Positions 1 to 64,000 of a stretch of DNA of 64,000 nucleotides are shown here, in pieces (positions within the stretch are counted from its first letter, which is position 1; each line of letters opens with the position of its first letter). The notes under the pieces are model-generated. The model was given only the letters and a program-made list of their open reading frames with translations, was not told the DNA's origin and searched no databases. The stretch lies in the NCBI RefSeq assembly GCF_050320075.1, contig NZ_CP190018.1; one strand, written 5' to 3'. This stretch comes from Escherichia coli (GTDB taxonomy: Bacteria > Pseudomonadota > Gammaproteobacteria > Enterobacterales > Enterobacteriaceae). The translations under genes were made by a program, and so were the position numbers.

Positions 1-309
1 TAATGATGCTTCAATACCTGCTTTTGCCGTATCCTGATTCAACATATCCTGCACCCACAATTTAGACGTTATAAATAACTCATCTCGGGTACATAAACCT
101 TCAGATATAGCTTCACGAACGGCTTCACCGACGGCATCTTCATTACCGTATACCGCTGCAGTGTCGATGAGTCGATAACCCGTGCGGATAGCATTCAACA
201 CTGACTGTTTGCACACGTCTTTATCGGTAACCTGAAAAACACCAAATCCCATCATCGGCATTTTCAGATTGTTACTTAATACGGAAAATTCCACTGTCAG
301 TCCCTCCAT
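1..309 (-). CDS. aldo-keto reductase, N-terminal ~100 codons only (gene runs off the window start)
   Basis: Reverse-strand translation from ATG at 307-309 gives MEGLTVEFSVLSNNLKMPMMGFGVFQV...[14 protein letters not shown], the AKR N-terminal signature; not in the ORF track because truncated. Confidence 0.6.
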   Translation of the reverse strand, partial: MEGLTVEFSVLSNNLKMPMMGFGVFQVTDKDVCKQSVLNAIRTGYRLIDTAAVYGNEDAVGEAVREAISEGLCTRDELFITSKLWVQDMLNQDTAKAGIEASL

Positions 310-541
310 TAGGTATGAACAATGAGTCTACGTTAAAACGTAACCTCAAATTAGTATGTGGATTTTGATATCACTTATGCAAAAAATTCATTAATAATGT
401 AGGACTGAAACCTCTCTATTTTTGGGGCAATGAAGCAGACGCTATCAGTGCTTTTGCCTTGGGACTTGCTGTTTTTGATACACTTAAGGCCCAGGACATA
501 ACGAAAATGTGCGATATGACAAAGAATTAACGGAGAATGTG

Positions 542-1399
542 ATGATCAGGCAGAAGATTCTACAGCAGCTCCTGGAGTGGATTGAGTGCAATCTTGAGCA
601 CCCTATTTCAATCGAAGATATCGCACAGAAATCTGGCTACAGCAGACGCAACATCCAGCTTCTGTTCCGAAATTTCATGCATGTGCCTTTGGGAGAATAC
701 ATTCGCAAACGAAGGCTTTGTCGTGCCGCCATTCTTGTCCGACTCACCGCGAAATCTATGCTTGATATTGCACTCTCTTTACATTTTGACTCACAGCAGT
801 CATTCAGCCGCGAATTTAAAAAGTTATTCGGCTGCTCTCCCCGTGAATACCGCCACCGTGATTATTGGGATCTCGCAAATATCTTCCCTTCTTTTTTAAT
901 ACGTCAACAGCAAAAGACGGAGTGTAGATTAGTCAACTTTCCTGAGACACCTATTTTTGGCAATTCATTTAAATATGATATTGAAGTATCGAATAAATCA
1001 CCGGATGAAGAAGTCAAACTGCGACGTCATCATTTAGCCAGATGTATGAAGAATTTTAAGACGGATATCTATTTCGTCTCCACATTCGAACCGTCAACAA
1101 AATCGGTCGATTTGCTCACAGTTGAAACTTTTGCCGGTACGGTATGCAAACAAACCGATTCAGAGATGTCGAAAGAGTGGACAATTAACCGAGGACTGTA
1201 TGCCTCTTTCCGCTATGAAGGTGAGTGGGAGCACTACCCTGAATGGGCGCGAAACCTCTATCTGATGGAATTACCTGCCAGGGGGTTAGCCAGAGTGAAC
1301 GGCAGTGATATTGAGCGATTTTATTACAATGAAAACTTCGTCGAAATTGATAGCAATAACATTGTTTGCGAAATTTTTATCCCCGTTCGCCCGGTTTAG
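542..1399 (+). CDS. AraC-family transcriptional regulator (N-terminal HTH, C-terminal effector-binding domain)
   Basis: ORF 509..1399; GGAGA RBS upstream of ATG at 542 (MIRQKILQQLLEWIE...); AraC HTH motifs (IEDIAQKSGYSRRNIQLLF, SQQSFSREFKKLFGCSPREYR); sits beside eaeH as ykgA does in E. coli. Confidence 0.8.
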   Translation: MIRQKILQQLLEWIECNLEHPISIEDIAQKSGYSRRNIQLLFRNFMHVPLGEYIRKRRLCRAAILVRLTAKSMLDIALSLHFDSQQSFSREFKKLFGCSPREYRHRDYWDLANIFPSFLIRQQQKTECRLVNFPETPIFGNSFKYDIEVSNKSPDEEVKLRRHHLARCMKNFKTDIYFVSTFEPSTKSVDLLTVETFAGTVCKQTDSEMSKEWTINRGLYASFRYEGEWEHYPEWARNLYLMELPARGLARVNGSDIERFYYNENFVEIDSNNIVCEIFIPVRPV

Positions 1400-1523
1400 C
1401 CTGTAAATCCATCACATAAGATTTACCCTACCCTGCCACCGTCTAATCGGTACCAGGGTAGGTATTCAGTAAATAATGGCGCTGCGCATGTCAACGCCAT
1501 TATTATTTATTACATCGTCGTTT

Positions 1524-4500
1524 TTATTTCTCCTCAGCACCTTCAGTATCTGCAGGAACGGCGTTAATTGTCACAGTCACTGGTTTCATTTCATACCCTC
1601 CATATGTCAAAGAGTTGAATGTGAATGTGTATGTACCTGGCTTGTTGGTACTAAATGTACGCGTGATTTTCCCGCTCGCGAAATGGTCATTTTTCGACGG
1701 CAGGAACTGATAATCCGCCTCTGTCACCCCTTCCGGAGCCTCAATGTCGACCCACATGGTTCCTCCTACGGGGTTGACACCCGACATCAGAGTAACCGTC
1801 AGTGTTGCAGTAGTCTTCCCGTCCGCCACCAGAGAATCTACACGCTCTGGAGATGCAGCGAGCTCCGCGTTTTTATCATCCGCGACGAATTTAGATTCGG
1901 CAGTTTTCGTCGATTCCTGACCGTCGGCCTGTTCCACTTTCGCCGTGAGTGTATATGTCGCTGCGACAGTGGTCGTGGCGGTGAAAATAGCCTGTCCTTG
2001 CTCATTCGTTGTCGCCGTCCCATCGGGATCCAGAGCTAAATTTGCCGGGCTAGCAGTCAGCGTCACCTCGCTATCTTTCAACAGGTTGTTATTGGCATCA
2101 GTCACCGTAACTTTATACGTCTGTTTGGCTTTGCCATCCGCCAGTGCATAGTTGCCAATCACCTCAATACCGGAGACGGTTGCGGTCGCCTTATCGGCCA
2201 CAAACGTTATAGTCTGCGCATCCGAAGGCTGGTCATTTCCTGCCGATGCCGTGATCTCATAGGTTCCGGCAGTCACGGAAACCACCTGCAACTCTGCTTT
2301 CCCCTCATCGTTGGCTTTCACCCAGACATTATCGCCAGTAAGCGGCTTGACACCCCGGGGCAGATTAAAGGTCACCAGAGTGCCTGGAACAGGGTTACCG
2401 TTTTTATCCTCAACGGTCGCCGTCAGCGTAAAGGCATCTTTGCCGTTTGCCACTTTTTGAACGGCGGTGTCAACCTGCAGGTTTGCCTGACCGGTGCTGG
2501 CATCCGCGTTGAATTTCACCGTGACCGTCTTCTGAGAGTTTTTCACCGCGGCCGCGATTTCAAGTTCCCCTGCAACGGTTGATATCAACTCAATATCCGC
2601 TTTACCTGCCGCATTGGTTGTTACTGTATTCCCCGTCTTGCTAGTCACACCCTGCGGTAAAGTCAGCGTAACTTCTTGCCCCTGCAACGGGTTACCATAG
2701 CTGTCCACGACGGTCAGGGTTATCTGGTTAGCAGACTGTCCATTAGCCAGTTGGTTATTAACCTTCACTGTCATATCACGAATCTCAGCCTGAGAAGCGT
2801 CCCCTGCAACGTTCAGCACCAGTGGCTGAGCAACAGCATTTTGGCCGTTCACTCGCGGCATCACAGACAACTGACCCGCGGCAGATCCCAGCGTTAAGGT
2901 CGACACGTAGACCCCATTACCTTTCTCTGTCCAGTTTCCTGCTGAAGGACGCTCACTCCCCGTGCTGGCGGCACCGCTAAACACTGGTGCATCTGGCTTC
3001 AGCCCGGTGACCGGATTCCCGTACGCATCCTTCACGGTGAAGGTGAGTTCCGTCGTCGTTTTAACCGTTGGAGTTTTATTGTCCGCAACAAGCGTAGAAT
3101 TCGCTGATGACATCTCTCCGGCAATAACAGTCAGCTGCGCGGCTTCGGTGGCTGCTGGCTGGCCGTTGAAGAGCGGCATGACACGAAGCTCGCCCGTCTT
3201 TCCGCCTGTAGTTAACGTAGCAACATAGGAACCGTCACCTTTTTCGGTCCAACTGGAAACGGTCGCCCCTTCAGAGGCGGTCCCCGTCAAACTTGCCGAC
3301 AACGAAAGACCACTGATAGCGTTGCCATGTGCATCTTTCGCCACCAACGTCACGGTTGTGCTTTCGCCGGCTTTTACGTGATCTTCCGCGACAGAGACTT
3401 TCGACTGGTTTGAAGATAACGCATCAGCCACCACGGTTACTTTTGCCGCATTTGCTGCCGCATCCTGTCCATTTAGCTTCGGCATAACTTCTAATTCACC
3501 CGCCGTAGAGCCGAGAGTAATCTGCGCAGTCCACGTCCCATCACCATTATTTGTCCAGCCAGATGCCGTAGAACCAACAGCAGCGGCACCCGCTAATGAC
3601 GGCGCTTCCGGCGTGAGGCTGGTCACAGGGTTGTCATTGGCATCTTTTGTCGACCAGATTGCCGTAAGCGTACCGCCGACCACCGGTTTATCAGGATTCA
3701 GGGTGATGGACGAATGTGCTGCATCAAGCGGCCCGGCAACAAACTTCAGCGTTTGTTGTAATGTGCCCAGCTGATACTGCTCGCTGAAGGCGCGCACAAC
3801 AACGTTTCCGGCACGGGTCGAAGAAACCGTGGCGCTGTAAACCCCTGGTTTTATTTCCGAAATGGCACCAACGGTAACACCATTAGTGTCTTGCGGAACA
3901 AGTCGCAGGCGGCTGGCTTCTCCCGTCACCGGATTACCCTCGGAGTCCACCGCAGTCAGCGTCAGCGTGTAGGCTTGCTGACCATCAGCAACCACGTCAC
4001 CTGACGGCTCGTTAGCGCTCAGGGTGGAGTTTGCCACATCCATCATCGTGGCCCGCAGTTCTGCAGTGACGGTTTTGCTCATGCCATCAACGCTAACAGT
4101 AATCGTTGCCTCACCTGACTGCGTTCCGGTCGTAAAGACAGACTGGTACACCCCTGCTTCAGTTTCGGTGAACTCACCCAGTGTGGGCTGTGCCTGTGAT
4201 TTAGTGGCCTTCAGGGTACGAGTCACAATATTTCCAGCCGGTTTGAAGGTTAGTTCAGTCTTGATCTGCTCCTTCATGCCCGTGACTGGCTGACCCTCGG
4301 CGTCGCGCATAGACAGCACCAGCGGCTTTTGCTCATTACCGTTAGCAAGCATTTGAATACGGCTCTGACCGTCAAGCGTTAACGCCGTGCGATCGGCGCT
4401 CATACCAGCTCCGGTAATAACCACTTCTGTCTGCACACGTTTCGAGGCATTGCCTTTGTTATCGTAGGCAACTGCTGAAATCGCATAATAATTGTCTTTG

Positions 4501-5774
4501 CCTGGACGATAAGCCGGGAGCGTTACTTGCCACTGACTACCCTGACCGGTAATTTTGCCACCTTCAGCCAGTAATGACGGCGCTTCCCACTGCACATTTT
4601 TCAGTCCGTGTGTTGCTTTGCTGACCACAAGCCCCAGGGAAACCGTCTGACCGCCCTTACCTTCAATACGCTCAGGCAGAGCAATACGGATCACTTCAGA
4701 TTTGCGGTACTCAAGAACGATGTTGTTATTACGCTCAACCAGGTCATAGCGGCTGCCTGCCAGCATTCGACGCTCGCGAATGCTGTCTGTATCGAGTTGT
4801 TTTTGCAGAGGTTCGCCAATCCGATAATTAACTTCCAAGCCAAAGCGAGTGTCATTCTCACCACTCTTGCCCTGCTTATGCCCGGCACTCAGGGTCAGAA
4901 GAGGCACTGGCGTGTAATTCACTTCAGCGGTAATCGCATGTGGATCTTTCTGGCGTTTATCTTTGCCAAACAGCCCGACTTCATCGCCATAATACTGCTC
5001 ATACATCAGGCTTGCGCCAAGCTGCGGCCAGGCGGGTAAATAGCCCTCAGCACGAATATCCCAGCCATTCGCCGGGCGTTCCTGATAATCCTCAACATCC
5101 GGCGATTTTTTCCAGCCAGAAGCCCGGATATAACCATTGGCGCTCAATTTCAAATAATCACGCCAGTATTCCGCACCAACACCAATGCGGGTATGACTAC
5201 GGGATAAATCATGGTCGATAAAGGTGTTCACCCCCGCCATCCAGTCATTTCCTGAAAAATGACGCCAGCCAAAACCAATATTTGACTGAGTACGATCGTC
5301 GGTACGATGTATTGCCCCCTGAGTGAACAACATATTTGTCGGTGTATCATAAATCGGATAAAGCATTTCCAGCGAAGAATCCTTCAGCGAGAAATCTTTA
5401 TCGACATTCAGTTTGACGCGCGCAGTACCGTATTTCCCGAGCCACTCCTGAATTTCCTGGTTAGCTTTAGCGGTGGCCATTCCGGTAATAAAGTTACGTG
5501 TCGCATCGCTATCTGGCTGACTGCTTAAAAATGTCCCGGCATTTGCGGCAAACGACGCGACATTTTTCTCCACATTATTATCAGCAGCTACTGTGGTATT
5601 TTCCATGCTCAAACGTGGCTGAACCGCATGCTGCGCACGTGCTGCCATTACTGGCGTAAAGGTGACAGCGAGTGGAAAAAGAACCTGAACAGAGATATTT
5701 GCCCACGCCACGCAGCGGGCCAGAACTGAATAACGAAATCGTGGTTGTTTATGACCTGTTTTATAACGTGACAT
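1524..5774 (-). CDS. eaeH: intimin/invasin-like outer-membrane adhesin with repeated Big (bacterial Ig-like) domains, 1416 aa
   Basis: 1416-aa ORF; N-terminal signal and beta-barrel region, then many ~90-aa Thr/Val/Ala-rich Ig-like repeats; length and position match full-length EaeH/FdeC. Confidence 0.9.
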   Translation of the reverse strand: MSRYKTGHKQPRFRYSVLARCVAWANISVQVLFPLAVTFTPVMAARAQHAVQPRLSMENTTVAADNNVEKNVASFAANAGTFLSSQPDSDATRNFITGMATAKANQEIQEWLGKYGTARVKLNVDKDFSLKDSSLEMLYPIYDTPTNMLFTQGAIHRTDDRTQSNIGFGWRHFSGNDWMAGVNTFIDHDLSRSHTRIGVGAEYWRDYLKLSANGYIRASGWKKSPDVEDYQERPANGWDIRAEGYLPAWPQLGASLMYEQYYGDEVGLFGKDKRQKDPHAITAEVNYTPVPLLTLSAGHKQGKSGENDTRFGLEVNYRIGEPLQKQLDTDSIRERRMLAGSRYDLVERNNNIVLEYRKSEVIRIALPERIEGKGGQTVSLGLVVSKATHGLKNVQWEAPSLLAEGGKITGQGSQWQVTLPAYRPGKDNYYAISAVAYDNKGNASKRVQTEVVITGAGMSADRTALTLDGQSRIQMLANGNEQKPLVLSMRDAEGQPVTGMKEQIKTELTFKPAGNIVTRTLKATKSQAQPTLGEFTETEAGVYQSVFTTGTQSGEATITVSVDGMSKTVTAELRATMMDVANSTLSANEPSGDVVADGQQAYTLTLTAVDSEGNPVTGEASRLRLVPQDTNGVTVGAISEIKPGVYSATVSSTRAGNVVVRAFSEQYQLGTLQQTLKFVAGPLDAAHSSITLNPDKPVVGGTLTAIWSTKDANDNPVTSLTPEAPSLAGAAAVGSTASGWTNNGDGTWTAQITLGSTAGELEVMPKLNGQDAAANAAKVTVVADALSSNQSKVSVAEDHVKAGESTTVTLVAKDAHGNAISGLSLSASLTGTASEGATVSSWTEKGDGSYVATLTTGGKTGELRVMPLFNGQPAATEAAQLTVIAGEMSSANSTLVADNKTPTVKTTTELTFTVKDAYGNPVTGLKPDAPVFSGAASTGSERPSAGNWTEKGNGVYVSTLTLGSAAGQLSVMPRVNGQNAVAQPLVLNVAGDASQAEIRDMTVKVNNQLANGQSANQITLTVVDSYGNPLQGQEVTLTLPQGVTSKTGNTVTTNAAGKADIELISTVAGELEIAAAVKNSQKTVTVKFNADASTGQANLQVDTAVQKVANGKDAFTLTATVEDKNGNPVPGTLVTFNLPRGVKPLTGDNVWVKANDEGKAELQVVSVTAGTYEITASAGNDQPSDAQTITFVADKATATVSGIEVIGNYALADGKAKQTYKVTVTDANNNLLKDSEVTLTASPANLALDPDGTATTNEQGQAIFTATTTVAATYTLTAKVEQADGQESTKTAESKFVADDKNAELAASPERVDSLVADGKTTATLTVTLMSGVNPVGGTMWVDIEAPEGVTEADYQFLPSKNDHFASGKITRTFSTNKPGTYTFTFNSLTYGGYEMKPVTVTINAVPADTEGAEEK

Positions 5775-6324
5775 TGAGATAATTTCCTGATGAACGAATT
5801 AACGAACATAGGCAGACACAAATAATGGCGTCTGCTTGTCAGAAAAACCGGGGATTTCCCGGTTTCCTTTTCCGCAGAAAAGGAAATACCTTTATGTAAG
5901 AAAGTACACCGCCACCTAATATATCCAGTGTCTGTAGCCACTCATCAGGTGGTTGGGCGCGGGATTATATTTTTATTTATGGGTAAAAATTTAGCTTTTT
6001 GTGCAAGTTATTAAATAGATACTTAAGTTATATTTCTTACTCTGCGGGCAGTGAATAATTCATTATTAAGAGTGAATAATAATGACCCGTCTTTAATTAA
6101 CTGCTATTGGGAGTACGTCGAAGTGAGTATATACGCCAGGATAAACCAATATATTTTTTATGGACATTCATTTATATTCATCGGACTGTAAATTCCGGGG
6201 ATATCGAACTTGCACGACTAATCTCAACCCTCAAACAGATTTATGAATTTTGTTCATAACCCCTGACAAATCCTGCCGTCTAATCGAGCTTTTCCCTTTA
6301 CGTTATGCTTCTCATGAACGATAA

Positions 6325-9248
<2,924 letters not shown>

Positions 9249-9330
9249 CTAAACTTTCAGGAGATTTATTATGAATAAACGTATCCTCACGATTGCGCCA
9301 TTCTTCTTACCGATATTCTGACACACATCA

Positions 9331-10257
9331 TTAACTTTCTATTTTTACTCTTTTCTCCACCATAAAATCAATAAAAGCACGAACTTTAGAGGGCATTCTC
9401 ACCCGTGATGAAACATATATATAAAATCCAGGAAATGAAACGGCCCAATCCTCAAGAATCGGCTGTAACTTGCCCGCATTGATATGTTCAGCGATTGCAA
9501 AATCCAGATGTTGAATGATACCCGTTCCATTCAGCGCCATTCGTATCATGCTTTCGTCATCATTAGAAATATACTTACCTGAAACCTCTATTTCGAACTC
9601 TTCATTACCCCCCACAACATTAGAAAACTCCCATGCAGAGAGTGCACCGCTACTTTTATGCCGCAACCGAAGGCAATTATGGTTACTCAGTTCCTGAGGC
9701 GTTTCAGGAATACCGTGTTCTTTTAAATAATCTGGCGATGCCACAGTAACCAGTTTAATAAGCGGAGAAACAGGAACGGCAGTCATATGCTCATCCAGTC
9801 CTTGCTCAAGACGTATGCCCACATCACAGCCGTCCGCAATAATGTTAGATAAACCGTCATCCATAATGAGTTCTATCTTTGTTTTGGGGTAACGAGTAAG
9901 AAACTCGCCAATATGAGGCTCAACAAGCATCCGTGCTGCAACACGGGAGGAATTTATTCTCAACAGGCCTGTAGGTTCAAGTTGGGTATCACCAACATCT
10001 TTCAAAGCATCATCAATTTGCCCCAAAGCCGACACCAGCACTTCATACAGACGCTGTCCTTCCTCAGTAAGCGACATATTGCGGGTCGTACGGTATATCA
10101 GCTTGGTGTTAAGACGTTCCTCAAGAGATTTTAAATTCTGGGACAATGCGGCCCGCGTAATACCCATTTCAGAAGCGGCTCTGGAAAAACTGCCGGCACG
10201 AACAATAAGCGCAAACCAGGCAAGAGAAGGCAAAATTGAAGGCTCTATTTTCATCAT
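9331..10257 (-). CDS. LysR-family transcriptional regulator
   Basis: HTH FALIVRAGSFSRAASEMGITRAALSQNLKSLEERL; divergent from the hydrolase gene at 10414; start probably the internal Met. Confidence 0.8.
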   Translation of the reverse strand: MMKIEPSILPSLAWFALIVRAGSFSRAASEMGITRAALSQNLKSLEERLNTKLIYRTTRNMSLTEEGQRLYEVLVSALGQIDDALKDVGDTQLEPTGLLRINSSRVAARMLVEPHIGEFLTRYPKTKIELIMDDGLSNIIADGCDVGIRLEQGLDEHMTAVPVSPLIKLVTVASPDYLKEHGIPETPQELSNHNCLRLRHKSSGALSAWEFSNVVGGNEEFEIEVSGKYISNDDESMIRMALNGTGIIQHLDFAIAEHINAGKLQPILEDWAVSFPGFYIYVSSRVRMPSKVRAFIDFMVEKRVKIES

Positions 10258-10413
10258 TGTAAACCTTAACTTAACACTGTGATAGATATTAGACCATTGA
10301 TGATAACCAATACAAGTCATACTATTACGCCGTTCTCGATATGAACACGAATGCCAGTTGCGGATAATAGAAATGATATTTAAATCTGTTTAGGCAAATC
10401 CCCGGAGCTTGAA

Positions 10414-11334
10414 ATGAAAACTGTTTCGATAAAACATACTTACTGGGATATAGCTGCTGATATCTATTTCCCTGACGATTTTAATAGTGAAAAAAAGTAT
10501 CCTGCCATTATCAGCGCCCATCCAATTGGAAGCTGCAAAGAACAGACATCGGGTAGTGTGTATGGTGCCGCCCTGGCAAAAGCTGGTTTTATCGTCATTG
10601 CTTTTGATGCCAGTTTTCAGGGAAGCAGCGGTGGAGAACCGCGTTATCTGGAAGATCCAACAATGCGAGTAAAAGACTTCAGCATTGTCGTTGATTACCT
10701 TACCACCTTACCTTACGTTGATGCCGGGCGTATTGGTGTACTGGGTATTTGTGGTGGAGGTGGATATGCCATTAATGCCGCAATGACAGAACGTCGAATT
10801 AAAGCTATTGGTACTGTCACGGGTGCAAACTACGGGCGTCTTATGCGTGAGGGATTTACAGCGTTTAATCCTATCGGAGCACTCGAAGCGATGGCGCAAC
10901 AAAGAACAGACGAAGCTAACGGCGCAAAACTTCGCGTAGATGATTTACTCCCCTCTTCTCCGGATGCAGCTCTTGAAGCGGGATTAACAGAAATAGACCT
11001 TTTTGAAGCCACAGAATATTATCGTTCGCCACGAGGCTGTGCACCTAATGGGGTAAATCGTTCGCTATTCTCACATCAGACTGTTGCCGTGGGTTGGGAT
11101 GCATTTCATCTTGCAGAAGTCCTGTTAACTCAACCAATAATGGTTGTGGTGGGCGATAGAGTGGGCGCATTTGGTGCCTACCGTGACGGCTGCGAAATTA
11201 TTGGCCGCGCTGCCTCAAAACATAAAGAGCTGGTCGTGGTTGAAGGTTATTCACATTACGACCTGTATGATAAGCCAGAACCTGTGAAACAGGCACTCGA
11301 AAAATTAATTCCTTTTTATAAAACACATTTGTAA
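10414..11334 (+). CDS. alpha/beta hydrolase (dienelactone hydrolase / S15 peptidase-like), cytoplasmic
   Basis: 306 aa; paralogous to the 29616..30752 protein (shared KEQxSG...AFDxSxxGxSGG...IGxLGICG motifs); no signal peptide. Confidence 0.75.
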   Translation: MKTVSIKHTYWDIAADIYFPDDFNSEKKYPAIISAHPIGSCKEQTSGSVYGAALAKAGFIVIAFDASFQGSSGGEPRYLEDPTMRVKDFSIVVDYLTTLPYVDAGRIGVLGICGGGGYAINAAMTERRIKAIGTVTGANYGRLMREGFTAFNPIGALEAMAQQRTDEANGAKLRVDDLLPSSPDAALEAGLTEIDLFEATEYYRSPRGCAPNGVNRSLFSHQTVAVGWDAFHLAEVLLTQPIMVVVGDRVGAFGAYRDGCEIIGRAASKHKELVVVEGYSHYDLYDKPEPVKQALEKLIPFYKTHL

Positions 11335-11507
11335 TAATCTTACAGGGAGATTCCTTATCTCCCTGACATTTATCCTTTATTGACTACACAACAATAATAA
11401 AATTACTCAAAAAGAATTCTATTAAAGGAAAAAAAGCATCAAAAAGTAGCAACTCAACTTATTAAGATTATACGCATTAAAATCAGATAAACATTTGAGG
11501 TATTGTT

Positions 11508-12650
11508 ATGACAAATAAACACCCATCATTGTTTTCTCCTTTTATGCTGACAGAAAAAATAAAGCTACGTAATCGTATCGTTATGGCTCCTATGACAACC
11601 TGGTCAGCTAATCCTGATGGAACCATCTCTGAGCAAGAACTCGAATTTTATAAACGTCGCTCACAAAATGTTGGTTTAGTAATAACAGGATGCACCTATG
11701 TCACGCCAAGCGGCATTGGGTTTACTCATGAATTTGCCGCGTATGACGACCGTTTCATTAACAGCCTTGAAAAGTTAGCAGCTGCAGCCAAAAGTGGCGG
11801 TGCTCCGGCTATTTTGCAGATTTTCCACGCTGGTAATAAAGCCATCCCGGAGCTTGTGCCAAATAACGATGTTATTAGTGCCAGCGCATCAAGCGTAAAA
11901 TCTGGTGACTTTATGAAGAGAGTGGTACAAAGCAGGGAAATGACTGAAAACGAAATTCAGGAAACCATTAGAGCATTCGGAGATGTCACAAAAAGGGCGA
12001 TTAAAGCAGGTTTTGATGGCGTTGAACTTCATGGTGCGCACGGATTCCTTCTACAGAATTTCTTCTCCCCTCTATTTAACCAGCGTAATGACCGATGGGG
12101 AGGAGATCTCGAAAGACGTATGCGATTCCCGCTGGCCGTATTACAGGAAGTAAAAAATGTAGTCTATGAATATGCGACAAAGCCCTTTGCCATCGGTTAC
12201 AGAATATCTCCTGAAGAATCTGCAACAGGGGGGCTGCGGATAGAGGATACTTATAAACTCCTTGATCGGCTCATTGCATCCGGTATTTCGTATATACATA
12301 CCTCGCTGGTCAGTATTAACGATAGCTACCCTGTTGAGTCGCCAAATGGCCCCCGAACTATTGAATTGATTTTAAATCATATTGCAGGCAGAGTGCCGGT
12401 AATCGCTGCAGGTAAAATACGCACACCGTCTCAGGCTCAAGAAGCAATTTCCACTGGCCTGCCACTTGTTGCGATCGGTAAAGGGCTGGTGATAAATCCA
12501 GAATGGGTGACTTTAGCTGAATCAGGTAGAAGCCATGAAATTCAAACAACCCTTAATCCACAACTTGTTCCTGAATTAACCATTCCGGATAAACTATGGG
12601 ATCAAATTCAGGCATCGAAAGGAACTGGCTGGTTTCCGTTAATGGATTAA
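11508..12650 (+). CDS. NADH:flavin oxidoreductase, Old Yellow Enzyme family
   Basis: 380 aa; OYE/NemA-like fold motifs (PMTTWSANPDG, HGAHGFLLQNFFSP). Confidence 0.8.
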   Translation: MTNKHPSLFSPFMLTEKIKLRNRIVMAPMTTWSANPDGTISEQELEFYKRRSQNVGLVITGCTYVTPSGIGFTHEFAAYDDRFINSLEKLAAAAKSGGAPAILQIFHAGNKAIPELVPNNDVISASASSVKSGDFMKRVVQSREMTENEIQETIRAFGDVTKRAIKAGFDGVELHGAHGFLLQNFFSPLFNQRNDRWGGDLERRMRFPLAVLQEVKNVVYEYATKPFAIGYRISPEESATGGLRIEDTYKLLDRLIASGISYIHTSLVSINDSYPVESPNGPRTIELILNHIAGRVPVIAAGKIRTPSQAQEAISTGLPLVAIGKGLVINPEWVTLAESGRSHEIQTTLNPQLVPELTIPDKLWDQIQASKGTGWFPLMD

Positions 12651-13121
12651 ATATCTATTACTCTCCCGAGTGTAAAACTATCAAACCAATGAGTAACCGA
12701 TACAGCCTCGCAAATTCTTTCAGATAATTAACCCGTCACTGCGGCACGTTCTCTCATAAGGCGTGCCTGCTGTGTAATCCAGTATGGATCCAGCATAGTT
12801 GACGGCTTAATAGACTCAATTCCTTTCCCAGGTTACCAACAACGATATCTTGTATAACACCCCAGAAGATACGACATTATGATGAGATGAGGTATGCTCC
12901 TCAGCGCCAATCAACGCCAGGGCTGGGCCAGTTTTGAGATCAGACTCATTCCCGGACTGACTTCAGGCGACATATATCAATGACGTTGGGGCAATAAAAG
13001 ATAGCCGATGTAATACATCTATTCAAATTTGTGATACATGTCAAAAAATTGGTTGACCAAACTCGTTATTTATATAAGGGCACTTACGAAGTGCACTCTT
13101 TTTTAAAGCGAGGAAGTACCA

Positions 13122-13223
13122 ATGAAAGAGAATAAAGTACAACAAATCAGTCATAAACTGATTAATATCGTTGTTTTTGTCGCAATTGTAGAATACGCCT
13201 ATTTATTTCTCCATTTCTATTAA
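13122..13223 (+). CDS. ykgR: small membrane protein, 33 aa (MKENKVQQISHKLINIVVFVAIVEYAYLFLHFY)
   Basis: Short ORF with RBS AGGAAG, hydrophobic C-terminal half; conserved position upstream of ykgM; a degenerate copy occurs at 32044-32160. Confidence 0.6.
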   Translation: MKENKVQQISHKLINIVVFVAIVEYAYLFLHFY

Positions 13224-13543
13224 TAACGGCAATAAACTGTTCACTTCAGTGATATTAAAAAATATGCATCCTCTCCCTTTTTTGTAAGTAATTATTATAT
13301 CCGTGGGAGAGGAATACACGCTGTCCGGCAATCAATCAAACTGCGATAAATCATCGGCCAGTAAAATGGAGATAGCCTCCATTCTCGAAAAATTCATACT
13401 CTCAGCGAAACCATCACTCATCAAGGCGTTTATGGGAGCGTCGCCAATGGCTGCTAACAATGCCAGACTTCCCCGTTGCCGAAATTCCACATACCACAAA
13501 TGGTCACAGGGATTGGGTGTTGAAATGATCCGGATGAGCATGT

Positions 13544-13570
13544 ATCTTTATGGTTATGTTATAACATAAC
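13544..13570 (+). promoter_or_regulatory. Zur box (zinc-uptake-regulator operator) in the ykgM promoter
   Basis: Palindrome GGTTATGTTATAACATAACAGG immediately upstream of the ykgM start; the ykgM-ykgO operon is a known Zur target. Confidence 0.75.
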
Positions 13571-13581
13571 AGGTAAAAATG

Positions 13582-13845
13582 ATGAAGCCCAATATCCATC
13601 CTGAGTATCGTACTGTGGTGTTCCACGACACCAGTGTTGATGAGTACTTTAAAATCGGCTCGACTATCAAAACAGACCGTGAGATTGAGCTGGATGGAGT
13701 AACGTATCCGTACGTGACAATTGATGTCTCTTCTAAATCGCACCCGTTCTATACAGGGAAGCTGAGAACAGTGGCATCAGAAGGAAATGTTGCACGATTC
13801 ACCCAACGTTTTGGTCGTTTTGTTAGCACGAAAAAGGGGGCATGA
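13582..13845 (+). CDS. ykgM: ribosomal protein L31 paralogue (type B, zinc-independent)
   Basis: [27 protein letters not shown]...; 87 aa; lacks the CxxC zinc ribbon. Confidence 0.95.
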
Positions 13846-13985
13846 TGAAAGTCCTTAACTCTCTGCGTACCGCAAAAGAACGCCATCCAGACTGTCAGAT
13901 TGTGAAGCGAAAAGGACGGCTATATGTGATTTGTAAATCTAATCCACGTTTTAAGGCCGTTCAGGGTCGTAAGAAAAAACGTTGA
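13845..13985 (+). CDS. ykgO: ribosomal protein L36 paralogue
   Basis: [46 protein letters not shown], 46 aa; start overlaps the ykgM stop (ATGATGA); not in the ORF track because it is short. Confidence 0.95.
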
Positions 13986-14036
13986 TTCAAAATTCGACGA
14001 ATTAACGATATTTGTCTGATTAATAATCAGACCGGA

Positions 14037-14075
14037 TTAATGTTGGTGTATTTATTACACCAGCATTAATTTTCC
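14037..14075 (+). terminator. rho-independent terminator after ykgM-ykgO
   Basis: Hairpin TTAATGTTGGTGTA / TACACCAGCATTAA followed by a T-run. Confidence 0.6.
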
Positions 14076-14999
14076 TGGGGATGTATCTTCCTGTTCATTT
14101 AAAGTCAACTGCCTGACGTTTCTCTCCGAATATTCCATTATATTAATGTTGACTTGTTGACCAGGTGCGCCCTGTATGCTGGCATCAACTCTCTTTTAGA
14201 CTGAACACGCCACTCAGTTTCCTCCCTTTGCGACGCAGCCTGCATTTACACTCAAACGGTTAAGATGATAAATGTGGTAAATCTGTTGGTACTGACATAA
14301 AAACGTTTACGCCACAGGAACGGCCTGATCCACCGGTAACCCCATCGCCGACGTTCGAGTGCCAGTTAGAGTAACGCGCACAGATGACTGAATGCAGTGC
14401 CCTGGCAAAGAGGCCATCGTTCCTGTGACAACTGGCAGTCTTCGTTTAACTTCACTTAATTTGGCTCTTAGGGGGCTTACCGGACAGATGACGTACTTAC
14501 ACCTGTTTAATTTTTCATCACTTATTGGGATGAACCCCCATAACCATTTTGTGCGGCATGTTAATCCATTAAAACACCTTACTGATTGGCAAATCATCTT
14601 TAATTATGACTCATGATAGTTTTATATTCTATTTCTTATCATTTAAACTTGTTTTTTTACTAGTCCATTACACAACACATTAAGACTATTCCTAACACCT
14701 CAGGGCAAAGTTCCTGGCTAATATAAAATGCAAGTAAGAATTGAACGTTATATTGCCAATAACCTTATGAAACTGAATGTCTTTTTCTTCTTATCAAAAA
14801 AGCAATATTTTCATTTTTTGTAAATATTGACTTAACCATGGAATTCCTTTTCTGTTCACATATTGACACTCATCAGGAAAAAAACATAAATTTAAACCTA
14901 ATCGAAATAATTAAAACTTAATCTCGTTTAACCTATATTGATATGTGCTACGTATCTTATTTACTTCCGATTTACTAAAGAAACTGAATGTACCTGTAA

Positions 15000-15611
<612 letters not shown>

Positions 15612-15685
15612 ACTCCAGGCAAGTTAGTTTTAAAAAATGACTCACAGGGACATCACGTCCTCAATTCAACTCGGGAAGAAAAGCA

Positions 15686-16273
15686 ATGAAAAAAAAGGTT
15701 CTGGCAATAGCTCTGGTAACGGTGTTTACCGGCATGGGTGTGGCGCAGGCTGCTGACGTAACAGCTCAGGCTGTAGCGACCTGGTCAGCAACAGCCAAAA
15801 AAGACACCACCAGTAAGCTGGTTGTGACGCCACTCGGTAGCCTGGCGTTCCAGTATGCCGAAGGCATTAAAGGTTTTAACTCACAGAAAGGTCTATTTGA
15901 CGTAGCTATCGAGGGTGACTCAACGGCTACCGCCTTTAAACTGACCTCACGTCTTATCACCAACACCTTAACCCAGTTGGATACCTCAGGTTCCACACTG
16001 AATGTGGGCGTTGATTATAACGGCGCGGCAGTCGAAAAAACTGGCGATACCGTGATGATCGATACCGCCAACGGCGTACTGGGCGGCAACCTTAGCCCAC
16101 TGGCTAACGGTTACAATGCCAGCAATCGTACCACCGCACAGGATGGTTTCACTTTCTCCATCATCAGCGGCACCACCAATGGTACCACCGCAGTAACCGA
16201 TTACAGCACTCTACCGGAAGGCATCTGGAGCGGCGACGTTAGCGTACAGTTCGACGCTACCTGGACCAGTTAA
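15686..16273 (+). CDS. ecpA: common pilus major fimbrillin
   Basis: 195 aa with signal peptide [22 protein letters not shown]; Thr/Ser-rich pilin. Confidence 0.95.
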
Positions 16274-16329
16274 TCTCTCTGATGTACCAGCAGGGGTACC
16301 CCCCTGCTTTATTCCTGGACGGAATTGTT

Positions 16330-16998
16330 ATGAAAAAGCACCTTCTGCCTCTCGCTCTGCTGTTTTCCGGAATATCTCCGGCCCAGGCGCTGGATGTCGG
16401 CGATATATCATCGTTTATGAACAGTGACAGCAGCACGCTGAGCAAAACGATCCAAAACAGTACCGACAGTGGCCGCCTCATCAATATCCGTCTCGAACGG
16501 CTCTCTTCACCGCTTGACGACGGGCAGGTTATCGCAATGGACAAGCCGGATGAGTTGCTACTCACTCCCGCTAGCTTGCTGCTACCCGCCCAAGCCAGCG
16601 AAGTGATCCGCTTCTTCTATAAGGGACCAGCAGATGAAAAAGAGCGCTACTACCGCATTGTCTGGTTCGATCAGGCCCTCAGTGATGCGCAGCGCGATAA
16701 TGCCAACCGCAGCGCTGTAGCCACTGCTTCCGCCCGCATCGGCACCATTCTGGTCGTCGCCCCCCGCCAGGCGAACTACCGCTTTCAGTACGCCAACGGC
16801 TCCCTGACGAATACAGGAAATGCGACGCTGCGGATCCTCGCCTACGGCCCCTGCCTGAAAGCCGCCAATGGTAAGGAGTGTAAAGAGAATTACTACCTGA
16901 TGCCGGGTAAGTCGCGTCGTTTTACCCGCGTGGATACGGCGGATAACAAAGGACGGGTTGCACTTTGGCAGGGTGATAAGTTCATTCCCGTGAAATAG
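16330..16998 (+). CDS. ecpB: common pilus periplasmic chaperone
   Basis: Start at the internal Met ([20 protein letters not shown] signal), 222 aa; operon position. Confidence 0.9.
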
Positions 16999-17023
16999 AT
17001 AGCTGTGCAGATGGATAACGACA

Positions 17024-19549
17024 ATGCCTTTACGACGGTTCTCCCCAGGACTGAAAGCCCAGTTTGCCTTCGGCATGGTCTTTTTGTTCGTTCAGCCCGA
17101 TGCCAGCGCTGCTGACATAAGTGCGCAGCAAATCGGTGGGGTGATTATTCCGCAGGCCTTCAGTCAGGCGCTTCAGGACGGCATGAGCGTCCCGCTCTAT
17201 ATTCATCTTGCCGGTAGCCAGGGTCGCCAGGACGATCAGCGAATCGGCAGCGCTTTTATCTGGTTGGATGATGGACAGCTACGCATCCGGAAAATACAGC
17301 TGGAAGAGAGTGAAGATAACGCCAGTGTCAGCGAACAAACTCGACAGCAGCTGATGGCTCTGGCCAACGCCCCGTTCAATGAGGCCCTTACCATCCCCCT
17401 GACTGACAACGCGCAGCTGGATCTCAGCTTGCGCCAACTGCTGCTGCAGCTGGTGGTCAAGCGCGAAGCGCTGGGCACCGTACTACGCTCACGTAGCGAA
17501 GACATCGGGCAGTCCAGTGTTAACACCCTCAGCAGTAATCTGAGCTATAACTTCGGCGTCTATAACAACCAGTTGCGTAACGGCGGGAGCAACACATCCA
17601 GCTATCTGTCGCTGAATAACGTTACTGCGCTGCGCGAACATCACGTGGTGCTCGACGGCTCACTGTACGGGATTGGTAGCGGTCAACAGGACAGTGAATT
17701 ATATAAAGCGATGTATGAACGCGATTTTGCTGGTCACCGATTTGCCGGTGGAATGCTCGACACCTGGAACTTGCAGTCCTTAGGGCCGATGACCGCCATT
17801 TCAGCAGGGAAGATTTACGGCCTTTCCTGGGGAAACCAGGCCAGCTCCACCATCTTCGACAGCAGCCAGTCAGCCACGCCAGTGATCGCCTTTTTACCGG
17901 CGGCGGGCGAAGTACATCTCACCCGTGATGGGCGACTACTAAGCGTTCAGAACTTCACCATGGGCAATCATGAAGTGGATACCCGGGGTCTACCGTACGG
18001 TATTTACGATGTGGAAGTTGAGGTGATCGTTAACGGTCGCGTGATCAGCAAACGCACCCAGCGGGTCAATAAGCTGTTTAGCCGGGGGCGCGGCGTCGGT
18101 GCACCACTGGCGTGGCAGATATGGGGCGGTAGCTTTCATATGGATCGCTGGTCGGAAAACGGGAAAAAGACGCGACCAGCTAAAGAGAGTTGGCTGGCAG
18201 GTGCCTCAACCTCCGGCTCACTGAGTACGCTTAGCTGGGCGGCAACGGGATATGGATACGATAATCAGGCGGTGGGTGAAACCCGTCTGACGCTGCCGCT
18301 TGGGGGGGCGATCAACGTTAACCTGCAAAACATGCTGGCCAGTGACAGCTCATGGAGCAACATCGCCAGCATCAGCGCCACTCTACCTGGAGGCTTCAGT
18401 TCTCTGTGGGTTAACCAGGAAAAAACCCGCATTGGCAATCAATTGCGACGTAGCGATGCCGACAACCGTGCAATCGGCGGCACACTCAACCTGAACTCAC
18501 TGTGGTCGAAGCTGGGTACGTTCAGCATCAGCTACAATGATGACCGCCGCTACAACAGCCATTATTACACGGCAGATTACTATCAAAATGTCTACAGCGG
18601 TCCCTTTGGTTCGCTTGGCCTGCGGGCCGGTATTCAGCGCTATAACAACGGCGACAGCAGCGCCAATACAGGGAAATATATCGCTCTCGATCTCTCGCTA
18701 CCACTGGGCAACTGGTTTAGCGCAGGGATGACCCATCAAAACGGCTACACCATGGCAAACCTGTCAGCACGCAAACAGTTTGATGAAGGAACCATTCGCA
18801 CTGTTGGTGCCAATCTGTCACGAGCCATCTCCGGCGATACCGGTGATGACAAAACCCTCAGCGGTGGGGCGTATGCACAGTTCGACGCTCGTTACGCCAG
18901 CGGAACGCTGAACGTCAATAGCGCGGCGGACGGCTACATCAATACCAATTTGACCGCCAACGGCAGCGTCGGCTGGCAAGGTAAAAACATCGCTGCCAGC
19001 GGGCGGACCGATGGCAATGCTGGGGTGATATTCGACACTGGCCTGGAGAACGATGGTCAGATCAGCGCCAAAATCAACGGGCGGATTTTCCCGCTTAACG
19101 GCAAGCGTAACTATCTCCCGCTCTCTCCCTATGGAAGATATGAGGTGGAGTTACAGAACAGCAAAAACTCACTCGACAGTTACGATATCGTCAGCGGTCG
19201 CAAAAGCCATCTGACTCTCTATCCAGGCAATGTCGCTGTCATTGAGCCAGAAGTGAAGCAGATGGTTACCGTCTCCGGTCGTATCCGTGCGGAAGACGGC
19301 ACACTGCTGGCTAACGCACGGATTAACAACCATATCGGCCGAACCCGAACCGATGAAAACGGCGAGTTTGTCATGGACGTGGATAAGAAATACCCCACTA
19401 TCGATTTTCGCTACAGTGGCAATAAAACCTGCGAAGTGGCACTGGAACTCAACCAGGCGCGCGGTGCCGTCTGGGTCGGTGATGTGGTCTGCAGCGGCCT
19501 CTCATCGTGGGCGGCGGTGACGCAGACAGGAGAAGAGAATGAGAGTTAA
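17024..19549 (+). CDS. ecpC: common pilus outer-membrane usher
   Basis: 841 aa, signal peptide; operon position between chaperone and tip adhesin. Confidence 0.9.
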
Positions 19550-21182
19550 CCTACTGATAGCGATGATAATCGTTGCGCTAATCTGGCCTGCAACCGCGCT
19601 CAGAGCGGCAGTGAGCAAAACCACCTGGGCGGATGCTCCGGCACGCGAGTTTGTGTTTGTCGAAAACAACTCAGACGACAACTTTTTCGTCACTCCTGGC
19701 GGGGCGCTGGATCCGCGCCTGACCGGTGCCAACCGCTGGACCGGTTTAAAATACAATGGTTCAGGAACCATCTATCAGCAAAGCCTCGGCTACATTGATA
19801 ACGGTTACAACACCGGCCTTTATACCAACTGGAAGTTTGATATGTGGCTGGAAAATTCACCAGTTTCATCTCCTTTAACTGGCTTGCGCTGCATCAACTG
19901 GTACGCTGGGTGTAATATGACCACCAGTCTTATCCTGCCGCAAACCACCGACGCCAGTGGATTTTATGGCGCGACGGTGACCAGCGGCGGCGCGAAGTGG
20001 ATGCACGGCATGTTGTCAGACGCGTTTTACCAGTATCTGCAACAAATGCCCGTCGGCAGCAGCTTTACAATGACCATCAATGCCTGCCAGACCTCTGTGA
20101 ACTATGACGCCAGCAGCGGCGCACGCTGTAAGGATCAGGCCTCCGGCAACTGGTATGTTCGCAACGTCACCCATACGAAAGCAGCAAATCTACGGTTGAT
20201 AAATACCCACTCGCTGGCGGAGGTGTTTATCAACAGCGACGGAGTACCGACTCTGGGCGAAGGGAACGCCGACTGCCGGACGCAAACCATCGGCAGCCGT
20301 TCAGGATTAAGTTGTAAGATGGTTAACTATACCCTGCAAACAAACGGACTCAGCAACACCTCAATCCATATATTCCCGGCGATCGCCAACTCGTCGTTAG
20401 CCTCGGCCGTCGGGGCGTACGATATGCAGTTCAGTCTGAATGGCAGTTCATGGAAACCGGTGAGCAATACTGCCTATTACTACACCTTCAACGAGATGAA
20501 GAGCGCAGACTCGATCTATGTTTTCTTCTCGAGCAACTTCTTTAAGCAGATGGTGAACCTCGGGATCAGCGATATCAACACCAAAGATCTATTCAACTTT
20601 CGCTTTCAGAACACCACATCACCGGAGTCTGGCTGGTATGAATTTTCTACCTCCAACACGCTGATTATCAAACCCCGTGATTTCAGCATCAGTATTATCT
20701 CCGATGAATATACTCAGACACCGTCGCGGGAGGGATATGTTGGCAGCGGCGAGTCGGCACTCGATTTCGGCTATATCGTAACCACCAGCGGTAAAACAGC
20801 TGCCGACGAAGTGCTGATCAAGGTGACCGGACCCGCGCAGGTGATTGGCGGGCGCTCCTATTGTGTCTTCAGCTCCGATGATGGTAAGGCGAAAGTACCG
20901 TTCCCGGCGACGCTTTCCTTTATTACCCGCAGCGGAGCTACAAAAACCTACGATGCCGGGTGCGATGATAGCTGGCGGGATATGACCGATGCGCTGTGGC
21001 TGACCACACCGTGGACTGATATCTCTGGCGAAGTGGGGCAGATGGATAAGACCACAGTCAAATTTTCGATTCCAATGGATAACGCCATTTCGCTGCGTAC
21101 GGTAGATGATAACGGCTGGTTTGGCGAAGTCAGCGCTTCAGGAGAGATTCATGTTCAGGCGACGTGGCGTAACATTAACTAA
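19539..21182 (+). CDS. ecpD: common pilus tip adhesin / polymerised fibre subunit
   Basis: 547 aa, signal peptide; overlaps ecpC by 11 nt. Confidence 0.9.
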
Positions 21183-21861
21183 GGCCCTGCTGACAGTGGT
21201 CTGTATGCTGGCGGCACCTTTGACACAGGCGATTTCGGTCGGCAATCTGACTTTTTCACTGCCGTCCGAGACTGACTTTGTCAGCAAACGTGTAGTGAAT
21301 AACAACAAAAGCGCACGGATATACCGTATTGCCATCAGTGCTATTGATAGCCCGGGCAGCAGTGAATTGCGCACCCGACCGGTGGATGGTGAACTGCTTT
21401 TCGCCCCCCGCCAGCTGGCGTTGCAGGCTGGTGAGAGCGAGTATTTTAAATTTTACTATCATGGTCCACGGGATAACCGCGAGCGCTACTACCGGGTCTC
21501 ATTTCGCGAGGTCCCCACTCGTAACCTGACAAAACGCAGCCCTACCGGCGGTGAGGTCAGCACGGAGCCGGTGGTGGTGATGGATACCATTCTGGTAGTA
21601 CGACCACGTCAGGTTCAGTTTAAATGGTCCTTCGACCAGGTGACAGGAACGGTAAGTAACACTGGCAACACATGGTTTAAGCTACTGATTAAGCCAGGAT
21701 GTGATTCGACCGAAGAGGAAGGCGATGCCTGGTATCTACGTCCGGGAGAGGTGGTTCATCAGCCTGAGTTACGTCAGCCGGGGAATCATTATCTGGTCTA
21801 TAACGACAAATTCATTAAGATTAGCGATTCCTGTCCGGCTAAGCCCCCTTCGGCGGACTAA
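21151..21861 (+). CDS. ecpE: common pilus second chaperone
   Basis: Start at the internal Met ([27 protein letters not shown] signal), 236 aa; paralogous to ecpB (shared YYR, VVxPRQ motifs). Confidence 0.9.
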
Positions 21862-22173
21862 GACTTATCCATCGGTCAAGGGAAGAACTCCACCTCAGAG
21901 ACTCAAAAATCGTTTAAATAATGTGGAAGCGATCGTCAATGTCACCTGTAACGATGGGCTTTCTCATATGTACACCATAGTGTTCAGGAGACGCGGAAAG
22001 GTACCAGGCAGCCTGCTAACGAGTGGTTTATTCACGAATTAGTACGTAAAATCGGTAACGGCTGGAAATCATTCAATACTCACACTATCGAAAGTTCCCC
22101 AGCCAACCGCGGTACGTTCTTACATACGATGTACCGCTGTTCTCTTTACGATTTATAGCTGTACTGGTGAATT

Positions 22174-22503
22174 ATGAGCAATCTGAATCCATGCATGACG
22201 TGTGGTGCCTGTTGTGCATTTTTCCGCGTCTCTTTTTACTGGGCCGAAGCCGACGATGCTGGCGGTACCATTCCCGCCAGGCTCACTGAACAAATATCCC
22301 CTTTTCACCGATGCATGAGCGGTACCAATCAGAAAAACCCCCGATGTATTGCCCTTGCAGGAACACCGGGCAAAAATGCCTGCTGCACGATATATAAAAA
22401 TCGATCGTCCACGTGCAGAGAATTCGCCATGTCTGGTGAGAACGGAGTCGTCAATGAGGCTTGCAATCGTGCAAGAGCTAAATACGGGCTGACACCGTTA
22501 TAA
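22174..22503 (+). CDS. ykgJ: Cys-rich zinc/iron-chelating domain protein (UPF0153)
   Basis: 109 aa with CxxCxxCC and further Cys clusters; conserved position after ecpE. Confidence 0.85.
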
Positions 22504-22710
22504 ATATGCAATAATTAATTGCACTGCCCCGCCAGCTATAATCGCGGGGCTTCGTTTTTCAGGGATAACAAAACCCGAAACTTCTTCCATCTGCCAGCAA
22601 CAATGCCTCTTCCTCTATAGTGTTCTCCGGATCTACAGCATCCTGAAGTAGCGCGATGTACTCACGGGCTATCTGCTTCAGAAAGTAAAAAGCAATGTTT
22701 TTAACCTATA

Positions 22711-22740
22711 AAAATGGCGCTGCATTTGCGCCATTTTTAT
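22711..22740. terminator. bidirectional rho-independent terminator between ykgJ and yagU
   Basis: Hairpin AAATGGCGC / GCGCCATTT flanked by A-run and T-run. Confidence 0.65.
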
Positions 22741-22751
22741 TATTCAATGCA

Positions 22752-23366
22752 TTATCTGTTTGAGCCTAAAGGGATCTCAGGGTCTGGCTCATGAGTAATT
22801 CTGTTTCGTAAATCTCTGCGAATAATTTCAATGGACCAGAACCAGACTAAATGTCCAAAAATTTCAGAAACATTCTCATACCACGGGAGATCAAACAGAG
22901 GTGGCGTCAGTCCCATGAGAGGGAATGAAATCATATGAACAAAAAGTTGGGCTAAAGCACCTGCCAGTAAGCCCTGCCAGAGTTTAATTTTTGGAAATAC
23001 TTCAGCGACCACACAATAACCGACAGCAAACACTATCGAAAAGATAATGTGCGTAACACCAACCCAGTTAAAGACATGCCCGGCAAAGGTATAAACAGCC
23101 GCATTGGGATCTGTCAGCCCCAACCAGTCTCGAAGAAAAATATACGGAGGATTGAGAAAATTACGGGAGCAATCAATTTGCCCAGCAGCCCTGATTAATG
23201 ATTCCGGGCCACACGCTGCATTAAACATATCCACCGGGCTACGTGGCGGCAATGGAACTTCAGCCCCCCACTTCACAAATGCGGAAACAACGCCAGCAAT
23301 CAGCCCAATGAATGCAGCAAGACCATAACGTCTGCGGTTCGGTGGAGTTTGTTCAAATATATTCAT
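22752..23366 (-). CDS. yagU: inner-membrane protein, DUF1440 family
   Basis: 204 aa, several hydrophobic helices; conserved neighbour of the pao locus. Confidence 0.85.
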
Positions 23367-23771
23367 ATCTACCCTGCTTGTACCATTATGTTATACACCT
23401 CTTCAGGAGTATTCATAAAATAAGACAAATGTAAAGAACTGTATTGTTTTGTATAATGCAATGGTGACTAATCGCCAATGAATATAAGCACCATCATTTC
23501 TCCCTATTTTTATATTAAAAGTGACAACGATTTACAGGGTGATGCTGAGCTGACAATCACAGGTTTCCTTATCGGTTTTTGCATCGCACAACTAAAGCAA
23601 TAAACTAGCTCCCGTCATCGGCGAATATGAATTAATTAGCCGGGCTCATAGCTGCATTCGCGTTTTAAGAATAATCCTCCTGCTCTCACCGACTATGCTT
23701 AACGTTTAAAAAAGCATCAGCACTCTCGCAACGCACTCTTATTTTCCCCTTTAGAATACCGGAGGCCTGGT

Positions 23772-24461
23772 ATGAGCAACCAAGGCGAATACCCCGAAGA
23801 TAATCGGGTTGGGAAGCACGAGCCGCACGATTTTAGTTTGACCCGTCGCGATCTGATTAAAGTCAGCGCCGCAACGGCGGCGACCGCCGTGGTTTATCCT
23901 CATTCTACGCTTGCGGCAAGCGTTCCGGCAGCTACACCCGCGCCAGAGATAATGCCCCTGACACTTAAGGTGAACGGCAAAACCGAGCAGTTGGACGTTG
24001 ATACCCGAACCACGCTACTGGACGCTTTGCGTGAAAATCTGCATCTGATCGGTACCAAGAAAGGTTGCGATCACGGACAGTGCGGAGCCTGTACCGTGCT
24101 GGTCAATGGTCGAAGGCTTAATGCCTGCCTGACGCTTGCAGTCATGCATCAGGGGGCCGAGATCACCACCATTGAAGGCCTGGGTTCACCAGAGAATCTT
24201 CACCCCATGCAGGCGGCCTTTATCAAGCATGATGGCTTCCAGTGCGGCTACTGCACCTCCGGGCAAATTTGCTCATCAGTAGCGGTGCTAAAAGAGATTC
24301 AGGACGGCATTCCCAGTCACGTCACGGTCGATTTGGTTTCCCCTCCAGAAAGAACGGCCGATGAGATCCGTGAACGTATGAGCGGCAACATCTGTCGCTG
24401 TGGTGCATACGCTAACATCCTTGCCGCCATTGAAGACGCTGCGGGGGAGATAAAATCATGA
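23772..24461 (+). CDS. paoA: periplasmic aldehyde oxidoreductase, [2Fe-2S] iron-sulfur subunit with Tat signal
   Basis: 229 aa; twin-arginine motif ([18 protein letters not shown]), two Cys clusters ([11 protein letters not shown] and CGYCTSG...CRCG). Confidence 0.95.
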
Positions 24462-27205
24462 AGGCGTTTACCTATGAACGTGTGAACACCCCGGCCGAGG
24501 CGGCACTTAGCGCTCAGCGCGTACCTGGCGCAAAATTTATCGCTGGCGGGACCAATCTGCTGGACCTGATGAAGCTGGAAATTGAAACGCCAACCCACCT
24601 TATCGATGTGAACGGGCTCGGGCTCGATAAGATTGAAGTGACCGACGCGGGTGGGCTGCGCATCGGCGCACTGGTACGGAACACCGACCTGGCGGCTCAC
24701 GAGCGCGTGCGTCGTGATTACGCGGTACTCTCCCGCGCCCTGCTCGCTGGCGCGTCTGGTCAGTTACGCAATCAGGCAACCACCGCAGGTAATCTGCTCC
24801 AGCGCACGCGCTGCCCCTATTTTTACGACACCAATCAGCCCTGCAATAAGCGCCTGCCCGGGAGCGGCTGCGCGGCACTTGAAGGCTTTAGCCGTCAGCA
24901 CGCGGTGGTAGGCGTAAGCGAAGCCTGCATTGCCACCCATCCGAGCGATATGGCGGTCGCAATGCGGTTGCTGGATGCGGTGGTGGAAACCATCACGCCG
25001 GAGGGAAAGACTCGCAGTATCACACTGGCTGATTTTTATCACCCTCCGGGAAAAACGCCGCACATTGAAACCGCCCTGCTTCCCGGTGAGCTTATCGTTG
25101 CGGTGACGTTACCTCCGCCGCTCGGCGGAAAACATATCTACCGCAAGGTGCGCGATCGCGCCTCCTACGCCTTTGCCCTGGTATCGGTCGCGGCGATTAT
25201 TCAGCCTGACGGCAGCGGGCGCGTCGCGCTGGGCGTACTGGCTGTCATTACCGCCAGTAACGCCGGGGCACTCGGCAAAGGCGACAAAAACACCGCCAGG
25301 CTGTTAGGCGGCCCCACTATTGAACACTATCATCAGGCCATTGCGCTGGTAGTGGCCGAGACCTTCGAACAGGCGCGAGCGGCGGCCTCGCTGGTGCAGG
25401 CGCACTATCGCCGTAATAAAGGAGCTTACTCCCTGGCGGACGAGAAACAGGCCGTCAGTCAGCCGCCGGAAGACACGCCCGATAAAAATGTTGGTGACTT
25501 TGACGGGGCTTTCACCTCCGCTGCGGTGAAGATTGATGCTACCTACACGACCCCGGACCAGAGCCATATGGCGATGGAGCCGCATGCCTCGATGGCCGTC
25601 TGGGATGGAAATAAGCTTACCCTCTGGACCTCAAATCAGATGATTGACTGGTGCCGCACCGATCTGGCAAAAACGCTGAAAGTGCCCGTGGAGAATGTGC
25701 GTATTATCTCCCCGTATATCGGCGGAGGGTTTGGCGGCAAGCTGTTCCTGAGAAGCGATGCGCTGCTGGCGGCCCTCGCCGCCCGTGCGGTGAAACGTCC
25801 GGTTAAAGTGATGCTCCCCCGCCCCACTATTCCCAATAACACCACGCACCGCCCCGCCACCCTTCAGCACTTGCGTATCGGTACTGACCAGAGCGGGAAA
25901 ATCACCGCTATCTCACATGAAAGCTGGTCCGGAAACCTGCCCGGCGGCACGCCGGAAACGGCGGTACAGCAAAGCGAATTTCTTTACGCAGGGGCGAATC
26001 GTCATACCGGCCTGCGGCTCGCCATGCTTGATTTGCCGGAAGGGAACGCCATGCGTGCGCCCGGCGAAGCCCCCGGTCTGATGGCGCTCGAAATCGCGAT
26101 CGATGAACTGGCGGAAAAAGCGGGCATCGATCCCGTCGAGTTTCGCATCCTGAATGACACTCAGGTTGACCCCGCCGATCCGACGCGCCGCTTCTCTCGC
26201 CGTCAGCTTATCGAGTGCTTGCGCACCGGAGCGGATAAATTTGGCTGGAAGCAGCGCAACGCCACACCCGGACAGGTACGCGACGGGGAGTGGCTAGTCG
26301 GCCACGGTGTTGCGGCGGGCTTTCGCAATAATCTGCTGGAAAAATCGGGTGCGTGGGTTCACCTGGAGCAAAACGGCACCGTTACCGTGGAAACGGACAT
26401 GACCGATATTGGCACTGGCAGCTACACCATTCTGGCCCAGACGGCAGCGGAAATGCTTGGCGTACCGCTGGAGCAGGTTGCGGTTCACCTCGGCGATTCC
26501 AGTTTCCCGGTTTCTGCGGGGTCTGGTGGACAATGGGGCGCGAATACCTCCACCTCCGGCGTTTACGCCGCCTGTGTGAAGCTTCGCGAAATGATTGCCT
26601 CGGCAGTCGGGTTTGATCCTGAGCAGTCGCAGTTTGCCGACGGCAAGATTACCAACGGTACCCGAAGCGCCACGCTACATGAGGCCACCGCAGGCGGCAG
26701 ACTGACAGCGGAAGAGAGCATTGAATTCGGAATACTGAGCAAGGAGTACCAGCAATCGACCTTTGCCGGGCATTTTGTGGAGGTCGGCGTGCATAGCGCG
26801 ACGGGAGAAGTTCGGGTCCGGCGTATGCTCGCCGTGTGCGCAGCGGGGCGCATTCTGAATCCGAAAACTGCACGCAGCCAGGTCATTGGCGCGATGACTA
26901 TGGGCATGGGCGCGGCACTGATGGAGGAGCTGGCGGTAGATGACCGTTTGGGCTACTTCGTTAATCACGATATGGCGGGGTATGAAGTGCCGGTTCATGC
27001 GGATATCCCAAAACAGGAGGTGATTTTCCTGGATGATACCGACCCCATCTCCTCCCCGATGAAGGCCAAAGGTGTCGGTGAGCTGGGCCTGTGCGGCGTG
27101 AGCGCGGCTATCGCCAACGCGGTGTATAACGCCACCGGTATTCGGGTACGGGATTATCCCATCACTCTGGATAAGCTGCTCGATAAGCTGCCGGATGTGG
27201 TTTAA
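24458..27205 (+). CDS. aldehyde oxidoreductase FAD subunit (PaoB) fused in frame to the molybdopterin subunit (PaoC); apparent internal deletion
   Basis: Single 915-aa ORF: the N-terminal ~258 aa are a CO-dehydrogenase-flavoprotein-type FAD domain ([13 protein letters not shown]), continuing without stop at ...DGSGRVALG|[11 protein letters not shown]... into a molybdopterin-binding large subunit that lacks its first ~75 residues. Confidence 0.8.
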
Positions 27206-27214
27206 GGAGGAACA

Positions 27215-28168
27215 ATGTCATACTCGCTTTTTGACAAAGACGAGCACTGGCATAAGCCAGAGCAGGCGTTTCTCACCGATGACCACCGGGCCATTCTGCG
27301 CTTCGCCGTAGAGGCGCTAATGTCCAGTAAAGGAGCGGTGCTGGTGACGCTGGTGGAAATACGCGGCGGCGCGGCGCGCCCGCTCGGGGCGCAGATGGTG
27401 GTGCGCGAAGATGGTCATTACTGCGGTTTTGTCTCTGGCGGCTGCGTGGAGGCCGCTGCCGCTTTTGAAGCGCTGGAGATGATGGGCTCAGGCCGCGATC
27501 GCGAAATTCGCTATGGTGAAGGTTCGCCGTGGTTTGACATCGTTCTGCCCTGCGGCGGTGGGATCACGCTGACGCTCCATAAACTACGCTCGGCACAACC
27601 TCTGCTCGCCGTGCTGAACCGCCTGGAACAGAGAAAACCGGCGGGTCTGCGCTACGATCCGCAAGCACAATCGTTGGTGTGCCTGCCCACGCAAACCCGG
27701 ACGGGCTGGAATCTCAATGGCTTTGAGGTGGGGTTCAGACCATGCGTCAGGCTGATGATTTACGGACGTTCTCTTGAGGCGCAGGCAACCGCGAGTCTTG
27801 CAGCAGCCACAGGCTATGACAGCCATATCTTCGATCTTTTTCCGGCCTCAGCCAGCGCTCAGATCGATACCGATACGGCGGTCATTTTGCTGTGCCATGA
27901 TCTCAACCGGGAACTGCCAGTGTTGCAGGCCGCGCGAGAAGCAAAACCCTTTTATCTCGGCGCATTGGGCAGCTATCGAACCCACACTTTACGTCTGCAA
28001 AAGCTCCACGAGCTGGGATGGTCCAGGGAGGAGACAGAGCAAATCCGGGCACCTGTCGGGATATTCCCCAAAGCCCGGGATGCGCATACTCTGGCCCTTT
28101 CCGTACTGGCAGAAGTCGCCGCTGTACGTCTCCGTCAGGAGGATTCATGCCTGCCCCCATCGTCCTGA
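27215..28168 (+). CDS. paoD: XdhC-family molybdenum-cofactor insertion chaperone
   Basis: 317 aa; XdhC/CoxI-type sequence; immediately downstream of the Mo subunit. Confidence 0.9.
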   Translation: MSYSLFDKDEHWHKPEQAFLTDDHRAILRFAVEALMSSKGAVLVTLVEIRGGAARPLGAQMVVREDGHYCGFVSGGCVEAAAAFEALEMMGSGRDREIRYGEGSPWFDIVLPCGGGITLTLHKLRSAQPLLAVLNRLEQRKPAGLRYDPQAQSLVCLPTQTRTGWNLNGFEVGFRPCVRLMIYGRSLEAQATASLAAATGYDSHIFDLFPASASAQIDTDTAVILLCHDLNRELPVLQAAREAKPFYLGALGSYRTHTLRLQKLHELGWSREETEQIRAPVGIFPKARDAHTLALSVLAEVAAVRLRQEDSCLPPSS

Positions 28169-28254
28169 TCCTCGCGGCGGGGCGTGGGGAGCGCTTCCTC
28201 ACCTCCGGGGGAAATACCCATAAATTAAGAGAAAAATCTGCAGTAGCCGTTTAA
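28147..28254 (+). pseudogene. 5' remnant of a MobA/MocA-like nucleotidyltransferase gene
   Basis: ATG overlapping the paoD 3' end encodes MPAPIVLILAAGRGERF (the NTP-binding loop of MobA-like enzymes) and stops after 35 codons. Confidence 0.45.
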
Positions 28255-28346
28255 GAAAATCACCTAAATCGTTTAAAAGAGCGCCCAACCCATAGTGGGC
28301 GCTTATCGCCTTGTGAAACTTATTCAGCAACGCGCGCCTCGCCGGA

Positions 28347-29540
28347 CTAAAGCGCACCGGCCTTCTGGCGTGCGGTAACAAAGGTCAGTACGCCAGCGCA
28401 AAGGAGCAGCACGCTACTCATAGCAAACGTGCTCTGCCAGCCAAGGCGGTCAAACACAATGCCTCCTGCCGTTGATCCAAGGGCGATGGCGAGCTGAATC
28501 ACCGCGACCATGAGCCCGCCTCCAGCTTCGGCGTTGTCAGGCAACGTACGCGCAATCCATGTCCACCATCCGGTTGGCGCGGCGGTGGCCAGCATGCCCC
28601 AGAGTCCTAACAGCAGCGAGACCGTCCAGACGTGATGCCCGGTAAGCATCAGACCGATGGCAATGACGGCCATCAGTCCGGGTATGGCCATCAGCGTGGG
28701 GTAGAATTTTCTGTTGAGAAATGCCGAAACAACCAGCGTGCCAATAAAACCGGCCACGCCGATAATCAGCAAAATCGACGACAAGCCTAAGGAATTAACC
28801 CGTGTCACCGACTCCAGAAACGGGCGCACATAGGTGAATAGCGCAAACTGCCCCATGAAAAACAGGCCACAAGCTATCATGCCGACCACAACCATGCGGC
28901 GGCTAAATAAGCGGAATACCGCGCCACATGAAGTGTGGCTTTTATTCGCATCCATGCTTGGCAGGCTGATGCACTGCCAGATAAAGGCGACAACCGCGAT
29001 GGGCACCAGGCACAAGAAAGCGCCTCGCCATCCGACCGTAGCCCCCAGATAGCTTCCCAGCGGTGCGGCCACGACCGTCGCCAGCGCATTACCGGCGTTG
29101 AAAATTGCCAGCGCACGCGTGACCTGATGCTGCGGCACCAGACGAATCGCCGTTGCCGCTGACATCGACCAGAATCCGCCAATAGCCACACCAATCATCG
29201 CACGACCGACCATATACATCAGATAACTGGAAGCCAGCGCAATAATAAGCCCCGATACGGCCATCAGAACCGTCATCCCCAGCTGCAGGAACTTACGATT
29301 CATCTTTCCAGCTAGCGTTGAAAGCGTCAGGCTGGTCAGAACCGCCAGCGCGCCGGAGATAGCAATCCCCTGCCCTGCCAGCCCCTCCGTCACGCCTAAA
29401 TCGCGGGTAATCGGCGTGAGCAGGCTGACGGGCATAAATTCAGAAGCAATCAGCACAAACACGCACAGGGTCATGGCAAAAATACCGCCCCAGTATGCGC
29501 GCTGATGATGAGGTGATAGTGTTTGGCTTAGTGTCGACAT
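28347..29540 (-). CDS. MFS-family transporter (12-TMS efflux-type)
   Basis: 397 aa, highly hydrophobic with an MFS-like loop motif. Confidence 0.8.
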   Translation of the reverse strand: MSTLSQTLSPHHQRAYWGGIFAMTLCVFVLIASEFMPVSLLTPITRDLGVTEGLAGQGIAISGALAVLTSLTLSTLAGKMNRKFLQLGMTVLMAVSGLIIALASSYLMYMVGRAMIGVAIGGFWSMSAATAIRLVPQHQVTRALAIFNAGNALATVVAAPLGSYLGATVGWRGAFLCLVPIAVVAFIWQCISLPSMDANKSHTSCGAVFRLFSRRMVVVGMIACGLFFMGQFALFTYVRPFLESVTRVNSLGLSSILLIIGVAGFIGTLVVSAFLNRKFYPTLMAIPGLMAVIAIGLMLTGHHVWTVSLLLGLWGMLATAAPTGWWTWIARTLPDNAEAGGGLMVAVIQLAIALGSTAGGIVFDRLGWQSTFAMSSVLLLCAGVLTFVTARQKAGAL

Positions 29541-29615
29541 AGTGAAATTTCACAAAGATCAGGATAAAAGCCACCAGCCTATGGCCGGTGGCTTTGCATC
29601 AATTCAGGAGAGGTT

Positions 29616-30752
29616 TTATTTCAGTTTGGTCTGGAAAAATTGTTCGAACTTCGCGAAAGGTATTTTTCCGGCCACGTTATCGTACAGGTCCACGTGATTT
29701 GCCCCTGGTACCACCACCAACTCTTTGTCTTTACTGCCAACCGCCTTGTAAGCATCTTCAGCAAAATAGCGTGAATGTGCTTTCTCACCGGTCACAATCA
29801 GCGTCGGAATGGTGATTTCACTGGCGTAGCTCAACAGCGGCATATTCATAAATGACAGCGGCATCGTTGCCGTCCACGCCCCGGTAGAGTTAACGGAACG
29901 TTCGTGGAAGCCGCGCGGCATGCGATAGTAGTCAAAGAACTCTTTCAGTACCGGATGAGGATTTGCCGGCAGCGTTTCTGGCAGAATGCGCTCGCCCGCA
30001 CTGACCTTGCCGTTGCTGTCGACATTAATATCATGACCACCGTGAGCGAACGTTCCGCTCTGCGCATCCTTCCAGCGCTGTTCATTCAGATATTGCAGAA
30101 CAGCACGACGGTCGGCGGTAGAATAACGGTCTTTGCCATCCCCCACACCATGGCCCATCGCCCGGCTCATGTCATACATCACGCTGGTAGCTACCGCTTT
30201 AACGCGGGTATCCATCGCCGCGTCGTTCAGCGCCATGCCGCCCCAGCCACAAATACCGAGCAGCCCGATACGGTTGCGATCTACCTCTTTTTGCAGCCCT
30301 AAGAAATCCACTGCCGCGCTGAAATCTTCAGTGTTGATATCCGGTGAGGCGACGTTTCGCGGATAGCCGCCGCTTTCCCCGGTGTAAGAAGGATCGAACG
30401 CCAGGGTAACAAACCCTCGTTCCGCCAGCGTCTGCGCATACAGGCCGCTGGATTGCTCTTTCACCGCGCCAAATGGCCCACTGACCGCAATCGCCGCCAG
30501 CTTGCGATCGCCACGGTCTTTAGGCAGGTAAAGATCGCCCACTAAGGTGATGCCATATCGGTTCGGGAACGAGACTTTACGGTGATCGACTTTCTGGCTC
30601 TCGGCGAACGTTTTATCCCATTTATCTGTCATGGACACAGGGGCATTAGGATTGGTTGAATCAGCATAACTCATTGTCGTGACTCCACTTAATGATGCGA
30701 AAAGCAGCATGGTCGGCATCGCGGTTTTTAGCGTGCGGGTGAAGGCTTTCAT
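29616..30752 (-). CDS. secreted alpha/beta hydrolase (dienelactone hydrolase / S15-like), paralogue of the 10414 gene
   Basis: Signal peptide MKAFTRTLKTAMPTMLLFASLSGVTTMSYA; shared catalytic-core motifs with the 10414..11334 product. Confidence 0.75.
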   Translation of the reverse strand: MKAFTRTLKTAMPTMLLFASLSGVTTMSYADSTNPNAPVSMTDKWDKTFAESQKVDHRKVSFPNRYGITLVGDLYLPKDRGDRKLAAIAVSGPFGAVKEQSSGLYAQTLAERGFVTLAFDPSYTGESGGYPRNVASPDINTEDFSAAVDFLGLQKEVDRNRIGLLGICGWGGMALNDAAMDTRVKAVATSVMYDMSRAMGHGVGDGKDRYSTADRRAVLQYLNEQRWKDAQSGTFAHGGHDINVDSNGKVSAGERILPETLPANPHPVLKEFFDYYRMPRGFHERSVNSTGAWTATMPLSFMNMPLLSYASEITIPTLIVTGEKAHSRYFAEDAYKAVGSKDKELVVVPGANHVDLYDNVAGKIPFAKFEQFFQTKLK

Positions 30753-30938
30753 AAAAATCCCCATAAAAAACAACAGAGAGATACAGGTTTCCGACGGACA
30801 ACGCTGCGGTGCTTTACTTTGATGGGGTCATTATAGTGAGCAGAATTAGTGCTGATTAGGGGGCGATTAATGCTAAGATTAATACCATATTGTTATAAAT
30901 TAATGTGGAGATTGCCGGCATGAAGGGGGGATGTTTCA

Positions 30939-31823
30939 ATGGCGAAAAGGGAGAACTACAACGAGCTGTACCTGTTTATGCAGGTGGTGCGGGAAGGCAG
31001 CTTTACCGCAGCGGCTCAGCGGCTGGGTCTTGCTCAGTCAGGAGTCAGCCGTTCTGTTCGCGAGCTTGAAGAAAGGCTGGGTGTCCAGCTGCTAGTGCGC
31101 ACCACGCGTAAACTGTCGCTGACACAAGCAGGCGAGCAGCTCTACCAGAAGACGGCATCTGGATTTGAAATGTTAGATCTTGGGCTTGCCACGCTGGCGC
31201 ATTATCGAGAGACGCCCTCCGGCACGGTGCGTATCAATGCCAGCCAGCACGCGATTGATAAATGCCTGCTGCCAAAGCTGGCGGTATTTAAACAGAGATA
31301 TCCTGATATCCGGCTTGAACTGATAAATGAGAGCCGGTTCGTCGATATCATCGAGGAAAGATTCGATGCAGGTGTCCGCCTGGGGCCTGAAGTCGGCCAG
31401 GGTATGGTCGCGGTACGCATCACGCCCGATATGGAGATGGCAATTGTGGGGACTCCGGAACATTTTCGTCGCTATGGTTTTCCGCAAACCCCGGCGGATT
31501 TAAAGGCGCATCCCTGTATCGCCTATCAGTTTGCCGACGGCAGCGTATACCAGTGGGAACTCAATCAGGATGATAAAAAAATCACTCATCGCCCTGAAGG
31601 GCAATGGGCCCTATCCGACAGCTATATGGAAGCAGAAGCCGCCCGGCTGGGCCTCGGATTGGCCTATGTTCCTGTTGAACTGGTCGCGGATGATTTAGAA
31701 CACGGTAAGCTTATCAGGGTGTTGCAGCGTTACAGCCTGCGAATGGAGGGATTGTTTCTCTATTACCCTCATCGCAACGTCTCCCCCGCCCTGCGGATGG
31801 TCATTGATACATTGAAAATCTGA
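30939..31823 (+). CDS. LysR-family transcriptional regulator
   Basis: 294 aa; HTH LYLFMQVVREGSFTAAAQRLGLAQSGVSRSVRELEERL; divergent from the hydrolase/MFS pair. Confidence 0.85.
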   Translation: MAKRENYNELYLFMQVVREGSFTAAAQRLGLAQSGVSRSVRELEERLGVQLLVRTTRKLSLTQAGEQLYQKTASGFEMLDLGLATLAHYRETPSGTVRINASQHAIDKCLLPKLAVFKQRYPDIRLELINESRFVDIIEERFDAGVRLGPEVGQGMVAVRITPDMEMAIVGTPEHFRRYGFPQTPADLKAHPCIAYQFADGSVYQWELNQDDKKITHRPEGQWALSDSYMEAEAARLGLGLAYVPVELVADDLEHGKLIRVLQRYSLRMEGLFLYYPHRNVSPALRMVIDTLKI

Positions 31824-32043
31824 ACGTTAACAACGACCGACTCTTCACTGTGCAAAATTGTGTCAGGTAGTCCCTCTGCGTTCAATTCCAGGGTCTGCTT
31901 TGAGCGAGAAAGAGGGGACTATCCAGCAATGGAGATCACCCAAAAGAAAAAACCACCTGGCTCCCTCGACAACCTTCATCCGGGCATTTAGCCTCAATCA
32001 ACATTTTTATATCTGTCAGGTTACTTCATTATGAAAACTGATC

Positions 32044-32270
32044 ATCATCGTTGTTTTTGTTGCAATAGTAGAATACGCGTATTTATTCCTCCATCTCTAT
32101 TAATAACGGCAATAAACTGTTCACTTCACTGATATTTAAAATATGTATCCTTTTCAAGCTGTTCAGCGGCGTAAGAAAAAGTATTAATTATGAATTCGAT
32201 GATTTAACCATATCTGTCTGATTGGTAATCATCCGTGATTAATGCTGGTCTATTGATTACGCCAGAACCC
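32044..32270 (+). repeat. degenerate second copy of the ykgR 3' region joined directly to a ykgO 3' end-like segment
   Basis: 32044-32160 aligns by eye (roughly 80 percent) with 13155-13270, and 32170-32270 with 13951-14065 (encodes ...AVQRRKKKY* versus ykgO ...AVQGRKKKR*); the ykgM/ykgO body is absent between them. Confidence 0.7.
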
Positions 32271-33177
32271 TCTCTAGCTTATTCACCGCCGCCACATACT
32301 TCGCCGGATTTTTATCTTTAAGCACCGCCAGATTGCGTTGCTTCCAGCGAATAGCCGGAAGATGCTGAATTTCAGGATAGCGATACCGCGACCAGTCAGG
32401 GCTGTTTTGCTTAAAACTGAGCAAGAACTCGCGATCCAGATCCGTAAGATGTGACTTCAACGCCTGCGGCAGCAAAGTCGTTACTGACAGAAGCGATTCC
32501 AGCGACGTTTCCTGTTGCGTCATCCCTGAAAATTCCTGCGCGTACAACGTGGCGATCCGCTCTGTATCCCAGTTTGGAGCCAGCAACTCGGCGATGGGGC
32601 GGGGATGGCCTGCCAGATAACAAAGAAAACCGTCAAAGATCTCCCGCATCAGTCCCGGTTTCTCCAGCATATTCAGCACATCAAACAGATCGCGCGGGTG
32701 CTGACGATCAAGCGCAGCGCAGATTTTACCGCCATAAAGATCCGCCAGCGAGACGACACTCATGGTGGTGAAGCCATACTCCATTTCCACACGTTCGCAC
32801 ACAGGCATTTCTGCCGGAGGCAACAACAGCCCGCGCCAGACCGGGCTAACCTCGATCTTAATCTTTGCATCAGCGGTATTCACAATGATGCGCTTTTCAT
32901 CCGCTTTATTTTCCTGCCGAATCGCGGTGATCCCCGGTCTGCCGTTCAGCGATGCAGTAATCCTCTTCAAAGCGTCGTTGATAGCCGCCAAATCAGTATC
33001 GCGATCCGCAAAGCTCTTGTACGCCAGATCAATATCCACCGACAGACGGGGAAAATCCTGCACAAACAAATTGATTGCGGTGCCGCCTTTCAACGCGAAA
33101 CAGGACTCCTTCGCCACATACGGCAGAGCGGCCATCAACAGTTTGACCTGCCGGGCATAGCTATCACGCAGATCCAT
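32257..33177 (-). CDS. AbiEii/AbiGii-family nucleotidyltransferase toxin (type IV TA / abortive infection)
   Basis: 306 aa; NTase motifs (ALKGGTAINLF, DIDL); overlaps the upstream antitoxin gene by 14 nt. Confidence 0.85.
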   Translation of the reverse strand: MDLRDSYARQVKLLMAALPYVAKESCFALKGGTAINLFVQDFPRLSVDIDLAYKSFADRDTDLAAINDALKRITASLNGRPGITAIRQENKADEKRIIVNTADAKIKIEVSPVWRGLLLPPAEMPVCERVEMEYGFTTMSVVSLADLYGGKICAALDRQHPRDLFDVLNMLEKPGLMREIFDGFLCYLAGHPRPIAELLAPNWDTERIATLYAQEFSGMTQQETSLESLLSVTTLLPQALKSHLTDLDREFLLSFKQNSPDWSRYRYPEIQHLPAIRWKQRNLAVLKDKNPAKYVAAVNKLERVLA

Positions 33178-33967
33178 CTTCGACTCCTTCCGGTTTAAAT
33201 GCGCGTGGAACAGTAATTTGATAATCCGGCTCCAGCCAGCCGCCGGGTATGATTTGCCGCTTTCCCGTACCTGTTTCTATACCGCTTTGATCAATATACT
33301 GAAAATAAGGGTGTCCATTACGCCGGGCAAGGTAAAGCATCACCCGGTTGGTTTTAACCGAATGGCTGGCGCGAAGCAGTGCCTGCAATTTGCGTGGGCT
33401 GAGAAGATTCAACCCCTGAAACAGAGCATCGGCATGTTCGAACGAGATTAACGAAGGAACGCCGCAGGCGATCTCATACGCGGCCAGTTCCGGAACACTG
33501 CCTGCTAACTGGCGGTCGCCAATTTTCAGTTCCGTAGTAAATGGCGTTACATCAGCGGTAAGGCCTGACGTATACAGCGTGACAAACGTTGCGGATTGTT
33601 CAAAGGCAGAAAACCATCCCGGCAGTTTGACGTAAGCCGGAAGCGCGAGCCAGACCTGCGGCTTACCCTGTTCGGTATAGTGCGCATGACCCTGAAGCGC
33701 AAGGCTGGTTAGCCCCGCCACCCGAACAGGCTTTTCCCACTGCGATTGCAGGCAGTAAACCGCATCCACCCAATCCGGTTCACGACCCGTCCGGCAGTAT
33801 ACGCCGTGAGCGATCCGCCTGAGCCAGCCATTCTTCACATAGAGATAAGAGAGCTTACGATCTATGCCGTTGCGGGTAAGCCATGACTGGAGCAGCACCT
33901 GGCCGGGTAGCGTGTGCTGCATCAGCCAGTTTAGATAGTTTGGCAACTGTCGCCTCTGAATAGACAT
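33164..33967 (-). CDS. AbiEi-family antitoxin / transcriptional regulator
   Basis: 267 aa, N-terminal winged-helix-like region; immediately upstream of and overlapping AbiEii. Confidence 0.8.
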   Translation of the reverse strand: MSIQRRQLPNYLNWLMQHTLPGQVLLQSWLTRNGIDRKLSYLYVKNGWLRRIAHGVYCRTGREPDWVDAVYCLQSQWEKPVRVAGLTSLALQGHAHYTEQGKPQVWLALPAYVKLPGWFSAFEQSATFVTLYTSGLTADVTPFTTELKIGDRQLAGSVPELAAYEIACGVPSLISFEHADALFQGLNLLSPRKLQALLRASHSVKTNRVMLYLARRNGHPYFQYIDQSGIETGTGKRQIIPGGWLEPDYQITVPRAFKPEGVEDGSA

Positions 33968-34261
33968 TAGTACAAATATTTAAACCAGTGTAGATTCAGG
34001 GATACGCCACAGCAAGAAATAGTTTACTTATTCCTCATTTTGTCGACTAAAAATCGACATTAAACAAAAAATTCAAACTTAATCACTTTCGGGAAAAATG
34101 TGACAAATATATGCTCGGACTGGTTGCGGGGAGCGTGTAACATGGATACAAATCAAAATTATTGCCAGCCTCACTGATGGATTACTGGTGTCAAGAGCCC
34201 CCCTTCGGGCATGAAACGGCTGGCTAATTCTGTACAGACTGTAATCTAAGGACGATAACGC

Positions 34262-37200
34262 ATGACATATCAGGCAATTTTCACTGGCTGGGATGATCTG
34301 ACGATTGAAGACCTTCTGGTCGCTTACCGGAAAGCAAAAGCCGATAGCTTCTTTGAGAATACATTTCCTGTTGCTATCAAATTTGCCGAGTATGAGCAGG
34401 AATTACTTGAAAACCTGCAAAAACTCTTAGATCTTTTGCAGAGCGAAGATGGATTCAGTAGCAATAAGAAGTTGATTGGCAAATTTCGATTGTTACCGAA
34501 AAAATTAACCACAAAGAAAAAACATGAATCCCAAAATGGACACGTCCACTTTTCTAATCCTAAACGAGCAGCCGACCATTTATTTAATAATTTTGATCTG
34601 ATACCAGAGTTTCGTATTATTGGTGACTTCCCGGTTGATAGTCACATTATCTCTGCACTATGGATTAACATGGTCGGGCATAAATTTGATGCCAGCTTAG
34701 ATAACTGTTGCTATGGCGCGCGGCTAAAGCGTATTCGTAATGATGAATTATTTAGCAATGAGCAGGATAATCCATTCCATATCAGTGCCGTGGGTTCTTT
34801 TAGCCCCTACTTCCAGCCCTACCAAAAATGGCGTGGTGATGGCTTAAAAGCTATACGTGACGAGTTGGAAAAAGATCGTGACATTATCGCCGCCTCACTG
34901 GATTTAAAAAGTTACTATCATTTTATTGATCCACTGGCTATAACCTCTGATGATCTCTATAACACACTAAACATAAAACTGACTGAGGATGAAAAAGCGT
35001 TTACTGCACAGTTAGCAGTATTCTTAAAGCACTGGTCTGACGGCGCAGCGGCATTTGGAAAGAAAATAGCGTACAAAACACCTGTTATTAATGGTGGTCT
35101 GGTCATTGGATTAACAGCCAGTCGGATCATTTCAAATATATTGCTACACCATTGGGATAAATTAGTCATTGAAAAACTATCACCAATTCACTACGGTCGT
35201 TATGTCGATGATATGTTCCTTGTAATACGCGATACAGGGACAATTACTAATAATCACGAATTTATGTTATTGCTGCAAGATAGGCTTGGCAATGATTGCG
35301 TTTATTTGAAAAACGAGCAAAAACAAATATGGCAAATACAGCAGGGCGAGCATTTCCAGGGTAAGACCACCATCCAGTTACAATCCGATAAGCAAAAACT
35401 TTTCGTGCTTCAAGGGAGGGCTGGAATAGACCTGCTCGACAGTATCGAAAAGGAGATCTACGAGCTTTCTAGTGAACACCGCTTGATGCCTTCACCGGAT
35501 CAACTGGAACACTCCACCGCAGCTAAAGTCCTTTCCGCTGCCGGTAGTGTAGGTGAAAATGCCGATACTCTGCGCCGTGCGGATGGATTAACCATTCGTC
35601 GTTTGGGCTGGTCACTGCAATTACGCTACGTTGAAACACTGGCACGAGATCTGCCTCCAAGTGAATGGAAAGAACAGCGGGAAGAGTTTTATCAGTTTGC
35701 CTACAACCATATTCTTAGGGCTGATAATCTATTTGCACATTTTAGTTATCTGCCAAGGCTGCTTGGCTTTGCTATCAGTATGAATGAATGGCAGCACGCG
35801 GAAAAAATTGTACTTAAAGCTTACGAATCCATCAACCTGTTGGCATCGGTGATTACTTCAGGTAAGGAAGTGAATATAAATGGTTGCAAAACTCGAGCAG
35901 TAAATGATCTTTGGCGCTGTATAAAAGGCACATTAAGCTGGCTATTTGTTGATGCAGCGACACGATATTACAGTCCTGACAGATTATTTCTTGATAAACG
36001 TTCAAAGAAAGAAGAGTGCCTTGCGGATACATTTTTTAATCATATTTCACAAAGTCTGACGAATCTAAAGGATTTACTGGATCTTCGCTTTGATTCAGCA
36101 GATTTTTATTTAAAAGCGCCATTGGTAGCTCGAGCTGATTTAGCAAAGGAACCTTATAAACAGATCGTAAAGAGTCAGTCGGCAGAAAAACTTGTTAATC
36201 AGCGTGATAGTAAAAAAGAAGTTAAAATACTGAAATTAATGAGCGACTCATCGCTTATTGATATTGACGTTATTAAGCTATTTTTGAAATCAACCAAGAA
36301 TACCCGACTGGAAAAAGTGGCTAAAGGAAATCGTAAGAACGAAAGTTACCTACCTTACATTTTCCCTACACGTCCTTTAACACCCGCTGAAATATCAGAA
36401 CTGGCCCCCGAATGTGTTGGATTACCCTCCACATCCGACAAAAAACCAGATGAGAGACCGTCCACCATTTGGGCAAAATATACTCAAGCATTACGCGGAG
36501 TATGGATCAAACCGACGTTGCTAGCATCGGAGCAGGACTCAGATGAAGCGACAAAAAAAGCTCGGCCTAAGAAATTCATTCATATTGGCACAGACAGGAA
36601 ACATAAAGTTGTCGTTGCGCTAACCAGCATTAAAACAGAGGAGGACGACTGGGCTAAAATGGCCTGCAATAAATCTAACTTGTCCCGTTCAAGGTACCAG
36701 CGGATTTCTGAACTGGTTAATGCAACATTGAAACTATCTCCTAAACCTGATTATGTTTTATTCCCTGAGCTTTCAATCCCGTTACGCTGGGTTAACAGTA
36801 TTGCTGATCGTTTGAGTTCGGCGGGTATCAGTCTAATTGCGGGAACAGAATACCGCCACTTAGACGATAATCAACTGAAGAGTGAGGCCGTACTTGTCCT
36901 TTCAGATAACAGACTCGGCTATCCAGCGAGTGTCAAAATATGGCAACCCAAGCTGGAACCCGCCGTAGGTGAAGATGAGGCATTATTTTCAATTTATGGT
37001 AAGTCTTGGGATTCGACACTTAATGTTAAACAACGTAAGCCGGTATATATTCATCACGGCGTCAATTTTGGCGTTATGATTTGCTCTGAACTCCAGAATA
37101 GTAAAGCGAGGATCCGTTTTCAGGGCGCACTCGATGCATTAATGGTATTGAGCTGGAATAAAGATCTAGATACGTTTGCATCGTTGATTGAATCAGCAGC

Positions 37201-37471
37201 GCTGGATATTCATGCCTATACTATTTTAGTGAATAACCGAAAATACGGCGATAGTCGCGTACGTTCCCCGGCAAAAGAACCCTTTATGCGTGATATTGCT
37301 CGTGTGAAGGGCGGTGATAATGACTTTGTGGTCGCTGCAACGCTGGATATCGACTCGTTAAGGGCATTTCAGAGCAGGGCAAAACGCTGGCCTAAAGGCG
37401 GCGATAAATTCAAACCGTTACCTGAAGGATTCCAGTTGGCAAAGAACCGCAAAAAGCTACCGCCAAAATAA
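34262..37471 (+). CDS. reverse transcriptase fused to a C-terminal nitrilase (carbon-nitrogen hydrolase) domain; DRT type 1 / UG1-like defence RT
   Basis: 1069 aa. RT motif A ASLDLKSYYHFID, motif B GGLVIGLTASRIISNILL, motif C YGRYVDDMFLV (YxDD). C-terminal domain has nitrilase catalytic-triad contexts FPELSIP (Glu) and GVMICSE (Cys). AT-rich relative to flanks. Confidence 0.85.
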   Translation: MTYQAIFTGWDDLTIEDLLVAYRKAKADSFFENTFPVAIKFAEYEQELLENLQKLLDLLQSEDGFSSNKKLIGKFRLLPKKLTTKKKHESQNGHVHFSNPKRAADHLFNNFDLIPEFRIIGDFPVDSHIISALWINMVGHKFDASLDNCCYGARLKRIRNDELFSNEQDNPFHISAVGSFSPYFQPYQKWRGDGLKAIRDELEKDRDIIAASLDLKSYYHFIDPLAITSDDLYNTLNIKLTEDEKAFTAQLAVFLKHWSDGAAAFGKKIAYKTPVINGGLVIGLTASRIISNILLHHWDKLVIEKLSPIHYGRYVDDMFLVIRDTGTITNNHEFMLLLQDRLGNDCVYLKNEQKQIWQIQQGEHFQGKTTIQLQSDKQKLFVLQGRAGIDLLDSIEKEIYELSSEHRLMPSPDQLEHSTAAKVLSAAGSVGENADTLRRADGLTIRRLGWSLQLRYVETLARDLPPSEWKEQREEFYQFAYNHILRADNLFAHFSYLPRLLGFAISMNEWQHAEKIVLKAYESINLLASVITSGKEVNINGCKTRAVNDLWRCIKGTLSWLFVDAATRYYSPDRLFLDKRSKKEECLADTFFNHISQSLTNLKDLLDLRFDSADFYLKAPLVARADLAKEPYKQIVKSQSAEKLVNQRDSKKEVKILKLMSDSSLIDIDVIKLFLKSTKNTRLEKVAKGNRKNESYLPYIFPTRPLTPAEISELAPECVGLPSTSDKKPDERPSTIWAKYTQALRGVWIKPTLLASEQDSDEATKKARPKKFIHIGTDRKHKVVVALTSIKTEEDDWAKMACNKSNLSRSRYQRISELVNATLKLSPKPDYVLFPELSIPLRWVNSIADRLSSAGISLIAGTEYRHLDDNQLKSEAVLVLSDNRLGYPASVKIWQPKLEPAVGEDEALFSIYGKSWDSTLNVKQRKPVYIHHGVNFGVMICSELQNSKARIRFQGALDALMVLSWNKDLDTFASLIESAALDIHAYTILVNNRKYGDSRVRSPAKEPFMRDIARVKGGDNDFVVAATLDIDSLRAFQSRAKRWPKGGDKFKPLPEGFQLAKNRKKLPPK

Positions 37472-37817
37472 GAAACTGATTTTCGCTATTAATAATCAGG
37501 GTATTTTTGCGTGAGATGTTGGTAAACATGATGTAGCCCTTGCCACTCATGACCAATCGCAGTATCTTTCTCCCGCGCCTGCAAAATCAGGCGTCGGGAT
37601 TAGCCTCCTGAAGAAATCTTATCGGCGACACATGACGCGCCAGCGTCTTTTTTTGTGTTGTTCGCACGGTTACATCTCAATGGTGGGCCGGGCGGGGGCG
37701 TCGCAAGACGCGCCAGTGTCCGATAAGGCTGGTAAGGCTAACCCTGCCCGGTTCCACCACCCGCGAGATTAGCCTCTCCGGTGGTGGCTTGAACACCCAC
37801 TTATCGGAGGTTGCCCT

Positions 37818-38288
37818 ATGGCTACAATCCTCACCACTGACAGCGATTTACTCGATCTATTGACCGTCCCCTTCAATGCCACCACGGATTTCACTGTCCT
37901 TGCTGACTACTGCGCCCGCTTTGCCGAAACCCTGATTGAAACCGACGATCCAGCGCTACGACTGGCGCTCTGCGGGCGGCTTCACGCGGCTCTTGCGCTA
38001 CTGCAACCCACACTACACGACCCCATCCCACCGCATCTTACCGAAAGCCTGACCGTGGATACCCTTCCCGCCACACCAGAGCACTTTATTTCCGAACCTG
38101 ATTCCTTGTGCGAATACTGCCTCGCACTACTCCAGCTTCTGCTGGAACGTCCGGCGGAACCAAAAATGGAGCAAACCCTGACCGGGCTGCTGTGTGAGCT
38201 GGTCTGGTATTTCACGGAAGGACTCAAAGCCCCACGCTGGCTGCGTACCGCCGACGGCGTAAAATTTATCAGCGAGGTGGCCGCATGA
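37818..38288 (+). CDS. hypothetical protein (156 aa, acidic, Leu/Ala-rich), GC-rich
   Basis: ORF with good coding statistics; its stop overlaps the ATG of the downstream Ner-like fragment (ATGATG), suggesting an operon. Confidence 0.5.
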
Positions 38289-38410
38289 TGCAACAGGACT
38301 GGCATTCCGCCGACATTATTGCGGTGCTGAAAAAGCGGGGAACGCCTCTGGCGGCACAGAGAAAAACTCATTGCGGAAGCGCTGTAAATATCGCCAGAAA
38401 TCATCTGGCC
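38285..38410 (+). pseudogene. Ner/Nlp-like HTH regulator gene, frameshifted
   Basis: [25 protein letters not shown]... resembles the Ner/Nlp N-terminus (DWHxADIIAxLxKxG); continuation (REKLIAEAL) is in another frame. Confidence 0.5.
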
Positions 38411-38637
38411 TTCAAGGTACTTTGATAGCAAAGGCAAGCAGGCTGGTTCAGTCCAGTGTTTCTCTTCTTGCATTTTCAGAAATGGGAGGCTGGGAGTCTA
38501 TCGAAATGGTTCGTCGATATGCTCACCTCGCGCCTAATCACCTTACCGAACACGCACGGCAAATAGACTCAGTCCTGAACCCATCGGTCCCAAATTTGTC
38601 CCAGTCAAAAAATAAGGAAGGTACTAATGATGTGTAA
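38410..38637 (+). pseudogene. 3' fragment of a tyrosine-recombinase (phage integrase) gene
   Basis: Encodes ...[35 protein letters not shown]..., the C-terminal catalytic-Tyr region of phage integrases, with no N-terminal domains. Confidence 0.7.
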
Positions 38638-38789
38638 CTTATTGATTTTAATGGTGCGATAAGAGGAATGAATATTGCAAGTTAACGCATTGATTTATAA
38701 TAGATTATTATATTCAAAAAATATAACTATACACATATCTATACACACTGCGCGCATCGCTTGTTTTTCGCACAATTAAAAATAAGAAA

Positions 38790-39080
38790 AAAGTTTTTTT
38801 TCGAAAGAACTGTTCACACTGTTCACCTTTCTGTTTTCTCCTTTTATTTCAGTTTGATAGGTGGTGAATAATGGGTGAATGGTGAACATTCGATTCTTCA
38901 CCTCCGGCATTCTGCCGGTGTGACTCATACCGGTGATTAATCCCCCGTACTGAAATCACACAGGGAGAAAAAAAGTTTTTTTTGATTTGATTGTTCACAC
39001 TGTTCACCTTTCATTTTTCTCTTTTAATTTCAGTGTGATAACGGGTGAATATACGGTGAAGGGTGAACAGTGGATTGTTC
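38790..39080. repeat. P4-type crr (cis replication region): two ~100-bp direct repeats, each with TGTTCACC / GGTGAACA iterons
   Basis: Units at about 38790-38890 and 38973-39075 are near-identical and each contains TGTTCACACTGTTCACC plus inverted GGTGAAYA copies. Confidence 0.8.
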
Positions 39081-39098
39081 ACCTTCGGGGAATTCAGG

Positions 39099-39126
39099 GA
39101 TAAAAAAAGACCGGCAGATGCCGGTC
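39099..39126 (-). terminator. rho-independent terminator downstream of alpha
   Basis: Hairpin GACCGGCA / TGCCGGTC with an adjacent T-run on the minus strand. Confidence 0.55.
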
Positions 39127-39142
39127 AGATGAGTCATGATGG

Positions 39143-41476
39143 TCAGGTTGTTGCAGGGTCGTCACATTTTGGCAGCCAGTCGCCGTAGCTTTCCTCTTTC
39201 AGCGTCAGGTTGGTCTGTATCCCCTGTTTGGTATGGCGCTTCTCGTAATTCAGTCCGTATTCCTTCAGCATCACCGGCAGCCCCAGCCCGAACATTTTCA
39301 GACTGAGTACATTCCGGTAGCCGTTTGCCTCCATGTAGGCCAGATAGGCGTGATAGAGGTATTTACGGTAATTACGCGGGATGATACTGGCGTTCCCCAT
39401 ATACATGCCGCTGGTCTGCGGCAGGGTTTCCAGATAGCCGATAAAATCAAACGTCGGGTCGGCATCCCGTTTGATGTTCAGCGCCTCGTCTGAGTTCTGC
39501 TGGGACTGAAGCAGTGACCGGGCGAGCATCGGGTCGCTGAACTTCTGCATCAGGTGACGCACGATGACCGCCAGCTCGCGGGTGATTTTGTCCTTAAGCT
39601 GCGGGTCGCGCTCCTGCGGGGCTATCTGTTCCGGGAAGTGAATAATCACCCGCCGGCGTGACACGCCGCCGCTGCGGTCGGTGAAGCGCATCGGGTTATT
39701 GTTCACGGCCAGAATTACCGCCGGGATATGCGTGGAGTATGCATCCCGGTATTTCGGGTCAACGGACACCGCATCGCCGCCGGTGATGGCCTTGAGTCCG
39801 GCACCGTCGCCGCTCCATTTTTCCTGGTCCGGCAGGCGTATCAGTGAGAAGCCAGTTAACGCGGCACGTTCACGCGGGGATTCCAGCGTCTCGATGGTGG
39901 CCGACGTGGCGTTATCCTCCCCGGCCAGCAGGGTGGCTATTTCGGCCATGATACTTTTGCCGCTGCCGCCGGGACCGGTCACCTCCAGAAAGAGCTGCCA
40001 GTCGTAGCGGTTTGCCAGCACCATAAACAGTGCGGCCAGAATCACGTCGCGTTTTTCCGCACGGCCACCGGCGGCACGGTCAAGCCAGCGCCAGAACGCG
40101 GGGGCGTGGGTCTCCAGCGTTTCACCGTCCACCGGCGGGGTGAAATCCACATCGCACAGGGTGCGCATCCAGTGTGACGGACTGTGCGGGTGGAACGTGC
40201 CGTTCTGCGTGTCGAGCACGCCGTTACGAAAGCCAATCAGGCGGCGGGAGGGGGCTTCCTGCTGCGGAATAATCAGCTTCAGGGTGTCCACCACGGAGGC
40301 CACCTTCCCGGAGGAGAACGGCGCGCGCAGACGCTGAAACAGCCCGGCCACATCCCGGGCAAAGTCCTGTGGTGGCAGCACCTTCCAGACACCATTTTCA
40401 TAACGGGACAGAAGCTGGCCGTTGGCATCGACCGCGAGCGCCTCGCCGTAATGCTCATAGATACGCATGGCCTTTTCGCTGGTACTCATGGCGGAAAACT
40501 CCGCTTCGCTCATGGTGTCGAACGGGCTTTCAGCCGGTGGCCGGATGGCATCATAAATGGCCTTACGGGTGGCTTCCCCGCCGTACTGCGTGAAGGCATC
40601 ATTCCAGTCACCGAAGACCGGCGGCAGGGCAACAACGCCCTCACACGCATCTGCGGCTGCGGCGGCTTTTTTCTGGCCGTCACCGCTGAGGTCACGGTCT
40701 GCGGCAAGGACAATCTGACAGGCCGGATGCTTCTGCCGGGCAAGGCTGGCCAGAGAAAGGAGGTTCACGGAAGAAAGCGCCACCATCACCGTTTCACCGG
40801 TCAGGTGATGTACGGTAAGTGCGGTCGCGTATCCCTCCGCTATCCACAGACGTTTTCCGGCCTGATTCTGTCCTTCAAGGGTGTGACAGGTGCCCCTGAC
40901 CTGTCCGCCTTTCAGGGTGCGCTTACGGCCGTCAGCACTGATTAACTGAAGGTTAACCAGTTCGCCGCTGTCGTCATACAGTGGCACCACAAGGTCACCG
41001 GCACGCCAGCTCACGCCACCGGCTCTGTGTGTGCCGGTCAGCATCCGGCATTCCCGGCCGGGAAAGCCCTTGCGGGTCAGGTAGGCGTTACCGGTTCCGG
41101 GACGGGTTTTCGCCATCAGGGTTTGTGCCAGTGCGGCGGCGTTCTTCCGGGCAGCGTCTGTTTCAGCACCGGCGGCAGCCGTCACTGCCGGGTCAGCCGG
41201 GGGCAGGCTGCCGGTCACGGCAGCCACCTTTGCTGCCGCGTCGGACGGGGAAACACCAAACACCTTTTCAACCAGTTTCAGGCCGTCACCGGCACCACAC
41301 TGATTGCAGTACCAGGTGCCGCGCCCCTCCCTGTCATCAAAACGGAAGCGGTCACTCCCGCCACAGACCGGACAGGGCTGATGACGGTTTTTCAGCACCT
41401 GAATCCCCAGCGCCGGGAGAATACGCGGCCAGTGGCCGAGCGCATGGCTGACGGTGGCGGTTACGTTCATTTTCAT
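39143..41476 (-). CDS. alpha: P4 alpha-type primase-helicase
   Basis: 777 aa; N-terminal zinc-binding primase motif (CPVCGGSDRFRFDD...WYCNQCGAGDG), central and C-terminal helicase region; iterons on both sides. Confidence 0.9.
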   Translation of the reverse strand: MKMNVTATVSHALGHWPRILPALGIQVLKNRHQPCPVCGGSDRFRFDDREGRGTWYCNQCGAGDGLKLVEKVFGVSPSDAAAKVAAVTGSLPPADPAVTAAAGAETDAARKNAAALAQTLMAKTRPGTGNAYLTRKGFPGRECRMLTGTHRAGGVSWRAGDLVVPLYDDSGELVNLQLISADGRKRTLKGGQVRGTCHTLEGQNQAGKRLWIAEGYATALTVHHLTGETVMVALSSVNLLSLASLARQKHPACQIVLAADRDLSGDGQKKAAAAADACEGVVALPPVFGDWNDAFTQYGGEATRKAIYDAIRPPAESPFDTMSEAEFSAMSTSEKAMRIYEHYGEALAVDANGQLLSRYENGVWKVLPPQDFARDVAGLFQRLRAPFSSGKVASVVDTLKLIIPQQEAPSRRLIGFRNGVLDTQNGTFHPHSPSHWMRTLCDVDFTPPVDGETLETHAPAFWRWLDRAAGGRAEKRDVILAALFMVLANRYDWQLFLEVTGPGGSGKSIMAEIATLLAGEDNATSATIETLESPRERAALTGFSLIRLPDQEKWSGDGAGLKAITGGDAVSVDPKYRDAYSTHIPAVILAVNNNPMRFTDRSGGVSRRRVIIHFPEQIAPQERDPQLKDKITRELAVIVRHLMQKFSDPMLARSLLQSQQNSDEALNIKRDADPTFDFIGYLETLPQTSGMYMGNASIIPRNYRKYLYHAYLAYMEANGYRNVLSLKMFGLGLPVMLKEYGLNYEKRHTKQGIQTNLTLKEESYGDWLPKCDDPATT

Positions 41477-41490
41477 GGTGTTGTTCTCCT

Positions 41491-41811
41491 TCAGTGCAGT
41501 ACCGGCGCTTTTATGTGACGGGCACAGAGTTCATCCATCACAACCAGCCCGAGAAAGGACAGCGACGGCGCGGCCTTCAGGGGGCCGGATTCCATTAAAT
41601 CTTCCAGCAGGGCACAGGCTATCTGACGCCCTTTTTCCTCACCGTGCTGGCGCAGATAAAAGCCTTCCAGCTCAGCGGCGATGGCCGCCTCCAGTGATTC
41701 AAGGGTGAGATGCGGGTAGCGGTGCTGACGTTCGCACACGGTCAGCCAGGCACAGGCGACAGCGCGACGGTAAAGGGCTGCGCGTAAGACGGGCGGTAAG
41801 GGTGTTTTCAT
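41491..41811 (-). CDS. P4-family conserved hypothetical protein (106 aa)
   Basis: ORF directly upstream of alpha in the left operon. Confidence 0.55.
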
Positions 41812-41946
41812 TTGTTTTCCTCCCTGTGACAGATGACTGCATTCCGTGCCGGTTGCATTAACTGATAAGGCATATCTGCGTCTCCTGAAGACGTGCGTAT
41901 CCCTGCGCGAATACGCACATTTAATTTTTCGGGTGTCGTTTTTTAA

Positions 41947-42402
41947 TTACAGATAATTGCGGTAACTGTTATCCGGGGTGATTTCCGGGTCAGGCTCCGT
42001 GCGGGGAATTTCCCGCCATTCCCGCGCCACCGGTGCCGCCCGGCTGGCCGGAACAGTGTCCTGCGGGTAAATATCCAGATATTTCTCCCGCCATTTCTGT
42101 AATTCCGGGTCTCCGGCCATTTCTTTCAGTACCGCATGCCGGTTTACGGGGCTGCGTTTAAACAGGTCAGGACGGTCACAGGTAAATTCCCGCAGAAAAC
42201 GCCCCAGCGGGATGTCTGTGGTGCGCCCGTCAGCGAGGATACGCACAAGGATACTGAATTTACGGCGGTACGGGTTCCAGACAATGTCCGGGCAGCGGTA
42301 CGGCATTTCCCACGGAATACCGTCTTCCAGAATGCCGACCACGGCCACATCGGGAAAACCGGCAGAACGGTAAATCTCACCGGGCTGGGGAAAATCAAAC
42401 AT
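41947..42402 (-). CDS. P4-family conserved hypothetical protein (151 aa; P4 orf151-like position)
   Basis: ORF in the alpha operon; size and position as in P4. Confidence 0.55.
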   Translation of the reverse strand: MFDFPQPGEIYRSAGFPDVAVVGILEDGIPWEMPYRCPDIVWNPYRRKFSILVRILADGRTTDIPLGRFLREFTCDRPDLFKRSPVNRHAVLKEMAGDPELQKWREKYLDIYPQDTVPASRAAPVAREWREIPRTEPDPEITPDNSYRNYL

Positions 42403-42682
42403 GCGTCCTGTCTCCCCGGTCTTTCTGCTGGGCGAGAAAATCGCGGCACAGGCCTTTGGCTTTCAGTTCATTCAGCACAAAATCAATATCTTCATTCAGG
42501 TAGCTGAAAATATGCGGAATGTAGAGCTGATGCAGGCCGGAGAGTTCACGGTGAATCAAATCACCCCCAACAAACCGGGATACGGCGCTGGCGCGGTTGA
42601 GCTTATGGTAAGCCTCAATGCTGAGGTGTTCACGGGCGTCATGACGCGCTGAGACGGTCTGAGGGGCTTTTTTATTACGCAC
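42395..42682 (-). CDS. P4-family small protein with probable GTG start (95 aa; epsilon-like position)
   Basis: GGAGG RBS 6 nt upstream of GTG at 42682; ORF ends overlapping the orf151-like start; the 177-aa ORF in the track is probably an over-extension. Confidence 0.4.
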
Positions 42683-42875
42683 GGGACACCTCCACCACCG
42701 GCAGACGGGCAGCAAGGGAGAGCACATAGTCACGGACAAGGGAACGGCGGGCGCTGCGTTCATCACCGGCGACGGTGCGAAGCATACAGATACGGGGATG
42801 ACGATCTGCGCGACGGACAGCCGCAAACACAAAGACAAATTCAGGGTGTGAGGTGGTAAGGGTTGTAGCCATGAT
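42675..42875 (-). CDS. P4-family small hypothetical protein (66 aa, [26 protein letters not shown]...)
   Basis: Short ORF immediately downstream of the immunity-RNA region; stop overlaps the next start. Confidence 0.4.
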
Positions 42876-42883
42876 GGCAGCCT

Positions 42884-43136
42884 CCTTGAAGTAACAGTTA
42901 CAGCTACCACTGGAGTTCCTACGCTCATGGGTGGTAGCCCGGACGGGGGTAGGAATACCGGCCTTCAAGGAAACCGGCCAGCCCGAAGGCTGCCCCGCCC
43001 GGACCACCATTATCTGACAGAGGCTACGGTTTAAAAACCACAGCCAGAAAAACAGGTGTGCCGAAGCAACGACGTAAAAAAAGACGCATGGCGCGTCATA
43101 TGTCGCCTTGAAGTAACTCGGGTTCCTACGCCCGGC
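42884..43136 (-). ncRNA. P4-type RNA immunity region (CI-RNA-like seqB flanked by complementary seqA / seqC-like repeats)
   Basis: Direct repeats CCTTGAAGTAAC...GTTCCTACGC at 42884-42924 and 43106-43136, and between them (42949-42971) GGTAGGAATACCGGCCTTCAAGG, complementary to both; in the untranslated leader of the left operon. Confidence 0.5.
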
Positions 43137-43225
43137 TGCCGATTTTGCGGCAGCGGAAAAACTATATCCGCAAATGCCGGAAAAAGGCAAGCCAGAAAAA
43201 GGGACTTTTTGCAGAACAGGCATCA

Positions 43226-43492
43226 TCATGCGTCATACCCCCGTTGGCGTCCGGCAATGCGGCCGGCCATCCATGCGGTGACTTCAGAGTGCAGCCAGGC
43301 CACATTTTTACCGCCAAGACTCACCTGCGGCGGAAATTCCCCCTTACGGATGAGTTCATAGATGGTCGAGCGTGACAGGCCGCACAGGTGCATCACTTCC
43401 GGCAGACGTAAAAAACGCTCCTGCGTGATGTCCGGCAGCGGCATCAGTGGCGTCACAGGGGCGGGAGACGGGGAAGAAAAAACAGCTTGCAT
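43226..43492 (-). CDS. alpA: AlpA-family phage regulatory protein (small MerR-like HTH)
   Basis: [50 protein letters not shown] is the AlpA signature; true start may be the internal Met (43444). Confidence 0.85.
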
Positions 43493-43769
43493 CGGGCTAC
43501 CTCGTTAATGTCCATACAGCACCGGATAAGTCCGTCCGGCTTCTGGTAGCGCTTTATTTTGTGAATATTTTCAGCAGACGCAACAGGGGGAATTTGTTCC
43601 GGCAACCTTACAATGGCTGTGTGTTTTTTATCCATCTGGACTGGAAGGGTCTCAAAGGGTTCTGAAGGACCTGGAATTTTTTATAGTGAAATACAAATTG
43701 TTTTTTCTTATTTATTTCAGTGAATTAATAAAAATAAACAGTGATAAACAGCATAAAAAGCCCATCAAC

Positions 43770-43880
43770 GGGTGAACAGTGGTGAACAGACGGTGAACAG
43801 TCATTACTGCGATTGTTCACCCTTTAACTTACTGTATTACTTATCTTTTTTCTTATGGTGAACAGAGGTGAACAGTAAAA
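43770..43880. repeat. P4-type origin of replication: six GGTGAACA / TGTTCACC iterons
   Basis: GGTGAACAGTGGTGAACAGACGGTGAACAG (43771-43800), TGTTCACC (43815-43822), GGTGAACAGAGGTGAACAG (43858-43876), within AT-rich DNA between alpA and sid. Confidence 0.8.
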
Positions 43881-44043
43881 TATAAAAAAACAAACAGTAA
43901 GCCGGTTTTTCCTGCGACCTTTTCCTGGCTTGCCGGTCTGAGGATGAGTCTCCTGTGTCAGGGCTGGCACATCTGCAATGCGTCGTGTTGCTGTCCGGTG
44001 TACGTCACAATTTTCTTAACCTGAAGTGACGAGGAGCCGGAAA

Positions 44044-44778
44044 ATGTCTGACCACACTATCCCTGAATATCTGCAACCCGCACTGGCACAACTGGAAAAG
44101 GCCAGAGCCGCCCATCTTGAGAACGCCCGCCTGATGGATGAGACCGTCACGGCCATTGAACGGGCAGAGCAGGAAAAAAATGCGCTGGCGCAGGCCGACG
44201 GAAACGACGCTGACGACTGGCGCACGGCCTTTCGTGCAGCCGGTGGTGTCCTGAGCGACGAGCTGAAACAGCGCCACATTGAGCGCGTGGCACGCCGGGA
44301 GCTGGTACAGGAATATGACAATCTGGCCGTGGTGCTGAATTTCGAACGTGAACGCCTGAAAGGGGCGTGTGACAGCACGGCCACCGCCTACCGGAAGGCA
44401 CATCATCACCTTCTGAGTCTGTATGCAGAGCATGAGCTGGAACACGCCCTGAATGAAACCTGTGAGGCGCTTGTCCGGGCAATGCATCTGAGCATTCTGG
44501 TACAGGAAAATCCGCTCGCCAACACCACCGGCCATCAGGGCTACGTCGCACCCGATAAGGCTGTCATGCAGCAGGTGAAATCATCGCTGGAACAGAAAAT
44601 TAAACAGATGCAAATCAGCCTCAGCGGCGAGCCGGTTCTCCGGCTGACCGGACTGTCAGCGGCAACACTTCCGCACATGGATTATGAGGTGGCAGGCACA
44701 CCGGCACAGCGCAAGGTGTGGCAGGACAAAATAGACCAGCAGGGAGCAGAGCTTAAGGCCAGAGGACTGCTGTCATGA
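44044..44778 (+). CDS. sid: P4 Sid-type capsid size determination (external scaffold) protein
   Basis: 244 aa from the internal Met (MSDHTIPEYLQPALAQLEKARAAH...), coiled-coil rich; followed by delta and psu. Confidence 0.85.
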   Translation: MSDHTIPEYLQPALAQLEKARAAHLENARLMDETVTAIERAEQEKNALAQADGNDADDWRTAFRAAGGVLSDELKQRHIERVARRELVQEYDNLAVVLNFERERLKGACDSTATAYRKAHHHLLSLYAEHELEHALNETCEALVRAMHLSILVQENPLANTTGHQGYVAPDKAVMQQVKSSLEQKIKQMQISLSGEPVLRLTGLSAATLPHMDYEVAGTPAQRKVWQDKIDQQGAELKARGLLS

Positions 44779-45275
44779 TTTACTGCCCGTCGTGTGGACA
44801 TGTTGCTCACACCCGTCGCGCACATTTCATGGACGATGGCACCAAGATAATGATTGCACAGTGCCGGAATATTTATTGCTCTGCGACATTTGAAGCGAGT
44901 GAAAGCTTTTTCTCTGACAGTAAAGATTCAGGAATGGAATACATTTCAGGCAAACAGAGATACCGCGATTCACTGACGTCAGCCTCCGGCAGTATGAAAC
45001 GCCCGAAAAGAATGCTTGTTACCGGATATTGTTGTCGGAGATGTAAAGGCCTTGCACTGTCAAGAACATCGCGGCGTCTGTCTCAGGAAGTCACCGAGCG
45101 TTTTTATGTGTGCACGGATCGGGGCTGTGGTCTGGTGTTTAAAACGCTTCAGACCATCAACCGTTTCATTGTCCGCCCGGTCACGCCGGACGAACTGGCA
45201 GAACGCCTGCATGAAAAACAGGAACTGCCGCCAGTACGGTTAAAAACACAATCATATTCGCTGCGTCTGGAATGA
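44775..45275 (+). CDS. delta: P4 Delta-type late transcription activator (tandem Ogr-like zinc fingers)
   Basis: 166 aa; two CxxC...CxxC zinc-finger units (MIYCPSCGH...CRNIYC and YCCRRCKG...CTDRGC). Confidence 0.9.
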   Translation: MIYCPSCGHVAHTRRAHFMDDGTKIMIAQCRNIYCSATFEASESFFSDSKDSGMEYISGKQRYRDSLTSASGSMKRPKRMLVTGYCCRRCKGLALSRTSRRLSQEVTERFYVCTDRGCGLVFKTLQTINRFIVRPVTPDELAERLHEKQELPPVRLKTQSYSLRLE

Positions 45276-45348
45276 GGGCTGCCGGTTAACACCGGCCGTC
45301 GCCGCACACCGTATTTTTATTCTTCAGCATGATGAGAAAGAGATAACG

Positions 45349-45921
45349 ATGGAAAGCACAGCCTTACAGCAGGCCTTTGACACCTGTCAGAATAACAAAG
45401 CAGCATGGCTGCAACGCAAAAATGAGCTGGCAGCGGCCGAACAGGAATATCTGCGGCTTCTGTCAGGAGAAGGTAGAAACGTCAGTCGCCTGGACGAATT
45501 ACGCAATATTATCGAAGTCAGAAAATGGCAGGTGAATCAGGCTGCCGGTCGTTATATTCGTTCGCATGAAGCCGTTCAGCACATCAGCATCCGCGACCGG
45601 CTGAATGATTTTATGCAGCAGCACGGCACAGCACTGGCGGCCGCACTGGCACCGGAGCTGATGGGCTACAGTGAGCTGACGGCCATTGCCCGAAACTGTG
45701 CCATACAGCGTGCCACAGATGCCCTGCGTGAAGCCCTTCTGTCCTGGCTTGCGAAGGGGGAAAAAATTAATTATTCCGCACAGGATAGCGACATTTTAAC
45801 GACTATCGGATTCAGGCCTGACGCGGCTTCTGTGGATGACAGCCGTGAAAAATTCACCCCTGCGCAGAACATGATTTTTTCGCGTAAAAGTGCGCAACTG
45901 GCATCACGTCAGTCTGTGTAA
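45349..45921 (+). CDS. psu: P4 Psu-type polarity suppression / capsid decoration protein
   Basis: 190 aa; last gene of the sid-delta-psu operon, followed by cos. Confidence 0.85.
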   Translation: MESTALQQAFDTCQNNKAAWLQRKNELAAAEQEYLRLLSGEGRNVSRLDELRNIIEVRKWQVNQAAGRYIRSHEAVQHISIRDRLNDFMQQHGTALAAALAPELMGYSELTAIARNCAIQRATDALREALLSWLAKGEKINYSAQDSDILTTIGFRPDAASVDDSREKFTPAQNMIFSRKSAQLASRQSV

Positions 45922-46085
45922 AATTCCCCGAAAATCCGCCTGTTTTTACTGAAAAAAGCCATGCATCGATAAGGTGCATGGCTTTGCATGCGTTTTCCTG
46001 CCTCATTTTCTGCAAACCGCACCATTCCCGGCGCGGTCTGAGCGTGTCAGTGCAACTGCATTAAAACCGCCCCGCAAAGCGGGCG

Positions 46086-46104
46086 GGCGAGGCGGGGAAA
46101 GCAC
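46086..46104 (+). other. cos cohesive-end sequence of P2/P4 type
   Basis: GGCGAGGCGGGGAAAGCAC matches the 19-nt P2/P4 cohesive end as I recall it; position just downstream of psu fits P4. Confidence 0.65.
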
Positions 46105-46122
46105 TGCGCGCAACAATGATGA

Positions 46123-47517
46123 TTATGATTTCATTTTATCTGCAATATCTTCTAAGGAATCAAAGAATGCTTTGACAAAGTTGTCTTTATTAACAGTAGT
46201 AAAGTTTTGATTGTAAAATCCTACACATGCAGAAAAAATTGCTCTGCAAGTTAGCTCATTATATTTAGATGAATATAATGGTTCGACTCCACGATACACG
46301 GACCAAGAACCATGAGCTATATCAGACCTAGTCTTATACATTTCCTGAGCCACTCTAGCCCATTTTTTTTCATCTTGATAATAAATAGAAACTAATGAAG
46401 AAACACGACTTACGAAGTTCTTTGTTGTAGATGAATCCTTTTTTTCGCTACTTAGACTAACCAGCCGTTCAAGAGCCGTTGTTAATTTTACTATACGAGA
46501 ACTTTCATCCTTATCCTGTTGTGCGCTACTAAATAAATAGATAGCATCAATTAGCCTGTCTGCAATTACAGAGTTTTCATGAGGTTCTATCGCCAACTCT
46601 ATTAACCGAGAAAGAACTAACCCTAAGTCAGATTTGTAATCATCTTCAAACTTATTCCAAAACTCACCGCTATTGGCTATAGTCCCTTTAGTTGAGTAAT
46701 GATAGTTAAACATTTCGTTTGGTTTCTTGGAAAGATAAAAGCCGTCATAATTTGGGTAAGGATCTGTTGATATACTTAAAAAGTATGGGGAGATATTATA
46801 GTGCACACCAAATAGCTGTAGTATCCCAACCACAAAACATGCAATATTTTTAGCGATTCTCTGCCTACTTAACTTAGAGCGTTTGCTAACAGGGATTTTT
46901 AGGTAGTGTTTATAATGAAATTTATGAGAAGAACAAAATTTCTTAGCTAAATCAAGTTGTTGCTCAGTAAAATCATCACTAATAGTTAAGTGCATTTTTT
47001 CTGCCGATATAATATCAACTCGGCCAATAGACATTATATCTCGTTCCAACCCGTGAGCTAAAATAGGATAATAAAAATCCTCTTCAGACATTTCTCTCCT
47101 TGTTAGTTTTAATGTTTTATTTAGGAGGATAGTACATCCACTCCTGTCGCAACTGCCGTTCTCAACCCAAATATGCATAAACAATATTTTCTTAAGATTA
47201 CTTAAAAATTCATCGGTAGTAACTAGCATTTCTAAGCGATTTGATTTTATAAATCTAGCCGAAATAGCATATAACTTCTCATAAGAGGCATATGATAGAT
47301 GAATTTGAGTTCTAGAAAGATCTGTTCTTCCTTTTATTAGTTCATATGGTGCATCTATGGTCATTCCCAATGAACCAAAATTACCATTATATTCTTTTTT
47401 GTAAAATTCCATAAAATTAGATGAGGATGTTAACTCTTTATTTATTCTAACAGCCTCATCAAGAATAAATTTAAAATCTTTAACGTCTTCCAAACTGGCA
47501 CTCATCATTTTCACCAT
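46123..47517 (-). CDS. uncharacterised 464-aa protein in the P4 psu-int hotspot; C-terminal HEPN-like Rx4H motif; candidate anti-phage effector
   Basis: Strongly AT-rich versus the GC-rich flanking P4 genes; sits between cos/psu and int; C-terminal region contains RSDIAHG (R-x4-H-G, as in HEPN RNases); no Walker or other obvious motif; start overlaps the int 3' end. Confidence 0.7.
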   Translation of the reverse strand: MVKMMSASLEDVKDFKFILDEAVRINKELTSSSNFMEFYKKEYNGNFGSLGMTIDAPYELIKGRTDLSRTQIHLSYASYEKLYAISARFIKSNRLEMLVTTDEFLSNLKKILFMHIWVENGSCDRSGCTILLNKTLKLTRREMSEEDFYYPILAHGLERDIMSIGRVDIISAEKMHLTISDDFTEQQLDLAKKFCSSHKFHYKHYLKIPVSKRSKLSRQRIAKNIACFVVGILQLFGVHYNISPYFLSISTDPYPNYDGFYLSKKPNEMFNYHYSTKGTIANSGEFWNKFEDDYKSDLGLVLSRLIELAIEPHENSVIADRLIDAIYLFSSAQQDKDESSRIVKLTTALERLVSLSSEKKDSSTTKNFVSRVSSLVSIYYQDEKKWARVAQEMYKTRSDIAHGSWSVYRGVEPLYSSKYNELTCRAIFSACVGFYNQNFTTVNKDNFVKAFFDSLEDIADKMKS

Positions 47518-48685
47518 TTAAATTAATAATAAAATCACTATACCACTGCATCATTTTCTTTCGATCTTCTATATACTGTGCATGATTATATACACCACGT
47601 ATCGTGTTTTTATCCACATGAGCCAACTGCATTTCAATCCAAGCAGTATTAAAACCATTTTCATGGAGTATTGTTGATAATGTATGCCTAAATCCATGTC
47701 CTGTAAGTTTTCCCGCATAGCCTATGCGTTTGATAAGTTGATTAACACTTGCCTCACTCATAGGTTTGTTTGGATCATTCCGTCCCGGGAAAACATAACG
47801 ATAATTTCCTGTCATAGATTTAAGTTCATTAAGAAAGCCTAATACCTGGGTCGATAAGGGGACTAGGTGCGGCCTACGCATTTTCATTTTTTCGGCAGGA
47901 ATTTCCCAAATAGCGTTGTCCAGATCAAACTCTTGCCATAATGCCGCTCGCAACTCGATAGTTCTAACCCCAGTAACCATCAATAATTTTGTGGCAATCT
48001 GAACAAGTCGGCTTCCTGCATAACTATCTAAAGCACGCAGAAAATCAGGTATCTCATCTGATTTTAAGAAAGGAAAATGATTTGATTTGTGTACTTCGAG
48101 GGCACTGGACAGATCTGCCGCAGGATTAAACTCTGCTCTTCCGGTAGCAATAGCATATCGAAAAACCTCTGAGCAACGTTGCCGCACTTTGCGCATTTTC
48201 TCCAATGCACCACGTTTCTCAATTTTACGCAGCACATTTAGCAATTCTAGCGGTTTAATTTCCCCTACAGGCCTCGTCCCTACATACGGAAAAATATCAT
48301 TTTGGAACGCCTCAATAATATCTGAGGCATACCCAGCAGACCATTTTGCCGACTTCATCTGATGCCACTCTCTGGCAATCTTTTCGAATGCGTTCTCAGA
48401 TTGAATTCGTAATGCTAATTTTTGTTCTTTTCGAACCTCACTAGGATTTTTTCCCTCGGCCACTATTTTTCTGGCCTCATCACGGCGGGCGCGAGCTTCA
48501 GCAAGTGTGATCGTTGGATAAACACCAAGCGAGATCATTTTAGGTTTACCTGCATAGCGATAACGAAATCGCCAGCTTTTACTTCCATTTGGCTCTACAA
48601 GTAAAGACAACCCTTGCCCATCCCCAAGTGTATAGGCTTTAGCTTCAGGTTTAGCACGGCGAATCTGCATATCATTTAGGGGCAT
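47480..48685 (-). CDS. int: P4-type tyrosine integrase
   Basis: 401 aa; N-terminal arm-binding region (MPLNDMQIRRAKPEAKAYTLGDGQGL), C-terminal catalytic region (HGFRHT...YNHAQY); start faces the tRNA fragment 165 bp away. Confidence 0.95.
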   Translation of the reverse strand: MPLNDMQIRRAKPEAKAYTLGDGQGLSLLVEPNGSKSWRFRYRYAGKPKMISLGVYPTITLAEARARRDEARKIVAEGKNPSEVRKEQKLALRIQSENAFEKIAREWHQMKSAKWSAGYASDIIEAFQNDIFPYVGTRPVGEIKPLELLNVLRKIEKRGALEKMRKVRQRCSEVFRYAIATGRAEFNPAADLSSALEVHKSNHFPFLKSDEIPDFLRALDSYAGSRLVQIATKLLMVTGVRTIELRAALWQEFDLDNAIWEIPAEKMKMRRPHLVPLSTQVLGFLNELKSMTGNYRYVFPGRNDPNKPMSEASVNQLIKRIGYAGKLTGHGFRHTLSTILHENGFNTAWIEMQLAHVDKNTIRGVYNHAQYIEDRKKMMQWYSDFIINLNGENDECQFGRR

Positions 48686-48849
48686 GTGTATAGAATTCCA
48701 AAATCGAACAGGAACATATACATAATCCTATACACATTTAGTACTGGATTCTACTGGAAGGTTATGGACTAACACGGACAACGATAACAAAAAATCTTTT
48801 ATAAAACAGTATGCTTATGGACAAATACGGACGTTTGAAGAAGTTGGGA

Positions 48850-48896
48850 TGGTGCCGATAATAGGAGTCGAACCTACGACCTTCGCATTACGAATC
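48850..48896 (-). tRNA. 3' fragment (~47 nt) of a thrW-type tRNA-Thr(CGU); attachment-site core, not a complete tRNA
   Basis: Minus strand reads GATTCGTAATGCGAAGGTCGTAGGTTCGACTCCTATTATCGGCACCA (anticodon loop with CGU through T-arm to CCA); the sequence 5' of it cannot form acceptor and D stems. Confidence 0.8.
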
Positions 48897-49126
48897 TGTA
48901 GCACCAATCATAACTATCTGTTTTAGCAAGCATTAACCGCATTCACCAAGCAATAGTTGATGGCACAAACAGAAAGTTGATGCATGATGTTGTCATGTGT
49001 ATGTCACAAATACGGCACAACGATCTTCAAACATGTAGCCACTCAGCATAGAAGAGCACAAAGCCTTGCAATCCAGTGCAAAGCTTTGTGTGTCTCAGTT
49101 TTGTTTCATCTGTAATTATGTGTTCG

Positions 49127-49429
49127 CTACGATGCAAGAATCCATACCGATAAGCATCCGATAATTGGGAAAGAAAAATCCAACAAACTTCCCACACCCC
49201 ACGCGCGCGGATCAAAACCGCCCCACCACGGCATATTCATACGCTTGCCATGCCCGAACATTTCAATCCAGCGATATTCTGCCTGGGTGTGTTCACGCGC
49301 AATGAAGAACGTACAACCGGCTATCGCACCGTAAGCCCAGTTTCCGGTAAAAAGACCAATCAGTAGCTGCGCAGCCACAGCACAAAGTGCATGAAGTAAG
49401 GGTGTTATATCCATTTTCATCCTACCCAA
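49127..49429 (-). CDS. hypothetical small membrane protein (100 aa) between the att core and oac
   Basis: ORF with two hydrophobic segments; function unknown. Confidence 0.4.
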   Translation of the reverse strand: MGRMKMDITPLLHALCAVAAQLLIGLFTGNWAYGAIAGCTFFIAREHTQAEYRWIEMFGHGKRMNMPWWGGFDPRAWGVGSLLDFSFPIIGCLSVWILAS

Positions 49430-49885
49430 TAAAACGGGGCGCTCGGCCCATTAATATTATTTAGACGCAAGCGCTGCCTCAATTGCAGATAACATTTGTC
49501 TTAATTCTGCGTTTTCTTCTTCCAGTGCTGTTATTCTGTCGTCTGACTCTCTGGCTACCTGAACAAGCAAGCCAGTAACACCAGAATAATCTACAGTGTA
49601 ATACCGTTCACCTTCTTCACCTAAAGGATGACAAAATCACATAAATAATTTAAAAATCATAGCATTAGATTACTTAATGATTAAATAATAGACTGCGAAA
49701 CGCGACAAAACACAACATATCCAGTCACTATGAATCAACTACTTAGATGGTATTAGTGACCTGTAACAGAGTATTAGCGCAAGGTGATTTTTTGTCTTCT
49801 TGCGCTAATTTTTTGTCAACGCACTGGGTTAGTTGAATTTACAACCATGCTCAGTTTGGTGATCTCTTTAGGTCGATTGTTATGG

Positions 49886-50926
49886 TTATGCTCTGCTTGA
49901 TTCAGTGATTTTGGAATCCTGCATTTTAGTAATCATACCCATAATTTTATGCCTAAGCTTTTCCATTGGGTTTTCGATTAGATAAAAACTTACCGCCCCA
50001 ACTAAGATTGATGCTACCATCGTTGCTATATACATATAGAAACTGATTCCTACGTACCACACACCCATTGCTAGAATCAGGAAGTGCCATAGGTATATAG
50101 AGAAGCTCCATTTACCAATGTAAGACATTAACGGTGTTGACAGAGCCCAAGCAAATACACCTTCTCCATAGCTCATTAGCAGAACAATGAGTCCAAATAT
50201 TGGCGCATAGAAAATAAATTTGTTGAGAACCCATCCATCAGTAAACCCACCAGTTAACTTCCACATAACTTTAGGCAGTGCAATAAGCATTGATACAATA
50301 AAGAACAGGAAGGCTATATCAGACAACTCTTGACCAATTTTAAGGAAATTATCGTGATAGAGAAATGCTGCAATCATTCCGCAAGCAAACAGTGGGAAAT
50401 ACCACATCACCATTCCGCCATACGCACTATCCATCGCAGGGTACAATCCCTGTAGCAATACAGCCAGTGCGAAAATAAGGAATGCCGCTGCTTTTCCATT
50501 GTACACTTTTTGAATTGCGACACCAGCATACGCAAAGAATGGAAGTATGAAGTAGAATTTATACTCAATTGGTATTGTCCAGAAATGAAGCACGGCCTCT
50601 TTCATCGTTATGATTGAGATTGCCGTATTCAAATCAAAATACCCAAAATATGAATACACGAGAACAGCTATTGCGAACACCGGAAGGATTCTCATTGTTC
50701 TTCCAAGGAAATAACTTAAAAGAGACCGCCAGGAAAATCCGGTAGAAATAAATCTACTGGTTAGCAAAAATGCGCTGAGAACAAAGAATATCCAAACGCC
50801 AAACTGTGAACTTCCACCAAGCATAACCTCATACTCATGAAAATATATTCCTGTAGCGTGGGCTATTATTACAAGGAATACCGCTATTGCCCTTAGTCCA
50901 TCAAGAGACTTGATTTTACCTTTCAT
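49886..50926 (-). CDS. acyltransferase-3 family O-antigen acetyltransferase (Oac-like serotype-conversion enzyme)
   Basis: Multi-pass membrane protein with N-terminal LDGLRAIAVFLVIIAH (acyltransferase-3 signature); AT-rich; directly downstream of the tailspike gene; start probably the internal Met. Confidence 0.8.
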   Translation of the reverse strand: MKGKIKSLDGLRAIAVFLVIIAHATGIYFHEYEVMLGGSSQFGVWIFFVLSAFLLTSRFISTGFSWRSLLSYFLGRTMRILPVFAIAVLVYSYFGYFDLNTAISIITMKEAVLHFWTIPIEYKFYFILPFFAYAGVAIQKVYNGKAAAFLIFALAVLLQGLYPAMDSAYGGMVMWYFPLFACGMIAAFLYHDNFLKIGQELSDIAFLFFIVSMLIALPKVMWKLTGGFTDGWVLNKFIFYAPIFGLIVLLMSYGEGVFAWALSTPLMSYIGKWSFSIYLWHFLILAMGVWYVGISFYMYIATMVASILVGAVSFYLIENPMEKLRHKIMGMITKMQDSKITESSRA

Positions 50927-51009
50927 TTCTTTCCCAGATATGGAGTGAACATCTGCGAAAATGTAGCACATTTCAAGGTAAACAAGAAGCGCATCCATGC
51001 GCATTTTCA

Positions 51010-52929
51010 TCACCCTGCCTTGGTGTATGTCCAGTTAAATGTTGTTGTTCCCTGGCTTGTGATGGTTACAATCCTTCCTGTCACTGTAAATGATATCAAC
51101 CCTCCTGACTTAAGCGGAGTTAAAGTAAGTGTTGTTCCGTCCCACATGGCAAGCTGAAGCGAAGAGAAATTTGTTCCACTGCTTTCTGCCCAAACGCTTA
51201 TCAGGTACATCCCTTGGCTATTTGGCAGTTCAAACAACGTAGTTGCTACGTTAGCTGCAACAGCCTGAGTTCCTTTCGCTGTGTACACTGCTGGCAACTG
51301 ATTACCTGCAGAGCTTCGTGATTCAACATATGAGCCTGAAGTTTGCGTCCCAGTTAATGAGCAGTCAGTAAATACTCCATTCCCTGTGCTGTAAGTTGAT
51401 ATTACAGGAGTCCCACCAGTCGGAGCCTTAAACCGGCATCCCTCAGCAATTATTTTTGCTGTTGAGTCTGTCAGCAATGTGTTTGGGTATCCAGAGCCAG
51501 TGTAGGTTATTGATTCGCTATCAAGGAAGCTATCGGTACTTGATTTTATGTTAACAATGCTTGTGCCTGTTGCAAAGATAAATGCTGCTGTCCCACTCCC
51601 CGTTGTTTGCATTGAGTTTCCATGCCCGGCCAATCCTGATATATGGGCAATAGTATCATTAAGTTTTATATACGACGCAGTAATTCCATTTGTATTTTTT
51701 ATTATATTAGACTCACCATCATACCCTGTAATAGTAAGACACTTACATCCAGAAAAATATAACCCTGAGGAATCAAATGTATATTGCGACCCGTCAACTG
51801 TGATCTGGTCTCCTGCACAGTTTATTAGCTGAGGAGACAGGCAATTTACAACATACCATGCCTGTGCTGCATCCAGCACATAACATGTATCCCACTGTAT
51901 TGTCGTTCCGTTCGCCTTATAGAAACCATGCGCAACTCTCCTCGCCCATACCTGGGTATACTTTGTTAGGTAATTTCCAGAGTCATCATATATGGCCCAC
52001 CATGCACCATCAACCTCAACATTTTTAATGTGCATAACGCCTGGTGAAGTAGTTCCTCCATCAATTAGAATGCCAATTTTACCATCATTGCCAGTAGGTG
52101 ATGTAGGGCGTCCTCCATCGTAAAAAATATAGACATTTTCAATATTTATTGTATTAAACGCTGCGTGGTAATGGAAACAAGCTATATTTCCTATTACTGC
52201 TATGAAAGTTTCCGGCCTATTTATGTTGCTGTTTGTTTCGCCATTTATTGTGCAGTTTGAATTCATCTCTATCGTTGCATTTACGAAGTAAGTTCCAGAT
52301 GTCAATAATACATTCCGCCCTGTATTAATTGCGGCCTGTATGCCTGCATAGTCAAGAGACTGAGTTAGTGATGTTACGAATGGATAAACAGCCTGCGCCG
52401 CTGATAGTGTGGAGAATTTCTCGCTGAGTGGATGCAGAGTTCCGTCAGCTGTTGCACCGAAATCCTTGGCTGAAATGAAGTTGGTATTTTTATCATGTTG
52501 AGTTAAAGCTATTGAGCCGATATATGGCTGCTTAACTGCAACTAGTGCATCTCCCATTCCATCAGCATCGCTTTCTAACTGCTGCTTAAACTGATCAGGG
52601 TCATACTTCAGCACATTAGGAAAATAGAACTGCTGTGCACCATACGCATCATATACAGCCATAGAATGGCCTTGCACAGTTACGAACTTGGCAATCTGTC
52701 CGTTATATACAGGGTAACCAGCGGCGTTAATGATGATTGGTTGCGAAACAGGAACGTGAGAGCCGTCTTCGTTCTCTACATAAACCTGAATCTGGTTTTC
52801 TGGATTTACTGGGTCCGTGTCAATTTTACCGATATAAATTTTGCCATTGGCAACCGCTTTAAAAGAACGCGCCATAGTGAAGAGTTGCGAAGGCATGCTT
52901 ACCACAACATTTGCGGTGATATCTGACAT
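51010..52929 (-). CDS. tailspike protein: P22-type head-binding N-terminal domain with a different, AT-rich receptor-binding body
   Basis: From the internal Met: [43 protein letters not shown]... closely resembles the P22 gp9 N-terminus; remainder is Ser/Thr/Gly/Asn-rich and AT-rich. Confidence 0.85.
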
Positions 52930-53017
52930 TTCATTGCTCCAGACGAATGATATGATGCAACCATGATGTGATTGCATACCGAAATGGTACTATTGAGTAT
53001 TTATCCAGTAGGTTACG

Positions 53018-53311
53018 ATGCCATTCCACCCAACTGGTGAGGCATCAAGGATGTACAGCAAATACGACGAGGCGCAGTTTCACTTGAGACTTCCGCATGA
53101 ACTCCACGCGAAAATTAAGCAGCGTGCGAAGATGAATAACAGGTCGCTGAACTCAGAGATAATTGCAGCGATTGAGGAATCATTGGATAAACAAAGCTCT
53201 GCATCAGTTTACATTGACGATGCAGAGCGTATGGCAGAACAACAATCTGATATGGTTAAGAAAATTGTCTTTGATACGCTCAAGAAGCTATATAAAAAAG
53301 ACAGCAGATAA
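53018..53311 (+). CDS. Mnt/Arc-like ribbon-helix-helix repressor
   Basis: Resembles P22 Mnt (…RSLNSEIIAAIEESL…DAERMAEQQSDMVKKIVFDTLKKLYKK); located between gene-16-like and tailspike as in the P22 immI region; start may be the internal Met (53051). Confidence 0.75.
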   Translation: MPFHPTGEASRMYSKYDEAQFHLRLPHELHAKIKQRAKMNNRSLNSEIIAAIEESLDKQSSASVYIDDAERMAEQQSDMVKKIVFDTLKKLYKKDSR

Positions 53312-53400
53312 CCATCCGTTACGGAGGATTTATGCACAGAGATATGCTGAATATTGCGTTCTACATATTTGGTTTTTGCACGTTCCTGGTGTTTGCGAAG

Positions 53401-55794
53401 CTATTCTGACAGCGCATCAGACTTAGCCCCCTGAGTCAGGGCGTTAATGGCCTTTTGTGCCTGCTGCATGGCTTTCTCGAACGCTGTTGATCCGCGTGGG
53501 GTGTTTGCCATTCGGAGCATTGCATTTCTGAATGGCTCGCTCTCATAGGCGCGAGTAAGAAGTCCGTAGCTTACCGCTGCGCCAGTTGTCGCAGGGTTCA
53601 TTGCTGTCCCATATCCGATAATGAACGGGATGGTTTGCTGCCCTGTTGGTGTTGTTACTGCCGCTTTTGCAGCCTGCTGCGTGGATTGCAGGTAGTTTTT
53701 CAATCCTTTCAGATAAGCGGCTTCCTGACCTTTAAATGTGATGCCAGTCTGGTTTTGCAGGATGTTAAGCTGTCGAAGGAACTGGTCAGGGGAACCACCT
53801 GATTTCTCCATCGCCTTTCCAATGATGCCATTGCGCATTTGCGCCCTGCCAACACGACCAACTGAGTTATACAGCGTCTTAATTTCCGATTTGTTCTTGC
53901 TGAATAGCATGTTGTTGACAACTTCCGGCGTCAGGTCGCCTTTCATGAGAACATTCTTCAGCCTGGTATTCTTTAGTTTCGCCGCTTCGTCAGCGTAGAC
54001 GGCATTGGCCTGCTGATATTTACGGAGAGTATCGTTGCCAAGATTCTGACCAATGGCACCATTGATATCGTCGGTCATTGCCTTGTAAACGCGCTGAATG
54101 GCAGCATCGGAACGGTTTGGTAACACTGGTCGCTCCCCCTTCACGTCCATTCTGAACTGGCTGCGCAGATCGCTTAATTGCTTCAAATCCAGATTTACCG
54201 GACCATCAGGACCAGCATTGCGAACAAGCTCATCACGATAGGACTGAAGTTTTGAAATAGTCTCGTTATCAGCAACCTTACCAAGCTTCTGCAGGTTAGA
54301 TATTTCTGTATCAATCTGCTGAATTGCTCTTGCAGGCTGAATGTTTATTCCCGCCATAGCATTCTGAACCTGCTCCAGTCGATTTCCTGCAGCGCGACGA
54401 ATTCCTGATGTTTTCGCTTTAAGGCTGTCAATAACAACCGCTGGATCATACTCACCGAATTTATCAGCAAATCTCTGCACCAACTGGCTTCTCGCTTCCT
54501 GTTGCGTTGCTCTCATTCCGCTTGTGCCAGCCAGAGGGATATTTTCTGCTGTAGTCTGCGCCATTTTTCCGACGCGGGAAGTTGGTTGTAACAGGTCTGT
54601 GGTGTGCAGAGGAACTCCTTCACGCTCTGCAAATCTGATAGCCTGCTGCGCTTCTGGCGCGATAGCACCACGAACGCCACGATAAGCAGCACCTAACCCA
54701 CGTCCGGCAGCGTTAATAGCACCGCCAGTAAGTACACCAACGCCTAAATCGGTGGCGAGTGCTTCCGCATCATCTTTCGCACTATTTGCAGCAAGTGATC
54801 CAACTGCGTTTTCTGCGAGAAGTCGTGTTGCCCCCTGAGCAATTCGACCAGCAAGTGTTGGTGCCTGTGCCGCCGCTCTCTCAACGCCAGCAGGAGTGAG
54901 GTAAGGCAATGATTCAGCAAATACCCTTCCCTCTGTCGTTTGTGGAGTCAGCGCGCCTTGCTGAAGGCCAAAGTCCTGCTCTAATCCCTGCGTTGTTACT
55001 CGTGGCGCTGGTTGATATGTCCCATCGCCAATGCCGAGTTTACCTCCAGCCCAAGCCGCCGCGCTTGTTACAGCATCAGTGAGTTCAGCAGGTATGTTCG
55101 CTACGTTGATTCCTGCCTGTAGTAAGCCGCGCCCGGTTTCAGCAAGTCCATTACCAAGGTCAGACATTATTCCGCCTTGCTGCTGAACAGGTTTCGGTGC
55201 GACAGAACTTACGGGTTGAGGTGGCTGCTGACTGGCTGCCTGCTGCTCAATCTGAGCAAATGGATTATTTGGGTCTGACTGCACGCCTGATGCCGATACT
55301 TGTTCGGATGACTGTGCTTCCAGTTGTGCAAACGGGTTGTTAGGGTCTTGCTGAGGATGTACCTTTGCAGAGGTGGCGCGCTGTTCGACTGTTGAGTCTG
55401 TCACCGGGTCACCCGCCCATTGAGCAAAGCGATCATCAACGTAACCGCGGCCTTCAGGTCCTGGCGTATATTCACCACGCTTTGCCTTCATAACGTTGCC
55501 GGGACCGTCGTGATAAGCCTGAAGAGCGTCACGCCAGTTACCAAACTGCTGGTACATCTTTGCCAGATAGCGCGCGCCAGCGTCAGCCTGATATTCGGGG
55601 TTTTGCATTTGCTCATCGGTATAACCCATATCACGCCATGTCCCAGGCATGACCTGAGTCAATCCTACAGCCCCGGCGGAGCTTACTGCGGCAGGGTTGT
55701 AAGAAGACTCCTTGGCACCCAGTGCAGTCATCAACCCTTCTGGCACACCGTAACGTGCGCCAGCCTGCTCTAACAAATCACGGTAATTAGCCAT
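53401..55794 (-). CDS. DNA ejection / internal virion protein (P22 gp16 position) with N-terminal lytic transglycosylase domain
   Basis: 797 aa; N-terminal SLT motif (GLMTALGAKESSYNPAAVSSAGAVGLTQVMPGTW), Gln/Ala-rich remainder. Confidence 0.75.
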   Translation of the reverse strand: MANYRDLLEQAGARYGVPEGLMTALGAKESSYNPAAVSSAGAVGLTQVMPGTWRDMGYTDEQMQNPEYQADAGARYLAKMYQQFGNWRDALQAYHDGPGNVMKAKRGEYTPGPEGRGYVDDRFAQWAGDPVTDSTVEQRATSAKVHPQQDPNNPFAQLEAQSSEQVSASGVQSDPNNPFAQIEQQAASQQPPQPVSSVAPKPVQQQGGIMSDLGNGLAETGRGLLQAGINVANIPAELTDAVTSAAAWAGGKLGIGDGTYQPAPRVTTQGLEQDFGLQQGALTPQTTEGRVFAESLPYLTPAGVERAAAQAPTLAGRIAQGATRLLAENAVGSLAANSAKDDAEALATDLGVGVLTGGAINAAGRGLGAAYRGVRGAIAPEAQQAIRFAEREGVPLHTTDLLQPTSRVGKMAQTTAENIPLAGTSGMRATQQEARSQLVQRFADKFGEYDPAVVIDSLKAKTSGIRRAAGNRLEQVQNAMAGINIQPARAIQQIDTEISNLQKLGKVADNETISKLQSYRDELVRNAGPDGPVNLDLKQLSDLRSQFRMDVKGERPVLPNRSDAAIQRVYKAMTDDINGAIGQNLGNDTLRKYQQANAVYADEAAKLKNTRLKNVLMKGDLTPEVVNNMLFSKNKSEIKTLYNSVGRVGRAQMRNGIIGKAMEKSGGSPDQFLRQLNILQNQTGITFKGQEAAYLKGLKNYLQSTQQAAKAAVTTPTGQQTIPFIIGYGTAMNPATTGAAVSYGLLTRAYESEPFRNAMLRMANTPRGSTAFEKAMQQAQKAINALTQGAKSDALSE

Positions 55795-57126
55795 TTACTG
55801 CCCCAAAGATGGAAGATATCCGTAGCGATTAATGAAGTCGATTGACAGTTCGGGGTGCTGCTTCAGGTAATCTATAGAAGCCTGAGGCGCTTCCACTCGC
55901 TTGATACCGTTTTGCTGAACGTACTTACCAACCGCCTCATTACGCTTCTGGTTGAGCGTGTTCAGGATGACGCCAGCGTTGCGACGAAAGGACTCCTCGC
56001 TCTGCGAGTTCTGCAGCGAACCAACAGCCTGGTCGAGCTTTTTGCCCTCGGCATCAGAAAGTGCGCCCATGCCTCGCATGGCCTGAACCGCTGTCAGGTA
56101 TGCTTGTGATTTAAAGGTATCAAGTCGTGCCTGAGTGTCTGCAGCCTGTGAGCCTGGAACGTTGGGGATTACTCCACGTAAGCCTGTAATGCTCTTAAGT
56201 GAAGGAGAACTAACGATATCGTTCAGAGTGAACATGCTGGTTGTGAGGGTGTTGATGCCGTCTTTGTAGCCATCATTTAGCGCTTGCTGCTTCTGCTGCA
56301 ACTGCTGGTTGTTGGCTGCTATGCGGCTCTGTATTTCCTGGCGCTTCAGGTCGTTAGTTTCTGCTGATAGCATCCGGTCAAGGCGCTTATTTTCGTTGTT
56401 AATGCGGTTTGTTTCTGCGTCCAGATTAATGCGCTGCTGACCTAAATTCGCCTGGATATCTTGCCCGCGCATTGTGATTGCTTGATTCCGAGCGGCGGTT
56501 TGCGAATCCAGGTCCTGACCGCGCATGGCAACCTGGCGACCCTGCATTTTATCCTGTAGGTCAAAGTATTTTTCGGGTCCGAGACTGTTCATCCCCAGGT
56601 GATCGACAAATTCTCCGAACTGCCGCGGGTTCTGTTGGTACATCTGAGCGACGTCCTGAGGATTAACGCCAACACGAGCTAACTCACCGGCGTTGTTTTG
56701 CAGCCATGATTGCATTGCTTCTGGAGACGATGACGCAAGGCGTGCGCCAGCCGCTAAGGTGCCGATAGAATTACGCTGGTCTTCATCAATGAATCCCATG
56801 CCTTTACGAACGGATTCAATCTGGTCTGGATATTGAGTAGCCAACTGACGCAAAGCACCGCGATCACCAGAAGCATAAGCATTAGCGTATGCCTGCTGAA
56901 ATTCTTTCTGCCGCTGAGCCTGCTTTTCCTGCTGAAACACCCCCGCAATACCTGAAAGGCCTTGCAAAGCAGTCAGCCCAACATTGTTAGCTCCTGAACG
57001 CTCAATATCATTGTTCTGCCTGATAAGCTGAAGCGTATTGCCGATGTCATTTACGCTCGGAGCGTTTGAGTTGACGCCGCCGATACCAGCCAACAATCCG
57101 CCATTTGATCCTTGCCAAGTAGCCAT
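55795..57126 (-). CDS. DNA ejection protein (P22 gp20 position)
   Basis: 443 aa, Gln/Asn-rich coiled-coil protein; position. Confidence 0.7.
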   Translation of the reverse strand: MATWQGSNGGLLAGIGGVNSNAPSVNDIGNTLQLIRQNNDIERSGANNVGLTALQGLSGIAGVFQQEKQAQRQKEFQQAYANAYASGDRGALRQLATQYPDQIESVRKGMGFIDEDQRNSIGTLAAGARLASSSPEAMQSWLQNNAGELARVGVNPQDVAQMYQQNPRQFGEFVDHLGMNSLGPEKYFDLQDKMQGRQVAMRGQDLDSQTAARNQAITMRGQDIQANLGQQRINLDAETNRINNENKRLDRMLSAETNDLKRQEIQSRIAANNQQLQQKQQALNDGYKDGINTLTTSMFTLNDIVSSPSLKSITGLRGVIPNVPGSQAADTQARLDTFKSQAYLTAVQAMRGMGALSDAEGKKLDQAVGSLQNSQSEESFRRNAGVILNTLNQKRNEAVGKYVQQNGIKRVEAPQASIDYLKQHPELSIDFINRYGYLPSLGQ

Positions 57127-57135
57127 GATTACCCC

Positions 57136-57828
57136 TTAAAACAACGAGCCAAGCAATCCGATACCAGCACCAATGCCAGCGCCCCAAGGTGTTGATGTTC
57201 CCAAAAGGCTGGCAAGACCTGCACCGGTAATCGCACCAGACGTGCCACCGCTAATTGCAGTCTGAAGACTTGATGGTTTATTGGCATTAGCAGCGGCAAG
57301 AGCTGCGCTTTGCTGTGCAATGCTGCTCATGTTGTTGGCGTACGTCTGCCCGGCGTTTGCCTGACCTTGCAGCGCACCAAGCCCAACGTTTGCCAGATTG
57401 TTGTAATTGCTCATCTGATTTGATAACCAAGACTGACCGAGTGTCGGCGCGATCGTAGCCAGTTGATTGCTTGTGGCTGTCGAACCAAGTCCACCCGTCG
57501 CCTCCGCAGCAGCAAGACTCTGGTAACGCGCCTGCCCTGCAAGGTCTTTATACTGCTGAGAGTTGTAATACTGATTAAGTGCCTGCCCCTGACCTTCTAA
57601 ACTGGAAAGGTTCTGAAGCTGGTTAACATACTGCTCCGCAAGAGGCGTGAACGGAGCAAGGTTTTTCATGATCGTCTGCCACTGCTGATTTTGCAGATCT
57701 GCAGCATACTTCTGAGCTTCTGCTGCATACTTTGCGCTTTTATCAGAACTGCCACCTTTCCCGCCTTTTTCAGGGCAATAAGGTTCCTCGCCGCGCAGTT
57801 TTCTGCCCAGCTTAAATGCATATAACAT
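57136..57828 (-). CDS. DNA ejection protein (P22 gp7-like)
   Basis: 230 aa; MLYAFKLGRKLRGEEPYCPEKGGKGGSSDKSAKYAAEAQKYAADLQNQQ... near-collinear with P22 gp7. Confidence 0.85.
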   Translation of the reverse strand: MLYAFKLGRKLRGEEPYCPEKGGKGGSSDKSAKYAAEAQKYAADLQNQQWQTIMKNLAPFTPLAEQYVNQLQNLSSLEGQGQALNQYYNSQQYKDLAGQARYQSLAAAEATGGLGSTATSNQLATIAPTLGQSWLSNQMSNYNNLANVGLGALQGQANAGQTYANNMSSIAQQSAALAAANANKPSSLQTAISGGTSGAITGAGLASLLGTSTPWGAGIGAGIGLLGSLF

Positions 57829-57830
57829 GG

Positions 57831-58289
57831 CTATCTCCCGTGATTCAGGAAGTCGATTAGTTCTTCGCGTGTGGCGCTGTAAAAAGTCACGTCATCCACG
57901 CCTTTAAAGTATTTCTTGATGGTTCCGACACGCTTAAGGCCAATCATTGCGCAGTACATCTGACCGTGGCGGAATTTGCGTGCAGCGAACGATGTTACGC
58001 ACTGAACGGTGGTGTTAGTCAGAATGTATCTCCAGAACGCCAGCCCGATTTCCTTGCTGAAGCCGCGAATCTCTGGCAGGTACATGGCGTGGCAATCGAA
58101 TGTCAGCGGCTGAATCTCTTGATAGTAAACAATGCCGCCAAACTGACCGTGCACGTTAACCTCAAAGTAACGGCATTCAGGCTTGTAGTCGTATCCATCA
58201 CCGTTGTTGCTTCCGGCAATAATGTCAGGGTGATTTCCGACTGCTTCGATCAGGTCGATGTTTCGCGTTGGTTTGAACTGAATCATCAC
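57831..58289 (-). CDS. head assembly protein (P22 gp14 position)
   Basis: 152 aa; position between tail needle and gp7-like genes. Confidence 0.6.
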
Positions 58290-59134
58290 TGCTCCGCGAT
58301 TATCTTGATGGTTGTGGCAGTAAACGCCGCACCATTCGACTGAATGGTTAACGTACTGCCATTTGTGGCAAGAAATCCGTCTTTATCCACGCTGAAGAAC
58401 GTAGCTAACAAGATGTTATCGGTTGTTGTCGCCGAGTTGCGACTGCTTACCAGTGTGTCAGGAACAGAACCGGAAAAGGTTAGCTGCATTGACCTGTTGG
58501 CTGTTCCGCTGGGCCACGTCCCGACAATCGACAGCTTGAAGAACAGGGTTTTGTTCTCGTTGAACACAACCATCTTGTTGTTAACGGTGTCGAAGAATGG
58601 CGCCAACGCGCCGGATGACGGCGTGAGCGTTTTCAGCAGGCTAACAAGGTTGGTCGGCGCTGTCGGGATGGTTACAGATACGCCAGAGTAAACAACCTCT
58701 GACTTTTTGCGAGTAGTGGCATACTCCAGAGCATCGATGCGCGTTTCATGGTCTGAAACCTGCGATTCCAGCGACTGAACTCTGGTATCAAGCGACGCAA
58801 TATCGCTTTCATTCTGAGCTATTCGTGTTTCATGTTCCTGAAGAGTTGATTCTGCCTGGCTGATTCGCTCCTCATGATTAACAAGCGTTGCTTCCGCAGC
58901 AGAAATTCGCTGCTCATGGTCAGCGAGAATCACATCCTGCTCATCGTTCCTGACCTGTGCATCATAAGCGCCCTGTCCGGCCTCGTTGGCCTTGTTAGCC
59001 ACGTTACCAACATCAGTGCCCTGTGCGATAACGTAAAGCAGATACGACTGCGAGAAGATATTGCGTGGAAGGACTGATGTGTCGAGCCGCGTAGCCTGGA
59101 TGATTACCGGCACATTGAGATTCGAATCCGCCAT
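58286..59134 (-). CDS. tail needle protein (P22 gp26-like) with extended C-terminal knob
   Basis: N-terminus [43 protein letters not shown]... matches P22 gp26; heptad coiled coil ([37 protein letters not shown]), then ~110 extra residues. Confidence 0.85.
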
Positions 59135-60552
59135 TACTCAATCCTTATCTGGCAGCCAGACAGAGTGACAGGTGACTTCGTGATAACGCGCAATTTGAAG
59201 CCGACATTTTTCCTGATGCGCCCTACTCGCTTCCACAAAACGCGTTTGTCGTAAACGAACGGTTCATTCTGCTCAATCATCTGCTCACGCCCGTAATTGA
59301 TGCCGTCAGTGGTTGCAGAGAGAAAAAGGCGGTCAGCATACTGCGCAACGCCAGTTGACGATTCAACCTCAAGGTCGAACACTCTGGCGTTATCCGCTTT
59401 GAACAGTGGAGTAAACAGCAGGTGTTCCTGTTGCTTGTCGTACTGGCTGCTGATGTCGAATTGCAATTTCCCGGTCACGGACTCCAGCTTATCGCCACAC
59501 GTTATCTGATTGCCTTCGTAAATGAAGTCGATAGCGCGGTACACATCGTCATACAGGCCTGTTTTCAGCACACACCATTGCGGACCATTGGCACTTGAAG
59601 ATGCGTCGTACACGAGGACGTGACGCGGAAGATGGATAATCAGCAACTCATGAGCATCAAACCGCAGCGATTCCATCACACCATCAGCCAGTTCATCAGC
59701 AGTGTAGGAGCGTAGTATTTTCTCAATGCTCGCGCTGGCGATTGGTGACACCTGACCGGAGCCGATGATGTATACAGACGGCGCACCTGTTGCCGGATTG
59801 CTGATAAACGCATAGGAATCAGCAAACGGCGTTTTGCAGTAAGTCCCGGCGATTCCTTTTTGCACCATCAGTGATGGCTGTGCGACATACAAAGCGGCAC
59901 CAACGGTGGTTGCGCCAGTCAGGGAGAAATATTCAATCGTCGATGAACCAAAGCAGACGATGAAGTCTCGCCATGTTCCGATGCCGATGATGCCGTCCGG
60001 CTGCGATTCTGCGCGATATTGTGCACTGTATCGGTCAGGGTGCGATTCGTCTTCAAGGTCAGTGATAAACCATGAATCAGTTCCGTCTTTTGACCACGCA
60101 TAACGCCCACGTAAGCGCGTAATGTCGCGAACTGAACCTAACTCGTACTGTGTGAATCCGCTGTCTGTAGGCCAGTTTGAGACGGTTTTAACCGTGCCAT
60201 CATAGCGATACTCGACCAGTTGACCATTAACGCCTACCGCCTGTGATGTTCGACCATGCGCCATTGATACTCTACCACTTCCGGCAACATCACCGACTTC
60301 ACTTTCTCCTTTGTACAGCTTGCCACCACACACGCGATAAACAGCACTCTGCGCCATGTTGTACTCGACGCCGCGAGATACACCGTTCACATCAGAACGT
60401 TTGGCAATGCCCGGGAATGAGCGAAGATATCCGCTGCTGTTGAGTATTTCTTTGGGTGTAGCCAGCATATTCACTGGCATATAGTCGATATAGTCAGCGT
60501 TTCTAAAGTCTTTGCCGACACCTTTCATAAGCGGAAGTTGCTGAATCGGCAT
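59134..60552 (-). CDS. tail hub / tail accessory factor (P22 gp10 position)
   Basis: 472 aa; position between gp4-like and tail needle. Confidence 0.75.
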
Positions 60553-60560
60553 TTATTCAC

Positions 60561-61043
60561 CTATGCGTTTGGGATATCGCCATCAATCAGAGGGAGATCG
60601 CCTGGGTAATATCGGTCAGATGTGAACACGTCATATTTATTACCCTGCCCTACAGGAAAATCTCCACGTCGTCGCATTGAAGGAACAACCAGAGTGTCGG
60701 TCATCAAGGCATCATATGAGCGTTGGGCGTTACTGAGAACTTGCGGAGTTGGCTCAAGGCTGTAATCAGATAGCATTCTCAACAATAACTGATAGCCTAC
60801 TGCGTGTTTGTATTTTCTTGGAAGACCTGACTCATCATCTGGTAATGGCTGCTCATCTCCAGTTGCGAAAGCGTAACCAATGTCGCCGGGGTTAATCATC
60901 CACTCTGACATCATATCTTCCAGATCATTTACACCATCTTCAATTGATTGCGGCTCAACATCAGTCAGCGATGCATTAGAAGCAATAGCAAACTTACGAA
61001 GCGCAAAAAGGACGATCTCACCCTTTGTCAGTGCTGTTGCCAT
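60561..61043 (-). CDS. tail accessory factor (P22 gp4 position)
   Basis: 160 aa; position after coat gene. Confidence 0.65.
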   Translation of the reverse strand: MATALTKGEIVLFALRKFAIASNASLTDVEPQSIEDGVNDLEDMMSEWMINPGDIGYAFATGDEQPLPDDESGLPRKYKHAVGYQLLLRMLSDYSLEPTPQVLSNAQRSYDALMTDTLVVPSMRRRGDFPVGQGNKYDVFTSDRYYPGDLPLIDGDIPNA

Positions 61044-61245
61044 TGTCCGCCGCCTTACGACCTCGCTTACTGGTCGGTTTCAATTCATCAACTGAGGCAA
61101 CAAAGCCCAACCTTTCGAAAAACTGGAAGTCTTTTTCTGCGATAACGGCCTGTACATGCCCGGATTCGTTATCTGCGGCAAGGAATACACTCATCCGATC
61201 CATATTGTTTCCTTAAAACATAAAAGGGGCGTAAGCCCCTTGTTA

Positions 61246-62517
61246 TTACGGATTACCGAAGAACTGACCGCCCATGTGAGGGTTAAAGCACACATATGCA
61301 GGAAGTAAGTCGAAGCGCATTTTTTGCACGTTGGCATCGCCATCTGCGTATTTATGTACGCGGATGGAGAAACCTTCATATGTTGCAACAGCAGAATCAA
61401 TACTGTGCAGTTTCGGCAGTGGGATAGAGCCAAGTCCACAGAAGAACTTGTTATAGAACAGGTTTGGCTTCATTGTCTGGCTAGCAGTGCCTACTACAGA
61501 TACGGCATCGCCTGCCTCTACCTGACGACTTACAGAGTTGTACTGCGGGTTTGTAGTGTCATAAATCGGAACACCAGAAAGCGTAACCGTCACATCGCCA
61601 CTGCTGTCTGAATTAGCATCAGCAGTAACCGTTGCAGTGAAGCTAATTGGTGTGGCTCCGTTATACAACGCCTGTTTGGTCTGCTGTTGCAGCCAGTAGG
61701 TATTGGTGAATTTAACCTGATCACCAGCTTTCAGAAAACCTGTAACGCTGGCTGTCGCTCCGGTCAATGTTACAGTGAACTGGTATGAGTCTTTAACTGC
61801 GTTATAGGTAACAGTTGGCTGTGTTTTGACTGTCAGTGTTCCGCCAAATGCCCCCTGCGTACGAGAGGCAAGCCCATTAGACATCAGTGCGCGAATGCCG
61901 CCAAAATTGGTTGGAATCTGCGCATTCTCCCATGCAGTACGAACCAATTGATCTGAAGCGTGCAAACCAGTCTGCGCATCAGCAAGTCGCTGTGCAGACC
62001 ATGGATCCATTACAGCATAGTTTTCACCTTCATTAACGCCGAGGTCTTTCAGGAAAGATGCCGTCTGCGCAACATCAGACCATTTGGTGATTGGAGTATT
62101 GGGGCTACCAAGTGACAACGCACCGTTATTCATCATGAAGTGAGCAAGCTCTGTTTCAAGGTCGGTAACGATTCGCTGGCGAACCGGCGCGAGAATTTCT
62201 TCCAGTTGGTTAAGCTTGATCGCTTCCTCCAGTTGCTGATATTCAACAGCAACAGTGATGTAGTTACCTACACGCCCCGTAGCTTTACCTGAGATCAGGT
62301 TGTTTTTATTTTGCCCTGAAATATCACCAGTGGGAGTACGGAGGGATGAGAATTGATGCGGACGTTTAAAGCTAACGCTATCGCCAGTGCTGGAGTTGAT
62401 TTCACCTGCCAGCAACTGACGGTCTACGGTTTTCGCCAGAACTAAATCTGACATAAAACCCGGAAGGAATTTTTTCAGAACGATTTGACTGACGTTACTG
62501 TCGAGATTGTTAGGCAT
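61246..62517 (-). CDS. major capsid (coat) protein, Sf6-type
   Basis: 423 aa; length and position (after scaffold) fit the Sf6-like HK97-fold coat protein with insertion domain. Confidence 0.8.
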   Translation of the reverse strand: MPNNLDSNVSQIVLKKFLPGFMSDLVLAKTVDRQLLAGEINSSTGDSVSFKRPHQFSSLRTPTGDISGQNKNNLISGKATGRVGNYITVAVEYQQLEEAIKLNQLEEILAPVRQRIVTDLETELAHFMMNNGALSLGSPNTPITKWSDVAQTASFLKDLGVNEGENYAVMDPWSAQRLADAQTGLHASDQLVRTAWENAQIPTNFGGIRALMSNGLASRTQGAFGGTLTVKTQPTVTYNAVKDSYQFTVTLTGATASVTGFLKAGDQVKFTNTYWLQQQTKQALYNGATPISFTATVTADANSDSSGDVTVTLSGVPIYDTTNPQYNSVSRQVEAGDAVSVVGTASQTMKPNLFYNKFFCGLGSIPLPKLHSIDSAVATYEGFSIRVHKYADGDANVQKMRFDLLPAYVCFNPHMGGQFFGNP

Positions 62518-62528
62518 TTATCTTTTCC

Positions 62529-63413
62529 TTATTCGATTTTTGCGCCGGGGCATAATTTGTTGAATTCGTCTTGTTTCGCATCAGCACCGCCACCACGTAC
62601 TTCCGGCTCTGGCTTGATGGCTTTCTTTGGTTTTGGAGCAAGGCTTACCTGTTTGCTAATCTGCCCCAAGAGGAATGCTGCGCGAATTGGATCTGTCTCA
62701 GCGGCTACACGCTGGCGTAATTGCTGGCTCTTACCTAAGCCATAGGCGAGTAGTTCAGAGCCTTCGTCTGCACAGTGAATGATGATTTCCTGCTGAATTG
62801 GTGGTAGCTCACTAAGAACAATGGCCTCCATTTCCTGATAATCTTTCACAGGAAGTTTGGCTGCCCGTTGTTTATGCGCTTCTACCCTTTGCTGGAAACG
62901 CTGTTGGTATTCCTGTTGCTGACGTAGTTTTTGTTGCTGCTGCTGTTCGACACGGCCTTTTTTCTCATGCCAATCAGTCAATGCCTGTTCAAACGCCTGT
63001 TCGTCATAATCACACGACTCAAGAGTCGGTTTTGGTGGAATAGCGTCTGGTTGTGGTTGCTGATGTTCCGCAGGCTTGGCTAATGCTTCCTCAAGCTGGC
63101 GGCGCAACTCACGGTTTTCTTTCTGTGTTTCTTTGAAGCCTTTGCGAAGATCTTTCACCCATTGCGGTGCAGGTTGCCCGTCAATGTGATCATCATCGTC
63201 AGCGTTAAGCTGAATTTCTTCATCACCAATACGCAAGGCGTAATCTTCTGGTGTCTCTTCGGTTTTTTCAGGATCAGTTGCCATCTCTTTTCCGTTGTCA
63301 TCCTGGCTTTCATTCTCAGGCTGTGACTCTGTTTGGATGATGGTTTCTTCTGCATTTTCCTGTGTTTCAGACAGGTCAATAACCTGACCGTCGATGATCA
63401 GTTCGTTTTCCAT
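62529..63413 (-). CDS. scaffolding protein
   Basis: 294 aa, highly acidic, Gln-rich, helical (QQQQQKLRQQQEYQQRFQQRVEAHKQ); between portal and coat. Confidence 0.8.
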   Translation of the reverse strand: MENELIIDGQVIDLSETQENAEETIIQTESQPENESQDDNGKEMATDPEKTEETPEDYALRIGDEEIQLNADDDDHIDGQPAPQWVKDLRKGFKETQKENRELRRQLEEALAKPAEHQQPQPDAIPPKPTLESCDYDEQAFEQALTDWHEKKGRVEQQQQQKLRQQQEYQQRFQQRVEAHKQRAAKLPVKDYQEMEAIVLSELPPIQQEIIIHCADEGSELLAYGLGKSQQLRQRVAAETDPIRAAFLLGQISKQVSLAPKPKKAIKPEPEVRGGGADAKQDEFNKLCPGAKIE

Positions 63414-63426
63414 TGATTACTCCTGG

Positions 63427-64000
63427 TTAACTCGGCATTAAGTCTGCCGGTGACTGTGGTGGTGACTGGAATTGCTGTTGTTGTGACTCGGCGACATCTT
63501 TCAGAAGGCGTATTGCCTCCATCACTGCTTTGTCATCGATGTTTCTGGCTTGAGCCAGTTTATAGACAGTGTTTGCCTGACTCTCCATCGCATCCTGCTG
63601 GGCAGTAAATGCTTTGATTTGAGTTTGAGCGGTTTCGTTAGTTGCTTTTTGCGCTTCTGCCTGCGCTGCTACCATTTGCGCCTGAGCGAGAACCATTTCA
63701 GGATTTGGCTGGCTTTGTGCTGCCATTTGCGCCTGTTGAACAATCTGCTGCTCTTTCTCATTGCGTGGTTTTGCAATACCAGATATCAGCAGTTGGTTTC
63801 GGTTGTACTCTTTGAAGTCATCAAGGCCTTCGCCATCGATATTGTCCAGAATAATACCCTGAATTGCCGGGCGCATTGGGTCTGTTGGAAGCATAGAGCT
63901 AAGGACATTTGTCAGTACAGAAACCGTTGCATCACGTCGTGCTGTGTAGCTTGGTCCAACATCAACCGTCACATCGTATCGACCGACAGAAAGGTCATTT
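63427..64000 (-). CDS. portal protein, C-terminal part only (gene continues beyond window end)
   Basis: ORF open to the window edge; Gln/Ala-rich helical C-terminal barrel-like tail; position upstream of scaffold. Confidence 0.65.
   Translation of the reverse strand, partial: NDLSVGRYDVTVDVGPSYTARRDATVSVLTNVLSSMLPTDPMRPAIQGIILDNIDGEGLDDFKEYNRNQLLISGIAKPRNEKEQQIVQQAQMAAQSQPNPEMVLAQAQMVAAQAEAQKATNETAQTQIKAFTAQQDAMESQANTVYKLAQARNIDDKAVMEAIRLLKDVAESQQQQFQSPPQSPADLMPS

Follow-up and report, generated by a model that had tools for sequence, protein, structure and literature searches.

The window analyzed here is a stretch of 64,000 nucleotides of Escherichia coli DNA, and the locus in question lies on its minus strand, inside a P22-like prophage and close to one of its ends. 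Read along that strand, a P22-type tailspike gene (51010..52929) is followed by a gene for an oac-type O-antigen acyltransferase (49886..51010; Acyl_transf_3, 1.1e-23), which sits immediately upstream of a relic consisting of a sib/tI hairpin, ATTAGCGCAAGAAGACAAAAAATCACCTTGCGCTAAT (49773..49809), and an attP P arm of the HK022/lambda type (49630..49772) that carries an arm-type-like sequence, CAGGTCACTAATAC, at 49750-49763. The P arm runs into the C core-type Int-binding site of an HK022-type attP, ATCCTTT (49623..49629), the 7-bp overlap AGGTGAA (49616..49622), and a B'-like half-site, GAAGGTG (49609..49615). The latter belongs to a tail fiber pseudogene stub (49457..49621), beyond which lie an intact ORF of 95 amino acids, here called ORF95 (49127..49414), and the 46-nt 3' part of thrW (48850..48895), which is the attR core of the prophage.

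Direct reading of the minus strand gives an open frame of 59 sense codons (49636..49460), directly preceded by an in-frame TGA (49639-49637) with attP DNA upstream of it, and closed by TAA at 49459-49457; a second in-frame TAA lies at 49453-49451. The first five codons (F C H P L, 49636-49622) are att DNA. The stub proper starts with GGT (49621-49619) and reads GGT GAA GAA GGT GAA CGG TAT ... TCT AAA TAA, that is, 54 codons (GEEGERYY...ALASK) and the stop. The first-pass annotation had reported an orphan frame of about 58 codons between the att core and oac, spanning 49447-49620, with an in-frame stop just upstream and no ATG or GTG. The frame is real, its quoted peptide is exact, the upstream stop is there, and the position between the thrW core (48850-48895) and oac (49886-51010) is correct. 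Its 5' end falls within one or two bases of the point where homology starts (49621/49622), whereas its 3' end does not hold, the stop having been placed at 49447-49449, 10 nt too low. The remark on start codons is essentially right, as the sole in-frame ATG (49495-49493) stands 12 codons ahead of the stop.

Several observations bear on whether this frame is a gene. The ORF listing of the window contains, for the stub, only a 37-aa ORF with a TTG start (49457..49570), and no Shine-Dalgarno-like sequence is visible by eye upstream of that TTG. A promoter and terminator scan found no promoter-like site above background on the stub strand, and folding of the spacer between the stub and ORF95 gave nothing above background (z = -0.37). 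The length of the frame alone is weak evidence, a run of 59 open codons having a chance of (61/64)^59 ~ 0.06; it is because of homology, and not of open-frame length, that the stub is taken as a real gene remnant. It retains 54 of 346 codons and lacks its own start and ribosome-binding site. In the near-identical genome NZ_CP123240.1, RefSeq PGAP labels the equivalent of window 49457-49621 'tail fiber domain-containing protein; incomplete; missing N-terminus'. The stub is thus a non-functional remnant, an ordinary pseudogene that RefSeq had flagged already, and nothing indicates a current function: there is no start, no visible ribosome-binding site, no promoter-like site, and the S74 region of its parent protein is gone.

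The parent gene was identified by PHROGs and DNA homology, for which Pfam was insufficient: a Pfam search with the stub alone gave no S74 match, and what it did return, such as SIKE and bZIP_2, was coiled-coil noise below the threshold. Against the phrog_4563 profile, the stub aligns to positions 293-346 of 346 with an E-value of 7.3e-29, and the profile search also aligned it to the C-terminal ends of other tail fiber families. A megablast of 49100-49900 against phage genomes found many lambda-like phages that match only from 49622 downstream, and a single P22-like record, ON470589, that is 99.9% identical throughout. For phage Tritos, DNA identity is 96.2% from window position 49622 to 49175, with none upstream of 49622. 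The matching Tritos segment is the 3' end of the gene for a 346-aa 'tail fiber protein', TRITO_21 (gp21, CAH1234791.1), followed by 42 nt and then an ORF of 97 amino acids. Intact ends of this tail fiber gene occur in about 651 of the 5,426 complete E. coli genomes; the stub DNA is 96-98% identical to intact genes, the closest allele reaching 98.2%. The earlier proposal, a surviving C-terminus of a gene that had lost its 5' part, is borne out by these homologues, which end in the same way, and a random open frame is excluded by the phrog_4563 match together with the 96-98% DNA identity.

Tritos gp21 carries Peptidase_S74 (PF13884) at residues 227-278 (E 4.8e-14), and its residues 215-327 align weakly to the chaperone-bearing end of S16 gp37 (PDB 6F45). 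The S74 domain with its autoproteolytic Ser-Lys site is absent from the stub, which starts at residue 293; the C-terminal helical segment of the chaperone domain is present, as judged from the alignment to positions 293-346 of phrog_4563; and the upstream fiber domain and a translatable gene are both absent from the locus. By homology, then, the stub is the C-terminal 54 residues of a lambdoid-prophage side tail fiber protein and corresponds to the terminal helix of the S74 intramolecular chaperone domain, which fits the coiled-coil guess of the first-pass annotation. It resembles the intact protein in that the last 54 residues are the same save for one R-to-M change, and in that the same 42-nt spacer and small ORF come next. 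It differs in lacking residues 1-292, with the fiber body and the S74 region, in lacking a start codon, and in sitting as a pseudogene in a podovirus that has no such fiber.

That small ORF, ORF95, belongs to phrog_1443 (E 3e-54) and had no match in Pfam, NCBIfam or PADLOC; lambdoid phages have it next after the tail fiber gene. It came along with the stub in the transfer, is intact and conserved, and may be the selected cargo. By eye it looks like a small hydrophobic membrane protein in a moron-like position. ORF95 lies att-proximal both in lambdoid prophages, where it follows the tail fiber gene, and in P22-like phages, Gally having the order tailspike-ORF-sib-attP.

The upstream boundary of the stub falls in an att core. 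The attB recognized by HK022 consists of 21 bp in the order B-O-B', exchange takes place within the 7-bp overlap O, and the overlap has to be identical in both partners (PMC7736782); this site lies between torS and torT (PMC6814406), and its canonical sequence, known from oligonucleotides, is GCACTTTAGGTGAAAAAGGTT (PMC5512741). On this basis (PMC7736782, PMC5512741), the overlap of the window core was placed at AGGTGAA. The window reads gtcATCCTTT AGGTGAA GAAGGTGaac (core 49629..49609); HK022 and Gally attP read ATCCTTT AGGTGAA TAAGTTG; the canonical attR beside torT reads ATCCTTT AGGTGAA AAAGGTT; and the intact tail fiber gene of Tritos and VR50 reads GATCGGA AGGTGAA GAAGGTG. The C site is identical in HK022, Gally, and the canonical attR of EC190329 and PSJ-23. 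The interval between oac and the stub is 260 nt long, and its sib and P arm match positions 173-382 of HK022 X51962, which are annotated there as sib (the 'sib transcription processing site') and attP, at 86.9%; the same interval matches lambda 27534-27708 at 84.7%.

Both parental homologies meet in these seven bases. Homology to the P-arm parents stops at the overlap, an apparent six further bases being due to the resemblance of canonical B' to the tail fiber sequence, and homology to the tail fiber parents begins at the first base of the overlap. The 21-bp site in the tail fiber gene, GATCGGAAGGTGAAGAAGGTG, would qualify as a putative secondary attB, with an overlap matching at 7/7 bases, a B' half-site (GAAGGTG versus the canonical AAAGGTT) at 5/7, and a B half-site (GATCGGA versus GCACTTT) that matches poorly. 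The switch of homology within AGGTGAA appears to be the signature of an integrase-mediated exchange between attP and a secondary attB, and the stub is, judging from the letters of the junction, most likely the outer (B') side of an HK022-type attR, now a fossil, that arose when integrase acted at a secondary site. The idea that the 5' part was lost by module exchange therefore stands as to the exchange but not as to a breakpoint left undefined, for the truncation coincides to the base with the 7-bp core overlap of an HK022-type attP. The suggested comparison with intact P22-like prophages has no counterpart to work on, as none of them carries the parent gene at that position; the gene comes from lambda-like siphoviruses.

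The scar can be set beside the HK022 attR found at torS/torT. The two are alike in the sib hairpin, the P arm, the C site ATCCTTT and the overlap AGGTGAA, with 86.9% identity to HK022 and 99.9% to PSJ-23. They are unlike in that the B' flank of the scar is tail fiber coding DNA (GAAGGTGAACGG...) in place of AAAGGTTGAGTCGC on the torT side, and in that the scar lies inside a phage genome, without a partner attL and without an HK022-type int. The sib hairpin is kept downstream of oac though the int that it regulated is lost. A T-run follows this hairpin on the plus strand and would be predicted to terminate transcripts arriving from the stub side, not oac transcripts. A further side observation concerns EC190329 (NZ_CP142949.1), whose lambdoid prophage occupies the HK022 site at torT with a tail fiber gene about 0.9 kb from its own attR: this allele (5990-6010) reads TGGAGAA where Tritos and VR50 read AGGTGAA, and the secondary site is absent. 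As a single case, this could be avoidance of self-recombination, or chance.

The scar is not an end of the present prophage. In NZ_CP123240.1, the prophage spans about 38.9 kb and is bounded by the 46-nt thrW core, with the second copy of the 46-mer in a complete tRNA-Thr beside int; the phage genome therefore encloses the scar, with attR about 560 bp away. ARAGORN found no complete tRNA in the window, where thrW is represented by the 46-nt att core only. In tandem at this core, right after the P22-like prophage, lies a P4-like satellite (window ~44775-48685, -/+) with int (47480-48685), psu (45349-45921) and ogr/delta (44775-45275). Between psu and int lies the gene (46123-47517) for a HEPN-domain protein of 464 amino acids, which shares 38 nt with int; the protein shows a weak Apea-like HEPN match (E 0.028), with no hit in PADLOC. 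The psu-int interval is a frequent location of defense genes in P4-like satellites.

The scar junction was found in 6 of the 5,426 complete E. coli genomes, in the phage record ON470589 and in one IMG/VR contig, and was absent from one-genome-per-species representatives. The scar is thus rare. The junction, together with a diagnostic ATG codon in place of AGA, is common to every copy examined, which indicates a single origin; the stubs differ by 0-2 changes per copy. The phages that carry it have three different tailspike genes (1,920, 1,983 and 2,073 nt), have oac or lack it, and occupy three integration contexts: thrW, argW/intS and the dacD side. The argW arrangement is explained by the location of attP between int and xis in Sf6/HK620-type modules (bioRxiv 10.1101/2021.04.09.439263). 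In PEC41 (NZ_CM168023.1, ~5197), what surrounds the scar is a P22-like remnant with heavy deletions, in which the tailspike adjoins early genes and dacD is nearby; its overlap is mutated to AGGTAAA, consistent with a site no longer used. The 'complete genome' ON470589.1 (vB_EcoP-611R6; region 4869-7270) ends in argW (tRNA-Arg) and host yfdC and hence includes host flank.

Both parental arrangements exist today. The PSJ-23 prophage, at the canonical HK022 site, has the order Arc-tailspike-oac-sib-attR-torT and is 99.9% identical to window 53100-49610 over 3,491 bp, diverging at the overlap; its tailspike has the same protein accession as that of the window-like genome. Gally, likewise P22-like, carries int and attP of the HK022 type (also PMC9928086). 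As for the second parent, thrW is occupied in Nord1 and N39 by lambdoid prophages that end in the order tail fiber-ORF95-thrW core, and in mEp213 the tail fiber genes adjoin a thrW-type attP. Three lambdoid siphoviruses, HK446, HK542 and mEp213, have integrases 99% identical to that of the window-type prophage. The match of the latter to HK022 Int is local and reaches just 25%.

Secondary-site integration and the formation of lambda-bio-type specialized transducing phages are established lambda genetics, and the arrangement here resembles their products: it probably arose by recombination of an HK022-type attP with a secondary attB in a lambdoid tail fiber gene, followed by genome recombination that left a P22-like phage carrying the scar. 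A P22-like phage of the order tailspike-oac-sib-attP(HK022 type)-int would have met a lambdoid phage or prophage whose tail fiber gene offered the same seven overlap bases, AGGTGAA, next to GAAGGTG as a B'-like half-site. Int-mediated exchange between attP and the 21-bp tail fiber site GATCGGAAGGTGAAGAAGGTG would yield ATCCTTTAGGTGAAGAAGGTG and GATCGGAAGGTGAATAAGTTG junctions, and with them the order P arm-ATCCTTT-AGGTGAA-GAAGGTG-(last 54 codons)-ORF95. The collinear lambdoid genomes would then recombine in shared early-region DNA, in the manner of a lambda-bio-type capture of the DNA to the right of attR, and this second recombination would strip away the virion genes of the resident phage and the int-xis of the incoming one. 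The product would be a P22-like phage with its own virion genes up to the scar and the integration module of another phage (thrW here), in which the stub, ORF95 and the orphan P arm and sib ride as passengers between oac and the thrW attP.

The likeness to lambda-bio-type phages lies in the retained P-O-B', in the DNA kept from the right of the integration site, and in the loss of the phage's own int-proximal segment. The differences are that the captured DNA comprises the tail fiber end of another phage, a small ORF and, by our reading, an integration module rather than bacterial genes, and that the scar phage would be a viable hybrid with a new integration specificity, produced by a capture whose mechanism we reconstruct from its outcome. 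We infer that Int catalyzed the junction from the letters of the core, and the steps after the Int exchange, with their order, are set out as the course that such a phage could have followed. These later steps are plausible because modules of both parental types, those of Gally and of Tritos, occur together in LF82, and because hybrids of P22-like and lambda-like phages arise in it spontaneously (PMC9928086). In the Galper1/2 hybrids of LF82, too, the partners are a P22-like podophage of the HK022 site and a lambda-like prophage that shares its cell; they are named as Gally-Perceval hybrids with two recombination endpoints (PMC9928086). The scar junction here lies at an att core. The flanking modules have since been reshuffled, as the three tailspikes and three integration contexts attest, and this has blurred the order of the later events and the donor of the thrW module.

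The same tail fiber remnant could also have been cut off without integrase, by rare illegitimate or microhomology recombination during a mosaic exchange that gave the same sequence, the coincidence with the att core being fortuitous or driven by the short homology. This is in essence the view of the first-pass annotation. What the two parents have in common at the junction is just 7 bp (13 of 16 bases when the canonical B' flank is counted), the left half-site of the putative secondary attB (GATCGGA for GCACTTT) would make a weak substrate, and the reciprocal junction, in which the 5' part of the tail fiber gene would be joined through O to P' and int, was found in none of the 5,426 E. coli genomes and in no metagenome contig; the single IMG/VR hit came from an unrelated phage and proved to be fortuitous. 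None of the genomes and contigs searched thus shows the original integrated state; on the Int-mediated history, this junction is expected to have been lost. Against a break independent of Int, both homologies break off precisely at the borders of the overlap, the stretch where strands are exchanged by HK022 Int (PMC7736782), whereas a random break in the roughly 330-bp spacer between oac and int would fall within these 7 bp in about 2% of cases, and far more rarely across the 39-kb genome; moreover, the target has a B'-like half-site (5/7), and the P arm and C site are kept intact. We consider this alternative unlikely, but with more than a token claim on the data.

Two other readings fare worse. 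The junction is built like an attR (P-O-B'), and our initial hypothesis was that an HK022-type integrase had placed the present prophage in the tail fiber gene of a resident prophage, the stub being host-side DNA. This was dropped on the evidence that 46-nt thrW repeats bound the prophage and that a thrW-type integrase, with nothing beyond the 25% local match to HK022 Int, sits beside the full tRNA. The window contains no P' arm, none of the 5,426 genomes fuses the tail fiber 5' part to P', and the scar accompanies the phage at argW, on the dacD side and in viral contigs, so that current integration at this site is scarcely credible. A small protein with a function of its own, still made from the stub, is very improbable, too; it could be the product of the 37-aa TTG ORF (49570..49457), acting as an unattached coiled-coil or chaperone helix. 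The frame is still open, its 37 codons are unchanged save for one synonymous site in all scar copies examined, and an automated pipeline called it a CDS, the 'tail fiber protein' of ON470589.1. This call is spurious: the frame has no ATG or GTG start, no visible ribosome-binding site precedes the TTG, no promoter-like site lies on the strand, PGAP calls a pseudogene, and both the S74 region (residues 227-278) and the whole fiber that it would serve to fold are gone. The conservation is due to recency, the flanking non-coding DNA being equally conserved at 99-100%. The Int-mediated origin of the scar remains the reading that we prefer.

The new part of this work is the placing of the breakpoint at an att core, the pseudogene itself having been annotated by RefSeq. 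The 5' boundary of the stub would be a base-precise fossil of a hybrid att site of the HK022 type, with a gene of another phage on its outer side. A bolder extension, which we hold to be a long shot, is that the AGGTGAA tail fiber site is a real and recurrent secondary attB for HK022-type phages, one at which integration disables the fiber gene of a competitor and which offers a regular route for swapping integration modules between podoviruses and siphoviruses; if true, the orphan attR, with its P arm, C site and overlap intact, would be a live substrate for the Int and Xis of co-resident HK022-type prophages. For annotators, the 37-aa 'tail fiber protein' CDS should be treated as spurious in other records like ON470589. 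For the phages, at least one mosaic joint of P22-like podovirus and lambda-like siphovirus DNA would have a concrete mechanism, in which site-specific recombination at a secondary att site comes first and an exchange between collinear genomes second. This would also account for how such a phage could move its integration site from torS/torT to thrW or argW.

Follow-up and report, generated by a model that had tools for sequence, protein, structure and literature searches.

Recognition of a surface sugar, followed by its masking, is a known phage strategy, represented by oac of Shigella phage Sf6, gtrC of Salmonella phage BTP1 and gtrABC of P22. In Sf6, gene 14 encodes the tailspike, an endorhamnosidase, and gene 15 encodes Oac; acetylation by Oac blocks the phage's own tailspike (PMC9558356). 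An O-antigen acetylase gene also adjoins the tailspike gene in the Lederbergviruses BTP1 (gtrC) and g341c/epsilon34-type (gene 15). Three Gtr proteins carry out glucosylation in the seroconversion modules of P22 (gtrABC) and of E. coli phage Hf4s (gtr cluster), and seroconversion by Hf4s shields lysogens from re-adsorption. In body exchange of the P22, Det7 and 9NA type, one receptor-binding body is found behind differing N-terminal adaptors and in differing phage types.

The locus described here lies in a stretch of 64 000 nucleotides (the window, that is, the whole DNA analysed) from an E. coli O2/O50 strain that carries a P22-like (Lederbergvirus) prophage. The window resembles Sf6, likewise a P22-like podovirus, in the head-binding adaptor, in a tailspike with a beta-helix body, in a stand-alone acyltransferase-3 (AT3) gene between the tailspike gene and attP/int and, presumably, in a rhamnose-rich O antigen as target. 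It differs in that its AT3 protein shares only 25 % identity with Sf6 Oac over 207 aa (pairwise E=2e-9), which is homology at the family level only. In Sf6, oac and the tailspike gene converge, whereas the genes of the window are co-directional, lie 84 nt apart and move as one cassette; the receptor is the S. flexneri O antigen for Sf6 and, by the reading proposed here, that of E. coli O2/O50 for the window. The putative acetylase gene adjoins the tailspike gene as in BTP1 and g341c. BTP1 GtrC, however, is an AT3–SGNH fusion of 640 aa whose gene is convergent with the tailspike gene, whereas the window protein is devoid of an SGNH domain; its identity to the g341c protein and to BTP1 GtrC is about 23 % (E=1e-6 to 1e-8), again family-level homology only. 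The putative seroconversion module of the window occupies the same genome slot as those of P22 and Hf4s, but consists of a single acyltransferase gene. Unlike the bodies in the P22/Det7/9NA-type exchange, the window body travels with a putative receptor-modifying gene and a regulatory spacer. For the present family, no description of a tailspike body travelling with such a gene and spacer was found in the literature, and a literature search by protein accession found nothing.

The interval 49886–52929 has limits that coincide exactly with the acyltransferase stop codon and the tailspike start codon, both ORFs being on the minus strand. The cassette proper (2.7 kb, about 49886–52590) comprises the tailspike body, the 84-nt spacer and the AT3 gene (oac-like, hereafter oac). 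Tailspike body, spacer and AT3 gene probably form the receptor module of the prophage. Their location at the attP-proximal end of the phage genome is marked by an HK022/lambda-type attP arm with a sib/tI hairpin (49612–49835, hairpin at about 49774–49808), which starts approximately 50 nt past the oac stop codon; the slot that the AT3 gene fills is accordingly the one flanked by the tailspike gene and attP. The attP/sib region is 87 % identical to that of HK022 and 93.5 % identical to that of the P22-like phage Gally. A lambda attP arm had been considered for the sequence after oac and was dropped, the HK022-type attP/sib matches being closer. Directly after oac, three genomes continue with the host genes that flank the HK022 or lambda attB. 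A 3′ fragment of a tail-fibre gene (pseudogene, 49457–49621, minus strand) separates the attP relic from the prophage end; it shares 96.7 % identity with the phage Tritos tail fibre gene and bears, in the identical database record, the annotation of an incomplete tail fiber domain protein. The integrase of the neighbouring satellite is preceded by a final gene, a small membrane ORF of 95 aa (49127–49414, minus strand), which matches PHROG 1443 (phrog_1443, unknown function, E=3.6e-54) and gave no match in Pfam, NCBIfam or PADLOC. The same ORF is present at the same position at argW in FT130 and 611R6; a literature search on phage 611R6 yielded a prophage survey and nothing else.

The tailspike gene (51010–52929, minus strand) encodes 639 aa. 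The original prediction had assigned to it a P22-type N-terminal head-binding domain and a body unrelated to the P22 sequence, and both statements were borne out. Codons 1–113 (52591–52929) correspond to Pfam Head_binding PF09008 (E=1.9e-67), and the N terminus aligns with those of P22, Sf6 and HK620-type tailspikes; residues 1–118 are 84 % identical to other E. coli P22-like tailspikes. The P22 tailspike chains (2xc1, 8tvr, 5gai) align only within residues 1–117, so the body is unrelated in sequence to that of P22, and comparison with these chains revealed no homology to the body of the P22 gp9 endorhamnosidase. The alignment with the Sf6 tailspike spans residues 1–166. The exchanged part (51010–52590, minus strand; codons 114–639 and the stop codon) was delimited from alignments, an AlphaFold2 (AF2) model and Foldseek, and comprises the neck, the beta-helix body and a C-terminal beta-sandwich. 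The structure prediction that had been proposed for the body (AF2, pLDDT 87.7) placed beta-helix strands at residues ~206–526 and the beta-sandwich at 534–637; the body is thus predicted to be a right-handed parallel beta-helix. Foldseek searches of the PDB matched the tailspikes of phi297, LKA1, Sf6 and HK620 and CBA120 TSP2 with probability 1.0, the TM scores of only 0.2–0.43 denoting a fold class and no specific relative; consequently, neither specificity nor catalytic mechanism can be transferred to this tailspike. NCBIfam gave no match for it. Two acidic positions, D374 and E406 (D265 and E297 of a 530-aa fragment), are conserved in the family alignment, D265 being invariant, and are candidates only for catalytic residues in a putative cleavage of the O antigen. 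The description of the body as AT-rich was only partly apt: its GC content is 42.5 % (GC3 34.6 %) against 51–52 % in the neighbouring ejection-protein genes, but that of the head-binding segment is likewise low (44 %). The GC content of oac is 39.1 %.

The gene immediately downstream had been taken to encode an AT3 membrane protein, and the profile search agreed: Pfam Acyl_transf_3 (PF01757) was matched with 84.3 bits against a cut-off of 31 (E=1.1e-23, residues 35–340 of a 375-aa ORF), and PHROG 3333 ("O-acetyltransferase") with E=1e-37. The longest and the annotated ORFs (374–375 aa, start at 51010/51013) overlap the tailspike stop codon. The annotated start is probably too long, because 26 AT3 homologues measure 337–358 aa and the alignment of 12 begins with the Met at 50926; the real start is therefore probably the ATG at 50926, preceded by a Shine–Dalgarno-like GGGAAAG at 50929–50935, which gives a stand-alone protein of 346 aa (49886–50926, minus strand). 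The arginine/lysine-X10-histidine motif of the first transmembrane helix and the RxxR motif contain the essential AT3 residues (PMC9558356); both motifs are intact here (R12-X10-H23 and R76-T-M-R79), and R12, H23, R76 and R79 are invariant across 27 homologues. Hydropathy indicates 9–10 segments, and the AF2 model (pLDDT 87) is all-helical with about ten long helices. A Pfam profile search found no SGNH domain in the 346 aa. In Foldseek searches with the model nothing was returned at E≤0.001; the best structural match, and the sole plausible one, was the transmembrane acetyl-CoA acetyltransferase HGSNAT (TM 0.53). A sequence search of the PDB gave no match for the protein. Strong purifying selection acts on the gene (dN/dS 0.04 against the IMG/VR locus L021, with dS at 0.39 and not saturated). 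The substrates of the AT3 family also include enterobacterial common antigen (ECA), peptidoglycan, periplasmic glucans and other glycans (PMC9558356). This breadth, together with the low identity to proven O-antigen acetylases and the lack of an NCBIfam match and hence of a specific assignment, would agree with a glycan substrate distinct from the O antigen (common antigen, capsule, colanic acid, peptidoglycan or periplasmic glucans) and with a benefit unrelated to the tailspike receptor; the distribution of the cassette, given below, bears on this explanation.

The 84-nt spacer between the tailspike gene and oac, the stretch by which the annotated ORF exceeds the 346-aa one, contains a hairpin and an extended −10-like motif. 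The hairpin (GCGCA-UGGA-UGCGC with a U-rich tail, 50980–51002, minus strand) follows the tailspike stop codon directly and is a probable intrinsic terminator of the late operon. Its predicted folding energy in the window is modest (−7 kcal mol−1) and no better than that of 19 of 200 shuffled sequences; in related cassettes it ranges from −8.5 to −15 kcal mol−1, and the stem is maintained through compensatory changes in loci L008 and L104. The motif TGcTACATT (50960–50968, minus strand) is a candidate for the promoter that drives the acyltransferase gene in lysogens. It is supported by a block, AATGTGnTA, that is conserved in five close aligned cassettes and in the L104 spacer. The spacer and the 5′ end of oac together form the best-conserved segment of the cassette, with identities of 0.85–0.94 (L004, L021, L022) and 0.74–0.79 (L008). 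A consensus sigma-70 scan of the spacer reported no promoter, the motif being missed because its −35 region is poor.

The arrangement of these elements bears on the stage at which the gene acts. An acetyltransferase working mainly in lytic growth through read-through of the late operon, rendering debris non-adsorbing and so sparing progeny, or creating instead of masking the epitope required by the tailspike, would suit a gene that is co-directional with that operon, 84 nt past the tailspike gene and behind a weak hairpin, all the more as the modifying genes of Sf6 and BTP1 are convergent with the tailspike gene. The conserved terminator followed by the conserved −10-like block suggests, however, that oac is transcribed separately, and the known precedents mask the receptor in lysogens. 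Degraded prophages that have lost their structural genes retain the cassette intact, which fits a benefit to the host. A mainly lytic role is accordingly considered very unlikely, and action in the lysogen is the reading followed below.

Three different N-terminal adaptors precede the cassette in its copies, which were found in E. coli, Citrobacter and Enterobacter prophages. With the window copy as reference, and identities given as tailspike body/AT3 protein, the relatives were an Enterobacter asburiae copy behind a T7-tail-fibre N terminus (74 %/88 %), IMG/VR locus L022 (74 %/96 %) and a siphovirus-like Citrobacter prophage (70.5 %/68.5 %), both behind a Tail_spike_N adaptor, and two C. freundii prophages behind a Head_binding adaptor (72 %/64 % and 69 %/72 %). 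Tailspike bodies of 69–75 % identity occur behind other adaptors, and all six relatives in this range whose neighbourhoods were examined carry the AT3 gene. Nucleotide homology runs from approximately 52550, slightly to the body side of the adaptor/body joint (52590), to the oac stop codon or just short of it. The identical cassette is present in P22-like E. coli prophages at four different chromosomal sites, among them the HK022 site torS-torT (two genomes) and the lambda site by bio (one genome). Between cassettes, synonymous sites have reached or nearly reached saturation, for which reason no dN/dS is given for the tailspike body; the pair outlasted at least three exchanges of adaptor and several of integrase. 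The alignments show body and AT3 gene to be co-inherited over three adaptor types and three genera.

The linkage is not absolute, and adjacency alone might be explained by hitch-hiking, the slot between tailspike gene and attP accepting any cargo and neighbouring genes being rarely parted by recombination. L021 pairs an AT3 protein of 96.5 % identity with a tailspike body of only 46 %, and one identical AT3 protein of a clade at 44 % is paired with two tailspikes only 40 % alike. In a related E. coli prophage with a 47 % body, the slot is filled by a reverse transcriptase and an SMC-like ATPase instead of the AT3 gene, and in other P22-like prophages by a UmuD-like gene plus an AT3 gene. Across 80 IMG/VR loci, adjacency of AT3 and tailspike genes holds for the six relatives at ≥40 % identity; below 40 % it is irregular, with mixed neighbours, other orientations and AT3–SGNH fusions, and the claim of linkage is limited to the close AT3 clade. 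Within that clade, the maintenance of the pair over saturated or near-saturated depth and through the exchanges named above, its presence in six of six examined relatives, and an association with the O type of the host that fits a receptor-linked function make hitch-hiking quite improbable in comparison with joint inheritance for a shared function.

The O2/O50 wzx/wzy cluster is present in each of the seven complete E. coli genomes that contain the cassette, against 132 of 5426 genomes overall (Fisher P=4e-12, or P=3e-7 when only the four integration contexts are counted); the seven hosts are not phylogenetically independent. Among the O-typed hosts, which do not include those of Citrobacter, the cassette is exclusively associated with an O2/O50-type O-antigen gene cluster. 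O2 and O50 differ by one His/Arg substitution in fdtB and are for that reason inseparable in the cassette hosts. A related cassette in E. asburiae CP077411 is accompanied by a syntenic O2-like cluster (Wzy 72 %, Wzx 79 % identical); no Citrobacter sequence was named among the homologues of O2 Wzy. Two papers on O2 and O50, neither of them a primary structural paper, mention no O-acetyl group for either antigen. Acylation of another glycan would leave unexplained both the co-inheritance with one body family (three adaptors and three genera with shared boundaries) and the single O-antigen cluster type shared by the hosts; common antigen and peptidoglycan, moreover, occur in all these hosts regardless of O type. 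Such a substrate is therefore regarded as unlikely, and modification of the O antigen is the preferred reading.

The tailspike probably recognises the O2/O50 O antigen, and the AT3 protein would then mask the same sugar in the lysogen. Infection would start with binding, and probably cleavage, of the rhamnose-rich O2/O50 O polysaccharide by the tailspike. In the lysogen, the AT3 gene would be transcribed on its own, and its product would take acetyl groups from cytoplasmic acetyl-CoA and place them on the same polysaccharide on the periplasmic side of the inner membrane. Once acetylated, the O antigen would serve this tailspike and related ones poorly as a substrate, so that the lysogen would resist superinfection and display an altered O2 epitope. 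Serotype conversion and superinfection exclusion, the function originally predicted, are well supported by sequence comparison, and the functional reading has been strengthened by the co-inheritance, the purifying selection on the AT3 gene, the O2/O50 hosts and the O2-like cluster in Enterobacter. More tentatively, the pair may form a self-contained "recognise and mask" cassette that follows the O2-type O antigen through Escherichia, Enterobacter and probably Citrobacter, with interchangeable adaptors and in prophages of podovirus and siphovirus type.

The cassette is probably a further example of the recognition and masking strategy of Sf6, BTP1 and P22. O2 is a component of multivalent O-antigen vaccines. 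Among extra-intestinal and avian pathogenic E. coli it also ranks as a major serogroup (PMC5293828). If the proposed reading is true, the O-antigen scheme lacks an O-acetylated O2 variant that some 5 % of E. coli O2/O50 strains display (7 of 132 complete genomes), with a bearing on O2 serotyping, on O2-containing ExPEC glycoconjugate vaccines and on the choice of phages against O2 strains. An O2/O50-specific prophage acetyltransferase would cause hidden antigenic heterogeneity and altered sensitivity to O-antigen-dependent phages. The sequence supplies a candidate O2-specific tailspike, for typing or for use as a depolymerase, together with a matched putative acetylase. The shared cassette boundaries show a receptor-binding domain and a probable receptor-masking gene to be exchangeable as one unit between unrelated phage types, which is useful for the prediction of host range and superinfection immunity from prophage sequence.

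A P22-like (Lederbergvirus) prophage on the E. coli chromosome has the tailspike and oac genes at its right end; its portal, capsid, gp4, gp10, needle and ejection-protein genes lie on the minus strand and run leftwards. The surrounding 4 kb (window 49400-53400) are 100% identical to E. coli YZLc1-3 (NZ_CP123240). The tailspike gene (51010-52929, minus strand) encodes 639 aa, of which residues 1-113 match Pfam Head_binding (E=1.9e-67). It is followed on this strand by the gene of an Acyl_transf_3 membrane protein (PF01757 at 84 bits, with a cut-off of 31; PHROG 'O-acetyltransferase', E=1e-37). The original prediction of a P22-type head-binding tailspike with a foreign body next to an acyltransferase was thus right in position (49886-52929) and description. 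When the tailspike was compared with all PDB sequences, the match to the P22 tailspike was limited to residues 1-117 and that to the Sf6 tailspike to residues 1-166; the tailspikes of LKA1 and phi297 matched over short stretches within residues 146-254. Residues 110-639 were modelled with AlphaFold (41 sequences; pLDDT 87.7), and in the predicted structure a short helical neck precedes a long right-handed beta-helix (~206-526), with a beta-sandwich at the C-terminus. Foldseek searches against the PDB returned, with probability 1.0, the tailspikes or depolymerases of phi297, LKA1, Sf6, HK620, CBA120 (TSP2) and Klebsiella (K2 depolymerases); TM scores were low, so that these matches establish the fold class alone. 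Among sequenced phages, the closest relatives of the body (codons 114-639) are tailspike/lateral fibre proteins of Dhillonvirus-type coliphages (~40% identity). Its description as AT-rich was a mild overstatement: at 42.5% GC the body does lie below the adjoining ejection-protein genes (51-52%), but the head-binding segment itself reaches only 44%. The acyltransferase gene has 39.1% GC.

The acyltransferase is a stand-alone AT3 (acyltransferase-3) protein without an SGNH domain. The motifs described as essential in AT3 proteins, R/K-X10-H and RxxR (PMC9558356), are present as R12...H23 and R76-T-M-R79; R12, H23, R76 and R79 do not vary across 27 homologues, the most distant of them at 28% identity. 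An AlphaFold model (pLDDT 87) predicts an all-helical protein with about 10 long helices; its sole meaningful structural match (TM 0.53, with a Foldseek E-value that is not significant) was human HGSNAT, a transmembrane acetyl-CoA-dependent acetyltransferase. Purifying selection on oac is strong: comparison with the IMG/VR locus L021 gave a dN/dS of 0.04 at an unsaturated dS of 0.39. Identity amounts to 25% over 207 aa with Sf6 Oac and to ~23% with g341c and BTP1 GtrC; judged by sequence, the relationship to proven phage O-antigen acetylases is only distant.

As annotated, the acyltransferase comprises 374 aa, and its ATG overlaps the tailspike stop codon (TGATG, 51010-51012). Its 26 homologues have 337-358 aa, and in 12 of these the alignment begins with the Met of 50926 (MKGKIKSLDGLR...). 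The 84 nt between the annotated start and 50926 show DNA-level conservation in related loci. Immediately 3' of the tailspike stop, this spacer contains a GC hairpin and then a T-run, terminator-like by scan, with a folding energy of -7 kcal/mol in the window and -8.5 to -15 kcal/mol in relatives. Compensatory stem changes preserve the hairpin (GCGCA/TGCGC in the window, GCGCC/GGCGC in the Citrobacter loci L008 and L104). The conserved block AATGTGcTACATT, 3' of the hairpin, is legible as an extended -10 element (TGnTACATT, 50960-50968), and an SD-like GGGAAAG precedes ATG 50926; a consensus promoter scan of the spacer did not report this candidate -10-like promoter. The late operon, we infer, terminates behind the tailspike gene, and oac has a candidate promoter of its own, recognised by motif only. 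In the C. freundii cassette L104 (6921-8022), hairpin and -10-like block are both conserved, and an ATG leads into MNGKIKSLDG; the gene call begins 89 nt further on, and its product can be aligned with the window acyltransferase only from residue 41 of the latter onwards. A frameshift or sequencing error in this copy is possible.

An HK022/lambda-type attP arm with a sib/tI hairpin (49612-49835; 87% identity to HK022 attP) directly follows oac, which therefore occupies the classical cargo slot between tailspike gene and attP. The window prophage lies at neither torS-torT nor the lambda site despite this arm, which appears to be left over from a previous integration module. After the arm come a tail-fibre 3' fragment (49457-49621) and a small membrane ORF of 95 aa (49127-49414, minus strand; phrog_1443, unknown function), with no further gene between it and the satellite integrase. 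FT130 and 611R6 have this ORF too, placed at argW between oac and intS, and it may be a further cargo gene of lysogeny. Upstream of the tailspike gene, a Mnt/Arc-type repressor gene (53018-53311, plus strand) stands alone; the window lacks the ant and arc of vB_EcoP-611R6, and its immI region is thus reduced. The P4-like satellite integrase gene (47480-48685, minus strand) is overlapped at its 3' end by a gene of very low GC content (33%) for a 464-aa protein (46123-47517, minus strand), followed by the satellite psu, ogr/delta and primase-helicase genes (~39143-45921). PGAP labels the 464-aa protein as HEPN-domain; it had no match in Pfam, NCBIfam, PHROG and PADLOC scans, and its position is where P4-like satellites carry defence cargo. 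Left of the satellite, a 1069-aa reverse transcriptase (34262-37471, plus strand), matched end to end by the PADLOC DRT model RT_UG5-nitrilase (E=0), adjoins an AbiEi/AbiEii pair (32257-33946, minus strand).

The gene immediately upstream of every close acyltransferase homologue encodes a tailspike whose body is of the same family as the window's; adaptor and phage type vary. Identities to the window for body and AT3, respectively, are 74% and 88% in Enterobacter asburiae CP077411 (L004, T7-tail-fibre N-terminus), 74% and 96% in L022 and 46% and 96.5% in L021 (both IMG/VR, Tail_spike_N), 70.5% and 68.5% in a siphovirus-like prophage by thrS of Citrobacter sp. Cf088 (L008, Tail_spike_N), and 72% and 64% (L104) and 69% and 72% (L105) in C. 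freundii P22-like prophages with Head_binding. By sliding nucleotide identity, homology to the window extends from ~52550, just inside the adaptor/body joint, to the oac stop codon or just before, and is best conserved across the spacer and the oac 5' end in the three closest relatives. These boundaries define body, spacer and oac (~49886-52590) as the exchanged unit. The linkage of body and AT3 is not absolute: one P22-like E. coli prophage, whose body is 47% identical, has an RVT_1 reverse transcriptase and an SMC/AAA ATPase, which look like retron-like defence cargo, in place of the acyltransferase in the slot (L106:7737-10304), and AT3 relatives under ~40% identity have mixed neighbours. 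Pure hitch-hiking of the acyltransferase gene in the cargo slot is nevertheless the less likely origin of the linkage, as it fits poorly with the shared boundaries and the depth of co-inheritance.

Two E. coli argW prophages (L005 and L006) have one identical acyltransferase (44% identity to the window's); their tailspikes are 40% identical over full length and have the C-terminal end in common. On the IMG/VR contig L029, an AT3 gene (L029:6001-6981, plus strand; 38% identity to the window's) is divergent to that of a 740-aa tail fibre (L029:3691-5913, minus strand), 88 nt apart; the fibre bears a GDSL/SGNH esterase domain, and a deacetylase fibre possibly adjoins an acetyltransferase here.

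Of 5426 complete E. coli genomes, 7 carry the cassette at 98-100% identity, as does the deposited prophage vB_EcoP-611R6. Every copy belongs to a P22-like prophage, and four chromosomal locations are represented: the ykg/pao region, next to a P4-like satellite (window, Ec-U3, SB0258h1), argW (FT130, 611R6), torS-torT (PSJ-23, EFF60) and the lambda site next to bioA-ybhB (MFDS1019527). Both genes are intact in two badly degraded prophages.

An O2/O50 wzx/wzy cluster is present in 7/7 cassette-bearing E. coli hosts versus 132/5426 genomes overall (Fisher's exact P 4e-12; 3e-7 when only the four integration contexts are treated as independent), and the hosts' clusters represent several allelic variants, judged by differing protein accessions. 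The E. asburiae chromosome with a related cassette also has an O2/O50-syntenic cluster (rmlBDA, fdtC, fdtB, wzx, GT4, rmlC, wzy, GT2, DUF1972, sulfatase, gnd), the proteins of which, excluding the poorly conserved sulfatase, show 72-92% identity to those of E. coli O2/O50 (Wzy 72%, Wzx 79%). O2 and O50 have a rhamnose-rich main chain in common, with three L-rhamnose and one GlcNAc in the O2 unit, and a Fuc3NAc branch is added in O2; neither source mentions O-acetylation of O2/O50 (PMC7685785; PMC5293828). The fdtC-like hexapeptide acetyltransferase gene (L011:9890-10370, host O2/O50 cluster) is annotated by PGAP as two pseudogene fragments in all O2/O50 clusters examined; one frame is open across nearly all 480 nt and closes with a stop codon, and the pseudogene call is probably an annotation artefact. 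That the AT3 protein acts on another glycan, or that oac acts in the lytic cycle, is less likely, since both, like hitch-hiking, fit poorly with the host O-type association as well as with the shared boundaries and the co-inheritance depth.

The comparison supports the interpretation originally proposed, and recognition of the O antigen followed by its acetylation by a prophage enzyme is the most economical reading. The tailspike would recognise, and probably cleave, an O2-type O polysaccharide; the prophage-made AT3 enzyme would acetylate this polysaccharide, and the window tailspike and its relatives would no longer be effective on the lysogen. Lysogens of Hf4s, an E. coli Lederbergvirus, are protected by means of a seroconversion cluster, and the Sf6 endorhamnosidase is blocked by Sf6 Oac (PMC9558356). 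In Sf6 and BTP1 the tailspike gene and the modifying gene converge, whereas both genes run in the same direction in the window, so that tailspike body and oac can move as one piece. The cassette belongs to an already known kind of prophage module, to which it adds an inferred O2/O50 specificity and evidence that a receptor-binding domain and a modifying gene are exchanged as one unit.

Follow-up and report, generated by a model that had tools for sequence, protein, structure and literature searches.

The ejection gene cluster and the gp16 body

The window analysed here, a 64,000-nucleotide stretch of an Escherichia coli genome, includes genes of a P22-like (Lederbergvirus) prophage in which an intact 797-aa open reading frame is the final gene of the gp7-gp20-gp16 ejection cluster, positioned between gp14 and the tailspike region. 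Its ATG abuts the stop codon of the gp20 homologue (TAAATG), genes for homologues of P22 gp20, gp7, gp14, the needle protein gp26, gp10 and gp4 lie upstream, and the tailspike gene lies downstream. The initial annotation had described a last ejection protein of 797 aa at the gp16 position, longer than a P22 gp16 of about 609 aa; the exact reading frame, these neighbours and the length of P22 gp16 (609 aa) agree with that description. Copies annotated in other E. coli genomes are 100% identical, and the counterpart in phage IME10 is 99.1% identical. The protein is a further example of a known protein type, which is present in the isolated phages IME10, Sf101, and phiKp_30 and is already annotated in RefSeq as "lytic transglycosylase domain-containing". 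Coordinates of the features are summarized in Table 1.

Table 1. Features of the gene 16 region and neighbouring genes (window coordinates; residue numbers refer to the 797-aa protein unless another protein is named)
Feature	Position	Strand	Basis or remark
Ejection protein at the gene 16 position (797 aa), made up of SLT domain, linker, and Sf6-gp13-type body	53401..55794	-	ORF call; identical annotated E. coli copies
Lytic transglycosylase domain (SLT/GH23) at the N-terminus, aa 1-128	55411..55794	-	Pfam, AF2, Foldseek
Predicted catalytic Glu codon, E29 (E-S motif)	55708..55710	-	Alignment with Slt70 E478
Q/P/A/S/E-rich linker, aa 129-207, predicted disordered	55174..55410	-	pLDDT 50-63
First DPNNPFAQ motif, aa 150-157	55324..55347	-	
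Second DPNNPFAQ motif, aa 174-181	55252..55275	-	Peptide identical to first copy; synonymous alternatives at 6 of 8 codons
Mosaic junction, codons 205-206 (QQQG/GIMSDLG)	55177..55182	-	Homology switch
gp16 body, aa 208-797	53404..55173	-	97.3% identity to Sf6 gp13; PHROG 770
gp20 homologue, 443 aa	55795..57126	-	PF16928
gp7 homologue (first ejection protein)	57136..57828	-	PF25688, E = 1.6e-134
gp4 homologue	60561-61043		Same prophage

An integrase gene at 47480-48685 was considered as the prophage's own and rejected. It lies inside a 10.2-kb thrW-flanked segment that is missing from an otherwise collinear genome, and for this reason we take it to belong to an island distinct from the prophage.

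The identity of the body to Sf6 gp13 extends over 590 aa, and falls to approximately 72% with L gp16 and 35.6% with P22 gp16 (E = 1.5e-76). The PHROG 770 profile ("DNA transfer protein") matches aa 108-797 (E = 1e-238), and 1124 cluster representatives of the gp16 family were found at E <= 1e-3. These sequence similarities support the assignment of aa 208-797 as a genuine ejection protein of the gp16/Sf6-gp13 type; P22 gp16 itself is packaged in the virion, is released before the DNA, and associates with membranes (PMC10883804). Structure prediction (AF2) divides the body into a Gly/Ala-rich, low-confidence segment (aa 208-365; pLDDT 30-45 over aa 192-365) and an all-alpha domain (aa 370-797; pLDDT >90 from about residue 370). 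Neither the body nor the full-length model gave a significant fold match in the PDB, the best Foldseek hits being generic helical proteins at E = 0.11, and a relationship in fold between the body and T7 gp16 or any solved structure was rejected on this basis. Internal initiation at the invariant Met210, which would yield a body devoid of the transglycosylase domain, was also considered and is unsupported, given that a weak Shine-Dalgarno-like sequence is found here and in phage L, and none in P22, HK620, or Sf101.

Transglycosylase domain and linker

The N-terminal transglycosylase domain proposed in the initial annotation was recovered by profile search: Pfam SLT (PF01464) matches aa 7-110 (window 55465-55776) with E = 2.8e-25 and 88.6 bits, the curated cutoff being 21.3 bits. 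Residues E29-S30 align with E478-S479 of E. coli Slt70, of which E478 is the catalytic glutamate; both are invariant across an alignment of 77 SLT homologues, and all eight columns invariant in that alignment are retained. The GLxQ motif reads GLTQ (G44, L45, Q47). In the AYNxG motif, which reads AYHDG, Y94 and G97 are kept while histidine takes the place of an asparagine that at least 90% of homologues possess, a substitution common to all phage relatives examined. A protein-database search with the N-terminal module returned mostly short cellular SLT proteins, which served as an alignment for structure prediction.

The domain is confidently predicted to adopt a lysozyme-like alpha-helical fold, with pLDDT values >90 over aa 1-110 and of 83 and 78 for aa 111-130. 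Top Foldseek matches of the model were Slt and Slt70 (probability 1.00), MltC and MltE also scored 1.00, and three T7 gp16 chains (7eyb_I, 7k5c_B, and 9jyy_I) were among the matches. The catalytic domain of Slt70 (PDB 1QSA/1QTE) is the best match in both sequence and fold, sharing the GLxQ and AYxxGPG motifs, and is closer in sequence (30-32% identity) than T7 gp16 (19-27%). However, Slt70 works in the periplasm as a housekeeping enzyme and carries a large superhelical domain at its own N-terminus, whereas here the SLT domain occurs by itself at the start of an ejection protein. Analysis of the 797-aa sequence revealed no signal peptide, no transmembrane segment (the highest Kyte-Doolittle 19-residue mean, 1.23, is below transmembrane grade), and no cysteine, which fits delivery within the virion rather than Sec export.

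Five residue types (Q, P, S, A, and E) make up 62% of the linker. Within its two DPNNPFAQ motifs, N153, F155, and Q157 do not vary among SLT-gp16 proteins from five phage lineages, in contrast to the flanking residues. Tandem Repeats Finder detected no DNA-level tandem repeat in the linker, and the two copies are alike at the protein level only. The linker was also considered as a diverged Sf6 gp13 N-terminus; this was rejected because BLASTP similarity to Sf6 gp13 begins only at G208, and the N-terminal module is therefore a replacement rather than an insertion.

Mosaic structure and distribution

The mosaic evolution suggested in the initial annotation can be placed at a defined breakpoint. 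DNA homology of the Sf101 type (98.6%) stops at window position 55177 and homology of the Sf6 type (95.5%) starts at 55182, and matches to E. coli genomes break at the same junction. Seven gp16 types all have Q205, Q206, M210, and D212 in this region. The exchanged segment is not confined to gene 16. Residues 1-207 (SLT domain and linker) and the C-terminal ~260 aa of gp20 (window 55795-56589) constitute one block, visible as a low-diversity region at query positions ~1950-3150. Within this block, the gene-16 portion shows no DNA difference in IME10 or phiKp_30 and almost none in Sf101; it is identical between phages with 67-167 codon differences in the gp16 body, and the gp20 portion shows a single mismatch. 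The whole gp20 homologue is 98% identical to gp20 of Sf101, IME10, and phiKp_30; compared with Sf6 gp12, identity is ~97% over aa 1-180 and ~45% over aa 181-394, and the sequences are unrelated past residue 394. Recombination brought in the SLT module and the C-terminal 60% of gp20 as a single block, and the occurrence of a near-identical block on differing gp16 bodies suggests that its spread has been recent.

Comparison with P22, Sf6, and HK620, which the initial annotation had put forward, together with L and CUS-3, revealed no SLT domain in the gp16 of any of these phages. In Sf6 gp13, P22 gp16, and L gp16, which occupy the same gene position, the N-terminus is short (54-77 aa) and unrelated, in Sf6 comprising 75 residues in place of aa 1-207, and the partner gp20 differs over its C-terminal ~260 aa. 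The reverse combination is seen in Sf101 gp13 (911 aa; the same protein occurs in Huey, Dewey, and APC_JM3.2), where aa 1-183 are 100% identical and the module carries only 3 synonymous codon differences, but the sequence past residue ~206 belongs to another gp16 type that is P22/HK620-like at its start. The same intact protein is found in the plaque-forming phages IME10 and phiKp_30. A probe spanning the gp20 3' end and the SLT module matched 70 of 5426 complete E. coli genomes (~1.3%), 64 of them over at least 80% of its length.

The architecture extends, at the same gene position, to lytic P22-supergroup relatives (Murrayvirus, Sortsnevirus, and Skarprettervirus) and to Kosakonia phages. 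The proteins of Murrayvirus IME_EC2 (gp26), Sortsnevirus IME279 (gp29), Skarpretter (gp17), and Kosakonia phage Kc259 likewise lie after gp7 and gp20 homologues, belong to the same SLT subfamily (~47% identity over the N-terminal module), and share the motifs AYHDGPGN and TPGPEGxxYVDxRF as well as QxATxA and N-x-F-x-Q past the domain. They differ in being longer (977-1047 aa versus 797 aa) and in possessing an extra N-terminal extension of ~30 residues that carries the first motif copy, such that the two copies bracket the SLT domain, whereas in the 797-aa protein both lie past it. A literature search for SLT domains in P22-like gp16 proteins returned only a review denying their presence and genome notes listing a "transglycosylase" without comment, and an earlier mention is possible (Casjens & Thuman-Commike 2011). 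Given this locus and IME10, Sf101, phiKp_30, Huey, and Dewey, absence of the domain holds only for the model P22-like phages. The RefSeq/PGAP name "lytic transglycosylase domain-containing protein" is also carried by gp16 homologues lacking an SLT domain (for example, those of phages VSe13 and S9-5), and the same label is attached to E. coli prophage matches that extend over the body alone.

Proposed role in DNA delivery

For T7, it is textbook knowledge that a podovirus ejection protein carries a lytic transglycosylase; there, the SLT domain is known to be required only where the wall is highly cross-linked. T7 gp16 (internal virion protein D), the precedent for this arrangement (PMC8954989, PMC5380687), is the third and largest ejection protein, has its gene behind those of the gp14 and gp15 analogues, and likewise has an N-terminal SLT domain with a catalytic glutamate, followed, as here, by a flexible segment. 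It is considerably longer (1318 aa versus 797 aa), and the remaining 590 aa of the protein described here show no likeness to it in either sequence (PDB sequence search) or fold. By analogy with T7, we infer enzymatic activity, virion packaging, and a role in infection for the 797-aa protein, which is probably a virion-packaged, two-module ejection protein whose SLT domain cuts peptidoglycan locally as the conduit assembles. The N-terminal module (aa 1-207) would combine a predicted catalytically competent family-1 lytic transglycosylase with a flexible linker bearing two DPNNPFAQ peptides; enzymes of this family cleave MurNAc-GlcNAc bonds and yield 1,6-anhydroMurNAc products. The C-terminal module (aa 208-797) is an ordinary Sf6-gp13/P22-gp16 body that would form part of a DNA conduit at the inner membrane or close to it. 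On the model of T7 gp16, the protein would leave through the tail once gp7 and gp20 have been expelled, and its SLT domain may then cleave glycan strands locally and allow the trans-periplasmic conduit to pass the peptidoglycan, with the body then completing the channel.

The enzyme cannot be a requirement of the P22-type mechanism, since P22, L, Sf6, HK620, and CUS-3 infect without an SLT domain. The peptidoglycan-degrading activity of P22 virions has so far been attributed to gp4 (PMC5380687), a tail adaptor that is not ejected and that is unrelated in sequence and location to the SLT-gp16 proteins; this prophage also encodes a gp4 homologue.

The domain could have been kept chiefly for a structural or binding function, gripping peptidoglycan or decorating the gp20 tube, but we consider this unlikely. 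The histidine in place of the AYNxG asparagine throughout the phage relatives would be in keeping with such a role, as would the constant co-inheritance of the module with the gp20 C-terminus and the situation in T7, where the N-terminal domain is part of the tunnel structure and gp16-N "wings" decorate the gp15 tunnel (PMC8954989). Nevertheless, preservation of the E-S pair together with every invariant alignment column is unexpected for a purely structural relic, and structural and catalytic roles can coexist. It is highly improbable that the domain instead acts late, as an auxiliary lysin aiding host lysis. SLT domains can serve as endolysins in some phages, and the PHROG matches include an "endolysin"-labelled family, but the protein has neither a signal sequence nor a membrane anchor by which it could enter the periplasm from the cytoplasm, and the protein to which the domain is joined has homologues that travel in the virion and are ejected (PMC10883804). 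Furthermore, a genome with an identical copy holds a separate and complete lysis cassette (holin, GH24 endolysin, and spanin), and hence the 797-aa protein is not the endolysin.

Escape from SieA-type superinfection exclusion, which targets gp16 and gp20, maps to these two genes, among the most variable of the virion genes (PMC10883804), and the near-identity of the block across phages with divergent gp16 bodies is compatible with the mosaic being maintained mainly by such escape, the SLT domain being a passenger on the gp20-C/gp16-N block. This would account for movement of the block but not for the role of the domain, and conservation of the active site as far as the Murrayvirus-type proteins, despite only ~47% identity, argues for selection on the enzyme; we regard the passenger explanation as very unlikely. 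Local peptidoglycan cleavage during conduit assembly remains our preferred reading.

The locus and its relatives amount to a natural experiment in which the same gp16 body occurs with the SLT module (this prophage and IME10) or without it (Sf6), and the same module occurs on two bodies (this prophage and Sf101). With these paired variants, the contribution of the domain to DNA delivery is testable, and the roles of both the enzyme and the gp20-C/gp16-N pairing could be addressed using existing P22 hybrid-phage genetics (PMC10883804).

The DPNNPFAQ pair is one case of a "twin N-terminal motif" that is widespread among gp16-family proteins, other examples of which include NPFDQFD, KPWEKYA, FDPDAYL, and LPEGFEV; these peptides are short, lineage-specific, and usually aromatic-centred. 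We tentatively raise the possibility that such twin peptides are a general and undescribed signal for docking or targeting (for instance to the gp20 tube, to the portal, or for procapsid packaging), that enzymatic cargo such as the SLT domain is inserted between or beside the copies, and that the gp20 C-terminus and gp16 N-terminal module form a co-adapted unit exchanged as one block.

Gene setting and the SLT domain

The 797-aa ejection protein at the gene-16 position is encoded by an unbroken 797-codon open reading frame whose ATG comes immediately after the preceding gene's stop codon (…CAG TAA ATG GCT…), and the genes flanking it on its strand are unambiguously P22-type morphogenesis genes. 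Copies of the gene that are 100% identical occur in three complete E. coli chromosomes under the RefSeq name "lytic transglycosylase domain-containing protein", and window positions 48849-64000 are collinear with E. coli SB0258h1 at 99.97%; the element carrying the gene is a P22-like (Lederbergvirus) prophage.

Features of the prophage and of neighbouring segments of the window
Feature	Position	Strand	Remarks
797-aa ejection protein	53401-55794	-	gene-16 position
gp20	55795-57126	-	PF16928
gp7	57136-57828	-	PF25688
gp14		-	DUF2824
Needle		-	Sf6-type knob
gp10 and gp4		-	P22-type morphogenesis genes
Tailspike	51010-52977	-	downstream of the 797-aa gene
Arc/Mnt-type repressor gene	53051-53311	+	between gene 16 and tailspike, opposite strand
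Acyl_transf_3 acyltransferase	49886-51013	-	overlaps tailspike stop
Segment missing from SB0258h1	38668-48848		~10.2 kb
Imperfect flanking copies	38650-38667, 48849-48880		flank the ~10.2-kb segment
P4-type integrase	47480-48685	-	in the ~10.2-kb segment
Primase-helicase	39143-41476	-	in the ~10.2-kb segment
464-aa ORF	46123-47517	-	overlaps 3' end of integrase gene
RT_UG5-nitrilase reverse transcriptase	34262-37471	+	1069 aa, defence type; PADLOC E = 0
AbiEi/AbiEii toxin-antitoxin pair	32257-33967	-	adjoins RT_UG5-nitrilase gene

The initial annotation had placed a protein with an N-terminal lytic transglycosylase (SLT) domain at the gp16 position, and this is confirmed by the P22-type neighbours together with a Pfam SLT match (PF01464) on aa 7-110 (E = 2.8e-25; 88.6 bits versus a gathering score of 21.3). 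The protein is also, as stated there, longer than P22 gp16, which is indeed 609 aa. Neither SLT nor any other Pfam domain was found in gp16 of P22, L, Sf6, HK620, and CUS-3. Among solved structures, the E. coli Slt70 catalytic domain gives the top sequence match, in an alignment that equates catalytic E478 with E29, GLMQIMP with GLTQVMP, and AYNAGPG with AYHDGPG. An AlphaFold2 model of aa 1-214 has pLDDT >90 to residue ~110, followed by values of 83 and 78 to residue 130, with aa 130-214 uncertain (50-63). Foldseek groups the domain with Slt, Slt70, MltC, and MltE (probability 1.00; 30-32% identity to Slt/Slt70), and T7 gp16 chains 7eyb_I, 7k5c_B, and 9jyy_I also match it (19-27% identity).

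No signal peptide, cysteine, or transmembrane-grade hydrophobic segment was found in the protein (top 19-residue Kyte-Doolittle mean 1.23). In the full-length AlphaFold2 model (108 homologues), aa ~370-797 (window ~53404-54700) are all-alpha with pLDDT mostly >90, and the Gly/Ala-rich aa 192-365, which hold the most hydrophobic segment (345-363), score 30-45. No solved structure resembled the body (best Foldseek E = 0.11) and T7 gp16 was absent among sequence matches to solved structures, so the protein resembles T7 gp16 only in its enzyme domain and overall design.

Mosaic structure and the twin peptide

The suggestion of mosaic evolution is borne out by the origins of the two parts. Sf6 gp13 (665 aa) aligns with aa 208-797 only, at 97.3% identity, and its first 75 residues (MAKAWKDVIASPQYQ…) have no similarity to aa 1-207, the N-module. 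The latter is Sf101-type: over aa 1-183 it matches Sf101 gp13 (911 aa) and proteins of Huey, Dewey, and APC_JM3.2 at their N-termini with 100% identity, and Sf101 gp13 is of another gp16 type after residue ~206. At the DNA level, Sf101-type homology (98.6%) covers gp14, gp7, gp20, and gene-16 nt 1-618, stopping at window 55177, and Sf6-type homology (95.5%) runs from window 55182 to 70 nt beyond the gene-16 stop, besides taking in the needle knob, gp14, gp7, and gp20 nt 1-537. The block exchanged relative to Sf6 therefore comprises the C-terminal ~260 residues of gp20 and the N-terminal 207 of gp16. Relative to its counterpart Sf6 gp12, the gp20 protein is ~97% identical over aa 1-180, ~45% over aa 181-394, and unrelated after 394. 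Comparison of seven gp16 types places the right-hand junction in a short conserved segment, with Q205, Q206, M210, and D212 invariant in all seven.

The linker (aa 129-207) contains DPNNPFAQ twice, at residues 150 and 174 (window 55324-55347 and 55252-55275, minus strand), with six synonymous codon differences; N153, F155, and Q157 are invariant and the surrounding linker variable across five aligned SLT-gp16 lineages. The pattern [NDQE]-φ-F-[ADN]-[QEG]-φ, derived from the window protein and its first relatives, including IME_EC2, matched exactly twice (residues 3-8 and just past the SLT domain) in each of three phage proteins outside its derivation and zero times in the gp20 homologues of those phages, a test that is not fully independent in that the three proteins are homologues of that of IME_EC2. 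In the lytic relatives that bear an SLT domain, one copy lies on either side of it.

Of the 117 full-length sequences representing the gp16 body family, 40 had a significantly repeated 7-mer (p <= 0.01 against 200 shuffles) in the N-terminal module, versus 2/117 for control body segments of equal length. The peptides are lineage-specific (NPFDQFD, KPWEKYA, FDPDAYL, LPEGFEV, GRNFFPE, DRFGGIP, and others), usually with a first copy at residue 2-3 and a second 10-30 residues on; in two representatives the copies bracket an insert of ~110 residues. Cluster representatives with the twin motif include P0132, P0145, P0155, and P0163. No relevant paper on these peptide strings was found in the searchable literature; our guess is a docking or packaging signal.

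Distribution and proposed role

A probe of the gp20 3' end and SLT module matched at least 70 of 5426 complete E. coli genomes, 64 of which cover >=80% of the probe, and the full-length gene with Sf6-type body occurs in at least 51, these counts being lower bounds set by megablast sensitivity. In some genomes of a spread sample the match ends at the module boundary, which we read as Sf101-type. The nearest SLT domains outside Lederbergvirus (55-63% identity, tblastn) belong to proteins at the gp16 position in lytic phages whose virion modules are P22-type (Murrayvirus IME_EC2, Sortsnevirus IME279, Skarpretter, and Kosakonia Kc259), and these proteins have the subfamily-specific motifs AYHDGPGN, TPGPEGxxYVDxRF, and QxATxA in common with the window protein; the domain is therefore of an ejection-protein lineage of SLT and not a recent host-gene capture. 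The gp16 body family comprises 1124 cluster representatives (E <= 1e-3); besides the protein's own cluster, a domain scan of ten representatives that are long or extended at the N-terminus gave two with an N-terminal SLT, so fusion to this body type appears recurrent but uncommon.

T7 ejects gp14 and gp15 first and then gp16, which cuts peptidoglycan with its N-terminal transglycosylase and attaches to the periplasmic tunnel of gp15 through the segment behind that domain (PMC8954989). The SLT-on-ejection-protein architecture is already known from T7. In P22-like phages, gp7, gp20, and gp16 leave before the DNA and build a conduit, and gp16 and gp20 must derive from the same phage to work (PMC10883804). 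On the simplest interpretation, the 797-aa protein would do the same job as Sf6 gp13, with its SLT domain additionally opening murein locally. A purely structural domain is less likely; aligned with 76 other SLT proteins, all eight invariant columns are retained (E29, S30, A42, G44, Q47, Y76, Y94, and G97). The sole deviation at columns >=90% conserved, Asn to His95, is a point in favour of a structural role and is common to all related phage proteins. Late action in lysis is also less likely: the same prophage in SB0258h1 has a separate holin/GH24 endolysin/spanin cassette, so the protein is not the lysis enzyme.

Among the window, IME10, and Klebsiella phage phiKp_30, the 206 gene-16 codons of the block are identical in DNA and a single mismatch occurs in the final ~545 nt of gp20, in genomes whose gp16 bodies differ in 67-167 codons; this pattern suggests recent horizontal spread or unusually strong constraint on the block. 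That selection favoured the block because it evades exclusion systems, with the SLT domain carried along as a passenger, is less likely than local murein opening. Co-inheritance of the gp20 C-terminus and gp16 N-module would fit a physical interaction, as in T7; adjacency on DNA explains it equally well.

The exact protein is already in RefSeq under the right name, and the Sf101 copy is annotated "transglycosylase". P22-like phages carrying such an SLT are not reflected in the searchable literature, outside which lies the key comparative paper (Casjens & Thuman-Commike 2011). The RefSeq/GenBank name "lytic transglycosylase domain-containing protein" is also borne by gp16 homologues that have no SLT domain: Pfam SLT was absent from those of VSe13 (locus L003, 3276-5273) and S9-5 (L005, 3273-5249), which the domain scan covered. 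The E. coli body-only matches H110, H113, and H115-H118 bear the same name. Its source seems to be family members that do have an SLT domain. Representative P0246 (1043 aa) has a C-terminal Pfam InPase domain (PF18823, E = 5e-56), suggesting that a gp16-type ejection protein can also be fused to other enzymatic cargo, here C-terminally.

Other features of the window

SB0258h1, otherwise collinear, lacks the ~10.2-kb segment, which resembles a P4-like satellite or island arranged in tandem with the P22-like prophage. The imperfect copies flanking the segment are presumably the 3' end of the tRNA-Thr gene thrW; no complete tRNA was found within the window. The 464-aa ORF lies where GC content is low (0.36) and had no match in Pfam or PADLOC; it may be a cargo or defence gene of the island. 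The Arc/Mnt-type repressor gene is what is left of the P22 immI region; no antirepressor gene adjoins it. As listed, the tailspike ORF (655 aa) begins 16 codons before the head-binding domain, and the RefSeq start is 52929 (639 aa). The acyltransferase gene lies on the same strand as the tailspike gene, whereas Sf6 oac has the opposite orientation.
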